A stretch of DNA of 63,945 bases, filler included, from Kipferlia bialata (Eukaryota), in assembly GCA_003568945.1 (NCBI GenBank). It is 5 parts of 5 records of this genome, joined end to end, with 100 filler letters (N's around TTAATTAATTAA, not from the genome) between each part and the next. Parts side by side here need not be neighbours in the genome. Positions count along the whole stretch, not along the records: positions 44,460 to 59,159 come from BDIP01000786.1; 4 more parts are not named here. One strand, written 5' to 3'. Below the pieces are notes generated by a model. That model saw only the letters and a program-made list of their open reading frames with translations. It did no database searches and had not been told where the DNA came from. Shown here in pieces: positions 1 to 63,945 of the stretch (its first letter is position 1; the number at the start of each line of letters is the position of its first letter). Made by a program: the position numbers and the translations under genes.

Positions 1-138
1 TAGGTTTTTGAGTGGACGCCGGGTAGGGGTCCAGAGGTGGGTGTTCATACGCGAGTGATTATTCACTATTTATACCCGAATCTAGAATACTAGATTCAGT
101 GTTTAGGAACTACAACAGCTTATGTACCATTTGGCCAT

Positions 139-3100
139 TTACTCCCCAAATGTGTAAGTCGGCGTGACGGTACAGTGTTCTCTTAGAGCCTCTTGGTCTG
201 AAGAGTCAGAAGCGAGAAGGAGAGGGTGTAGAGATACCTAACAAATAGAAGACCACATGAGTCTGATTAATAGTAGTACTCGGCAACACAGACACAATCA
301 CAGGGCACCTAATATCGGCATCAAACCTTTCATTCCTCATCATGAGAGAGTTCACTACACAACTACTCACCTACTGTCAACAGAAAACCCTTCACAATCT
401 CCTTGCCATCGAACCGGCTCAACATCCACCAGTCCTCAGTGGTGCACAGGAGGAAGACGGTCTCTTGAGGTCAGACATAAATAAATTGTGTACAATAGTA
501 GACATAAATATAGTGTGTACAAAATTGTAAATATAGTATATACGTGACACCATTATCCATCCACCAATCCTGAGTGTCTTCAGAGTTAGACATATGAATA
601 TCTTAGGGAGAGAGAACAAAGGAAGAAAATATCGGGTGAGTCAGAGAGAGAGATTCTACTGAAGACATACTGATGACGGACTTAGTACACCAGGAATTGT
701 ATATAATTGGCTTCATGTGCACAGAATAATATATATAGAATATTCACTGGCGTCCACCCTCAATGATGCACATAATAGCAACAACACCATGGTTGTTGTT
801 AGTAAATAGATTAATATAGTTGTAGGCATAAGATTAGTACATCTATGACTCACCGGCGTCTATCCTGCAGGATGTGTAAGTGGCATATCCCTCCACCATA
901 TCTTTATCAATACACGTGTTTCCATCTGGATCTAGGTCTAGCAAGGGACGGGACCAGAGACACCTGCTGTTACACCACCACACTGATATTATAAATGAAT
1001 GCTGATGAACAGATGTTAGTATAGAGTCATATATATATTACATAGGTATGAGGGGACGGGACCATCGACACATGTGTATAACCATTTATGAGAATAGGAA
1101 TATATGTATGAATCCTCACCGTTGCAGATAGTGAATACTTGCAATACCCATATGTTGATGCACGACAGTAATCCATTTATATACTACAATGTATGTACCT
1201 AACAGTGTCATAACAGTCCACCTCTCTCTCAGTGAACCTCAAGAGTAGTCCACCTCCAATATCCTGCATTAGACAGAGAGATCAGAGTGCAACAATATAT
1301 GTATATATGTATTTGTAGAGAGAGAGAGAGAGAGAAAGAGAGGAGGATTAAGACGATGGAGTATGTCTACCATTATATGGTTACTATGTGGGTGATCCAC
1401 AGTGGATCAATACCTGTACGTGGTTCCCCACTGTGCCTTCTATGCACTTGTGGTCTATCCAGTGTCCTGCAGTTGGCATATAGCATATGTGTGTGAGGAT
1501 TAGTGAAGTGAAGTGAAACAAACGTATGTCGGAAATACATATGCCAATACAGTCTAAAGGTACCAACTTCTATGTTATCATCCGTTAGGACCTTCAGTTC
1601 CTGGTGGAACACTGATACATAAACACAATATCCAGGTATATACTGTACATAGCATATGTATATACTATATACCTACAGGACTCTCTTCGGTTGGCAATAA
1701 CAGCTCCTTGTGGAACAGTGGAGTATGCTAGAAGAGAGTATATACTATATATCTTGAGGTATATACTGAATACCTTGAGGATTGTCATTAGTTGGCAGTA
1801 TCAACTCTTTGTGGAACACTGGTGTGTAGTCTCCACCGAACTCTGACCCAAACACATGGACAGAGCTAAGGGTGAGCTCACATGTTGGAACGATTAGTAA
1901 GTATAAGACTATGTGTATAGACAGCCACTATGATCATACTGCCATGACCTCTGATCCAAACACATGGACAGAGCATAAGATTTTAGATATATTATACACA
2001 TGGACAGAGCTTAGGGTGAGTAAACACTAGTGGATCATCTTCTGCATTGGTATCACCAGATACACGTCCACTTGTCACAATAGACACCTGGTATACCCTA
2101 TACCCTGATACATGTCGTGTGAGTATAGTATATACCTTCCTACTTTCTGCCGTGCATAACCACTTGTCACAACCGGCATATAAAGAACTGTGTAATATAG
2201 TCTGTATGTATACAATGTTTGAAACTATATATATACCTCCCCACTCTCTCTGCCGTGCATGTCCACTTGTCACACTCATCCCAGTGGTTGGGGATATCAG
2301 TGGGGGCAATGGCCTGAGGTTAGCAATAATATTCATATATATATATACAAAATACATATATATGGAGGGAGAGAGACAGATACTTGCCCCACTACATGGA
2401 TCACACCTTGAATACCCTTGTCTGAGTGTCGTATATCCAACCCTGCACTGTGTCTGGTAACCTTGAATACCCTTGTCTGAGTGTCGTATATCCAACCCTG
2501 CACTGTGTCTGGTACGCACCCAAGGTCCTCTGGCTCAGGGACAGAGAGTAGTAATAACTGCAGTTAACATATAGTTGCATTATATAGATAAAGATATTGA
2601 GTGATATACATATATTCATGTACACGCATATATATACATAGGTCCTCTGGCTCAGGGACAGACAGGAGCAATAGCTGCAGTAAATATATAGTTACATTAA
2701 ATAATGATAGATATTACATGGTATACATATATTCATATATACGCATATATATACATAGGTCCTCTGGCTCAGGGACAGACAGGAGCAGTAACTACACGCT
2801 GAGTACATATGTACATATTCACAGTATATGTATATACATATATGTATACCATATATATATTATAGATTATATATATATTTGTATATGTATGGACTCTGGT
2901 ATGGTATGGTATGGTATACACTGGTATAGTATACCTGTACCATCAGGGGTGTGCATGATGGTATATATACATTTGTATAGTATACACTACTTGTACATGT
3001 ACCTCTGTCTCTGACACCCCCACCATCAGGTATGTGCATGTCAGTGCAAGTACATGTGTGTATATTACCTATATGTATATATACATATATACCTCCCTAT

Positions 3101-5425
3101 CTGACACCTGTACCATCAATGGTGTGCATGTCAGTGGGGGTGGGTCGAGGACAGAGGTGGGACAGGGCCAGGTCTGGGGGTAAGTAGTATAATGATGTGT
3201 GGAGGATATACACGCAGAGAGAGAGGGGGGTTGGGTCTAGGACAGAGGTGGGACAGGGCCAGGTCTGTGAGTAAGAAGTGGAGCAGGGAATAAAGAGACA
3301 GAGAGAGAGAGAGAGAGAGTATCAGGGTCAAGTATATTTAGTATTACATACATAACACTCACACATATATACATATATATGTGTACCTCAATGTCCCTAT
3401 CTGTCAGGTCTGTCCACTCCCTTGTGTCCAGAGATAGCTCCCACAGCATACACCTAATGTCAATATATATGTACGAAAGTAGATATATAGGGAAAGAGAG
3501 AGTGAGAGAGAAAGAGACTCTGATGTCCAGAGATAGCTCCCACAGCATACACCTAATGTCAATATATATACATACACCTATTGCGAGAGACATGAGAGAG
3601 AGACATGATAGATGTGGTCTTCATCTTGGGATAGCTCCCCCAGGATACGACACAATACGATACGATTGAGGACAAGAATACATATCAGGTATCGAGACAG
3701 AGAGAGAAAGAGAGACTATATGGCACATCTTCCATAGCAGATATATTCATAAATATGTTTGTATTTCTTAATATGTAGATAGATATAGATATAGATATAG
3801 ACAGAGAGAGTGTATCGTATCGTATCGTATCGTATCGTATGGCCCCATGCCATCTGGCTAGGGGGTCTCTCTCTCTCCATCTCTAGTTATATACATAACT
3901 TGATAGAGTGATGACAACGTACCTCTGTCTCTCCCTCTATATCTACATTGCACATATATATAGTACTTCCACCACCTTTCTATCTTACATACAAATATAA
4001 ATGAATAATTGTATACAATCCTACCTCATGACCGATGCCCCTCATCAGCCTAGGGAGTGTGCCTTCTCTCTCTCTCTCTCTCTCTCTTAATTAATATATA
4101 TTTATGTACATATCTACACTATACCTCTCCCATGCCCCCCATCTCCCTAAAGAGTGGGTGTTCCCACTGACCCAGACATAGACCTAGAGTGAGGAGATAC
4201 ACACGCAGTATATGTCTATACACACATATATATATATAGAGAGAGAGAGAGAAGGGGTGTTCCCACTGACCCAGACATAGACCTAGAGTGAGTATACATA
4301 CAGTATATCAATATGTATATTCATATAGACATAGAAAGAGATAGAGAGAGAGAGTGAGAGTGCGTGTTTCCACTGACCCAGACATAGACATATAGTGAGT
4401 GGTGCTTGTAGATAGAATGACAAATGTATGTATATATATGGAAATAGAGAGAGTAGAGGGGGCTCCCCTCCCACTAACCCAGGCTTAGACCTAGAGTGAT
4501 TCTGTTGCATAGAGAGAGAGAGAGAGAGCTGAAGTCAACAGGCATAGATACTCTGAACGTCTTCCCCCCCCCCATGCACACTGTCTCAATGGTATATTTC
4601 CATAAGTATATATATATATATATATATATAGCATACACGTATATATATACCTTTCCTCCCATGCAAACTCCCACACTGTGTCTCATAGGTAAAACAGGAA
4701 GCGGTAGTCTTTCTGTGGCTACTGAACCACTCTAGGAGTGAGAAAACACTTGAATAGGTAGATATCATGGGAGAGAGAGGGGTGACCTTGAGATAGTAGC
4801 GCTGTACCATCCCAGTCAGTAAGTAATAGAGAAAGAGACAGGGAGGGAATGAGGGAGAGACAGGGGGGAGAGAGAGGAAGGCAGCACGAGAAATCTCATC
4901 GGTAGATACAGTGAATACATATACCTCTGTGATAGTGACTATCACCCAGTAATCTTGAGGGCCAGGGTCTTTAGAGATGACTCTCTCTTGGTTATGTTGC
5001 CCATTGGTTCTCTCCTCTTCATCTTCTGTCTCTTCCTGTCTCATTGCTACACATGATCAATACTCTGTTGCCTCCCAAGTGGACACATCTTGTATGAGAG
5101 AGAGGGGCATCTTATATGTGTAGACTCTATATTCTTTAGATATATAGAGAGGCAGTATACAGAGAGAGAGAGAACTTGTAGTGACCAAGTGATAGGGTAC
5201 AAACAGAGAGGGGGGGGGACCCTAAAACATCATATGTTCCTTGATGTTCAATGAGACAATACGTCTAACAGTACCTTGTATGTGCCCCCACTACACTGAC
5301 TGCATGGCACTAGTACACTCTAGTTCATATATATATCAATATCTACATATTTATATATATGTATATGTATATATGTACCTTGTGTATGCCCCCACTGTGA
5401 AGCCAAGGGTCTCAAGTTCGGTCAG
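139..5425 (-). CDS. Multi-exon kelch-type beta-propeller protein; 5' end not located
   Basis: Hand-spliced GT-AG exons give ...LPLPVLPMRHSVGVCMGGK|VYVWVSG...CMLWELSLDTREW...PLMVQVSDRE|LLLLSVPEPED...GWIYDTQTRVFK|AIAP...RVGS|SVHVFG... and end ...DQEALREHCTVTPTYTFGE* (stop 139-141). GGKVYVW, YDTxTxxF and LDTREW are kelch-like motifs. Confidence 0.6.
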
Positions 5426-5823
5426 CTGAAGGTAGAACTAATTATGAATATAGGATATATATATATTAAATATAGGATATATTGTATATATATATTACAT
5501 GTATATATATAGTAATATTGATGTATATATATAGTGATACTAATGACCAAGGGTCTCGAGAGGAGTGAGCTGTGGGAATAGATATGAATATAGTATGAAT
5601 AGACTTTCTATATAGAGACAATTAGTTATATACTGTTTAAGGGAGAGTGCTGTGAATCCAGGTGAGTGAATGAATAATGAAAAGCATGATGTACACACAA
5701 ATACTAATATTCAGGTGAGAGAAATAGAACCACGATATCCATAAGAACATTAAAAGTGTGATTATGGGGGTGGGGGGGAGAGAGAGAGGGCGGGGGAGGG
5801 GGGGGGGGGGGAGGGGGGGGGAG

Positions 5824-7542
5824 GAGAAAGAGAGAGAGAGGTTGACTCTGGCCTTGATAGGACCCAGCGCCCCAAGCGCAGCCGCTCCCCCATAGTTACC
5901 ATCAACCTTTCCTCGGCTGTGAGGCAGGAGAAGGGAGGGAACAGGAGGAGGGAGAGAGAGGCAGCCCGGGAGAAGGAGAGGGAGAGAGAGAGGGCCAGCG
6001 TTGTGAACCCCACCAAGCACAGGCGGCAGATGAGGGAGAGAGAGAGGCAGCGGGAGAGGCACCATGTGGCAGAGCTGGAGGCCCTGGATAGGGAGCTGCG
6101 GATAGAGCTGCAGAGCATCACGAACCTGAGGGAGGAGCCAGTAGGCAGTGTGGAGGCTGAGGTGGAGAGGGGGGTGTCTCTGAGGCAGAGCATGGCCCAG
6201 GAGAGAGAGAGAGAGGTGGTGGAGCAGGCCCCCTCGCCCAAGGCAACCAGGGTGGCTGTGACCCTGCCCTCTGCCACTGTCCCCACCCCTGTGCCCCTGG
6301 CAGCCTCTGCCTCTGCCCCAGGCGTGGTGTCTACCAATGTGGCCAGGCAGCTGAGGAGGGAGACAGGGTCCCCCCAGGTCTCCACATATGAGCTGCCCAC
6401 CTCCAATGCAGAGAGGCGGAGGAAGGGCACCCAGCTGGCCCACCACCAGGAGCCCGAGGCCGACACCGTCTCCACCTTCCACACCTCCCTGGCTGTGCTG
6501 CAGTCCCCTGACTTGGAGAGGCCGGTCTCATCCATGTACAACACACAGAGGGACCTGCTGGAGCCAGGCCAGGCCACCCCCATTGTGGCCATTGATCTAT
6601 CCACTGTGTCACTGACTGGGGCAGTGCCTGAGGGGGAGGAGATGGCAGAGGGGCAGTGCTTCGACCTGGCCGAGAGCAGCAGTGGCCACGACATGGTGGA
6701 GACTGAGACCGAGACCGAGATGGAGTACGGCACACCCACCCACGGGCCTGGGTCTGATGTAGACACTGTCTCGGTGGCAGCTCTGATGGGAGATAGTCTG
6801 CAGGTACCAGGGGGTACATCCTCTGATGTGAGGATGAGGGACAGTGCTGGTATGCCTGTGCCTGTGTCCATCCTGCAGGCCAGTCAGGACATGCAACAGA
6901 GGATGAGGGAGGAGGAGGAGAGACAGGGGAGGGAGGAGAGCGAGGAGGAGCCTGTCGATACCTACACGATGCGTGTGGTGGGCACTCCTACCGTGTCACA
7001 GGCAGATGGGCAGGAGGGCATGTGGGGGGAGAGAGAGGAGGAGGGCGAGAGAGGGTGTGAGAGCAGCATGACTGTGTCTCCTTCCCCGTCTCCCACCGCC
7101 ACAGAGACTGAGGCAGAGGCAGAGGGCGTGTACACCCACTCCCCCTTGGCCAGGAGTGACCTGGGCACATCCGCTGGCTCATCAGACCTCCTTGCCTCCA
7201 TCCACTCCATCCTCACCCCCCACCCCTCCACCCACCACCCCAAGCCCATGTCTAGGCACGGGTCCCAGGCTGCGGTGGTGTCACTGCATGCTGCTGAGTC
7301 CAATGCATGCATAGACTGGCCAGATGAGACTGACCCAGAGGCTCAGGAGTCACTCGCAAGGACACAGGTACGGGGTGGATGCATATACTCTCTCTATTAT
7401 TGTCTGTTGATGTCTCTCTGTACCGATACCGACTGACCCCCAGGTGGCTGAGGCTGAGGTTGATATGCTGCTACAGAGTGTGCTAGGGGGGTGTGACGAG
7501 AGGGAGAGGGAGAGAGAGAGAGAGGCCGAGCTGACTGCATAG
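5824..7542 (+). CDS. Hypothetical low-complexity/coiled-coil protein; 5' end runs into a G-rich tract
   Basis: 505-aa ORF (5919-7436) is open upstream to the G tract. Intron 7368-7443 (GTACGG...CTGACCCCCAG) leads to a last exon VAEAEVDMLLQ...EAELTA* (stop 7540-7542). Confidence 0.55.
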
Positions 7543-7983
7543 GCCCAGAGGATAGTTGTACTGATATCGTGATGTGTGAGTGGTTATTCGTTGGTGTGTT
7601 TTGTGTGTGTGTGTAGGGGTGCCCCTTTGCTAGGCCCATCCTAACGGTGGGACCCAGGGTGCTAATAGACTGAGAGTGGACGTTGTATGTGTTTGCTTGT
7701 ACTCATAGGTATCATTGCCCTTGATAATCGTGGGTTTCCTCCACGGATAAGAACCCTTGTACAGCACAACTTGTGGCATGAATCAGGAGGCAAGCCATTC
7801 AAGCTGCCTACGTGTAATAGTTGATCCCTGGGTCCCAAGATACTCTGGGCCATTGAAGTCAGCAACATGCATATACATTGCATAATTCTCAACAACGTTG
7901 TGTCAGAGCAATTACGAATTCTATTACGACGCAGCCGGTCAGCAGTCTCATCCAGCTTCATATCTAAATGCATATCCCCTGCC

Positions 7984-9449
7984 CTATATCCTGAACATGG
8001 CCAGCCTGAGGCCTAGACCTATGGCACTGAGCACACACTGCAGACACAGCAGCTCCACCCACAGCCTCCTCTCATGGAGGGGACCCCTGACATGCAGCCA
8101 GCAGTTGATAAGGGTGAGGTGGGACTTGACACCGACGAGGGTATCTGTCTCGGGGTCATACCTGGGGTCAGTATAGAAGGTATGAAAGTATATGTGAGTA
8201 TATAGAGTCCCATATATCACAAACCTGGGCAGCCTGTGCCTGGGACATGGGACTATGCCCACCAGCTGGGGGAAGGATATGAGGAAGTTGAGGATCTGGG
8301 GACTGAAGAAGAGGAGAAATGTCTTGGTGTAGTGGCCGAGGATGGCAGACACGACAAGGGCCATGCCTGAGTCAGAAAGTATGAGTCTACATATGTATAT
8401 TGTATATATACACTGATAGTATGTTCTAACAGCACATAGTTATATCTACCCAGGCACTGAGAGTACGGACATGAATACACATGGGATGATAGAAAAAGGA
8501 CACACATACTAACTGTACCTGCAAAGTATGTGAAGGTGTCACCCACAAAGCATCGGGACGGGTAGGCATTCCGGGCCAGAAGACCTAGGGGTTAGGGATA
8601 TGAATGTATGCATAGATAAACATGCAAATAGACATGCACTTTAATGGTGAGAATGTCAGTATCAGCAAATATGGCACATACCTATGCATAGGCAGACCAG
8701 GGGAATGAGCACCCCGATGGCTGTGAGGGGTGCCTCTATCCGGTCCCCCTCCCCCCACCCCACCACCACTGCATTGAACACTATGCACCACACAGCAGAT
8801 ACAAGGGTCTGGCCAACCTCAATGCCGTTGATGCCTGGGGTGGGAGAGGATATACATGCACATACATCAGCGATAGCAACACTACAAAGACACTGTGCCT
8901 ACCTGCGTATATGTTGACTGCGTTGCTGCTGAACAGGATGAGCATCAGGAGGTACAGGGAGTAGAGGGGCCTACCCACATCCAGGGAGTGTGTGGTGGAG
9001 AGGGAGAGAGAGGGCAGGGTCACGCTGGTGCTGCCCCCATAGGATACTAGGAGGGGGAGGGAGGCATAGACGGGCAGGATCAGCTTGTAGCGCCACCTAG
9101 GGGTCAGACAGAGCGTAGTAGATGTGTACTTAAGCCAACACCTACCTGAGGTCCAGCACATCGTCTGCAAAGCCGAGCAGTCCCATGAATGCAACAGACA
9201 TCATACCGGCCAGATAGTCACTGTGCTGGAGTGAGGGATGGCATATACAATATTTGATACGTGTGATAGAGAGAGTATGGACACCATGAGGGCCAGATAG
9301 TCACAGTGCTGGCTAGGGTGGGAGGGTATATGCTACTCCCCTCATATACACCAGCTACTCGTACCTCTGAGTTTGCGTCGAGGAAGAATGACAGCACAGA
9401 CACGATGGGGATGTATATCATGAGGACAGCTAGGCCGGCACTCTCAGGA
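7984..9449 (-). CDS. ALG7: UDP-GlcNAc:dolichyl-phosphate GlcNAc-1-phosphotransferase (ALG7/DPAGT1); N-terminus missing
   Basis: Spliced exons contain family motifs PESAG, LLGFADDVLDLRWRYKLILP..ASLPLL..YGG.T, NAVNIYAGINGIEVGQ, YPSRCFVGDTFTYFAG, ILGHYTKTFLLFF.PQILNF..S.PQL...PCPRHRLPR and HLTLIN. Confidence 0.93.
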
Positions 9450-9547
9450 CTGGGGGTGAGGGGGGGGGGGGGGGGGGGGGGACACTTATAAATAATGAGA
9501 GAGAGATAGAGAGAGAAACTGATAGAGGCGTGTATGGGATTGCGTAC

Positions 9548-12500
9548 CACTCTGGCTCCCACTTGGAGGTCCCCTTCCGGACCCTGTCCAGGTCCCGCAT
9601 GAGCTGTAGACGCATGGCAGGGGGGAACTGCTTCAGACACCCTCTCTTGCAGCAGTATGCGTCGATGGGGTAGTTGCGCATGTACTGCTCGCCCTCATCA
9701 GCCGAGCACGACGTCTCCTCATCACCCTCTCCCTGCCTCTCTCTCTCTCTCTCCCTGTCAAACTCAACCTGCAACCTAGCAATGGCGTTAGGGGGCTGGG
9801 CGGGAGGGGCGTAGGGCAAGACAGGGACAGGGAAGGGGGCCTTCCCTCCCGAGTGCCTCCTCCGGTCAGCAGCTAGCTTGGCCATCTCCTTCTTCCTGGC
9901 TGCCTCTCTCTCTCTCTCTGCCTCCTGCTCCGTGTAGACAGGGCACTCAGAGGCAACGTCCTCGATGGCCTCAGCCCTGATGTAAGATGCATTCTAATGA
10001 CAACACTGAGCATAGAGTACCACCCCACCTAGCCTTGAGCAGCTCCTCCTGGGATAGGTTGTCTAGCATGGTGCCAAAGTGTCTGTACCGGGCCATCCTC
10101 CCAGAGCACTGGGGTCAGAGACTAGGAAGCCACAACACAGACACACACATACCCACAACCATACCTCCATGCAGAGAGGCTTGGTACAGACCTCTCCCTG
10201 GTCGTCAAGCATATGGCGCAGCAACCACTGCTGGGGGTAAGAGTGATGAGAGGGGGTGAGACAATGACTGGTACAGTAAGAGAGGATGAGAATACCAGCT
10301 ACTGAGGCCCCCTACCCTCTTGTACTGGTTGACTCTGTCCAGGTGGCTGCTGTATCCGTCCTCGGGTAGACGATGGGTGCGCTTCAGTACGGTGACGTGG
10401 TAGTCTCTCATGAGACGAACCCGACCGGCAGCCCCTACCTACAGATCAGAGAGAGACGAAGGGAGAAACATAGGGAGAGAGCAAGTGGTATAGGAGAGTG
10501 GGAATGACCTTCTCCAGGCAGTGCTTGGTACACTTGGGCTTTGTCGGCTCCTTCCTCCGGTCCTTGGGCTGCAGCCACTTGTCTAGCATGGCCAGGTACT
10601 CCTGGTTGGAGAGGCAACACCCCTCGGGGTCAGACTCCTCACTCTCCTGGGACGTGCTGGTGGTCTCGCCACTCTCTCCCTCGCTCCCACTCTCAGACTC
10701 AGACTCAGACTCAGACTCAGATTCAGATTCAGACTCTGACCCTGACTCTGACTCATATGTAGAGGCAGATGTAGAGGGCGCATCCCCTGAGGAGGAGAGG
10801 GCGTCAAAGGACCCTGTCATGACCCAGCTGAGCAGGGCAGAGGGGTCACGGGCATAGGGGACAAGCTGAGGGTGGGGGGGAGAGGGAGGTGACAGATATT
10901 TCACATTGAGCACACTAGAAACACCCGAAACAGAATGATCGAAGACAGATCGGGTACCCAGTCCCGATCCCTCAACCACATTATATGCATGCCATCTGTG
11001 TCCATACCAACCCATACCTCTGCCACACTGGACGATGCATCCTCCACCACCACAGCAGTGCTGCCCATCAGCTGCTTGCACCCCTTGGCGTCTACCAGCA
11101 GGCGGGGCTGGGCCTTGTCCTACGGTGAGGGGGGAGGGACAGAGTGAGGGACAGAGTGCGGCCAGTCCTACCTCAGTCTGATAGAACCACCGGGCAATGA
11201 AGCGCCTCTTCTTGGAAGTGTTGGCCCGGTGGACGCTGGATGCTAGCAGCCCTGGGGGGTGAGAGGGGGCAGACCTATGGTTCTCGCAAGAACATACGAC
11301 AATACCATGACTCAACAGCACCAGGACCGACACCCATAACCCATATATAGCATGACACGCACCTTGCTTCCTACGGCTGGTCTGGTCTGAGATGTGGATA
11401 TCCTTGTCCAGTGCTCTGAAGGCCTTGTAAAGATCCGACAGACGCCTCCTTCGCGTGAGTCCGAGAGATAGCTCACACATATATTGTGCATAACTGGAAA
11501 GGAGTATCCCACGAAGGGAGGGTGGGAACTCATACCTAGGATAGCTGTCCAGGAATGGATGCTTGCTGAGCCAGCGCCGGACGGCCTTAGAGAGCTTGAC
11601 ATCTGTGTCCGACTCCTCACTGCCACTCTCACTCTGGGACCCACTTCCACTGTCACTTCCACTGTCACTTCCACTGTCACTGTCGGTGCCAGATGCAGTC
11701 TCACTTCCAGAGGTACTCTCACTACTGGATGCACTCTCACTGGCAGGCTTGGGGGTGGGCTGGGCGATTAGTGATGGTGGTAGGAATACTTGCCTGGGAA
11801 TGCAGACAATAGGCCAAAGAGTCTTCCCCACCTTGCGCTTGGGGTGTTGTCTCTTGACACCCACCAGCAGCCTGTTAAGCCTGGTACACCCTGCGTCGAT
11901 ACCACTGCCCCTGGTATTGGTACATGCCCACATACAGTGGAATATGCTACTACTATGACTATGAATCATAACACCACGGGCACAGTATATACATATATAT
12001 ACCTGGTTGGGGTGTGTGAGGCACGAAGAGGGGCATCCCTCTGGACATCAGAACTCTCCTCGTCCTCCTCGTCCTCCCCACTCTCGCTGTCTGGGACTCT
12101 GCGCCGTCTAGAAGTGGATGTCTGAGGGGTTAGACCAACACAAAGAGAGAGGACACCCCATACACCCACTGCTTCTACTCACCCTGCCCCTGGCTGATGC
12201 TGACACAGGTGTCTGGGGCTGACTGGGGGCACGCCTCGTGCTGGTCCTGCGGATGGGGGTGGAGGGAGCGCTACCCCCAGCCTCTATCGCCATCTCCTGG
12301 CCCACCTGACAGTGAGGAGAGAGAGAGAGACACGTACAAGTCCGACAGGGAGAGGTGGAGAGATATGGGGAGACCCAAGAGGGCTCAGTGACACAAGAAT
12401 CGTCGTGCCTTCTCAATGACCTTCAGTCCACACCCGAGGAGGCGCTTCACTGTCTTCTCACTGGTGCGTTAGTTAGTTGGAGACAGAGGGACAGACATGG

Positions 12501-13257
12501 ACAAAATGAACACATACCTCAACCGTGTCTTCCACTCGCCACTGTGACTCCTGCCCCACACCCATCTTCTGAGAAAGGCCTGGGTCAGAGGAGAGAGAGA
12601 ACTATAGACGCATACCCCCTGAGACAACCCCCCTCCCACCTCCTTGTTTGCCATCTGCTCCTTGTTGGGTCTGCCATGCACCTTGTGCCTGCCCATGTCC
12701 TGTTCGTCCAGATCCCTAGGGGGTGAGGGAGGAGAGAGGCAGAAGACACACATATAGGGTGACGAGGCCCAGCTGTGGTTGAGATACGGAGAGCTATGAA
12801 GTAGTACACCCTGAGATACTACCAACACTAGAGATATTAACATGCTACTCTGCCTCCCACCAGCAACACCCCCCACCTGAGCATTCTCTCAATGTGCCCC
12901 TCTGGGGGTGTGCCGAATGAGTCCGTGTCCCAGGACAGAGCCACCTCCTCAGAGTGGGAGAGGGAGGCACACCCAGAGGCCACGGCACAGGCCATCAGGT
13001 TGCTCTGACATCAGACATACACAGACCCACATATACCGAATTCAGCAGATGGGACGATGACACTCTTACGAGAGATGGACACATACACTGACAGGACTAT
13101 TGTCTGACTCCACTTGACAACACCACCCACCTTGGCCGTGTCACAGCACTGGTCCAACATCCTGAGGAGAGCGTCGTTGCCATCGTGGACCCTGCTGAAC
13201 TGGATCCGTAGGGATGCCGGATCCCCAGGGGCAACCCCATTCTCCTTGAGGACCATC
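9548..13257 (-). CDS. Multi-exon hypothetical protein with recurring Cys-rich/helical segments and Ser-Glu linkers
   Basis: Series of GT-AG exons: MVLKENG...DQCCDTAK|SNLMACAV..., AFLRRWVW, AVRRWLSKHPF, RRFIARWFYQ, KCTKHCLEK|VGAAGRVRLMRD, CCKRGCLKQF..MRLQLMRD. Bounded by poly-G tracts at both ends. Confidence 0.5.
10695..10755. repeat. (GACTCA)n hexamer repeat encoding (ES)n on the minus strand
   Basis: Directly visible tandem repeat inside an exon. Confidence 0.85.
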
Positions 13258-13277
13258 CTAAGAGTGAGACAAGGAAT

Positions 13278-13310
<33 letters not shown>

Positions 13311-13472
13311 GCCGTATTACGCCTAGTAACGTTATATGGCCAAACTTGCAGAGGGTGGATCACAACATCCCGTGGATTGCCGTGAACATGAGTCAATACT
13401 ATATATAGTCAATCGTGTGTTCACTCCCAAGTGCATTGACAGATGAAGAGAGACCTCCACACACACACACAC

Positions 13473-13514
13473 CTTCATAGTCGACATGTCCACTTTGGAT
13501 TGTGCTCCTCCCAT
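13473..13514 (-). CDS. Orphan first exon MGGAQSKVDMSTMK (MGxxxS N-myristoylation-like)
   Basis: ATG at 13514 and a GT donor after Lys. It is out of phase with the next recognisable exon beyond poly-G 13277-13309. Confidence 0.4.
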
Positions 13515-13858
13515 CTCTGCTGGTGTGTGTGTAGTGTCTTGTTGTGTTGAGTAATTATAGGTAGAGAGAGGGGCACTCGGTCACACCCATCAACACGGTC
13601 TGCTACACCCTTTCACTGATAGAAACAAAAACAGAATAGACTCAACAGAACCCACAAACCCACTAGTTTCCCCCAATTAGACCTCTATGGATCAGAGTGA
13701 CGTGAGTTGGTAGGTTCCCCTCTCTTAATATTTGAGTCCTGTAAGTGAGCTATGTATCGGGTATGCGCCATGGCAAACTTTCCGATCGGATATTCGTATG
13801 AGGGTATTCCTGAGCATGATGCCTCTCCCTCTCGCTCTTTCTTCATCTCTCACTAGAC

Positions 13859-14726
13859 ATGCCCCCTGCCCTTCTGCTCCAGTTCACGCCTGTGGAGGAC
13901 AGTGTTACTGATGTGACGAGATCAAGGGCACCTGTAGCTGGGGGGGGAGGGGAGATGATGATGGTGAGCAAGGATGGTGAGATATGCATGGTTACACTGG
14001 AAGAGGAGGGCGAGACACTACACCTGAGGTGCAATGGCCTCGGTGTGACGCCTCCCTACTACTGCAGCGGCATTGTGAAGGTAGGCAGGAAGGTGTATAT
14101 CCCAAGAGATACAGCCTGCTCATTTCTCAACGTGCGAGTACCCGGACAGTGCAGGAAGATACCTTTTAAGGACGGGATTGTGTTTGAGGTCAGTGCCCTC
14201 AGTATCAATGTCCCTCTCCCAGATGACCCCTCTAAGGTGCTTATGCACGCCAGACTCAGTGACAAGAAGCACCATCAAATGGTGACATTTGACACTGCGA
14301 CCAACACATTCACAGTGCATCCAAACACCAGTGGAAACTTCCCTAACATAAGGAGAAGGGTAACTGTTACACGCGTGTGTGATTGGGCAGTGATGGGCAA
14401 CAACATACACCTCATCCATACCGATCGCATGTGTGAGGAGAGTGCCCACTCCTCCTTCGACATGGACACCCTCAAGTGGCACAAGCACAGTCCCCTTCCA
14501 TTCGAGGTATGCACTCCCCCCCCCTCTCTCTCCATATTGTCCATATACAGTATCAGAGCTTCTCCACCCAGGTGAGGCCCGTTTCTACCCCCCTTCACTA
14601 TAGACGTCAATCATCCATTGTAGCATCCCCTCTCTCTCCTCACTTTACTGTTCATTGACCGTCACTCTTTACTCCTCACCCCCCAGGCCTACAGCCCTGC
14701 TGTGATCAGTGCTGGTCAGTACCTGC
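13859..14726 (+). CDS. Kelch-type beta-propeller protein, truncated at contig end
   Basis: Motifs GIVKVGRKVYI, MVTFDTATNTF, WAVMGNNIHLI and FDMDTLKWHKHSPLPFE. Intron to 14686, then AYSPAVISAGQYL. Confidence 0.65.
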
Positions 14727-14826
14727 NNNNNNNNNNNNNNNNNNNNNNNNNNNNNNNNNNNNNNNNNNNNTTAATTAATTAANNNNNNNNNNNNNNNNNN
14801 NNNNNNNNNNNNNNNNNNNNNNNNNN
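14727..14826. other. Artificial contig linker (N44-TTAATTAATTAA-N44)
   Basis: Exactly 100 bp with a core giving stops in all six frames; identical to three other linkers. Confidence 0.98.
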
Positions 14827-14834
14827 GTACTGTG

Positions 14835-14869
<35 letters not shown>

Positions 14870-14957
14870 TTCATATATGTCTCCTGTGTGTTGGAGTGCC
14901 TCCCTCACCCTGCAGTCCCAGGCCGACTCCTCTGAGGTGCAGGCCCCCCTGTCCAAC

Positions 14958-17185
14958 ATGTCCAGTGCCAGTGATGCCGGGGTGAGTGGCAGGCAGAGGG
15001 GGCAGGAGCAGGGCAAGAGGCGGAGGAGGAAGGGCGAGAAGGAGGCCATGAAGGCAGCCAGGGAGCAGGAGAGGCAGGAGAGACAGGTGGGGGGTGTATG
15101 GGTGGAATCGTCATATCGGTACCGGTACTGTTTTGCCACTTTTGTCATAGTGTACCTATATACATAGTGTACCTATGTAATAGCCTCTCTATCCTCTCCT
15201 TACTGTCCAGGCCCAGGAGGCCAGCTCTGATGAGGAGGCTGAGGCAGATGACACCCCTGCCGAGAAGCAGAAGCAGAAGGAGGAGGATGAGTTCTGTCTG
15301 GAGGAGGGTGGGTGCCAATCTACCCTGAAGCGTTCTCTCACTGACCCTCTCTCCCCCCCCCCTCTCTATTCCCCTCAGTAATGTCTGTCTTACCCCACAG
15401 AGCTGACCAAGCACGGCATGGACGCCCTGAGGACTGCCTATGAGAGGCCCCTGCCAGGTGGTGACACCGACGAGGAGATGAGCTCAGACAGCGAGGGTAT
15501 GCTGACTCTCTCTTCATATCACTCACCCTGTCCAGGCCATGTGGATGGCAGAGCATACTTCTCCTCCCCCCCACCCCCACCCTTCTCTCACTCTTCATAT
15601 CACTCATCTCACCCTGCCAGGCTATGTGGAGGCCCCCTTCTACCAGCCCATGAAGCCAGACCCCACCCTCCCAAGGGTGCTCAATGCACCAGACGCAGTG
15701 TCTAAGGTACATATATATATATGTATCAAGATAGGCTATCCTATAACAAATTGTATCTATATATTCCCAGGGTGCTCAATGCCCCAGACGCGGTGTCTAA
15801 GGTACATCCACACACATGCACATATGTACACCTATAGTCGTCGCAGTACTGCCCCATCCCCTCACCCCCAGACCCTGTCCAAGTACCGTGTCCCCCCCAT
15901 CGTCAGGTTCAGAACAGTCAGGGAGTTCAGGGACTTCATCAAGGTGTGTAGATTTATTGAAGTCAGGGTGTATGTTGTATTCATCATTGTATATGTGTAC
16001 CTGGGAAATACCAGTGAACAATATTAAGTCACAATGTCATTCAATGTCTCTGACCCCAGCGGTTCCCCAAGATCAGCTTCCCCGATGAGGTGGTGGAGAG
16101 CATCAAGGTATGGATGTTGGATTACGTGTGTCAAGTTATGTGTCTGAGGGGCACTTGTATGTGAAGAACACTCTTACCCTAGGCCAAGATTGTCGAGTCC
16201 CAGCGTGACAAGCAGATGCAGGTCCTGTTTGAGCTGGGGTCTGGAAGGTGTGGAGCTTTGCATGTATACTATCCCTTTGCAATACCCATGACTATATTCT
16301 AATATTGTGAGTGATGTATCATCCTCACCACCCAGGCTGCGTGTTGTCAAGATGAAGGACGGCTACGACATGGATGCCCTCACCACCGCCCCCTCCCAGT
16401 CCCTCTCTGCCTCTCAGGGCACGGCAAAGGGGGGGAAGAAGAGAGAGCCCAGGCCCCAGGTATGAGTGGTGGTTCGTAGTTCGTAGTACATACCTAGTAT
16501 ACCCCCTCACCCCCTAGGCCTCTGTGGCCAGACTATGCTCTGTGTGCTGCTTTGTCCTCCTGGGCTGTGTGTCTCTCTTCGGCCTGGCGTTCTACCTCGG
16601 GCAGAGGTATATACACACATATATATTTACACATCTATATACACACATATATACGCACTAGTACAGTCAGTGCATCCTCTCTTGAGTCCCATACTTTCCT
16701 TAGGTATATAACTATACTTTGTTAATCTTGTTTACCCCCCAGATTTGCCCCCGAGCGCTTCTCCTTCGACTTCTCTGGGGGCAAGGAGCAGATTGACTAC
16801 TACGCCGTGCTCGACATGCCCCACGACGCCACAACTAAGGTGTGTATATTTTTAGTGTGGATAGATGTGTGGATATGTCATATTGTAGTGGTACATGTCT
16901 CATTCTCCTTCTCTCTCCTTCTCTCTCTCTCTTTCTCTCCCTTACCCCTTACCCCCTAGGAGATCCAGAAGAGGTACAGGCAGCTGGCTCTGGAGCTGCA
17001 CCCTGACAGGAACCCAGGTGTGTACTACTATACGTGCAATAGGCATAGATACCATCTGACAGAGGCCATCTCTTCTCTCTCTCTCTCTGTCTACTAGTGT
17101 ATCTCAATCATCCCGCTATCTGACCCGTCAGGATGCACCGACTGTGAGGCCAAGTTTGCAGCAGTAGCCGAGGCATACAAGGTGG

Positions 17186-17221
<36 letters not shown>

Positions 17222-17492
17222 GCTGCCGCTACCCCCAGGCCCTCACAGATGACGAGAGGCGTGCCCACATCGACCAGTACGGACAGGACCTCAGCGAGAG
17301 GGAGAGGTATGGCACAAATACACATCCTTACCAACGAGTGACCCTGTTTAGTGTGTGTCAATGTTTATAGTATTCGTACTGTATTCTTCTAGTGTACCTA
17401 TGCCGCCCCTGACACCCAGGAAGCAGAGGGAGAAGGCCAAGAAGGACAAGCCCCATGTGAAGCCTGTCAGGGGATACGGCATGAGGCGGTAG
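14958..17492 (+). CDS. DnaJ (J-domain) protein with a transmembrane helix before a C-terminal J domain
   Basis: Exons give VCCFVLLGCVSLFGLAFYL (TM), then DYYAVLDMPHDATTK|EIQKRYRQLALELHPDRNP|GCTDCEAKFAAVAEAYK|ALTDDERRAHIDQYG with the HPD motif. Stop 17490-17492; the start could lie further upstream. Confidence 0.88.
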
Positions 17493-17961
17493 AGATAGAT
17501 ACAAGCGGGAATAGATGCCTCACGTTGTCGTTACGTTGGCTACTACATTAACTTCAATGCCGGCCATATAGACCTCCCCCAAATATACACATACAGGCCA
17601 CTGGGTTTGGGACCCCAATTGGGCATGGTTGTATGTGTAGAGGGTGATGGTAGTATCCGATACGTAGAGAGAGATACAGCTTGACTCACAGGAGACCACA
17701 CACCATGCCAATGGATTGAAAGAGAACCATCACAATCTATCTACTCCACCTAGGAATGCAATATATTCCATCCTACCAATACAACCAAACCAACCGACTC
17801 GCATGTACATAGAACAGCAACTACTCATGCGGTGGTTGTCGCGAAACAACGCAAACTGCCATGTCGTGTGACTATACACTTGGACACAACATGGATCTAG
17901 AAATACGACACATAAGTGCCATGAAAACACGGTCTCTCTCTCTCTCTCCCTTGGCTCTTAC

Positions 17962-18192
17962 TTAGATCACTCGAGAGGACACAGGAGCTGGAAGAAGAGT
18001 GAGCTAGGGTGAGACATAATAGAGGGGGAAGATACATGGCGAAAGTACGACTATGACACGCTGCTTAATACTATACTGTACACATAGTATACATATCTAC
18101 TCACCCTCTTTCTGACCGGCATGAAGCATACCATCATGCACACAAAGAGAAGGTCATAGCTGGAATAAGAGTATACGTATATACATATGTGC

Positions 18193-18234
<42 letters not shown>

Positions 18235-21080
18235 ATACACAAAGAGGTCATACCTGGGGTGGGAGAGAGAGAGAGAATAGAAAGAGTATAAAACGCCGTT
18301 ATAATAAGAGAATGTCTGCAGAGCAGCATAACACACACAGTATATGAGGCCACATACCAGAACACTGCCACTATCATTGTGTTGTATGCCCCCCCATCCC
18401 CACTGAGGTACCAGGAGAACCAATTGGCTGGGGTGAGATATAGGTTCCAACAGACAATACAGATATCACATACAGATATGTTCTTATATATTGAGATAAC
18501 CACTTGGCTGGTGAGAATCACAGTAATAAGGAATAGGAAGAGCTATACTTAACCAGTTGGCTGGGTTCCAGTATAAGCACAAACGGACTCGATCACTCAC
18601 ATGAATACGTGTAAATATATGTGTCTTCATACGTGAATATACAGACACTGCAGCACCCACCGAAGTTGGTAATGGCAAATGCCACTGTGCTGAAGCAGAG
18701 GAGGACCACCCACCAGCTCAGGACGGAGGGCGCGGAGTAGGCCCTGGGAGAGTCAGATATGGATAAATATACATCCTATATATATATATATATATACATA
18801 TATATATCAATAAGTGGTTGCGTCTGTAGATGGAGACAGACCCCCTACCTTGTTCTGTTGACCTCGTGTCTGTGGGACCTGCGGTACAGTCTGGGGTGGG
18901 GTTGATGCATACTGACACATATATATACATGAATATACACATGTATATAAATTACATTTATATATATAGAGAGAGAGCATTGTACACTGTACCTGACCCC
19001 TACCAGCACCATGCACTGTATATACACATGCCACTACTATATATAGATATATATATACATATATATACGCATATAGGAATACAGTGTACCTGACCCCCAC
19101 CAGCACCATGCACTGTATATATATATACATAGGTATTTGTATAGCTACAGAGATATATACTGTACCTGACATATATATATATATATATATATGGATACAT
19201 ATATACACTGGTACCTGACCCCCACCAGCACCAGGCACTGTATGCATGGGAAGCACGAGTACACGAGACACCCTACTCTAAAGGCAGAGGGCCAGCGGTA
19301 GGTGACATGGAGTGAGAGAGGAGTAGAACAATATCACTGCTGAATCAATGTCTGTGACAAGGATGGGAAATAGTGAGAGTGCATGCATACCCTCATCAGC
19401 TGTGTCTGTAGGGCCATGAGGTCTGCTATACCCTCAGTGCTGAACAGACCACTGTCTATGGCCAGGATGCTGTATGTGATGTAAGTGGCCATCACTGACT
19501 GTTAGGGAGGGTAATGGAGAGAGATACACACTGATCGGTTACATGTTGATAAATATATAATCTTACATAGTAGTTCCACACCTAACAGGAACACCCCCAC
19601 TACCACGACCCCTGTTAGGAACACGGTCTGGTTAATCGTGTTCCACTAGGGTGAGGGTCTAGGGAACTGTCTGGTATAGGGATGTTTAAAACAAAATACA
19701 TGTGTATGATAATACGCGTCTCATAAATACGTATTTTCACTCTTATATACATACAATACATGCATACACACCCACCTTGCCCTGCCTCTTCTTGTCGTGC
19801 AGCAGAGTGAATATACACACATACATATCAATACCCATCTATGTCTAACTCTCTAATATACGCACCTTGCCCTGCCTCCTCTTGTCGTGCAGCAGAGTGA
19901 ACATGATGGCATAGGATATGGTGTGGACGGCTGGGGGTAGAGAGGGGGAATACAGAGCAAGTGGAGATATCATCTGTTAGAGGGTGTATACATATGCATT
20001 AGGCATCCGTACATGCCATGCGCATGAGTGTCAGTGACATATATCTTACGTTGGATTATATATATGTCTGCATTAACTATACGTACATGCCATCAGCATG
20101 AGTGCCTCCAGGACCGGCATCAGCACACGGGCATAGGTGACACCCACAAACCACATCAGCTGGGGTGAGGGGGGGGGGGGAGTGGGAGAGAGAGAGAGAG
20201 AGTCTAGAGGGTGAGTAATAGAGTATGTATAACTCCATACCTTCGACAGAGTGTTCACAGTAGATGGGTCAGCCACCATATCCTCTGTGACACTGTCCCT
20301 AGGGTCATTATATATATAGACAGAGAGACAGTCAGGGCCATGAAGAGAAAGGGTGGTCAGCAGAAGGTGGGGGGGGGGGAGGAGGGGGTCAGAGAGAGAG
20401 AGACAAGAGAATGCACCCACCTGACGTCTATAAACAGCACCATGAACAGGATGCAGGGTGACCCATAGAACATGAGGGTCCTGAGTCGGGCTATGTCCCG
20501 CATCAGCCTTTCGTGAGGGTGAGGGTACATGAGTATGAGATGGGTAAGAATGAAGACGAATACGGTTACATAAAAGAGAACAACATATCTTAGTGCCCAA
20601 ACATGAGAGCGCTATGAAATAGAGAGAGAGAGTTATTGAAAAGGAGGTTAACACACGAGTGCCAACATACATGGATGGGTGTCATAATCAGTGCAGCACA
20701 AGGTAGGGACATCATACATTCAACTATATCCATACACAACTGAGGTAAACCACTCACTTTGTCTCCAGGGACAGGTTCTTACTGAAGAGAGACACATGCA
20801 CGGCCTGACGTGAGCAAAGAGCACAAGTTACAATATGTATATACATTTACATATTAATAGACTGCGATTGATTGGAAATACAAGTAGTGGAAACATGACA
20901 CTCGTGACACGTGCCACATGCATCAGAGTGCCACGTGGGAATAACACTCGCGCTATCCTCGTGTCTGCATACCTTGCCCGACTTGACTGCAGCGACAGAG
21001 TACACGACGAGACTGAGGGCAAGGGAGAGATAGACCAGGTCTATGGCCAGCACCCCCACCCCATTCCACGTGTAGGGCAT
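17962..21080 (-). CDS. Multi-pass (about 7 TM) hypothetical membrane protein
   Basis: MPYTWNGVGVLAIDLVYLSLALSLVVYSVAAVKSGK|...TLMFYGSPCILFMVLFI...LMWFVGVTYARVLMPVLEALMLM...VLSWWVVLLCFSTVAFAI...YDLLFVCMMVCFMPVRKR|LTLLPAPVSSRVI*. One junction near 19330 is unresolved. Confidence 0.6.
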
Positions 21081-21325
21081 ACAGACACAGCAGACAAGGG
21101 ATCAGCAGTTCCTATGGGTGCGTGTGGCCCTTTCTGTCCCGTTGGATCACCAGTCCACGACAGAGTATAAAGGTCACTGGCGCAGCTTCTCGGGTGCTTT
21201 TCCGATTATCTCAACATTGAGTCGGAGATTCCTTGCGTGTCCCTCCTCACTACCGACTCCAGACGCACTTGCAGTCACTGCCTACTACCCTAGCACTGCC
21301 TGGACAGTGCAGACAGGAGCACGGA

Positions 21326-21801
21326 ATGCAGCGTCGAGGCGGGCAGTACTTCCACTACCAGAGTGTACGTAGTGGTTGTGATACTGTCGGTATACTGACT
21401 GTACCTAGTCTCACCCCAGGCCATCGACTCCTTCCTCAATGCCACTCGGCACGAGGAGCTGTCACAGCCCACGCACAGGGCACTGTCTCTGTCCCTAGAC
21501 AGCAACATGGCCCTGAGTCCCAGTGCGCTGGCACAGAGACAGAGTGAGTGCGCAGATAGACATACACACACACCCCTCCCATACCCCTGACCCCCAGGCA
21601 CTCTGTCTGACATGCTGACCTATGCAGTCCAGAGTGCTGAGAACGTGTCCAGGTGGGTGTCTGTCTGTCAAGTGGACGTGTATTGACTGTCAGTGTCAGA
21701 GCCCACTCTAGTGTATTGTGCTCCTAACCCCAGATGCTTCCAGACAGGGCAGTACCACACGGCACTCACACGGTGCATTAGGTACCATATAACCATATGT
21801 C

Positions 21802-21839
<38 letters not shown>

Positions 21840-24737
21840 CTCCCCTCNNNNNNNNNNNNNNNNNNNNNNNNNNNNNNNNNNNNNNNNNNNNNNNNNNNNN
21901 NNNNNNNNNNNNNNNNNNNNNNNNNNNNNNNNNNNNNNNNNNNNNNNNNNNNNNNNNNNNNNNNNNNNNNNNNNNNNNNNNNNNNNNNNNNNNNNNNNNN
22001 NNNNNNNNNNNNNNNNNNNNNNNNNNNNNNNNNNNNNNNNNNNNNNNNNNNNNNNNNNNNNNNNNNNNNNNNNNNNNNNNNNNNNNNNNNNNNNNNNNNN
22101 NNNNNNNNNNNNNNNNNNNNNNNNNNNNNNNNNNNNNNNNNNNNNNNNNNNNNNNNNNNNNNNNNNNNNNNNNNNNNNNNNNNNNNNNNNNNNNNNNNNN
22201 NNNNNNNNNNNNNNNNNNNNNNNNNNNNNNNNNNNNNNNNNNNNNNNNNNNNNNNNNNNNNNNNNNNNNNNNNNTGGACCGGTCTCTTCATTTATTCTGT
22301 CTCTCTCTCCCCCCCCCCCACACCCCTTACCATCTCCACTAACCCCAGACTAGGGCCGTGGATGGGGGTCTCTTCATAGCATCCAGGTTCCCCATGCTAC
22401 GCACAGCCCAACACGCATACAAGCACAGACGGTCACCTGGAGATGCAAACAGCAGCAAGGGTGTGTGGGAATGACACACCTTCACTCTCGCTGTCATATT
22501 CCGCCACTCTCCCCCACCCCAGGTGTGCTCTACACCAGGCTGGGTGTGCCCACCAAGGATGGTGTATCCATGGTGACACTGCACGTGTTCAACACACACA
22601 CAGGTAACCATGGTTAATATAATGTACAGGTGGGACATACCCTCTCTGTCTTCTCTCCCCGTTCTATGCATGGCAAGTATGACATATATCACGTCTCACC
22701 CCAGAGGCCTCCTACACCAACGAGGGGTCTGTCCCCTACACAGAGATGGAAGAGCTGCACAAGACTAGCAAGAAAGTGAGGATGAAGCAGCTGGAGGTAT
22801 GTAGAGAGAGAGGGTATTCAGATGCGAAGCTGGAAGTCAGTATGTAAAGGATGGATACCAGCCCATCCTCACCCCCAGGAGATGGTTGCCTTCATCAAGG
22901 CGTCACTGCTGGACGCACACCCACAGGTAAGGATCTCTCTCTCTCTAAGGGTGGATGTGTGAGGAGAGAGAGTGTGTCTGACCCCAGGAGCCCGTCCTCC
23001 TGTTTGGTGACTTCAACGTCAACTCCATCAAGGCCAGGGACCCAACAACAACAGGTACAAGGAGTAATCCATGTATATACCCTTCTATTGGTGTGCCCCC
23101 TCACCCCAGGTGTGGCTGCCTTTCTGCAGTCTCTCGAGACCAACCCGTCCCCCTACACCTATGAGTGCGGGGTCAAGGAGATAAACTACCTGGCAAGGTC
23201 CAGGCTGGATACAGTCCCAGTCATAGACAGGTACCCCCCCCCCCCCTTCATATCCTCTGAATAGTCCTTCTTAACATCTTTATGTCTCTTTCTCTTTCTT
23301 CTTTACACCCCAGGTCCCTCCCCTGCCCGTCCACCTCTGTTGTCCAGCCAGCCGTGCTGAGGGGACTGGACTTCCACAGGATAGACTTCACTCAGATCAA
23401 GGTGTGGGCAGTGGACAAACATATATAGTAATACCAGTCTCTCTGTCCCTTACCCCCCAGGCCGAGTGCCCTTCCCTGTACCCTGTCAAGGGCTTGTCCA
23501 CCCCAGCTGACCCAGTCAGGCCAGGTGCCCCCTCATCACCCTCGGGGTCTGACCTGTCAGTCCTCAGGGTGCTGCAGGTGGGGACATATAGGCATAGTAT
23601 ATATATGTATATATGTCACATACCTGAGGGTGCTGCAGGTGGGGACACTCTTTGCACAGATAGGCATAATATATACATACCCCCGTACGCTCTGTCTCTT
23701 GCACGTATAGCTGTAGCCCTAATACATACACTCTCTCCCTGACCCCCTTTGGCCGATGCTGAGATTGAGGGCACTGCCTCTGACTCACCTCCCGACCCAG
23801 ACGCCAAGGCACTCCTCCTGCCATCGTGCTACACAGGTATGTGCGCATATGTAGTCTCTATATCTGTCTATATACGCATGCGTCTCTAACCCAGGTGCCT
23901 TCAGCTCTGACCTTGAGGGCAGTACTGAGTACCAGAGGCTGCTAACACTGCTCGGGACATGCGGGGAGGTGGGGACTCAGTCTTACCCACATACTCCACC
24001 TGCTGGTATCCACTATCGCTCTCTCCCTGTCTGACCCCAGGTGGATGACCTCCTTGTCGACTGTCTAGAAGGCCACCCCGTGACCTTTGGGGATGTGGTG
24101 TTTGAGAGAGAGCCAGAGGGGGTGGAGGGTGAAGAGGGAGAGAGTGAGGGAGGGGACCCTGACTCTGAGTCTCTGCCCCTCTCCATACCTGGCACCCACA
24201 AGCACCGGCTGAGACTGGTACCCAGGGAGCAGGTGCTGACAGCACAGGACATACAGGTAAGAAGATGTACACTAATACTATGTGTGTGTGTCTTAGTTGT
24301 GTGACTGGTGTCGATTTCGTTGACCCCCAGGGCTGCTGTGTGCGACTGGACTATGTGTTCCTGATGCACCCCCACCCCCATGTGACCCAGCAGGCAGGGG
24401 ACGCAGACACACCCCTCCAGCCACCACCCACTGTGGCCATGGTGCCAAGGGTATGCGCCAGCACGCATCTATACACTTAGGGAGAAGTCCATAAACACCA
24501 CCTTACCCCCAGGCCTGTCTCAACATCACGAGTGTCACTGCTAGGGTGGAGCCCTTCCGGCTATACTCAACACAGAAGGGAGCACCCACACAGCTCAGGT
24601 CAGGGACACTCACTCTGATACCTCTCTATGGATATCCCTCGTACAGTTCAAGTGACCACTCTCTGACCCCCAGTGACCACTATGGGGTTGAGGTTGAGTT
24701 CACAGTGAATGCAGTGCCAGTGACAGAGACTGAGTAG
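21326..24737 (+). CDS. Endonuclease/exonuclease/phosphatase family, neutral sphingomyelinase (ISC1/SMPD2)-like
   Basis: Spliced motifs DGGLFIASRFP, D..SSKGVL, HVFNTHTQA, RMKQLEEM..FI, PVLLFGDFN, RLDYVFL, QLSDHYGV. Interrupted by the assembly gap. Confidence 0.82.
21848..22274. other. Assembly gap (N run) next to a poly-C tract
   Basis: 427 Ns. Confidence 0.98.
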
Positions 24738-25222
24738 AGGAGAGAAGAACAGAATAGGGTGGAACTAGGGCTAAGAGGAGATTGTCAGGAGATTGAGAGT
24801 GGATGGAGGTGGTATGTCACATACACAGGATGGTCAATAGAGACTGTACCTACAACGCCGTAAACACGAAATCTACTATGCTCTACTCACTTACGCCTCT
24901 AATAATACAAACCAATACCACTCGTCAGAGATATTCTGTCCCGGACCCTCTGCAACCAGTGTGTACTCTGCTATCCAGAACCCTCCCACTGCACAAGACA
25001 TACACTCGTGCAAGGCCATGAAGACGTGATTGCCACATAGACCGGGGAGGGCTCTGCATCAAGTCTGAACCATAACACTCAACCATACACACTGGCTCTG
25101 ACACTCCATCCCACCTGGGTTACGGGCCAGAAGCAGGCCCCCTTTTCGTCATAGGAAACCCAAGCATCGCTAGGAGCAATGGTGTGTCCTGCGCACTCTA
25201 ACTACCCACTGCTACTAGTACC

Positions 25223-27262
25223 CTACACCGTCCCTGTCCCCGCCACTGAGGTGCATGCCTTGCACCCATTCCTGGGGTTATATAGTAATTACTATACATA
25301 ATACATAGTAAACTATATTAGGATAATATGTATCTATATCAATAGTATGACACCTGATGTATGCCCTCTTCCTCTCCGTCTCGTTCCTTGTCTGCCTCAT
25401 CAGGACTGCACTGATGCACACAGCCACCTGTAATACAGTGTACAGGGCCTCCATCGGTGGGGTCTGGGGTGAGAGGGGTGGGGATAGATAGGAAAATACC
25501 CTATTCAGAACTGTACTATATCTATGTGATCAGGGCCTCCATGGGTGGGAAAGAGGTACTCAAAGACTACTACCACTCAACAATGGGCAGCAACCGATAA
25601 GATGTACCTGTGTGTACTCGTTGTGTATCCAGTGCATGAATGCCTCGTGTCTGATGAAGTACACACCCTCGATGAACTGGGGGTGAAGATCAGTATCTAT
25701 ACAAACACTATATATATATACATCTATAGAGATACTGAGTACACTCCCTCGATGAACTGGGGGTGAGTGCCACAGTCTATGTACAAACATATACAAATCA
25801 TATACTTCGGTATCTCTAGGCAGATACTGAGAAGGCTACCTAGATGAGGGCAGAGTCTAGGACACAGAGAGAGGGAGAGAGAGAGTGGGGTGGGGGAGAG
25901 AGAAAGCGAGATACAGTCACACATACCAGAGCGAGGCTGAAGCCAATGAAGCCTATCGACCCTATGGATGTGAAGAGCACAAGCCTAGCAGTTAGACCAG
26001 AGGTACAGATGAGTATTAGACTATTACACAGAAGGTTATGCTACCTATTAGACACAATCTGCCCCATGCACTTGTCGATGGAGTATCTCTTGATCTTTGA
26101 GTATGCACCCCATGCAAACACAGTGATGCACACGCCCAGGGACAGCATCACGAGGGACAGGGACAGGTTGGTCCAGCTGGTGTGAGAGAGACACCATACT
26201 TGATGAAGAATTGACACGAAGGCAGAGAGAGTTCAACTTAGTCTCGAATGGAAGGGGAGAGAGGGGGAGAGAGAAAGAGAAAGAGAGACATCCACCCCCG
26301 TACCCCACCACCACCATCCTGAGGTCTGGGTCACCCCGGTAGTCCAACAGGGCATAGGCCACGAGGGACACAGCTGGGAGTTGGATAGGAGATACTACAT
26401 ATAATAATAGACATAGACATAGAGAGTTGTAGTCCAACAAGGGACACAGCTTGGAGAGAGAGAGAGAGAGAGGGGGGGGGGTACGTGTTGTAATATATAT
26501 ATATATATACATATATAGCTGTAGTACTCCACGGCCGTGGCCACCGCAGCCCCTACCTATCATGGTGTATATGATGACGGTGGAGAGGATGTGGAACGCG
26601 CGGAAGGAGCGCTGCCTGGGGGTCAGAGAGGGGGGGGGGATGTTATTACAAAGAGAACCAATGCTTGTCCCACCTATTATATACACTCCATATATATATA
26701 TATATATATATATGAGCCCGTCCTGTAAAGTCAGAGACATGTGATACCTAGGCAGCATCTGGCACAGTGCAAATAGCCCAGATGCAGTGTGGCAGAACCC
26801 AGTGAACAGGGGACCTAGGGGGGCTAGGAACACAAGGTGCTGGGCTGGGGTGAGGGGGCTCACATATTGGGACCACACTGATTGTCAATGTGGTACCTAT
26901 TTGCGGCAGGTCTGTGAACCAGTCCAGTCCATGCAGGGCCCATGTGAATGCACGGGTGCCACAGAACACAAGGAGGGAGCACAGTACACCAGTGGTCAGA
27001 ACCTCTCTGAGTGTGGGAGGAGGGGGAGAGAGAGAGACAGGTACATGTCAACACCCACCTTCTGACCACTGACACCACCATGCACATGGAGTACAGGGCC
27101 ACACTCATCCAGGCAGAGCACTGCTCCCAGAAGAGGGTCCGGGCATCATCAGGCCATGATACCATGGGTGTATACAGGCCTCCAAGTAGCAGTCCTAGAG
27201 AGAGGGACACACCCAGTCACATATTGACTCTGTTCACCGTTCTCTGAACGGTCTGGGTTCAT
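25223..27262 (-). CDS. Multi-pass (about 7 TM) hypothetical membrane protein
   Basis: MNPDRSEN|GLLLGGLY...WMSVALYSMCMVVSVV|..GVLCSLLVFCGTRAF..|HLVFLAPLGPLFTGF..|..WTNLSLSLVMLSLGVCITVFAWGAY..|LVLFTSIGSIGFIGFSLAL|..MEALYTVLQVAVCISAVLM..|NGCKACTSVAGTGTV*. Confidence 0.6.
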
Positions 27263-27732
27263 GATACTCTTTGTATAGTCTATACAGTGTGGAACGACAA
27301 GCCCATTGATAGAGCAACACACCTTCTAATACACCGACAATATACACTATTTACTACTATTAGCCAGTGGATTGCCACTGCACTCTGGTATACGTGACAC
27401 TCTGTCACTGATTGGGGGTATTGACACTTAATACAGCCCACTCTCCTTACACACTACTCAACTATGCAGATCCCTATTCTGCCCGTACGCCAAACACTCA
27501 GACAAGACCCTTTCAGGCATCTTTTTTTGTGTACCGGGGTACAGAGGTACATAAGGGTCCATTTATGTTCCTTTTTCAGACTCCCGAAATGTTCCTCGGA
27601 CGTACCTCCAACGTTCCTCGGTACATGCCCCTACACCCTTACCAAAAACACCTACACCCTCATGCCAAATAGACAAAAACAGGCCTCTCTGCCACTCACT
27701 CATATGTACACTGCGTCTATTGCATATAGAAA

Positions 27733-29066
27733 CTATGAGAAATCCCACACTTCATCCTCTGACTCTGGACTAGCAGCCACTGGACCGTCTGAGGGAGATG
27801 GTAGAGCAGACCCAACTGCCTCTCCCACTCCCTCGTCAGCAATCACATCTGCATCATCAGATACATCTACCTCCGACCACTCTCTCTCCATGAGTACATC
27901 GACCTCTGCCTCACTCATGCGACTGAGGTCAGAGATGGAGTGGGGGGCCCTCCGTGCAGCCTCTAGGCCAGCCAGGAGCTCCAGGAACTGCTTGGCGTAG
28001 ATGATGCCCTCGAGGGCAAAGTTGGATATCTGGGACATGTACTCTGTCTATGTGTCAGTCTACAGGAATATATATAAATATATCCACCGGAATGGATTGA
28101 AGAAGTGTCTGTATACCATACCTTGATACTGTTGATGATGGAGAACTCAAACTCCACTCTGGAGCTGCCAGGGAAGGTGGAGCCCAGACCGTCGGCGAAG
28201 GCACAGAAGGCAGGGTACCTGGCAACATCGAGGGGGGCCCAGGCAGTGTCGAAGTCGTAGTTAATCTTCTGGGTCTTGTTGCCCTCACTGTCCGCAATGG
28301 TGACATACTCCCTGTTGTCCGCTACCTCTAGCCTATCCCTAAGGTCAGGGCTAGACTGCAGCTCCCGTCTCAGCAGGCGTGCCTCCTCCACAATGCGGTC
28401 GATGAAATCATCGTCGTACACAGTGAGGAGCTTCTTCCTGTACAACCTGACGTAGTTGGAGAACTTGGCAGGACTGAGACCGAGCAGTGAGAGAGGCAGA
28501 CAGGGGGGGGCATCAGTGTAAGGGCACCCCTGGTTGTTGGTGTCTCTGATCACGTGGATACTCTCCACTCTCTCCATGGCATCCATCAGGAAGTGGGCAC
28601 CCTGGCTGATGGTGTCGTAGAGTGCGGGGTTCCACATCACACCATCGTATGGGGGCTGCTGGTAGCCCTCGAGCAGGTCAGAGATGACAAGGTTGTTGCA
28701 GCACATGTACTGGTAGACAGTGGAGGTCTTGGCCTCCCACTTGTTGTGCCGCTCCATATACTCAAAGGGCAGGTCGGGATTGAAGGGAGCATCAACCATG
28801 TTGAGTTGGCACTCAATGCGGGCACCCAGTGCATCCACTAGTCCCTCGAACCCACGCTGCTGGTGCTCAATGGTAGATCTGGGGTTCTGGAGCACCTTGA
28901 AGCAGTTGTTGAAGTCCTCAAGGATGTCATCTAGCACAAGGAACAGCACCCAGAACAAGGGGCCAAGGTCCTTCTGCTCCTTGGCCAGCCACGACTGAAC
29001 CCAGCGTAACTTGTCTCTGCACCACTTGGTGCCAGAACCAAGACTCCACCACCTGACCTCGGGGTC
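27733..29066 (-). mobile_element. hAT-related transposase (C-terminal part) containing a spliceosomal intron; 5' part not found
   Basis: Exon from DPEVRWWS (TRW-like) to FCAFADGLGSTFPGSSRVEFEFSIINSIK, an intron, then TEYMSQISNFALEGIIYAKQ. This fits the hAT C-terminal dimerisation pattern (..VExxFS...LEG). No TIR or TSD identified. Confidence 0.7.
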
Positions 29067-29545
29067 CTGTGATCAGATGGGGAGGGGGGCAGAGACTGAC
29101 ATCCTTCTAAAACAGGCATGCAGTATTGGATAGTACATATACGGTGTCAGGTCAATCAGAGAGAATTATGGTAAATGCACCGGTACCGGTACCGTTTTGG
29201 CTATGAATCACCCAGCACGCACACAGCCCCACCCTGACGCCACCTACATGTATATGAATCTAAGGTGTGGCAAAAAGTACATAGTAAAAAATTACCTGAA
29301 CCCAACAAGTTTTCCCTGGGGTGGTTGTCAACGATACTGATGAAGGATGGAGCCTCTAGAGCAAGCAAGCTCTTTGTATTGCTCTAAAATGATGGTCATG
29401 GCCCTCAAAAACCTCGAGAGACTAGACCCCTGGACCCCTTGGTCAACCCTTTTTCAAGGTATCTAATTTGTATACAACAGAGTTTTTGCATGACCATTTC
29501 GGTGAAAAGTATATATTGTGACGGAATGATAAGTTCCGATTTTGA

Positions 29546-29645
29546 NNNNNNNNNNNNNNNNNNNNNNNNNNNNNNNNNNNNNNNNNNNNTTAATTAATTA
29601 ANNNNNNNNNNNNNNNNNNNNNNNNNNNNNNNNNNNNNNNNNNNN
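29546..29645. other. Artificial contig linker
   Basis: N44-TTAATTAATTAA-N44. Confidence 0.98.
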
Positions 29646-29739
29646 GTAGAGAGGGAATAGGACGCACCGATAGACTGATGCCCCCCCCCCCCCCCAATAA
29701 TTGTATACTTATATGTGAGTATGTGCATGTATATTGTAC

Positions 29740-30102
29740 CTACTGAGTGTGCGAAGAACGGACACGTGCAGAGAGGGGGGGAGGGGAGGACCACGTAACG
29801 AGAGCCCCTCGCAGACCCCGCTACTAACGCAACAGTGATCGGAGACGGTCCTAAAGGAATGAGAGGCTGAGAGGGTGACGGATTGAATTCGATACCTTAT
29901 GACACAAGACAAGTTCAGTGCCAGAAGACACCATCTCACCTGCAGACTGGACCACAGACACGGCCCCCTCTCTGTCTAGCAGAGCCAGGGCCCCCTCTGT
30001 GACGCGAGGGAAGGCTGCGTCCAGGGCTGCGACATGCTCTACAGACAGAGCTCCATCTCGAGAGGCGGCAGACAGGATCTCAGAGAGAACCTCTCCCAGC
30101 AT
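29740..30102 (-). CDS. ZSWIM7: SWIM zinc-finger protein SWS1/ZSWIM7-like (Shu complex); last exon missing
   Basis: Exon 1 (29940-30102) MLGEVLSEILSAASRDGALSVEHVAALDAAFPRVTEGALALLDREGAVSVVQSA and exon 2 (29740-29850) GPSPITVALVAGSARGSRYVVLPSPPLCTCPFFAHSV match the ZSWIM7 layout (ALDLVD...V.GS...Y...CxCPxFxxSV). The CKH half lies beyond the contig end. Confidence 0.75.
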
Positions 30103-30353
30103 CTCTAAGACTCAGAGCCACAGCCAAGGGCCCACACTCCACCTCAGCCAAGGGCCCACGATATCCTGGCGACACTGACGGGATGGTGTTGTAAAGAGTG
30201 TGAGTTGCACCATTGTCACCTCGCAACATTGCCTAATCCAATACTTTTGCCTTGACTTGTTTTCCTTCTCAAGCCACCTGTCTTCACTTCAGTTGTTCAT
30301 TCTACCTGCACCTGTCTTGGTCTGAAGACTGGAAGCAGGCCGAGGCTCCTGTG

Positions 30354-33300
30354 ATGGGCGACCCTGCATCCATCAATCCAGGACAGAGACTGCCGGGTGC
30401 TGCCACGGGTATGGTTCCCTGCCCCTCCCTACAGGCCATGGCGTCTGTGTACTCAGTGGCAGAGGAGGCCATGGACAGATACCGCTACCTGGACCGCCTG
30501 GTGTCCAGTTACAAGGTGGTGTCCTCCACCCCTGTGCCCGTTTTGCCCCTCCCCACTCCTGTGGTGTCCCTCCCCGGCACATCCCATGGACACAAGGCCG
30601 TCACGGCACAACAGGTCACGGCAGACGGGGAGACAGCCCTGGATGAGTTCTGCCTGCCCTCTGACACAGGGGTGCCCTCCAGCGAGGCCGCCTCCCCTGA
30701 TGATACTGCAGAGGATGGGTCTCCCTGGGCAGAGGAAGGGGAGGCTATGGCCTTTGACGATGACGCATTCACAGCTGAGGGAGACGCATTTGGAGAGGGA
30801 GACGCCTTTGCCTCCGGTGGCTTCGACGGAGACGCCTTTGAGACTGAAGCGTTCGAGGCTGACGCATTCGGTGGCGATAGTTTTGCTGCAGCTGACACAG
30901 GCTTTGACACAGGCTTTGATACAGCATTTGCCGCGGAGGAGGGAGAGAATGGACAGGAGGGTGCCGGGGATGGCTTCGATGGGTTTGGTCAGCCTGAGGC
31001 AGAGAGAGAGGTGCCCATGGACACCACCCATGTTGAGGGCGGAGACGACGCCTTTGTCTTCGACAATGGCACTGACGATGGCACTGACGCCTCCCTTGCC
31101 GGCACTGACTCTGGGACAGAGGCACCCACCCCTCCTGAGGCCGAGGCGGAGGGCTTTGACGACGATGGGTTTGGGTTTGATGCCATGGATGATGCCACTG
31201 ATGCGCCCTTTGGGTTCCAGGCCAGTGATGGCCCCATGCCCCAGGGGGAGGGGGAGGGAGAGGGAGGGGCTGACTCCCAGGTCACTGACCACACTCTCAC
31301 TGGCAACGCACTGACTGAGGACTGGGATGAGGGTATGGAGGGAATGGAGGGTGCAGAGGTGGAAGCTCTTGACATGGACATGGATATGGATATGGATATG
31401 GGTATGGGTATGGGAGGAGAGCTCCAGGAGTATGAGGGGGACGGGTTCGATGCCTTTGGGGCCTTTGACACCACCTTTGACACAGCTCAGGAGGGAGAGA
31501 CACAGGGGGAGGGAGAGACACAGGCAGAGGGGGACGGCTTTGGGTTTGATGACACTTTTGACGCACCTGAGGAGTCCCCACTGGAGGGAGAGGCAGAGGC
31601 AGAGGCAGTGGGAGGTGTAGATGAGGGTGATGGTTTTGACGCCTTTGGATTTGATGGCACCTTTGATGCACCTGGGGATACACCCATTGAGGGAGAGCTA
31701 GAGGGAGATGCAGGAGTGGAGCTGGGGGAGGGGGGCGGGTTTGATGGCTTTGGGGAATTCGACGACGCCTTTGAGGCACCCCTTGATACACCCATTGATA
31801 CACCCCTTGATACACCCATTGATACACCCATTGATACACCCATTGATACACCGCTTGATGCACCGCTTGATGCACCTGTGGAGGAAGAGGTTGCCGAGGA
31901 GGTTGAAGCAGAGACAGAGGTGGAGGGAGAGGAGGGAGAGCTGGAGGCAGAGGGAGACATGGAGGCCATGGACGGAGAGTGGGACGGAGAGGGAGAGGAG
32001 GAGGAGGAGGATGCCGGGGTGTTCGATGCCTTTGGGTCCTTTGCTGACACCTTCCCACAGGCAGAGGGCGGCACGGAGGGGGGGTTCCCAGAGGATGACT
32101 TTGCCGCCTTTGACCCTGCCCCCGTCACTGCTGATGAGGATGAGGGTGTCAGTGAGGGTGTGGTACAGGCAGAGACTGACGGTGTGTCTCTCTCTCTGGC
32201 AGACGACCCAGCACCCCTTCCCACCCAGGAGGGTGTCACGGAGACAGCGACAGAGACAGAGACGGAGACCCAGGCGGCGGATCCATGGGCCGACGGCTTC
32301 GGTGACTTCTCTCAGGAGGGTGGAGTGGTATCAGGATCAGTATCAGTATCAACGGCAGAGGGGGGCATGGGTGGGTTCGACGACTTTGACATGGACGGCG
32401 TCACAGCCCCCAGTCACACACCTGCTGAGGAGGGGGTACTCGGCACTGAGGAGATAGGAGAGGAGACCCTGGAAGGTGAGACCCTAGGCCAGGAGGGGCC
32501 AGGTGCATTTGAGGTGGATATGGGTATGGGTGGTGACATGGACTTTGGGGTGTCGGATGGGCTGTTTGAGGCCCCTGCCCCCCAGACTGAGACTGAGGCT
32601 GAGGCTGAGGTACAGGGGCTGGATGCCCTGGACTCAGTAGGGTTTGGACTGCCTGAGGTACACGATGTACACCCTCAGACCACCGCTGCCCCGTTTGATA
32701 TGGATGACATGTTTGGATCAATGACTGCCAGGCCTGGGGTCACAGAGGGTGGGGACTCAGGGACAGGGTTCGACATGACCCTGGAGAGCCTTGTCATGGG
32801 GGGTGAGGCAGAGGGGGATGGGGTAGAGGAGAGGGAGGGAGAGATGGTGGCAGAGACAGAGACAGTTGTCCCCACAGAGGAGTTGGATGGATTTGACGAT
32901 CCCTTTGCCTTTGAAACAGAGGCAGAGACCAAGACAGGGGTAGAGACAGAGACAGGGGTAGAGACAGGGGCAGAGGGAGAGAGAGAGACTGGGGCCAGTG
33001 TTGAGGTGGGAGACTCCGCAGTTGTAGAGCCCGCTGAGGCAGAGGCAAAGGCAGAGGCTGATGCCGACTGGACAGTTGGTGTGGCCTCTGAGGGAGAGGG
33101 TGCAGAGCAGGGAGAGGCAGAGGCATGTGTCACTGATGGCACTGGGCTGGACATGGAGTGGGGTGCAGATGATACCCCCCACCCCACTGACACCCTTGCC
33201 GAGGGTGGAGATGAGTCCATTGTGAAGGAGGTCCCTCCTGCCGAGTCCCGCCCCATCCCCGAGGCCAGCTTCGACATCGATTCTCTCTTTGCGTCCCCTG

Positions 33301-34994
33301 CACCCCCCCACACAGACGTTGAGGCACCTGCCGAGGCTGATGTCTTTGGCCAGGACGAAGGGTTCCAGCCCCCTCTCGTCACCCCCATCTCCATGGACGC
33401 CCCTGACACCCTCTCCTACAGCCCCACTCTGCATGCACCCGCTGCAGAGACTGTAGAGGGGGACCAGCAGGGATTGGAGGCAGAGGGAGAGGACACCTGG
33501 GCGGACGAGGCCTTCGAAGGGTTTGGGTCCCAGCCTGTGGAGGAGGAGACTGCCCTGCCACAGACCCAGACACAGGGGGCAGAGGTGGGGTTCGACTCCT
33601 TTGATACCTTTGAGGGAGGGTTTGAGAGTGGCTTCACAGCACAGACAGAGACAGAGACACAAGGGGCAGAGGCTGAGGTGTTTGATCTAGCCATGGACTC
33701 CTGGGACACACCTGCCGCAGACCCTGTCCCTGGTGTGGCAGAGATGGGTGTGGGTATGGGTATGGATATGGATATGGGTCTGGACACTGCTACAGAGGAT
33801 GCACCAGTGGAGACACACCCCCAGTCTGAGCCAGTCCCTAGTGGATCCCTGCCCCAGCCTGAGGTGCAGGCCTCCGCCCAGGTGCTGGACATGTTTGATG
33901 ACCTAGCCGAGTATGACGCAGACCCATCTGCACAGGTGCCTGTGTCTAGCGAGGCTGGGTTCACACACACAACCGCACACACTGACACTGAGCTACCTGA
34001 GAGGTCAGTGGTTATGGGGGATGATGTCCAGACTAGACCCAGGGCTGACCTGGGCGACCTAGTCTTTGACAGCCTAGACACATTCGATGGGGAGGCAGGG
34101 GCAGAGGTAGAGGCAGATGATTGGTCCACCAGTCAGGCCGTGGCCCCCCAGCCATCTGAGCTGACATACATCCCTGAGGCAGTGTCAGCCCCACAGGTGC
34201 AGGCAGAGGCAGAGGCAGACTTTGGGTTCGACTCCTTTGCCGCTGACCCTGCTGTCATGCCAGGCATTGATACTGTCACTGACACTGCTGATGCTGTTGA
34301 CCTGGGGGTGCAGGGCGAGAAGGACGTGGATGCCATGTTCGGAGGCTTTGGGTCCTTTGAGGATGCCTCCGTGCCTGTCCAGACTGAGGCTGAGACAACT
34401 GCAGCTGTCTCTGTCCCTGCCCCATCCGTGACCATGGCTGAGGAGGTGGCTGAGGACCCTGCCTTCGCTGCCTTTGACACTGACTTCACCACTCACACTG
34501 ATGCTGGGCAGGGGAGTGTGGAGCATGATGTTTTTGCCACCACTGTCACTGGCAATGTCTCTGACACCTTCGGGGACACATACGCCATGGGGGGTGTAGA
34601 GGCTGCAGGGGCTGACAATGGGGGGGATGAGTTTGGAGAGTTTGGAGGGTTTGAGTCGGCTGATGCATTCACTGCAGGGGATGCTCTATCCCTAGGTGGT
34701 GACATGGGAGACGGGTTTGGGGGCTTTGAGACAACAGGAGACACAGGGTTCGGTGGGTTTGACTCCCACGACACCAACCCCCAGGCTGTGTCCCTCCCCT
34801 CCGTCGACCCCTTCCACACCAAGGTGCCTGTGGCTGACACCCCCATCCCTGTCAACCCTGTGCTGTCAGATGTCGACGCCTTCTTCGGATTGGACATGCC
34901 CCAGACATCGGGGGTGCAGGCAGCGCAGCCTGCCGCTACTGCTTCTAGTGCCTCTGCTTTTGGCCAGGGGACAGGGGACCTCATCGACTTCTAA
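30354..34994 (+). CDS. Intronless ~1550-aa acidic disordered protein rich in FGxF/DPF/DPW motifs, ending DLIDF (candidate clathrin-adaptor accessory protein)
   Basis: Uninterrupted 4.6-kb ORF with first ATG at 30354. Motifs FGDF, FGEF, FGGF, FGAF, FGSF, DPW, DPF; C-terminus GDLIDF*. Confidence 0.8.
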   Translation: MGDPASINPGQRLPGAATGMVPCPSLQAMASVYSVAEEAMDRYRYLDRLVSSYKVVSSTPVPVLPLPTPVVSLPGTSHGHKAVTAQQVTADGETALDEFCLPSDTGVPSSEAASPDDTAEDGSPWAEEGEAMAFDDDAFTAEGDAFGEGDAFASGGFDGDAFETEAFEADAFGGDSFAAADTGFDTGFDTAFAAEEGENGQEGAGDGFDGFGQPEAEREVPMDTTHVEGGDDAFVFDNGTDDGTDASLAGTDSGTEAPTPPEAEAEGFDDDGFGFDAMDDATDAPFGFQASDGPMPQGEGEGEGGADSQVTDHTLTGNALTEDWDEGMEGMEGAEVEALDMDMDMDMDMGMGMGGELQEYEGDGFDAFGAFDTTFDTAQEGETQGEGETQAEGDGFGFDDTFDAPEESPLEGEAEAEAVGGVDEGDGFDAFGFDGTFDAPGDTPIEGELEGDAGVELGEGGGFDGFGEFDDAFEAPLDTPIDTPLDTPIDTPIDTPIDTPLDAPLDAPVEEEVAEEVEAETEVEGEEGELEAEGDMEAMDGEWDGEGEEEEEDAGVFDAFGSFADTFPQAEGGTEGGFPEDDFAAFDPAPVTADEDEGVSEGVVQAETDGVSLSLADDPAPLPTQEGVTETATETETETQAADPWADGFGDFSQEGGVVSGSVSVSTAEGGMGGFDDFDMDGVTAPSHTPAEEGVLGTEEIGEETLEGETLGQEGPGAFEVDMGMGGDMDFGVSDGLFEAPAPQTETEAEAEVQGLDALDSVGFGLPEVHDVHPQTTAAPFDMDDMFGSMTARPGVTEGGDSGTGFDMTLESLVMGGEAEGDGVEEREGEMVAETETVVPTEELDGFDDPFAFETEAETKTGVETETGVETGAEGERETGASVEVGDSAVVEPAEAEAKAEADADWTVGVASEGEGAEQGEAEACVTDGTGLDMEWGADDTPHPTDTLAEGGDESIVKEVPPAESRPIPEASFDIDSLFASPAPPHTDVEAPAEADVFGQDEGFQPPLVTPISMDAPDTLSYSPTLHAPAAETVEGDQQGLEAEGEDTWADEAFEGFGSQPVEEETALPQTQTQGAEVGFDSFDTFEGGFESGFTAQTETETQGAEAEVFDLAMDSWDTPAADPVPGVAEMGVGMGMDMDMGLDTATEDAPVETHPQSEPVPSGSLPQPEVQASAQVLDMFDDLAEYDADPSAQVPVSSEAGFTHTTAHTDTELPERSVVMGDDVQTRPRADLGDLVFDSLDTFDGEAGAEVEADDWSTSQAVAPQPSELTYIPEAVSAPQVQAEAEADFGFDSFAADPAVMPGIDTVTDTADAVDLGVQGEKDVDAMFGGFGSFEDASVPVQTEAETTAAVSVPAPSVTMAEEVAEDPAFAAFDTDFTTHTDAGQGSVEHDVFATTVTGNVSDTFGDTYAMGGVEAAGADNGGDEFGEFGGFESADAFTAGDALSLGGDMGDGFGGFETTGDTGFGGFDSHDTNPQAVSLPSVDPFHTKVPVADTPIPVNPVLSDVDAFFGLDMPQTSGVQAAQPAATASSASAFGQGTGDLIDF
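31776..31878 (+). repeat. 12-bp coding minisatellite (GATACACCCATT-like; DTPI/DTPL/DAPL)
   Basis: About eight tandem units visible in DNA and protein. Confidence 0.9.
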
Positions 34995-35247
34995 CATGTG
35001 TATGTAGGGATATAGTGTTCGTAATCGTAGCGTGAATAGAGGAGTACCATAGGTACTGTATCTAAGATACACACGGTCTCCGGTTGGAAATACGCTCACG
35101 GATAATCTACTCTTTCACATACAAAGCACTACACCAAATACACAAACACACAAACACTAAAGAAACAATTGTACAACACCATGTCGCCACCACCAGTCAG
35201 TCAGACCGATCAGGAAGTGGTAAGGACAGTGGGGAAAGAGGCAAGGT

Positions 35248-37399
35248 TCACTTCTTCCCCTTCCCCTTCCCCTTCCCCTTTCCCTTTCGCACCACCTTGG
35301 GCCTGCCTCCCCCCGTGCCACCATTGACCACACTGACATGCACAGAGCCTTGCCTGGCAGTGAGGGGGGGGGGATATGTTACATATGATAGATACACGTG
35401 GCCGGTGAATTACTGTAGGCTGCATGTTAAACTACTTACACCCCACCTGTTGCTCTGCTGCAGCCTGGACACCGTCTGCCCCAGCTGTATGTTGGAGTAT
35501 ACATCACTCAGCTGGGCCTCTGCCTCTGCTAGTCTCTCTGTCACTGCTCTGTTGTGCTGTCTCAGCGACACATTGCTCTCCCGCAGCCTCTCTCTCTCCC
35601 TCTCTGCTGCCCCCAGGGCCAGACACGTGTCATTCAGCATGGCCTCGTAGTGTTGTCTCTGTGCATCCAGGGCGGCGGTCAGCTCGGCCTCGAAGTGCAC
35701 CCCGAGGTACTCCTCCTTGCTCTCAGCCACCACTCCTAGCAGAGCATCGATGCTCTCCTCACCCATGTCGGTGTATATCCCTCCTATCCCTCCCTCCCCC
35801 GTCTTGCCACTACCCTTGGCGTCAGGGCCCACCTCCACTGGTGCCTTGCCCCTCCCGCCCCCGATCAGCCTGTCCACCCAGCCGTCACACACATAGCTCC
35901 ACACCCTCCTTTGCCCCGAGGCAGACACCTCTGCACTGAAGGCATGCCCGGTCTGTCTAGTATGAGAATAGATATAGGGGGCAGAGGGCATGGGCAGGGA
36001 TCAGACACATGGGGGTATAGAGAGAGTAGTCAAGCACTATCCACCCACCTGTAGTGTTCCAATGCGTGTGCCCTGTGGTATCTGCCACACCCCACATCGC
36101 CACAGATCAGACACACAAACAGGTCCTGGCAGTGAGGGACGCAGGGGATACAAGGTACCAATCATCATCCAACAGACACATGTATACATACATCCCCCCA
36201 CCTGTGTGTGCCCACATACTCCACACCCAGGTCGGGACTGCGGCATGGACGCTAGACACCGACACACGGGGCATGTGTTGGATGCCCACTGTATGACGCA
36301 CCTGTCGTGGAAGGAGTGCCTACATACAAGCGTGACAAGGCCTGTGACGGAGGGGTCCAGGGTGTCCAGACAGACGGGGCAGAGAGGGAGGGAGGGGGGG
36401 TCAGCGGGGGTACCCTGCAGAGACGCCGAGTGCTGAGAGAGAGAGAGAGAGAGCAGGGGCACAATGCACCAGGGTGAGTCGTCGCTCTCTGTCATGGAAA
36501 ACCCGGCATATGCAGCGGTGAAGGACTGGGCCACGTCGGCAGAGGGGAAGGTGAGCAGGGCACAGTACTCGCCAGAGGCATAGGGAACAGAGGCAGATGA
36601 TACAGAGGAGGAATGCAGGGCATCAGGGAGTGGGGTGGACCCGGCGTCTATATCCGAACCAGACTGGGGTGGAGGGGTATGTGGAGCTCTCTCTCTCTCC
36701 CTAGCCTGGGGGGTATGCCCCACATCGTCATTAGGGACAGAGACAGAGACTGGGTCTACAGTGAGTGTCGACTCACCCGTCCCTGCCTCAGCGTCATCCA
36801 CCTCTTTACCTATCTCCAAGGGTATAGGGGCACATGTCTCTGACTCATCCTGCTCCTTCAGAACGTTGTGCACAATCTTGATGCTCCTCACCTCTGTGTC
36901 TAACAGACTCTCACATAGATCAGGCACACTTATGGAGGACGGAATCTTGACGACCAGGAGAGAGGCACTTCCCTCCCCTTCCCAATCCCCATCGTCCTCT
37001 GCCCTGAGAGTCACTGTCCCGGCATACTCCTCGATGTCTATATGTAAGATATGGGGGCACACTAATACTATAGATGTAATAGATGTAATACAGATGTATG
37101 GATCACTACTCTATACAGCACAATGATGTATCCATTCACTGCCTAGAATAAACATATTCTATTATAGAAATACACGATGGGAGAGTATACCGAGAGTTTA
37201 CTAGGCCTTGCCAGCGAAGACACACAGTCCAAGGTACAGTGACGCACAAGACCAATATGACAATATGTGACTGAATGACATAGTACTGAGACAATGTGGC
37301 CCCACCTACCGATGTCCCATCATGGATGGACACCTCTCCTCTCTGCGACCCCACCCACTCGTGCACTGACACCTCGGCACAGAGGCGCGAGGCCAGCAT
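35248..37399 (-). CDS. BRAP2: BRAP2/IMP-type E3 ligase (BRAP2 domain + RING-H2 + ZnF-UBP + coiled coil)
   Basis: YCALLTF..A..F...[36 protein letters not shown]....CPVCR; CGVC...|[31 protein letters not shown]...[15 protein letters not shown]; then coiled coil and KGKGKK* (stop 35248-35250). Confidence 0.9.
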
Positions 37400-37544
37400 G
37401 GGTGGAGAGTAGGCACTGAGACCGATTTTCGACTGGTAGACAAACCCTTAGATTTCAAAGAAACACAGTGAGCCAAAACAGGTCCTCCCTCTCTATAACC
37501 TAGCTGGTCCAGGCGCTGACAGGTGAGCCTAACGGGTCAGAGCA

Positions 37545-39497
37545 ATGGCTCGAGGGAAGAAACACACCCTGACGTTTCCTGTCACTACAGTCATTGCGTC
37601 TCCCTCCAACTACGCTGCCCTGTTCGACGATGGCCTGGCCAGCGAGACTGAGAGTGAGAGTGAGAGTGAGACCCAGTCACAAGAGAGTGTCAGTGAGAGT
37701 CGGGAGGAGGGGGCAGGTGGGAGTGGGACTGGTAGAAATGCACACACGGGGGGGAAGGGGGCATCTCACCTGTCGCAGGGCGTCACTTCCATTGAGCCCG
37801 CGTCTTTGGCGGCCCTCTCTCCTGTGCCTGTAGATGCAGGAGAGGGGGGGTCAGGGGGTGCCGCCCCACAGAGACCCAGTGGTGTATGCCTTGCTGAGGG
37901 TGTGGGGTTGGGTGCGTCTGGCAGTGTACACCCTGACTCTCCATCTATGGAGCTGTCAGATAGTCCAGAGAGAGAGAGAGATACAGAGAGAGAAGGCGCC
38001 CCCGCTGCAGACATGGTGCCTATCGGCCACACACCCCAGCCAGAACCCCCCGCCCCAGTCTCCCATGGGCATGTGTCACCATCAGTACCAATGTCTGTGT
38101 CGGAGAGGGGGTCGGAGGAGGGGAGACAGGAGAGACCCAAGGCCCGTGTCGCTAGTGCTGCTCGGTACCGCATGAGTTCCCCTGTGGTGTCTGACCCCCT
38201 GGCCAGCATCCACCTCAGCATGGCATCCCTGCAGCAGGTGGGTGGCATTGCATATCAGTCCGAGAGGATCCATTCGGTATCCTTCTCTTGAAACCTTTGT
38301 CTGATGAAGGATGTATATATCTTTGTGTCAGAGATACCCTATGTCTGACCCCAGGACCTGGACTCCAAGCTGAGTGACAGCACTATGTCTGACCACCATC
38401 CTCTGCCAGACAGGAGAGAGACCACTAGAGGGTATACTAACGCGGGTGACAGGGACGCTGTCTATATGGGAGATGTGGGGAGAGTGTCAGCACCTGCGCC
38501 TGAGTCTCTTTCAACTGTGTCCAAGCCTGCGTCTCTGGTAATGGAGAGAGTGGCTCCCTATCCCACTACCCGAGGGCCACTTACATCTGCAGAGCAGGAG
38601 AGGGAGAGGGAGAGGGAGCACTCAGTCCAGATTGTGACAGAGAGGGAGAGAGAGGTGGCTGTTCGTGTCCACGCACTGGAGCAGCGTGTAGAGACCCTGT
38701 CCCATATGTTGGAGGAGAGTGAGAGGAGGAGGGAGAGAGAGAGAGAGAGAGAGGAGGAGGTGGTGCATAGGGTCAGTGGGGAACGCCTTCTAGAGTGGCA
38801 GCGTGCCGTCCTCCCCCTAGTCCTCAGACACATGCAGGGGTCACTAGACCAGACAGTGGCGGAGAGGGTGGCAGAGGCCCTGGCGGCAGAGAGGGAGAGA
38901 GTGCGGCTGGACAGAGAGAGAGAGCAGGAGGCGAGGGAGGCCCGGGAGAGATCTACTCTTCTCCTGGAGCAAGAGGAGAGAGAGAGAGAGAGGGACTCAC
39001 GTGTCAGGAGAGAGAGAGACATGCATGTTGGTAGCAGAACAACATCAGGTCACAATGAGGGGGACGCCAGAGTGTATGGGGCCCACGAGGGAGAGAAGAG
39101 GGGGCCTAGGAACCATGCGTCTGAGACAGGGTCTGATATGTCCAGTAGCAGACACCCACGTAGGAGTGGTGGCCCAAGGGGTCGTGACAGTGCATCACAC
39201 AGTGCCCCTAGGCGAGTCCAGTACTCTAGCGATGGTCGGGTACACCCCCAGTCGGTGAGGCCGGTCAGGCAGTCCAGGCCTGTGTCACAGGCAGCCCCCA
39301 CACGCAGACGGAGCTTCGACAGTGTGGCCTATGACACCGTGGACCATGGGGTAGAGGGGGACTATTCACACCCGCACCTTGAGAGAGAGAGAGACAGAGA
39401 TGGGATGAGGGATGAGGAGATCGTGGCCACGCTAAGTAGGCTGGAGGATATACGTCAGGAAGTGGGTAGAATCAAGCGTCACCGGCGCAAGAAGTAA
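37545..39497 (+). CDS. Two-exon hypothetical coiled-coil/low-complexity protein
   Basis: Exon 37545-38237, intron to CTGACCCCAG (38354), then in-frame exon 38355-39497. Confidence 0.7.
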
Positions 39498-39689
39498 ATG
39501 TAATTGTACAGAGGTGTTAGGAGTGTGTATTGATTATAGATACACTAGATTTGCGAATTCTCTTATCCAGAGGTCATACAAACTACTGACTGGGAGAACG
39601 CGTAATTTGGCTAGGAAGTTTCAACACAACGGACCTTTTAAACACAATGTCAATACATTTATGTCCCTGTATCCTAGTTCATCACACTA

Positions 39690-40593
39690 AGACTAGAAAT
39701 GATCATCATTTAATGATGCCAGAGGGACCAAGTCGGAAGGCCAGTCGGATATTTCTGGTCGTCTTCAACTCACTTGAAGTGTAATGCCAGAATGTGGTGG
39801 GATAGAGAGCGGAAGCAGGCCTATCTTTGGCTCAGTTGCTAGACACCACATAGAACAGACCAACTGATTATACTTCTGAGCATCAATATCAATCTACCCA
39901 ATACTCTATCAACTTACCGCCAGTAAGTAGCATAACTCTTAATACTTACTTAGTAACTGAGACCAGTGAGACTCTGACTGGCGCACAGTTGAAACTGCCC
40001 ACTGTTTCCATCACGATATTCACAGTACAAATATTGGTGACAAGACTTTCTAAATGCCTCAACAATACGGGTGTAGTCGGAATGAGTCATTCCCGAATAC
40101 AGAATCCCAACGACGTAACAAAACAGTCTATTATTAATATATTCGGCTACAATAAGAAAAGTACCATTATAGCAATGATTCAGGTTGTGGGCACTCACTG
40201 TGATATTCGTGTAACCACAGTCGTGTACATAGTCGTATACACACCAAGAGAATCAATTATGTACCCACCAAGCATGGGAAGGTATAGAAGTTGCTCCCCT
40301 TTTGGCGTAGTTGTTCGTAGGTGTTCGCCGGAAACATCTAGTGAAAATCCTATCCATCCTATCCATCCTGGTTACCCACTCCCATCTCGATTCCTTGTGT
40401 TCTTCCCTCAGATTCGGTGACACTTTGTAGGACTATCATATCGCCTATATTGAAATGACAAAACCAGAGATCCACGCATACTCTCGAGTACAGAAGATTT
40501 CACGTCATAATGACGAGACATCTCTGCATTCCGTACCACTCCTAGACTCTGCAAACGATGAAGAAGTGGTACAACTATATGCAACGTAGTCAT
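39690..40593 (-). pseudogene. Possible decayed Tc1/mariner-like transposase relic
   Basis: Compositionally distinct, microsatellite-free segment. Frameshifted fragments in order: AEMSRHYDVKSSVL (HTH-like), SPNLREEHKESRWEWV (P.L...HK..R..W), WWVH/IDS, GMTHSDYTRIVE...YRDGN, DWPSDLVPLASLND. Confidence 0.4.
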
Positions 40594-40623
40594 TCCATCG
40601 ACGGCATATATAAATCTATCAGT

Positions 40624-43600
40624 CTATTCCTGCCCATTCAGTGCCTCCAGCGACGCTGCCGACACCTCTTCCTCAGCCTGTGCCACCTTGACAGTTAATA
40701 GGGCCAGACCTGCCCTCCTTCCCTGGTCCTCACATGAAGCACCTACCTCCCTAGCCCTGTTAAGCAGCAGGGCCACGGCTGTGGATGCAGACGCGTGTAT
40801 GGCACAAACGCTTGGGGGGAGGATGGACTCTGGGAGAGCCCCTGCGGCTGCGTCCACCGCCTCACCCACCGCTGAGGGGGGCAGAGCAGTAGCCAATGTC
40901 TCCATGACTCTGTAGGGGTTATGGAGAGGGTCTGACTGGAGGACATAGGGGGGAGGCAGGGCCTTAGTTGCCAGACCAGACCCCCCTGTGTGTCCCTCCC
41001 TGCCTAGCACTGCCTGACCCAGAGAGTCCACGCCTGTGAGGCCTGCATAGGCTAGGAGACAGGCCTCGGGGTCCCTGCCTGTGCCTATGAACTCTGCCAC
41101 CCTATCCCACCCCATGCCCTGTCCCACCCCATCCACTAGGAGTAGGAGCTCGGCAGGGGTCCACTGGGGGGAACCATCAGAGGACGTCCCAAGAGATGTT
41201 GACCCTGTAGACGTTGATGCATCAAGGCACACAAAGTCACATGCCACACACTCAGGGGGCACTGCCTTGTTGGCAGGCACAGAGTCTGACAGAGACACAG
41301 GGATGTAGCGCTTGTAGCACGCTGTGCACAGGTCTAGTGGCACGGGCCCCACACTACCCTCCCTGTCCTTGTCTGCCTGCACCCTGCGCCTCACCAGGTG
41401 CCACCTCTCCGGACACACAGGGGAGGCAGCGGAGTGGGTGCCGTGCTCAGGGTCGGCACTGTGACCCAGGGGACATGCACATATTGTGCACCGCATCCCA
41501 GGCATAGGGTGCACTGGTGTAGAGACACCGCCAAGGGGTGGGTCGCCCTGGATACGCAGGACGTCAGAGATGGATCCAGCCCGGCACAACAGAGGGGACT
41601 TGGACATACAGGTACGTGTGCGAGGGGTCTCACCCCTAGCATCTGGCTTAGTGTCTATAGGGTTGGGGCCATGCGCTGTGTCTTTCGATGTCTCCCTAGG
41701 GCTAGGGGTGTAGTTGATGAGCCCCTCCCCCTCCAGATACCGATAGACGGTGAGCATGGCAGCACAGTCCCCGGATAGGACACCCCTGAACGGTCAGTCA
41801 CACAGATTATATATAGACAGAGAGACACAACGCACTAGTAGTGATATATAACATACATCGAGCCGATAACGCCACTTGTAACACGCCCCATACCTGACAG
41901 CAGTGAAGGATAGCCGATGGGTCGGATCACTCCTGTACGCTGAGGTGAGATGGTCAGGAAGATGTGCAGATAGACTTGACAACATGTCTCCCTCAATAAA
42001 TAAAATACATACAATGCATACACATATGGTTGAAACCTCGATAATACACTGACTGCAACAGACGCAAAAACCACATACACACCCACCTGCTATCATTGCG
42101 TCCCTCCAGAGCATGTACTGGGTCTCCCTGGCAGTGTCCCTGGACCCATGTGCCCACCCCAGGTGTGCACCCACTGTGCCATGCTCATGGGCAGACAGGA
42201 CACCGGGGCTGGGGGTAAGGGGGGGGAGAGAGAGAGAGAGAGAGATTGGAAGAGGCAGAATGTATACAATCATCGATCCCCACCTGTACCAGCGGCATGA
42301 CCCCGGGACCACCACTGTGACCCTGTCTCTGAGTCTGCCGCTCTCGCTGGATACGTCTGTACCCACCCCCTCTCCTCTGCTTTCAGCGGCCATGTCTCTA
42401 TAGCCCCACTTGCCACGGCCCTCGCCATTGCCTGTGGGACTAGGGGATGGACCCCTAGAGGCACTGGACAGGTAGTCCATCACACTACCTCCTGCACCGT
42501 GCTGCATACGGCTAGGGTAGCCGTCCCCTCCCAGCCCTGCTGCCGCCACCCCCGGTGCCCTGTGTCTCAACCCTAGGGCCAGGGCACGGCACACATGCGG
42601 CTGGGGTGAGAAGTGGAGGGGGGGGGGGGGATAAATGAAGGAATGGTGCATGAATTCAACATGTATATATGCACACTGTACTATGTCCGTACCGGTCTGC
42701 ACACTGTGACGGAGGGGTGGTCGGCTCTGTCATGCAGATCAACCTGGAGGTAGAGAGAGAGAGACAGGGAAGGAGAGATATAAAGAGTACAGTTAGTTGT
42801 GAGTTCAGTAAGAGCATCGTATACAATTACTCAGCAAAGTAGAATCCCGAACCTCTGCCCTGGCAGCCAGTCTGATGGGTGCATCGTTCTTGTCGCTGCT
42901 CCTCCTGGCGATCAGCCTCAGCAGGGCCAGCCTTGACACTGCTATGGGTATCTTGACAGACACGGCCTTGGACTGGGGGTCTGACGGGTCTGCCTCTATC
43001 TCCCTGCTCAGTGTCACTGTCACCTGCCCACTGGGGTCTGCCTGCAGGGCCCTCTGGGTGGCCAGGGTCCTGTCCTCCTCGGCCTCTCTCTCCCTGGCAG
43101 CTGCCTCCTCGGCCTCGGTCTCTCTCTCTCTCTCAGCCACCCTCTCCTGCTCTGTCTGGCCATACCCTGCCACCCCACCCATACCCATCTGGCCATAGGC
43201 ACCCGGCATGCCCCCATACCCCCCTGGCATGGCAGACAGAGAGGGCAGGGCCTGGCCCTTGGGGTCAGAGGAGAGAGTCCCAGACAGCTGCATGCGGGTG
43301 GCCCTCTCCCTGTCCTCCCTTGCGTACTTGGCCTCCCTCGCCCTCTGTCTGCCCAGTCTCTGTGCCTCTCTCTGCACCCCTCTATCGGCCTCGGCCTTGG
43401 CCCTGGCCCTAACAGCCCTCTCCTGCGCACTCTCCCCCCCCACCTCCTCCGGCAGAGGGGTGTAGTCTGCCTCTGGTACCCACTCATTGCACACCGCACT
43501 GTCCACCAGCCACCTGACAGGCACCTGGCACGGCACAGACACAGGCACCTGGGGGCTGTGTCTCAGGAAGTCGGCATCGGAGGCACCCGTCATGGTGGTG

Positions 43601-44262
43601 TGGGTGCGCCTCCACCTGACAACGTCTGAGGGTGCGAGGGTGACGTCGTAGGAGTGGGGCAGACAGCGGAGGTGGCACTCGACCAGGCCCATGTTGGCTG
43701 AGGGGTCGGAGTCCCTGACCCTCAGCCTCACCTCGGACATGGGCACATCAACCTGGAGGTGGGACAGCAGATGGGGGGGTATATCTGATACAGTATCCTA
43801 CATTCCCTCTATCTGATCATGCCCACCTGTCTGTACAGGGCCTGGGGGTCATCGTCAGGCAGCTCAGCATACACAGAGGGGGGGACGTCACCTGGCTCCG
43901 TCCTCTCTCTCCCCTCCCCTGCCTCCTCGCCTTGGGGTACATCCTGTGCCCCAATGGTAGAGGGGGCGGCACCTGTCCCCCCCCTCTGGGCCTCCCACCG
44001 GGTCCTCTGGGTGTCCAGTAAGGTGGCTGGGAGGCTAGGGATGGCGTGTGACCACCTTGTGACTATGTGGGAGGCCCCCTCTCTGGTGTCTGTGTGTCCA
44101 CACCTCATGTGCCGCATGGCGGTCTGGGCCTGGGCATCAGTGGCATCAGTATTAAAACAGGTATATATGAGTATTAGTAAGGGTACCAGCATCAGCCTCT
44201 ACCTGTGAATACTCCTCAGGGGACAGAGAGGCGGCATCCAGGAACACTGGGGTGAGAGACAT
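40624..44262 (-). CDS. SWI3: SWI3/SMARCC (BAF155/170)-like SWI/SNF core subunit: N-terminal chromo-like + SWIRM + ZZ + SANT
   Basis: LVECHLRCLPHSYD...VPVRWLVDSAVCNEWVPEADY; VVVPGSCRWY...YMLWRDAMIA|AYRSDPTHRLSFTAVR...VYRYLEGEGLINY (SWIRM); CTIC...DLCTACY (ZZ); WTPAELLLLVDGV...WDRVAEFIGTGRDPEACL (SANT). The start is uncertain. Confidence 0.88.
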
Positions 44263-44359
44263 GGAAGGAGACAGACCCGGTGTATTATGGACGGAGAATG
44301 AGGAGTGGGGTGGGGTGGGGGGGGGGGGGGGGCTCCCCCCTACGGGGGGGGCCCGGGGC

Positions 44360-44459
44360 NNNNNNNNNNNNNNNNNNNNNNNNNNNNNNNNNNNNNNNNN
44401 NNNTTAATTAATTAANNNNNNNNNNNNNNNNNNNNNNNNNNNNNNNNNNNNNNNNNNNN
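44360..44459. other. Artificial contig linker
   Basis: N44-TTAATTAATTAA-N44. Confidence 0.98.
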
Positions 44460-44647
44460 GATAATTCACATCAGGACCTTAACCTGACGCCTTAACCCCT
44501 CGGCCATCCGTACACATGCAAAATGGAAAATACGCATACACCAACCACCCTTCAATATACCATCCTCAATATATATAGCTCCACAAATACATTATCCTTT
44601 TAAAAATACTAATACAATAATCGTATATTATATAGCCAGGCAAATAC

Positions 44648-47600
44648 CTTGGCAGCACATACTGGGGCAGGGCGAGCAGGTTGATAATGAATGTGGTGTG
44701 GACAATGACCTATGGTCAGAGAGGCGCTCACACTATAATGATACAACTAATAGTAGTATGCATTTATAGCCTCTATCTAGCCTATTTCGTGACCATACCT
44801 GCAGCTTCAGGGACTTATCGCTGTTCTCTGTGATTGTCTTGAACAGCTCAAAGATCTCTGCCAGGTGGAGAACAACAGGGTCACGGGAAAGGTGGGACCT
44901 GGGAGTCAATCACTTAGTACAAAGTGTAGTATACACTTAGACACTATACCTGGGATGCACGTGGTGTCTTACTACCATGGTGATGCCTCTGCTGAGGGAC
45001 CCATAGAACTTGGAGGCATTCTTATCCTGAAATAAGGGTGCAGAGAGAGAGAATAAGGGTACAAAGGAGAGAGAGGGACCCATAGAACTTGGAGTCATAC
45101 CTATCCTGGAATAAGGGTGTAGAGAGAGAGATAGAGAGAATATGTAGATAGAAATAAAGAGAGAGGGGGGGCAGTGTTATTGAACACGGAATCCGTCAGT
45201 CCGTCTAGCTGCACATTCAGAGCACTGTTGACAAGAGATACATGGGTATCATATAGTACTGAACATCATATACATGATCGCTTCATATAATCTATGTGTA
45301 TATATATATATTTGCTTGTACCTTTAGTCCGTCCAGCAGCACATTCAGTGCACTGTTGACATAGTAGTCCACAGTGCCACTCTGAGGTGAATAAGGGTGT
45401 AGAGGGGGAGAGAGAGAGAGAGAGAAACCAGTGATATAGTAGTCCACAATGCCACTCTGAGGTGAATAATGGGGTAGAGAGAGAGAGAGAGAGATAAACC
45501 AGTGACATAATAATCCACAGTGCCACTCTGATGAATAAGGGTGTAGAGGAAGAGAGAGAGGAGGACACGCTGAACAAATAACACTAAGTGTTACATACCT
45601 CAATGTTGCTCTGGTCCTCTCTCTCTCTCTCCCTCTCTCTGTGTATCTCTGAGAGAGAGGAGGATGAGGACGAGGAGAGAGCGGCGATCCTTGCCTGAAA
45701 TGAGCAGATTAAAGGGAGAGTATGTGGGTTTATGGGTGAATGTCTAGAGAGAAAATTACGAAAGAGAGTGAGAGACAGAGAGAGAGAGAGAGAGACATAC
45801 CAGCTCGTGTGCGGATGCAGCTCTATCTGGAACGAGAGTCTCTCTCTCCCTCTCTCTCTTCTTCTCCCTGAGGTTTCTACGCTTGGCAGAGTAGCCATAC
45901 AGCCACATCCTGAAATAAGGGTCTAGGAGGAGAGAGAGAGAGATAGAAGAAGAAGAGACCAATACCTGGTGTCGACTGGCTCTACTGTCTTTGGCTCCTG
46001 AGAGGAGTCTCTCTCTCTCTCCCTCTCTGTCTGTCTGTCGCCCTTGTACCTCAGGGCCTCCCTGCGGATGAGAATGACACATATGCAATATATAGTACAC
46101 TGGGTACAATTACATTACCTATCCCTCTCTGTCTGTCTGTAGTGCATGGGGTCCAAGGGTCCATGAGTATATAGTACAGTAGACTAGTATATATATATAT
46201 ATATATATATTATTAGAGAGAGAGAGAGTACCTGTCTCTCTCTGTCTGTCTGTAGTGCATGGGGTCCAATGGACCAAGGATACCAAGGACACGGGTGGCC
46301 TAGAGAGTCAATTGGAGAATCACATTGATACTAATTATACACAGTGTATATACATACCTCCACTCTCAGTGCCTAGTCGCTGTACTATATCCCTACACCA
46401 ATAATGCATATGCATTCACATTCTAATATATATATTAATGAGTTCTTTACCTCCACTCTCAGTGCCTTATCGCTGGTGCCACTGCTCAGAATGCCTGGGG
46501 GTGAAGGGCAAAGAAAGAGAATATGCAAACATATAGGAAACTCCAAAAACAGACGGTCATATACTATATTCTGTAGAACAAACACATACATACACTGTTA
46601 CGAAAACCTAATAATGCCTTAGATAGCCCAGGTGCCTGTACAAATATATTTATATGATTAAATATACCTAACAAGGCCTTGCTTAGACCTGGTGCCTGTG
46701 TCTCCACTATGGCAGAGGTGACAACACATAAATACTCATATCAGATTACTATACTACTCCTCATATACGATTGCTATATAGTATAAGGTATATACTACTG
46801 TTATTCAGTACCTAGTAACGCCTTAGATAGCCCAGGTGCCTGTGTCTCTACTATGGCAGAGGTGACACCGGTGTTCTGAGACAACAGACCCAAGGAACGT
46901 ACAGCGGCCTGAGGTTAGGTGTGTACTCTCGAAAGGACACTGAACAGTTCGAAAAGTAACTTTTTCTCCCTCTTTGCGTCTGTGAAGTCCAGCAGGGCAG
47001 AGAATATGGAAATTTAACTACAAATACGTGTAATCACGAATATCGGGACATCGTTGCCATACCTTCTGCCTCTTTGCGTCTGTGGAGTCCAGCATAATAA
47101 TACTACTATATACACAATTATATATATATATATCGTATACTAGCATAGGGAAAGACCTTCTGCCTCTTTGCGTCTGTGGAGTCCAGCAGGGCAGACCTCA
47201 AGGAGCACAGAATGCTTCCTAGCATTAGAGAGAGAGAGAGAGAGACAGAGTATTTGAGGAAAGAGGTTGCTGGATGGCCACTGGTATACACTACTAGATT
47301 AGTTAGATAATATATACACATATATATATATATATATATATATAGTACCTAGCGATGGCAGGAAGTCCACACTCCTCAGTGCAGCCAGTTCGCCTGGGGG
47401 TTAAGCATCGCGTAAGTCACTGTCTGTAGAATATATACAATAGGGTCTTAGAGAGAAAGGGACCTATAACGGATAGAGAGAGAGAGGAGAGAGAAAGGAC
47501 TCACCCAGTGCAGCTATGAGGGGTGTTGTGATCTCGGTCTGACCCTCATTGTCACGAAGGACACGCAGCAGGACATCTAGTGTCAGTATACGCGAGATAG

Positions 47601-50223
47601 GCGTAAGAATAGTACGCGAAATAGAGGGAAGCACACGCAGCAGGACATCCATAATTATTACAGGCGAGAAAAGAAACTTCAATAATTCACAAATTATGTC
47701 CTGTATATGTAGTGCAACCATCATTGAGTATTGTAGAGAGCACACCTAGTATGGTTGAGACATATGCCTTCAGGGCACTCTTGGAACTCGATATCAGTCT
47801 GCTTAGGAGCCTAAGGGTTAGTGATACATCATTAAGAATATATATCTGACATGTGTACACTAATGGGTGTCTCAGAAATGTGATCTCACTATCTACTAAA
47901 TTCAACAAAGATACCTTGCTGCATATGCCCTCATCTCCACATTGGCCCTTCCTTCTCTCTCTTTGTGTGTTCCTCTCTACACCTGCCCATATATATACAC
48001 ATATATATATACTTACCTTGCTGCATATGCCCTCATCTCCACATTAGCACCGCCTTCTATCTGACTCAGCAGCTGCACTGGGGTGAGAGCTATTAATATT
48101 AATAGAGACCAAGAAATATGGCGACTTAAGAGACTCAGCAGCTGCACTGGGGAGAGAGAGATGATCAAGATATCATGTGTTCATACTACATGGGGCATTA
48201 CATTCATAAATGAATATACTATTGCATGTATACCTAGCATCTTTCTGATGAATGAGATGCACTGGGCAGTGGACACAGAGACAGACATGGTTCTATATTA
48301 TATATGTATATATGTATACTAATGTATGAATATAAATAGACTATCGTATATATACTAACCTAGTGTCTTTCTGATGAATGGGATGCACTGGGCAGTGGAC
48401 ACTGAGACAGACACAGAGCTCAGCCTGACAGTAAGGGGGCAGAGAGAGAGAGGGAGAGAAAGCACAATTATTAGGCAGGGAGGGCAAACGTCGACTGAAA
48501 AGAAACGAGGAACGAAGAATCCTAAATTACTTATGCAGTAAATTAACCTTCCAATAACAGTTAAGGCCGCCTCGCTGACTGCTATGCACCCATCGTTGAC
48601 AGCAAAGAAGAGACACACACATATAGTATAGAGAGAGAAGAAGACACGTGAATACTAACCTTCCAATGACAGTCAATGCCGCCTCGCTTACTGCTATGCA
48701 CCCATCGTTGACAGCAAAGAAGAGGCGCTGCAGATTGGTATCAGAGGCACAAAGGAGCCTGAAGATAAGGGTCTANNNNNNNNNNNNNNNNNNNNNNNNN
48801 NNNNNNNNNNNNNNNNNNNNNNNNNNNNNNNNNNNNNNNNNNNNNNNNNNNNNNNNNNNNNNNNNNNNNNNNNNNNNNNNNNNNNNNNNNNNNNNNNNNN
48901 NNNNNNNNNNNNNNNNNNNNNNNNNNNNNNNNNNNNNNAGAGAGAGAGAGAGAGAGGCGCTGCAGATTGGTATCAGAGGCACAAAGGAGCCTGGAATTAA
49001 GGGTCTAGAGAGAGAGTACTTGATTTGCCTTGAGATTGATACTGGTTTATTACAGTGCGGCATTATATGATTGGCCCGTGGAGGGAAATAACATATCAAC
49101 GTTACCTGTCTACACAGTGGGGCAGTGAGACCAGGACAGCATGGCGAACCTGGCATAAGGGTGTAGCTAGAGAGAGTAAGGGTGTAGAGAGAGAGAGATC
49201 AATATAGCAGTGACACCAGGACAGCAAGGTGGACCAGAAAGTAAATGTGTTGTGTGAGAGAACACAACTGACAGCCCACCAAAACAGTACAAGCTACTGT
49301 GTGTATAGTCAAAAACAATACAATGCATACAGTAGTAATTGTGTACCTGGTCTGACAGGTCTGTCCAGAATATAGATACAAATGCATGTAAATGTATACA
49401 AGAGAACATCTATATATATATGGATTGTGATAATACCTGGTCTGACAGGTCACTGACAGCCACCACCACCAGTCTGTCCAGAATGAGAGAGACATCACTC
49501 GTGAACTTGGGAGGAAGGATCCTAAAATAAGGGTGTAGAGAGAGAGAGAGAGAGAGACATCACTCGTGAACTTGTAGCACAGCCAAGTACTTGTAGGCAC
49601 GAATAGAATAACATATATCTTGTCATATCCTTTCTCTCAAGAAAATCATCATCATCATCTCACGTACTTGTTCTTCAGAAACGTACATTAACATAAATAT
49701 GTATGTATATTATACATTGTATTACATCTTCTGTCGTACTTGTTCTTGAGAAAGGGTGGACTGACAGTGTGGCAGAGGGACAGGGCAGCCAGGAGCCTGA
49801 AATAAGGGTCTAGAGGGAGAGAGACTGAGAGAGAGAGAGAGAATGATGCATAGGGACAGGGCAGCCAGGAGCCTGGAATAAGGGTCTAGAGGGAGAGAGA
49901 TTGATCAATTGACTGAAGTCCAAACTTGATCCATGAATAGTAGTACTTTCAGTGATATGAAAGATTCAATTGATATATACCTGATCTCCGTGTGTGCCAC
50001 ACCCAAGTATCTACTCAGCTATATACACAATGTGCAAATATGTATACATATTCACATATATATACATATATATAAATGTATATGTATCTATCTATCTATA
50101 TATATATATACACCTGATCTCCGTGTGTGCCACCCCCAAGTATCTGCTCAGCACAGCACTTCTCAGGAAGGAACAGAGGAGGACACCGGTGAAGTCAAAG
50201 GAGGAGAGAATCTAGAGTGAGAT

Positions 50224-50262
<39 letters not shown>

Positions 50263-53200
50263 GTGGAGGGAACATAGCAGGACACCAGTAAAGTCAAAGG
50301 AGGACAATATCTGGAGTCAAGGAGAGAGAGAGAGAGAGAGACAGGAAGTGGAAGGAACAGAGGAGGACACCAGTAAAGTCAAAAGAGGACAATATCTAGA
50401 GTAAGATAGGGAGAGAGGGGGGGGGGAGTAGAAGGAACGGAGGAGGACACCGGTGAAGTCGAAGCCGGAGAGGATCTGGAGTAAAGGAGTAAAGAGACAG
50501 AGGAGTAGAGCAGGGTTACCTTCAGAGCCTCTATGATGCCTGTGACTGTGGGCTGGGAGGCTTTGCTTAGAGGTCGGCCTGAGATTTAGGGTAACAGGAG
50601 TGAGACAGACACGCTGAGAGAGCACGAAAGAAGAGAATAATTACATTTAGTCAACATAATCACAACACTATACATATCATCTTACTGATCCCAAAGATAG
50701 TGGAGACAGAATAGAACAACATGTATACACATATTAGGGCCACTCTGAGGCATTCTTGTGCTGCGGCATAATGAAATGTTGCATATATACTCCTATTTAC
50801 CAAATGCACACATGCTTCTATATATATACTCCTATTTACCAAATAAGAACATCATCCCATACAATAGTATAATATATAATTAATATATAATATATAATAG
50901 TATAATAGTATAATAATACTGTTCACAGTAAGAAGGATGCCCACCTATCATAGTCACCCTGACACTCCTGTCCAGTCTGGTACCACTAAGCGTATATACA
51001 ATATTCATTTCAAGTATTAGAACATACTATATGTACTAGAGTGCTAAATATACCTATCATTGCCACCCTGACACTCCTGCCCAGTCTGGTGCTGCGTCGT
51101 CTGGGTGTCCTGCTGCTCCAGATCTAGGGTGAGACACATACTATCTTACACACATTGACTAAAGAATATATTGTAGTGATGAATGATCCCTCGGTGATGA
51201 GAGAAAGCAACAGAGTGTGTGTAATAGCGGGTGTGAGAGAGTCTGCGAAAGAAATAGAGAGAGAGAGAGAGTAGTACCTGTGACCGAGCTGGGGATGCGA
51301 CATCAGGCAGGGATGACAGACCATCTGAGAATTAGACGTTATCTAGTTTGAAGGGAATAAACCTGCTAATACAGTATCCAAGCTACACTATTAGAGAAAT
51401 GTATACTATGTCGCTACCTACAGACGTCCTGCTCCCCGTCTCCCCCTCGCTCTCCCTCGCCGTGTCAAGAGAGTTCTCTCCCCCTAGACCCCTATCTCTC
51501 CCTGAGAATGAGAAGGTTGAAAGACACTTGGTGCAAGACATAGATAGAGAAAAGATGACGAAAGACTATGCGATTCTGTGAGAGAGAGTGTGTGTGTACC
51601 TAGGGAAATTGACAGAGAAGAAGTTGTGTATGGTGTGTATACACATTTGTATATGCAAAGGGAAAGAGAGATGGATACCTAGGAACATTGGCAGAGACGA
51701 AGATATATTGACTCTAAATACACTATATATATACATAGAGAGAGAGAGAGTACCTAGTGACATTGGCAGAGAGGCACCGGACACACTGTACGTGGGAAGG
51801 ACACTGGACGAGGCAGTCTCCTGGTGTGAAAAGGGTGTAGGGGGAGAGAGAGAGAGACATGCCGTAACAACAAGGGGGTAACGGGAATCTAAAGAGTGTA
51901 TCCAAGGGATGGAGAGAGAGAGAGATTCCCTTTTCTACCTGATAGTGGTATGAAATGGCCCCGTCCTCCCACTCGTCTCTTTCTCTCTCTCTCTCCCTGT
52001 CGCCCTCATTTGCATAGGATTCTGGGAACGTACAATCCTGGATGTAAGGCTCATATTGCTCGTCACCAAAAGAATAGAATAACTAAGAGGAAAGAGGGAA
52101 ACCCCTCATGCTGAATCATTGACACGCAAAAACAACTAGCACAAACCCATATAGGAAAGGTGGTCACACAAGTCAACTTCAGAGTCACAATTGAATACAA
52201 TCTACTACATAAATGTCTTCTACCGAGCTATAATGACACAGAGAATAATACTAACCTCATACAAGTATATTGTGGCTGTCAGTTCTAATAAATATATATA
52301 CCAAACTATATACTGTATAATCATCTGCTACCGAGTCATAGAAAACACAGTAGCGGCATTACTAACCTCATATAGGTATGTTGTGGCTGCAAGTTCTCTG
52401 GCCAGGAGCTCAAGGACCCTGAGGGTGAGATGAACCGAATAGTAGAATAGTAGAATACAATAGTTGAACTAGGATTACTATCATATACAGGAGAATATAA
52501 CTTGCTAGCTCAAGGACCCTGGGATTGAGAAAGAGACATAAGTAGAACAACAATGCAAGAAGAAATTTCTATTATCGCTGAATAGATACGAGAACACATA
52601 ACTTGACTGAATGCTTGAGGGAGAGGAAGAAAATACCATTTCATTGCACTATACTAATATATACATCTCTAGTATGAAATATAGTCACACAAAATATACA
52701 TATATATATACTAGTTCTCTACACTGGTTCTGAATCCAATAGTACTATACTAATAGTATTAACAATATTCACCACATGTACAAATACGTATACACATACC
52801 TTGACTGGATGTCTGGCTGGAGGGATGGGCAGCACTTGGCAATGTCTGGAGGGGTCAGAGACACATATCAATCGAACAAACAAATGTACTAATAATAATA
52901 ATTCCTATACATTGCTGACTGTATGCATTAGCATTTGGCAATGTCTGGAGGGTCACAAAGCTAAAGGAAAAATACCAAGTATTGAACCACTAATCTGTGC
53001 CTGCCTCTCTGTATGTATATAGTACTATAAACAGCACAGGATAGTACACTATACCTGCCAGGAATGGTGCCACCTCGGGTGTCAGCTTCCAACAGCACGT
53101 CTCATCGACAGGGAAGGTGGCATTGAGAGCTAGGTATGAGAGGGAGAGAGACAGAGAGAGAGAGATAAGAAAGCTTGTCTCATCTACTGGGAGGGTGGAA

Positions 53201-55355
53201 TTGAGGGGTAGGGAGGAGCTGGAGAGAGAGACAGAGAGAAAGGACGTGCCTTCTTCGAGTTATATAGCAATTAGGACTCAAAGAGAGACCGTATACGAAT
53301 AGGAAGATGCGACGCTGTACTCTCAAGCATGCACTTGTATACATCTCAAGGAACACTACTCACCCAGCATATCCCTGACTTTGTTCCGGATGGACGGACA
53401 GTGCCTAGGTTTAGAGTGAATTCTATATAGTCTCAAAATGAACAAAAACTAAAAACTATATATATAATAACGATGAGAGCGAATATATCCACGCTCAACC
53501 GTTGCTGCGAACAGCACAATATGAACAGATTTACAGTGCACTCTATATGTAGACACACTATAGTACCTAGCCAATGCTGCTACTGCGCACAATGCACTGG
53601 GCACTAGGAATGACACTACATATATACAAACTCAATATAACATATGCATAAATACGATGACATATATAAACGTGATATATATATAGTAGATAGGTACCTA
53701 GCCAATGCAGCCACAGCACACAATGCACTGGGCACCAGGAATGACCATATACAATTATACATATAATGCTATAGTCTATCTACACTACATACACACCTTG
53801 CCAGTGCAGCCACAGCACACAATGCACTGGGCACCAGGAATGACAGGGTGGCAGTGACATTGGCAGCAGAGGCAGAGGCAGGGGCAGAGGGGGAGAGAAT
53901 CAACTGGGAATAAGGGTCTAGAGAGATGTATATATTGAGAGATAGTCATGTACGTTTGCAACCGTGAAGCAATAGTAGTCACCCATATATACCTTGCAAT
54001 AGTTGAGTAATGGGGATATGTCCCCTGCTGCCTCTGTGCCCAAGCGGGGTAAACAGGAATGCTATATATAATGCATATATATATATATATATATATTGTA
54101 ATGTATATAGTATAGTATACAATATATACAATTACATGGTAATGTGTATTACTATACCTTGCAGTAATTTAGAAGGGGTGATATGTCCCCAGCTGCCTCT
54201 GTGCCCACCACAGAGTGTAAACAGAAAACTACATATACATAGAAATATGTAATAGTGTACCTTGCAATAGTTGAGTAGTGGTGATATGTCCCCTGCTGCC
54301 TCTGTGCCCACTACAGAGACCAGGTAGCCAGCAGATCTAATGATTAGAGAGATATAGAGGGGGAGGGAGAGAGAGAGAGATGTGCCCACTTCAGAGACCA
54401 GGTAGCCAGGAGACCTCAGTGAAAGACAGGAAAAGGGAGACGAGAGAGCGAGAGAGCTAATTAATACTACACACCTGAGGGCTGTCTCTCTCTTGAAGGA
54501 CCCAGTCCGGAGTGCTGAGAGCAGGAAAGCTAGACTGGACCTGGCATGAGAAGGAACTCTGAAGATACCATACGTAAAAGTACACGTAAATATACATATT
54601 AATATATGTGGTCATCGAGATGTCTCCCAAGTGGCACATACAATCAATGAGTGCCATGTATTGCTCAAGTACTACACATTGGTAGACACAAATATGCTGC
54701 AGTACACACATGTATATAGTAACGCATTAGGCATATTGTATAATGTATACTACCTGACATGCGGTGCAAAGCCGTGTCTGTCGAGTCTGGCCAGTTTGGG
54801 TATGCACATGGCAACGGCCTCACGTACCTGGGTATAGGTATAGACGTTCAAACGTTTGGTTGGGTAAAATAAGGTCTATGAGCGTGTCTGCTATCCGCGT
54901 ATGACAGCACACATATAGGTAAACATATATAGATTAGTATGTATGTCTATAGAATACTATATATAGTACTATATACAGTACCTGTGCGTGTCTGCTATCG
55001 ACGTATGACAGCACATATAGGCAAATGCACACAGATAAGAATATATGTCTATAGAATACTACATATAGTACCTGGGCGTGTCTGCTATCCACGTATATAT
55101 ATATATATAAGTATATATGTCTATATAATACTACATATAGTACCTGGGCGTGTCTGCTATCCACGTATGACAGGACCACTCCAGTGATCTGTCTCACAGA
55201 CTCTCTCTCTCTCTCCCTATCTCTCTCCCTGTCCCTCTCTGCTGCACTGGGGTGAGAGAGATATGTGGCACTATACATATACATCGTTGCATATACATAC
55301 ATACCCTCTCTGCCATGTGATGTGTGCATCCATGACCTGGCCCAGCTGCAACAAG

Positions 55356-55399
<44 letters not shown>

Positions 55400-56089
55400 C
55401 TATATATATCTATATATATTCATACCCTCTCTGCCATGTGATGTGTGCATCCATGACCTGGCCCAGCTGCAACAGTCTGGTGCGGATAAGGGGGCCAGGG
55501 TTACTGATACTCAGTAACCAATACTATAATTACAAATATCCATATACATACACTACACAATAGTGTATGTAGAGTCCAGTGCGGATTTGGAGTCAGTGGG
55601 GACAGAATTAGAAATCAAAACTTGCCTAGTATATACTGAAAAGGGAGAGTATAGATTCATACCTAGACTGCAGCGAGGCAAGGGGCATCTGCTCACTTGT
55701 CCTCTCTCTCTCCCGCTCTCTCTCCCTCTCGCTAATTGGCGATCTTTCAGTGAGGTTTCAAAGAGATACTTGTCAGTAGAATGAGGGAGCTAGTGTGTAC
55801 AAAAGAAGAGAGTGCGAAGTAAATGACTGAGTGGATATATGCACTTTGTGTTTAGAGTATATGTGTAGTGTAGAGTACGTACCCGGGCATTGTCAGAGAC
55901 AGGGAGAGCGCAGAGAGGTTCCCATCCCTCACCGAACCCTTGGGTCCAATCTGGCCTGGTATTTAGTATTTAGTATTTAGATATATATACAATATATATA
56001 TATATATATTCATAAGAGTATTGGATGTATATGATATAGGTACTCTCTGAACCCTTGGGTCCAATCTGGCCTGGAATGTTAGATTCAAT

Positions 56090-56132
<43 letters not shown>

Positions 56133-56709
56133 AAGGAGTATTGGATATGTATTATATATACTCACCGAACCCTTGGGTCCAATCTGGCCTGGTATGTTAG
56201 ATACTCTATTAATTATACTGACATATACTTGCTAATAGAAATGATATAGGTACATTCTGAACCCTTGGGTCCAATCTGGCCTGGTGTGTTAGACATATAA
56301 TAGATATATAGATATATATATATGTATGTATGTATATGTTCATAAGAGTATGATAAAAATATTGGATATATATGACATAGGCACTAACTGAACCCTTGGG
56401 TCCAATCTGGCCTGGTATCAGATACAAAATGCATGTCATATATAGTATTTCTTATATAGTAACTGACTCTACAGGATAGAGGTACTGACAACTACTCTCA
56501 GAACCCCTGGATCCAATCCGGCCTGGTATGGGAGAACTAGGTACTACCAACAATACATGTTGTGTATATCAATAGAAAAATAGATACATACCATCATCCC
56601 CTTCTCTCTATGTATATCCAATTGTAAAGTGACTATTTACCTACATATATATATATATATACTATACCTAGCTGCTGGTACTGGCCGAGGATGCCTGGGA
56701 GACTGGACC
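44648..56709 (-). CDS. TOR: Target of rapamycin kinase, N-terminal HEAT-repeat half (many short exons); FAT/FRB/kinase lie beyond the contig end
   Basis: Spliced exons are collinear with TOR HEAT region as recalled: VREAVAMCIPKLARL; ILSSFDFTG...RYLGVAHTEIR; NLQRLFFAVND..IAVSEAALTVIGRLSS; PFIRKTLVQLLSQIE; RLLSRLISS..ALKAYVSTIL; ALGELAA; LDSTDAKRQKAAVRSLGLLSQNTG; LRVEATRVLGILGPLDP; DYYVNSALNVLL. Further upstream exons are possible to about 57450. Confidence 0.88.
48776..48938. other. Assembly gap (N run) inside a TOR intron
   Basis: 163 Ns. Confidence 0.98.
55931..56527 (-). repeat. Six dispersed copies of a ~26-bp TOR exon 5' end plus acceptor
   Basis: GAACCCTTGGGTCCAATCTGGCCTGG at about 55934, 56049, 56167, 56259, 56390 and a diverged copy at 56501, separated by TA-rich DNA. 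Confidence 0.9.
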
Positions 56710-57720
56710 CTGAGGGTAAGAAGAGAATGAATAAGGGGTGTAGAGAGAGAGAGAGAGAGAGAAGGATGCCAGGCAGACTGGGGTGAAGAGAATTACAGAA
56801 ACCAAAGAGGAAAGAAGAGAGCGTAAGGGAGAGAGAGAGACGCAGAGAGCTGCAAAGGGGAGAGTATGATCCTGGGCGGGTGACAGTGTGTTGAAGAGTA
56901 TTATACTGGGGAGAGAAGGAGAAGCGATAGTGCATAGGCCTGGGACACTGGAAGGACAGCACCTATACACTGACAGATATACTGAGAGATATACTGAGAC
57001 AGAGAGAGAATACTAATGGTGTGATGGACAATACGAATGTCACTCGACAGTACATAGTGAATATAGTATACGTAGAGAGTAAAGAAGGACCATTGATATA
57101 GACTAGTTAATAGCCTTGGTATAGAGAGAGAGAGGGAGATAGAGAGTAATCTATGAGCCGCACTAAACGTGGAGACAAGCATCTGTATAATAGACTAATT
57201 GTCGACATAGGGAAGAACGACAGAGGAAGAGAGAGACAGAGACAAACAGTACGTTAAGGTGTTGAGAAGAGAGAGGGAATGATGGTACCCCTCCTACACC
57301 ATACACCACATTATACACACCAGAGTGTCTCACCTGTCGCATGGACTGACATACCGTCTCTCTGCCTCCTCCTCCCTCGCTCTGACCCTCAGGCTCCACT
57401 CTCTGCCTTACTCTCCTACTCTCTTCTCTGTCCCCCTTACTTTCGTAGGTCCTTAGGGTTCTAACAGGTATCAGGGGTCCACTAAATAGTACTGAGCTGG
57501 TGGGTGATATACTAGCGTCCACGCTACGCAGACTGGAAGGAGTCACTCTATATAGAGACACCGATCCAGTGACCAAATCAAAAACAATCCTGCACCCCTA
57601 CTGCACAACTTTATACACCACTTCTTCCTAAAGGTTGAATCCTACACCCTTTTCGTGTTTGCCAGCATGACGAGGTTGAGCGTGAGGCATCAGTGGCAAG
57701 GCTCTTTTGAGCAATCAGAC

Positions 57721-58974
57721 ATGAAGTACCTTCTGATTCTTGCCCTCGTGGCCCTTGCTTGCTGCAATGTGGTCACTGTGACCTCTGAGGTGGGTGGATC
57801 AGCTATAATTCGAGAACTGATGGTCTTGTGTTGTTTGCGTGTATTTCCTTGCCTCCTGTCCATTGGTATCTCGAATACAGAGTCTGTTGTGTCTACATCA
57901 CACTGCTTTTCTGTATATATGCCTTTAATTGCTGTTTCTGCCATCATATGCACTAATTGATTCCTGACGTGTAGGATGGGATGCACTTCATTCTCCAATG
58001 CCACTACACTTCTGCTTGTTACTGTATATCAGTGCATATACGGTTGTAATTTTACCTATGGACAGTTCGACGGAGATTGGTGTTCCCATAGCTGTTGGAT
58101 TTCCGGTCAAGTGTAAATAGTAATTGTACAGTGTATCACATTCATTGCCCCATATACCTTTCTCACCTTCCAGAACTGGGATGAGGTTGCCGCTACCCCC
58201 GCTTTTGTCAAGTTCTACGCCCCCTGGTGCGGACACTGCAAGCACCTTGCCCCCATCTGGGAGGTACGATCGATCTCTCTCTCTCTCCCTCACCTGTCTC
58301 TCTTTGTATTTAACAGTTTACCCCTTTCAGCTGTTATTGTCTACAACAACCCTTTCTTACCAGCTAGGAGCTCGCTGACGAGGTTGCCGGTGAGGAGGTT
58401 GTGATTGGAGAGATTGACTGCACTGAGAACGAGGAGCTCTGCCGCAAGTTTGAGGTATTGCTAGTACACTATACATCCAGTATTTGATTGTGTTGCCATT
58501 TTGCTTAATGTGTGTTCTCACCCTCCAGGTCCGTGGATACCCCACCCTCATCTACATCGAGGGAGAGGCCCAGGTCACCTACAACGTACGTCAAACGGAT
58601 AATTACTCTAATCCCCATATCAGTTGTCTATTATATGTCACATCTATACTTACCATTAGGGCCCCCGTGAGCTGACCGACCTTGCCACCTGGGTTGTTGC
58701 CATGATGGGACCCGCCGTGCACACTGTCGACACCATCGAGGCTGAGGTATATTCATGCAGTGTCTCTTAACGATGGATTGATATTTTTGGTATCCATGCA
58801 CAATTATTTCTATGCCTGTCCCCTCCTTCTAACCCTCAGTCCTCCATCTACTTTGTCAACACCTCTCTCTCTCTCTCTCTCTCTCTTCGTCTGCACCCCT
58901 TATACCAGTCCTCCATCTACTTTGTCAACACTGGCTCCAGCGACCTCTTCGACGAGGTGGCCAACACCCACAAG
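57721..58974 (+). CDS. PDI: Protein disulfide isomerase (signal peptide + WCGHC thioredoxin domain), truncated at contig end
   Basis: [15 protein letters not shown]...|[36 protein letters not shown]...[26 protein letters not shown]...[10 protein letters not shown]. Confidence 0.93.
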
Positions 58975-59103
58975 GTATATAATATTTGAATGTATTTATA
59001 TATATATATACATATACATACATATACATACATATACATACATATACATACATACAAGGAGGTGGAGGCCAACACCCACAAGGTATGAGAGCATGCCTAT
59101 CAT

Positions 59104-59154
<51 letters not shown>

Positions 59155-59159
59155 TGTGT

Positions 59160-59259
59160 NNNNNNNNNNNNNNNNNNNNNNNNNNNNNNNNNNNNNNNNN
59201 NNNTTAATTAATTAANNNNNNNNNNNNNNNNNNNNNNNNNNNNNNNNNNNNNNNNNNNN
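59160..59259. other. Artificial contig linker
   Basis: N44-TTAATTAATTAA-N44. Confidence 0.98.
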
Positions 59260-60052
59260 CCACCACACCAGGGTCCTTGGCCAGCTCCCGCTTGAGGGCA
59301 CTGGGGTTCTTGACGGAGCACAGGCTGAGGGCAGAGAGGGTGGTGGAGCCCAGGGCGTCGCAGAACTGGTCCAGCCGCAGAGACCCACAGTCCGGCATGT
59401 ACAGCACACGGGTGGAGAGGGGGTCGGTGGTCAGAGTGCCGTACTGCTCTTCGATACTTCCAAGCTTCCTTGAGAGGGAGAGGCGTAGCTGGGCGTCGAC
59501 GATCGTGGCTAGGACAAAGTCAGACAGGCGCCTAGGCCTCATTGGGAGGTAAGTGCTAGTTGAGCCATCGACGGGTGTGAGTGTGGCCCCGTCCCGACTA
59601 CACTCCATCTCTGACACTTTGCCATGTAGGTTCAGTGTCATGGGGTCATAGTTGTAGCCGTCTTCGGTGTATCCCTCTGTGACCCTTCCGTCGGGGGTCG
59701 TATAGATAGGGCGTCCACTCACACGGCCGTCCACCCAATCTGCTTCTAGCACACTACCGTGTGGTAATGTCATTTTGCCCCACCCATGCCTCTTCGAATT
59801 AACCACATCACCCTCATACACAAGGCCATCGGGGTGGTTAACGGTGGCGTGTCCATAGATCTCCCCGTCCACAAAGAACCCTCTTACTTCTCCGACGTCT
59901 GGCATGGTGAGAGTACCAGCACCGTTCCATGTCCTGTTGGACCAGTGTCCCTCATACACATATCCATTCTCGTATACATGTCTGGCATATCCGGACTCGG
60001 GGAGGGGTGGAGAGACCATGTCACCCGCTGGGTCTGTGCTTGGGCGTGTCAT
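59260..60052 (-). CDS. MORN-repeat protein, 3' end truncated
   Basis: YEGHWSNRTWNGAGTLTMPD, YEGDVVNSKRHGWGKMTLPHG and two further degenerate MORN units; no intron in the visible part. Confidence 0.8.
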
Positions 60053-60569
60053 ACACGCAGGCAATATCTGTAGTGTATGCCCCTGTTCTCCTACGTGTCA
60101 GCTAGAATGACAGTGTATCAGCGCAGCAGTTAACGCTATTGAATATTATCTCGTCTGACAACGGATTTGTGACATGCAGGATGTAGAACAGAGCGCGCGC
60201 CTAAACATCAATCGCACACGATACCTCTTTGCTGGATGTGTTTGGCTATACGGGATAGAGAGGCTGCCAGAGAAGTGTGTGGCTTGTCATGGGTGTGTCT
60301 ACTGTGACAAGTGAACATGACATGAGAGTGCTGTATCTACAGTGCATGTCATAGGACACCTTCACTCCAGGTGACAAGTGGAGGCATACTGTAGACTCTA
60401 CGAAACATGTTGAAATCTGACGCTCTATTACCGTTCTGCAACCATTACTGAACACCTCATAAACATCTACAGCAACGCCTGCTGTAATAGTTAACCACTC
60501 TGCACGTATATCTCTGATACCTCTCTCTCTCTCTCTCTCTCTCACACCCTCTCTCTGCGTGTGTACACC

Positions 60570-62439
60570 TTACATCTGGAAGAGCATCCCCTTCTTCTGC
60601 CCCCTCCTGGGCTGGGGTGCCTGAGCCTGCCTAGTCTCACGCTCCCTAGTGTCACGCTCCCTTGGCTGCCCCCCTACAGGGTACCTCTCGGGCTGGGCCT
60701 TGGGAGCCTGCTTCCCCTTGCCCCTTCCGTTGCCTCTCCTGCCGCCCTTGTTGGCGTTAGTCTTGTCACCCCTGCCCTGGGCGTGTGCCTCATGCACAGG
60801 CACACCCCTCAGACACCCAAGGCCTGGCCCAGAGGCACCCCCGTGCATGTCAATGTACTTGAGGAGACCCCTCCAGTAGGGACAGAGGGAGAGGGCGCAG
60901 GGGTCACCACAGATGGCAACGAGGGAACGGGCCCTGATGGGTGAGGAGGATGCCACGAGAGAGAGTATGAAGAGTACAATAATAATGGAGTACCTTGTGA
61001 CAATGACGTTGAGACGTCTAGCATCAGCCACAAAGCCAAGTGTGCTGCGCATGTGGTCTGATCCGTTGTATGTACGGACAGTGGATATGATGACGGCGTC
61101 AAACTCTTGGCCCTGGGGTGAGAACAATATACCCTATATATGTGAGTAAGAACAATAAACACTATATAGACTCAATACACACTATAGATGTGTGAATAGA
61201 CGGGACACAGTGCGTATGTGCCTGAATCTCCCCACCTGCATTGTCTCGACCGACCCAACCTTGACCCCCTCCATCTCATTCCTCCTCAGTGCCTGTCTGA
61301 GGAAGTGGGACTGGGGGTGAGGGAGGAAGGAGGACATAGAGTATACACACACTCTCTATATATGTAAGTAGTGATAGGTATGCAGAGGTATGTACCTGCT
61401 TCCTGTATGGGGTGACGATGGCCAACTCGTGCTGTGCCACAGACCACACACCAGATAGCAGGGACTTGGCCAGATCGATGACACGGTTGATCTAGGGGTG
61501 AGAGGGGGAGAGAGGGTGAGAGAGAGTGTGTGTGTGAATGAACACACCTCCTCCTGGTTGGTCCATGACTTGGTCACTGGGTCCTGCTCTGCCTTGCCTG
61601 GCACAGAGTGAAAGCACAGGGGGAAGCCCTTCCTAGGGGGTAAGGGGGATATACATATATCACACTCACTGTATGTATATGTACATAAATATGCATAGAT
61701 GTACCTAGGCAGGACAGGGCAGTCCTCGAGGTATGTGACCCTCTCCTTGCACCTCGACTCCAGCCTGTCTCCGTAGAACATGGTGTTGGAGGGGGTCATG
61801 ATGGCCGGGTGGTTCCGGTAGTTCTAGGGTGAGAGAGAGAGAGGGACAAAGAGACAGAGAGATGAGAGGCACAGGGGGGTTGCACGTGTTCTGGGGTGAG
61901 GGACAGAGATAGACACTAGTATAGTGTCACTACTATTCTGATACACAGTGCTTATATACATCCATACCTGTGTCAGCATGACGTAGTGCCTGCCCTCCCT
62001 TGCATTGCCAGAGGTCAGCCTCTGCAGCATGCTGATGCCATAGCCCAGCCTGGGGTCAGGGTATATATACATATATATAGACATACACACATACATATAA
62101 GCTGATGCCATAACCCAGCCTGGGGGGTGAGGGGTATATATATATACACTGTAAACAGATATAGGTGATTGCTCAATCACAGGTGTAGAGTACCTGTGCA
62201 TGTTGGCCTTGTTACGCACCACAGGCCCCAGCTGACGGGGGTCACCTGGGAGTGAGTGGGGTGAGTATGGTTGTCAAGAGAAAGAGTGTACCTAGTATAC
62301 AAATACACATAGCCACTCACCAGACACGACGTATGCTGCGTTGGGCTGTGCTGCCAGGGCACACAGGACATCTGCCTCGATGCCAGAGGAGGCCTCGTCC
62401 ACAATGACGTGGCTTGGGTCAGAGAGGCAGAGAGGGAGG

Positions 62440-62478
<39 letters not shown>

Positions 62479-63892
62479 CACCTGAACTTGGGTGCCTGGA
62501 TGAGGCAGAGGTTGCCAGCTGTGGCGCATGTGGTGACAATGCACTTGTAGGCAGTGATGTCTGAGGGTATGATGCACTGACCGTCGTGGTCGATGGGCAT
62601 GATGTCACGGATGGAGGCTGGGGTGGGTGGGGGGGGAGGGGGAGAGAGTTGGAGAGAGTGAGACAGAAGAGACAAGCATAGACACCACTTGTACTTGATT
62701 GTATACAGTGTATCTCTACCTGGTGCGTCCCTGGGTGCCCTTGACTGCCCTGCCACTCTGAGCATACTCTTCCGCAGGGTGGGCTCCACAGACAGTAGCA
62801 TGGTGGCCAGGAGGTCTGGGGGGTGAGGGGGGGGGGGAGACATATATAGTGAGAGAGTTTAGTAGTAATGTATTTATGCATGTACACATACCTGCCGCTG
62901 TGTTTGTGGGTGCCGTGAGTAGCACTGCGTTGCCCTTGGCCAGAAGGACAGCGGCCAGACAGGCAATGGTGTAGGACTTGCCTGTGCCTATGGAGTAAGT
63001 AAGTATCTAAGTACTCATTGGGGTTCTGAACCTAGTATATTGAAGAAGGAGATTACCTGGAGGTCCGTATATGAAGGTCAGTGTCTACATATTCATAGGT
63101 GTACTAATTTCATGATTGAGGCTAGGGTAGGGTACCTGGAGGTCCGTATATGACGAAGGGCCTGCCCTTGGAGGTGGCCGAGAGACAGCCCAGGATGGCC
63201 TGGGAGTAAGAGAGTAGAATCCAATGACAAATACTCGATATACACATACTATATATACCACCCCCCTACCTGTGTCTGCGCCGGGTTGGGCTGGTGTGTG
63301 TCTGGCAGGGCAGACAGCAGGTGGTGCCTGGGCACAGTGACCCTGCTGGACATGTCCTGGTCACCCTGCCCTCCCATGATGTCCCAGTCATCATCCATGC
63401 AGTCATCCTCAGAGGTGGTGCTGGGGGGTTAGACTGGGGGGGGGGAGAGGGAGGGAGGTACCAACGAGATGAGAATACATATACGTATATAAATTCTATA
63501 CACCCCTACCTCTCGTCATCGGAGTCGTCCGAGAAGTCGTCGAACCCCCCACCCACTGCAATCACCCTCTCCTGCTTCATACTCTTGGACATGGGTATGG
63601 CACAGTCGGTGTCGTCAATGTCACCCTCATCCTCCTCCTCCTCCCTGCCTGGGACAAGCCTGGTCTCCAGGTGGTGGGCCTCGGCAGTCTCAATGGCAGC
63701 AAACTGGAGGGGTGAGGGGGGGGGGAGGTGGAGAGAGGGAGAGAGAGAGTATATACACATACATATATATACATACATACACACATATACGCATACCTGA
63801 GCCCTGAGGCATGCGTCTGTGGGCCAGAATGTGAGTGTGCCCTTCTCGTATGCAATGGGGAGGTCGAAGGAGCAGGAGGCCTCGAACTTGAT
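60570..63892 (-). CDS. MOV10: UPF1-like SF1B RNA helicase, MOV10/SDE3/Armitage type; 5' end outside window
   Basis: PFVIYGPP|GTGKS, LLTAPTNTAA|DLL, HVIVDEAS, GDPRQLGPVV, NYRNHPAI..SN..FY, KGFPLCFH.V.G, IVTPYRKQ, KVGSVETMQ|GQE..VIISTVR, LGFV....RLNV.VTR|AR.L...GDP..L....W..LL. Confidence 0.8.
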
Positions 63893-63945
63893 CTGGAGGG
63901 TGAGAGGGGGGGGGGGGGGGGGGGGGGGCCAAAAAACCCACACAG

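Follow-up and report, generated by a model that had tools for sequence, protein, structure and literature searches.

The window, a stretch of 63,945 nucleotides joined from five parts of the Kipferlia bialata genome, carries on one scaffold (positions 44460-59159) the N-terminal part of a gene that is, judged from its sequence, K. bialata TOR (Table 1). The peptide of exon 39 is 100% identical to the NCBI entry 'TOR, partial [Kipferlia bialata]', and the 41-exon model equals the deposited TOR protein apart from exons 3, 4, 14, and 37; PF11865 matched the model weakly (E 0.001, under the curated cut-off), and the deposited identical protein is named TOR and has PF11865 (mTOR domain). The scaffold ends before the gene does, the kinase half lying beyond it, and the exons are short (median 68 nt). 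When each of the 41 exons was compared with its adjacent introns by codon-blind local alignment, a score of at least 30 was reached in 32/80 adjacent exon-intron pairs and in 0.83% of 1560 pairs that do not adjoin. After removal of an exon-5 GA-repeat match and of an exon-34 match on the DNA of an exon-33 copy, the 45 alignments gave 43 copies of 15-65 nt, which lie next to 24 of the 41 exons and occupy 1523 of 9823 TOR intron bases, bearing out the claim of an earlier, sequence-only reading that many TOR exons are flanked by partial copies of themselves. Inverted-orientation tests scored in 6/100 cases, all at GA-repeat exons. The whole window holds 73 copies, 62 of them from two genes; for the second gene, on the first scaffold, no Pfam match was found in the three exons tried.

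Table 1. Genes and exon-edge copies in the window (positions along the whole stretch)
Feature	Position	Strand	Remarks
TOR gene, N-terminal part	44648..57352	-	41 GT-AG exons, open for 960 codons
19 more copies in unrelated gene, first scaffold (exons 371-4731)	558..4490	-	hand-made gene model
Exon 2 (55883-55955), array of five acceptor-side copies	56043..56522	-	most classic mirage-like array
Exon 4 copy	55305..55353	-	identical over 49 of the exon's 51 nt, own GT
Exon 5, three donor-side copies	54879..55096	-	
Exon 8 donor-side copy (exon 54261-54336)	54158..54215	-	7 silent / 0 replacement, own GT
Exon 8 second donor-side copy	53993..54042	-	2 silent / 0 replacement
Exon 9 donor-side copy (exon 53797-53903)	53698..53745	-	2 silent / 0; in DNA contigs, absent from RNA-type contig
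Exon 9 distal donor-side copy	53567..53615	-	7 silent / 0; skipped by RNA-type contig
Exons 11, 13, 15, 18 copies	53172-53205, 52256-52286, 51679-51697, 50945-50981	-	replacement-rich
Exon 20 (50114-50211), three acceptor-side copies	50265-50304, 50350-50389, 50431-50475	-	
Exon 20 donor-side copy	49981..50019	-	2 silent / 0
Exon 23 acceptor-side copy, decayed	49207..49234	-	R522H, column 99% Arg, near alignment end
Exon 24 donor-side copy (exon 48660-48758)	48548..48612	-	4 silent / 0
Exon 25 donor-side copy, decayed	48234..48287	-	P583S, column 97% Pro in TOR relatives
Exons 26, 28, 30 copies	46964-47001, 47063-47094, 47628-47648, 47915-47960, 48132-48146	-	
Exon 31 donor-side copy (exon 46812-46908)	46668..46723	-	7 silent codons / 0 replacement
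Exon 31 distal donor-side copy	46608..46639	-	2 silent / 0; more exon-like than nearer copy
Exon 32 donor-side copy	46358..46382	-	in-frame stop
Exon 33 donor-side copy (exon 46232-46299)	46119..46162	-	4 silent / 0
Exons 37 + 38 copies	45073-45105, 45198-45233, 45432-45456, 45503-45527	-	silent + replacement mixed

Each copy is a head-to-tail partial duplicate of an exon edge with at most one splice site. The exon 3' end is reached by 33/37 downstream copies (GT immediately following in 28/37), and 34/36 upstream copies start at the exon 5' end (AG immediately preceding in 21/36). Median exon coverage is 42%, with both ends reached by 1/37 downstream and 0/36 upstream copies; mutually exclusive duplicated exons were rejected, since they require a whole exon with both splice sites. 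One copy is present on 37 of 52 exon sides and two to five on the other 15. Only 2/146 tests found a copy continuing past a spliced exon-exon junction, as a cDNA- or mRNA-templated copy would (7 and 15 nt, both imperfect and starting with the copy's GT), all others ending at the splice site. The intron flank resembles the live one for 17/25 acceptor-side copies and only 7/29 donor-side copies, whose flanks are unrelated even next to some identical copies. Dinucleotide repeats are over-represented at the inner junctions (P 5e-4 and 2e-6). Median intron length rises from 92 nt without a copy to 210 nt with a single copy, 307 nt with two, and 467 nt with at least three (135 introns; copy number and length correlate at rho 0.74), and copies account for much of the variation in intron length.

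It is scarcely credible that the copies are an assembly artefact, that is, distinct haplotypes or loci stitched together. Contigs derived from DNA reads reproduce both exon-9 copies with 0 differences: an independently built 1907-bp contig spans the distal copy, a 119-bp contig joins the nearer one to exon 9, and the 40-mer common to both has a depth of 935 against 406-454. Further, scaffold 44460-59159 has no exact direct repeat of at least 55 nt, and run X1 contains 0.95 of 877 sampled words. On the other side, this is a draft short-read scaffold with an internal gap, the DNA run may underlie the assembly, and the contig test covers only 1171 bases (1.17 kb). No second allele was seen in those 1171 bases (0 other letters, and no contig with a divergent exon; contigs drop variants), and from this, together with the proportion of words in run X1, the isolate is not highly heterozygous here.

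In an RNA-type contig, exons 9-10-11-12 follow one another with 0 differences and the 392-nt intron that contains both copies is spliced out, so that splicing is undisturbed there (one contig of live exon letters only, in which rare isoforms are invisible). Transcripts with copy-specific variants, proposed as a check by the sequence-only reading, were thus absent from this one contig, and the copies are likely unused in mRNA. We consider it very improbable that they serve in RNA, whether as minor isoforms or as points of recursive AG|GT splicing, under some retained selection, although AG|GT stands at the end of 27 of the 28 downstream copies that have a GT (112/135 in live exons) and the spacer, at least 42 nt, has a floor not far from the 47 nt of the shortest intron without a copy. 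Besides the skipped copies, AG precedes inner junctions in 12/37 cases and GT follows them in 12/36, with no excess over background, and recursive splicing would exert no codon selection.

The six exon-copy pairs on which the sequence-only reading had built its case were correctly located, with 4, 7, 4, 6, 7, and 7 codon differences (35 in total) and no amino-acid change. However, they were its best cases, and two had been trimmed at favourable edges: lengthening 46119-46162 to 46178 adds three replacement codons, and 50269-50310 to 50265 adds one. Across the 43 TOR copies there are 82 silent and 47 replacement nucleotide differences (codon positions 27/26/76), giving a pN/pS of 0.23 (bootstrap over exons 0.15-0.36); the 19 copies of the first-scaffold gene give 0.30. 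The silent share expected is 0.28 if the exon is frozen and 0.44 if it drifts at silent sites (ts/tv weight 2), and TOR departs from both (P = 1e-16 and 8e-6), so the asserted excess over neutral decay holds. Among TOR copies with at least four differences, 3/14 are all-silent against 0.23 expected. Leaving out the six pairs raises TOR pN/pS to 0.34, for which the drifting-exon null gives P = 0.052, and therefore the bias is real but weaker than they suggest, and carried by a subset. Over all 73 window copies, pN/pS is 0.28 (0.20-0.37, bootstrap over exons).

It is possible that these are ordinary same-chromosome mirages in neutral decay, the silent excess reflecting live-exon drift, faster silent change in exons than in intronic copies, and a few extreme cases in one gene, though we judge this unlikely. 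Such a reading fits the TOR acceptor-side copies (pN/pS 0.45, P 0.4, compatible with the drifting-exon null), nine exons from other genes (0.57; broad interval, 0.17-1.54), the marginal P without the six best pairs, and the origin of most copies in two genes. Matching flanks mark some copies as clear same-molecule duplications; the nearest exon-5 copy, identical and with its intron flank retained, is a young one. Against it, only 0.06% of the bootstrap resamples reach 0.5 for TOR, and 0.3% in the second gene, and exon silent sites would have to change about three times faster than the copy, with no GC or transition skew to indicate exon hypermutation (ts/tv 65/64; 53 GC>AT vs 46 AT>GC). Serial order is also violated in 6/21 neighbouring pairs, in which the nearer copy is the more diverged (10 in order, 5 ties): the 54158..54215 copy is closer to exon 8 than that at 53993..54042 yet more diverged. 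On the acceptor side of exon 20, there are silent sites at which the two nearer copies depart from the live exon while the farthest copy matches it.

Whatever was copied must have coded for protein for longer than is possible for a duplicate made on the same chromosome. This retains one half of the earlier proposal, that the copies are or recently were under protein-level selection; selection now is not supported, given replacements at near-invariant TOR residues (P583S, R522H) and one in-frame stop. Conserved columns are not spared by replacements (mean 0.36 vs 0.33; 19 of 238 codons), and stops make up 4/96 of replacements against 4.6% expected. In simulations, four same-chromosome model types gave pN/pS of 0.51-0.55 (conversion 0.53-0.55, loop-out 0.51); the suggested reservoir exchanging with the live exon by same-chromosome conversion or loop-out, which did not fall below about 0.5, is therefore not supported. 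A wider form, in which copies donate to live exons across homologs in a large population and selection keeps them protein-neutral, adding exon diversity, is improbable given the same signs of decay. Exchange of some kind is nevertheless shown by variants shared mosaic-fashion among copies and exon (exons 9, 20, 31) and by the two exon-8 copies, which have a short upstream junction motif in common and differ from each other at 8 silent sites only. In chicken immunoglobulin pseudogenes and trypanosome VSG, non-expressed copies keep their codon structure via exchange with the live gene, and the donors form dedicated arrays diversifying one locus; here, unlike those cassettes, the gene is a housekeeping kinase with silent changes, and a return of sequence from copy to exon is only proposed.

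Templates may instead have been homeologs or paralogs left by an earlier hybridisation or genome doubling and later lost or homogenised. A group of copies with about 7 silent changes in 50-58 nt and the TCT/AGC serine switch among the seven silent codons of the 46668..46723 copy suggest a deep split, and the pattern recurs in several genes. We regard this as quite improbable: no close TOR paralog was found, the next matches being 32-35% identical (516-1644 aa range only) and identity at most 38% among the 150 matches listed, where relatives inside one 50% cluster are hidden, and divergence is graded from 0 to 7 rather than two-valued.

Somewhat more probably than not, these are dead mirage-type copies whose exon part was copied from or exchanged with divergent working alleles on the homologous chromosome and then decayed, and templating from divergent alleles fits best among the mechanisms that the sequence-only reading had offered. 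When the simulated template was an allele 0.10 diverged at silent sites, pN/pS came out at 0.24. About 10% silent divergence is required, and the account presupposes that the species is rich in allelic diversity; even 0.2 divergence yields a copy with 6 silent and 0 replacement changes only 3% of the time, which calls for some still more distant templates. We infer that a break or a stalled fork, at TA or CT repeats within the intron, would be repaired by copying the homolog's intron half and running part-way into the exon, followed by end-joining, repair finding homology in exons only because the alleles' introns have diverged. Whole-exon copies would be purged, while one-site copies, ignored by splicing, would lengthen the intron, and exon-limited allelic exchange would keep changing which allele is live and which is in the copy. 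A copy would carry its silent differences from birth (about 0.09-0.16 per silent site) and gather replacements later; silent and replacement densities are indeed uncorrelated (rho 0.04, 30 trimmed TOR copies), as expected if the two arise at different times. Fornicates are described as lacking Rad51A and NHEJ and retaining two Dmc1 (PMC8516963), DMC1 is said to tolerate mismatches (PMC7809202), crossovers favour exons in a hypervariable fungus (PMC4209137), and K. bialata was reported as diploid by k-mers (PMC5874029). The allelic origin is favoured by the pN/pS values (0.23 and 0.28), the excess of all-silent copies, the order violations, the silent-only difference between the two exon-8 copies, the unrelated donor-side flanks, the edge-bound ends, and the repeat-rich junctions. 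It is also favoured by the changes found in one copy alone, 39 silent and 32 replacement, in copies that are non-coding. Against it count the unseen second allele, the 0.57 of other genes, the P of 0.052, the acceptor-side 0.45 and the acceptor-side flank likeness, which same-molecule duplication predicts, and the 42-nt spacer floor, which it does not explain.

In structure, the copies are of a known kind, the lancelet 'mirage', so that the earlier reading's remark that it knew of no description holds only in part; the silent bias was not found in the literature searched, and the word 'synonymous' is absent from the main text of PMC3087553. PMC3087553 and PMC3902484 describe amphioxus mirages in Adh3, the globins BflGb6/BflGb9, troponin C, and PGBD5, as minisatellite-like arrays that evolve in concert, with unit identities of 81-100%, and so far they have been a lancelet curiosity of unclear mechanism. 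Common to both are head-to-tail duplications across the exon-intron boundary, on the donor as well as the acceptor side and often with AG or GT retained, with splicing undisturbed (here in exons 9-12, one contig). What is new here is a fornicate protist host, copies mostly single, donor-side intron parts mostly unalignable, silent-biased differences, and a spacer of at least 42 nt. The SDSA repair duplications of vertebrates (PMC2671141), described as rare events that capture proximal chromosomal DNA and show filler or microhomology where they join, are likewise short, closely linked, and inclusive of exons and splice sites; unlike them, the TOR copies take up 1523 of 9823 intron bases, are tied to exon edges, and would have a divergent allelic template. 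Rogers AG|GT tandem duplication and Daphnia break-repair introns (PMC3443670, PMC4202315) also place duplicated exon sequence and splice signals within introns, but here existing introns lengthen and none is newly made, and the exon-linked repeats of Daphnia measure 4-12 bp against 15-65 nt. Nor does the likeness that intron gain by AG|GT duplication would leave exceed that to other exons: over 135 introns, matches per 15 nt are 3.68 vs 3.69 between intron start and next exon and 3.86 vs 3.96 between intron end and previous exon.

If the allelic origin is true, the TOR introns would preserve old alleles as an archive, and a single assembly offers a handle on population diversity and on break repair in a Rad51-less, NHEJ-less eukaryote. 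A bolder extension, which we hold to be doubtful, is that introns form a running archive of captured haplotype exon-edge pieces genome-wide, driving intron growth and at times flowing back into live exons, so that in a lineage with Dmc1 and without Rad51A/NHEJ one genome records and reuses the population's silent diversity. The codon signature separates same-chromosome from cross-allele origins, and the same pN/pS test is applicable to animal mirages. The copies also mislead gene prediction, since the deposited TOR model runs through one of them.

Kipferlia bialata is a free-living fornicate, and the copies found in the introns of its TOR gene, which are partial duplicates of exon edges, differ from the live exons more often at silent than at replacement sites. 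A codon-blind search of the gene returned 45 alignments; one match to a GA repeat and one duplicated hit were dropped, and over the 1523 nt of the other 43, 82 silent and 47 replacement differences were counted. A silent share of 0.28 is expected if the exon is frozen, and one of 0.44 (pN/pS, the replacement to silent ratio, of 0.5) if the exon also drifts at silent sites, the latter being the proper null. Both nulls are rejected by the TOR copies (drifting exon, P 8e-6), whose pN/pS is 0.23 (0.15-0.36, bootstrap over 24 exons). The six cleanest pairs quoted by the sequence-only reading differ at 35 codons, none of which alters the amino acid, exactly as it had stated. Two results count against a strong reading of this excess: without those six pairs the TOR pN/pS is 0.34 (P 0.052), and the acceptor-side copies taken alone are consistent with the drifting-exon null. 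A donor versus acceptor asymmetry in TOR (Fisher 0.003) was discarded as not robust, with values of 0.17 over all genes and of 0.43 and 0.67 after strict trimming. Conservative replacements, scored by BLOSUM, are not in excess in the copies (P 0.17), and the zero indels over 2420 aligned nt were not counted as evidence, since copies with gaps are cut short by the gap penalty.

Thirteen further exon chains in the window were delineated by a crude finder, for which TOR had served as training set, and by hand correction. Comparison with a deposited protein was possible for the helicase alone; the other gene labels are working names, of which thioredoxin, glycosyl transferase 4 and RING/BRAP2 are backed by Pfam matches. 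These chains contribute 30 copies. One unnamed gene has 19 of them, with a pN/pS of 0.30 (0.16-0.41), and the remaining genes have 11, with a pN/pS of 0.57 and a wide interval (0.17-1.54). Two genes thus account for 62 of 73 copies, and both are located in the window's most AT-rich stretches (1-5800 and 44460-57400, GC about 0.40-0.46); six of the 14 chains have none.

The copies are a real feature of the sequence. No exact direct repeat of at least 55 nt occurs in the scaffold, giving a short-read assembler scant opportunity to create tandem copies. Among 877 words sampled from 49000-57400, a fraction of 0.95 is present in the DNA run X1, in which a single 1907-bp contig matches 52780-53735 with 0 differences (52780-53950 compared) and a 119-bp contig connects the nearer copy to exon 9; a 40-mer common to both contigs has a depth of 935, against 406-454 in the unique pieces. 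Since the assembly may itself have been built from X1, this agreement, which covers 1171 bases of the TOR gene, tests the assembler and not the sample. Over the same 1171 bases no second allele was seen in the contigs, which drop rare variants. In a second run (X2), taken as RNA by guess because none of the listed runs is recorded as such, a 2799-nt contig joins exons 9, 10, 11 and 12, with the live letters, at CT..AC joints, and omits the 392-nt intron containing both exon-9 copies.

Copies are 15-65 nt long, with a median of 42% of the exon, and their layout is a tandem geometry across one splice site: downstream copies carry exon 3' ends in 33 of 37 cases (GT kept in 28) and upstream copies carry exon 5' ends in 34 of 36 (AG kept in 21). 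One copy is present on 37 of the 52 exon sides and two to five on the other 15, and copy number correlates with intron length (rho 0.74, 135 introns). In 49 of 52 cases a spacer of 42-96 nt separates the exon from its nearest copy, two spacers being shorter and one crossing an N gap; this floor is near the shortest copy-free intron (47 nt), and a splicing requirement for some 45 nt of intron beside the live site is a candidate explanation. Donor-side spacers are rich in TA and acceptor-side ones in CT, and the inner junction shows an enrichment in dinucleotide repeats. Spacers have no excess of inner splice signals, and the idea that they are former whole introns was rejected because they consist of TA-rich or CT-rich halves of introns and lack such signals. 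Decay of mutually exclusive exons was likewise rejected, as the length of a unit does not follow that of its exon (rho 0.07, 51 units). The flank of the copy resembles the live flank in 17 of 25 acceptor-side copies and in 7 of 29 donor-side ones, donor-side flanks differing from the live flank even next to some identical copies.

This structure has a precedent in the lancelet mirage, in which exon-intron boundaries are tandemly duplicated on both sides, AG or GT is often kept and splicing is unharmed, by a mechanism described as unclear (PMC3087553, PMC3902484). The Kipferlia copies share three of its defining features, and their array-like identity is partial. The sequence-only reading knew of no description of such copies, which does not stand for the structure; our literature searches returned no report of a protist mirage or of the silent bias, on which the supplementary alignments of PMC3087553 may bear. 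What is new is the presence of mirages in a protist and a codon signature beyond the same-chromosome models tested. The nearest published mechanism is repair-mediated duplication (PMC2671141). The Kipferlia copies do not fit intron gain by AG|GT duplication (PMC3443670, PMC4202315).

Three proposals of the sequence-only reading fared differently. Present protein-level selection is not supported: some copies have changes at near-invariant TOR residues and one has a stop, and replacements were not found to avoid conserved columns (19 replacements, 238 codons). A reservoir exchanging sequence on the same chromosome fails in simulations of a 50-nt copy, where neutral decay, conversion with lethal back-transfer and loop-out all give a pN/pS of 0.51-0.55, against 0.23 in TOR, because any exchange exposing replacements removes silent differences at an equal rate. 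When the template is an allele with 10% silent divergence, the value is 0.24. Copying across alleles is the best explanation, and with allelic diversity assumed we incline slightly in its favor. Silent and replacement densities are uncorrelated across copies, and among 14 well-diverged TOR copies three are all-silent where 0.23 would be expected. Between the two exon-8 copies the only differences are eight silent ones, a TCT/AGC serine switch is present in one copy of exon 31, and in 6 of 21 pairs divergence is greater in the nearer copy. The two kinds of difference look like the products of separate processes, and we infer that the silent ones were already there when another working allele supplied the exon part of the copy, by copying or by overwriting, the replacements being later decay. 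Protein searches found no close TOR paralog, the next hits being 32-35% identical in one search (516-1644 aa only) and at most 38% identical among the 150 matches listed in another, which hides relatives sharing one 50% cluster. Metagenome scans with TOR and the window helicase found no relative and no second K. bialata strain: none of the 190 and 19 pattern matches could be confirmed. The 15 literature matches listed for Kipferlia heterozygosity include no Kipferlia paper.

Such copying might proceed through a break at an intronic repeat, after which the homolog would be invaded with an anchor in the exon and end-joining would occur some way into the exon. The lineage reportedly has neither Rad51A nor NHEJ and retains two Dmc1 (PMC8516963). 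This repair route would suit it because DMC1 tolerates mismatches (PMC7809202) and crossovers prefer exons in a hypervariable fungus (PMC4209137).

The genome paper of the species (PMC5874029) presents an Illumina/SPAdes draft, counts 124,912 introns and gives the k-mer profile as diploid; neither "duplicat" nor "heterozyg" was matched in its main text. The window joins five scaffolds of about 14.7 kb, and genes on either side of a spacer are unlinked.

Coordinates of the features discussed, along the whole stretch
Position	Strand	Feature	Observation
1575-1724		First-scaffold gene	Two old in-frame copies, one of them with replacements that are mostly conservative, in contrast to TOR copies; paralog source possible
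2407-2461		53-nt exon-end copy	Identical and 2 nt from the exon, so that the live GT comes from the duplication junction itself
14727-14826, 29546-29645, 44360-44459, 59160-59259		Fixed N-and-stop spacers	
30237-34994		Acidic intron-free ORF	1585 codons, Asp/Glu/Gly/Phe-rich, in an otherwise intron-dense genome
44460-59159		Scaffold bearing the finding	
44648-57352	minus	TOR gene	41 GT-AG exons, 960 codons without interruption
45382-45456		Deposited exon 37	Begins at the acceptor of a copy; copy and spacer add 25 residues
46593-46639		Distal exon-31 copy	Runs on with 9/15 matches to exon 32 start (1 of 27 copies; 0.7% of background comparisons); either chance or a faint sign of a spliced template
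48953-48990		Identical exon-24 start	Just beyond a 163-N gap, acceptor flank different; may be a scaffolding duplicate
55305-55355		AG of exon-4 copy	Lies where a 51-nt alternative exon having both sites would be possible

A TOR exon peptide is identical to the NCBI protein "TOR, partial" of Kipferlia bialata, and our model agrees with the deposited protein apart from exons 3, 4, 14 and 37. Exon 4 is skipped entirely in the deposited protein. Its exon 37 is read through copy and spacer, a case of copies misleading gene prediction. GA microsatellites also lie within coding TOR exons 3, 5, 14 and 34-36, where they yield Arg-Glu repeats in the protein.
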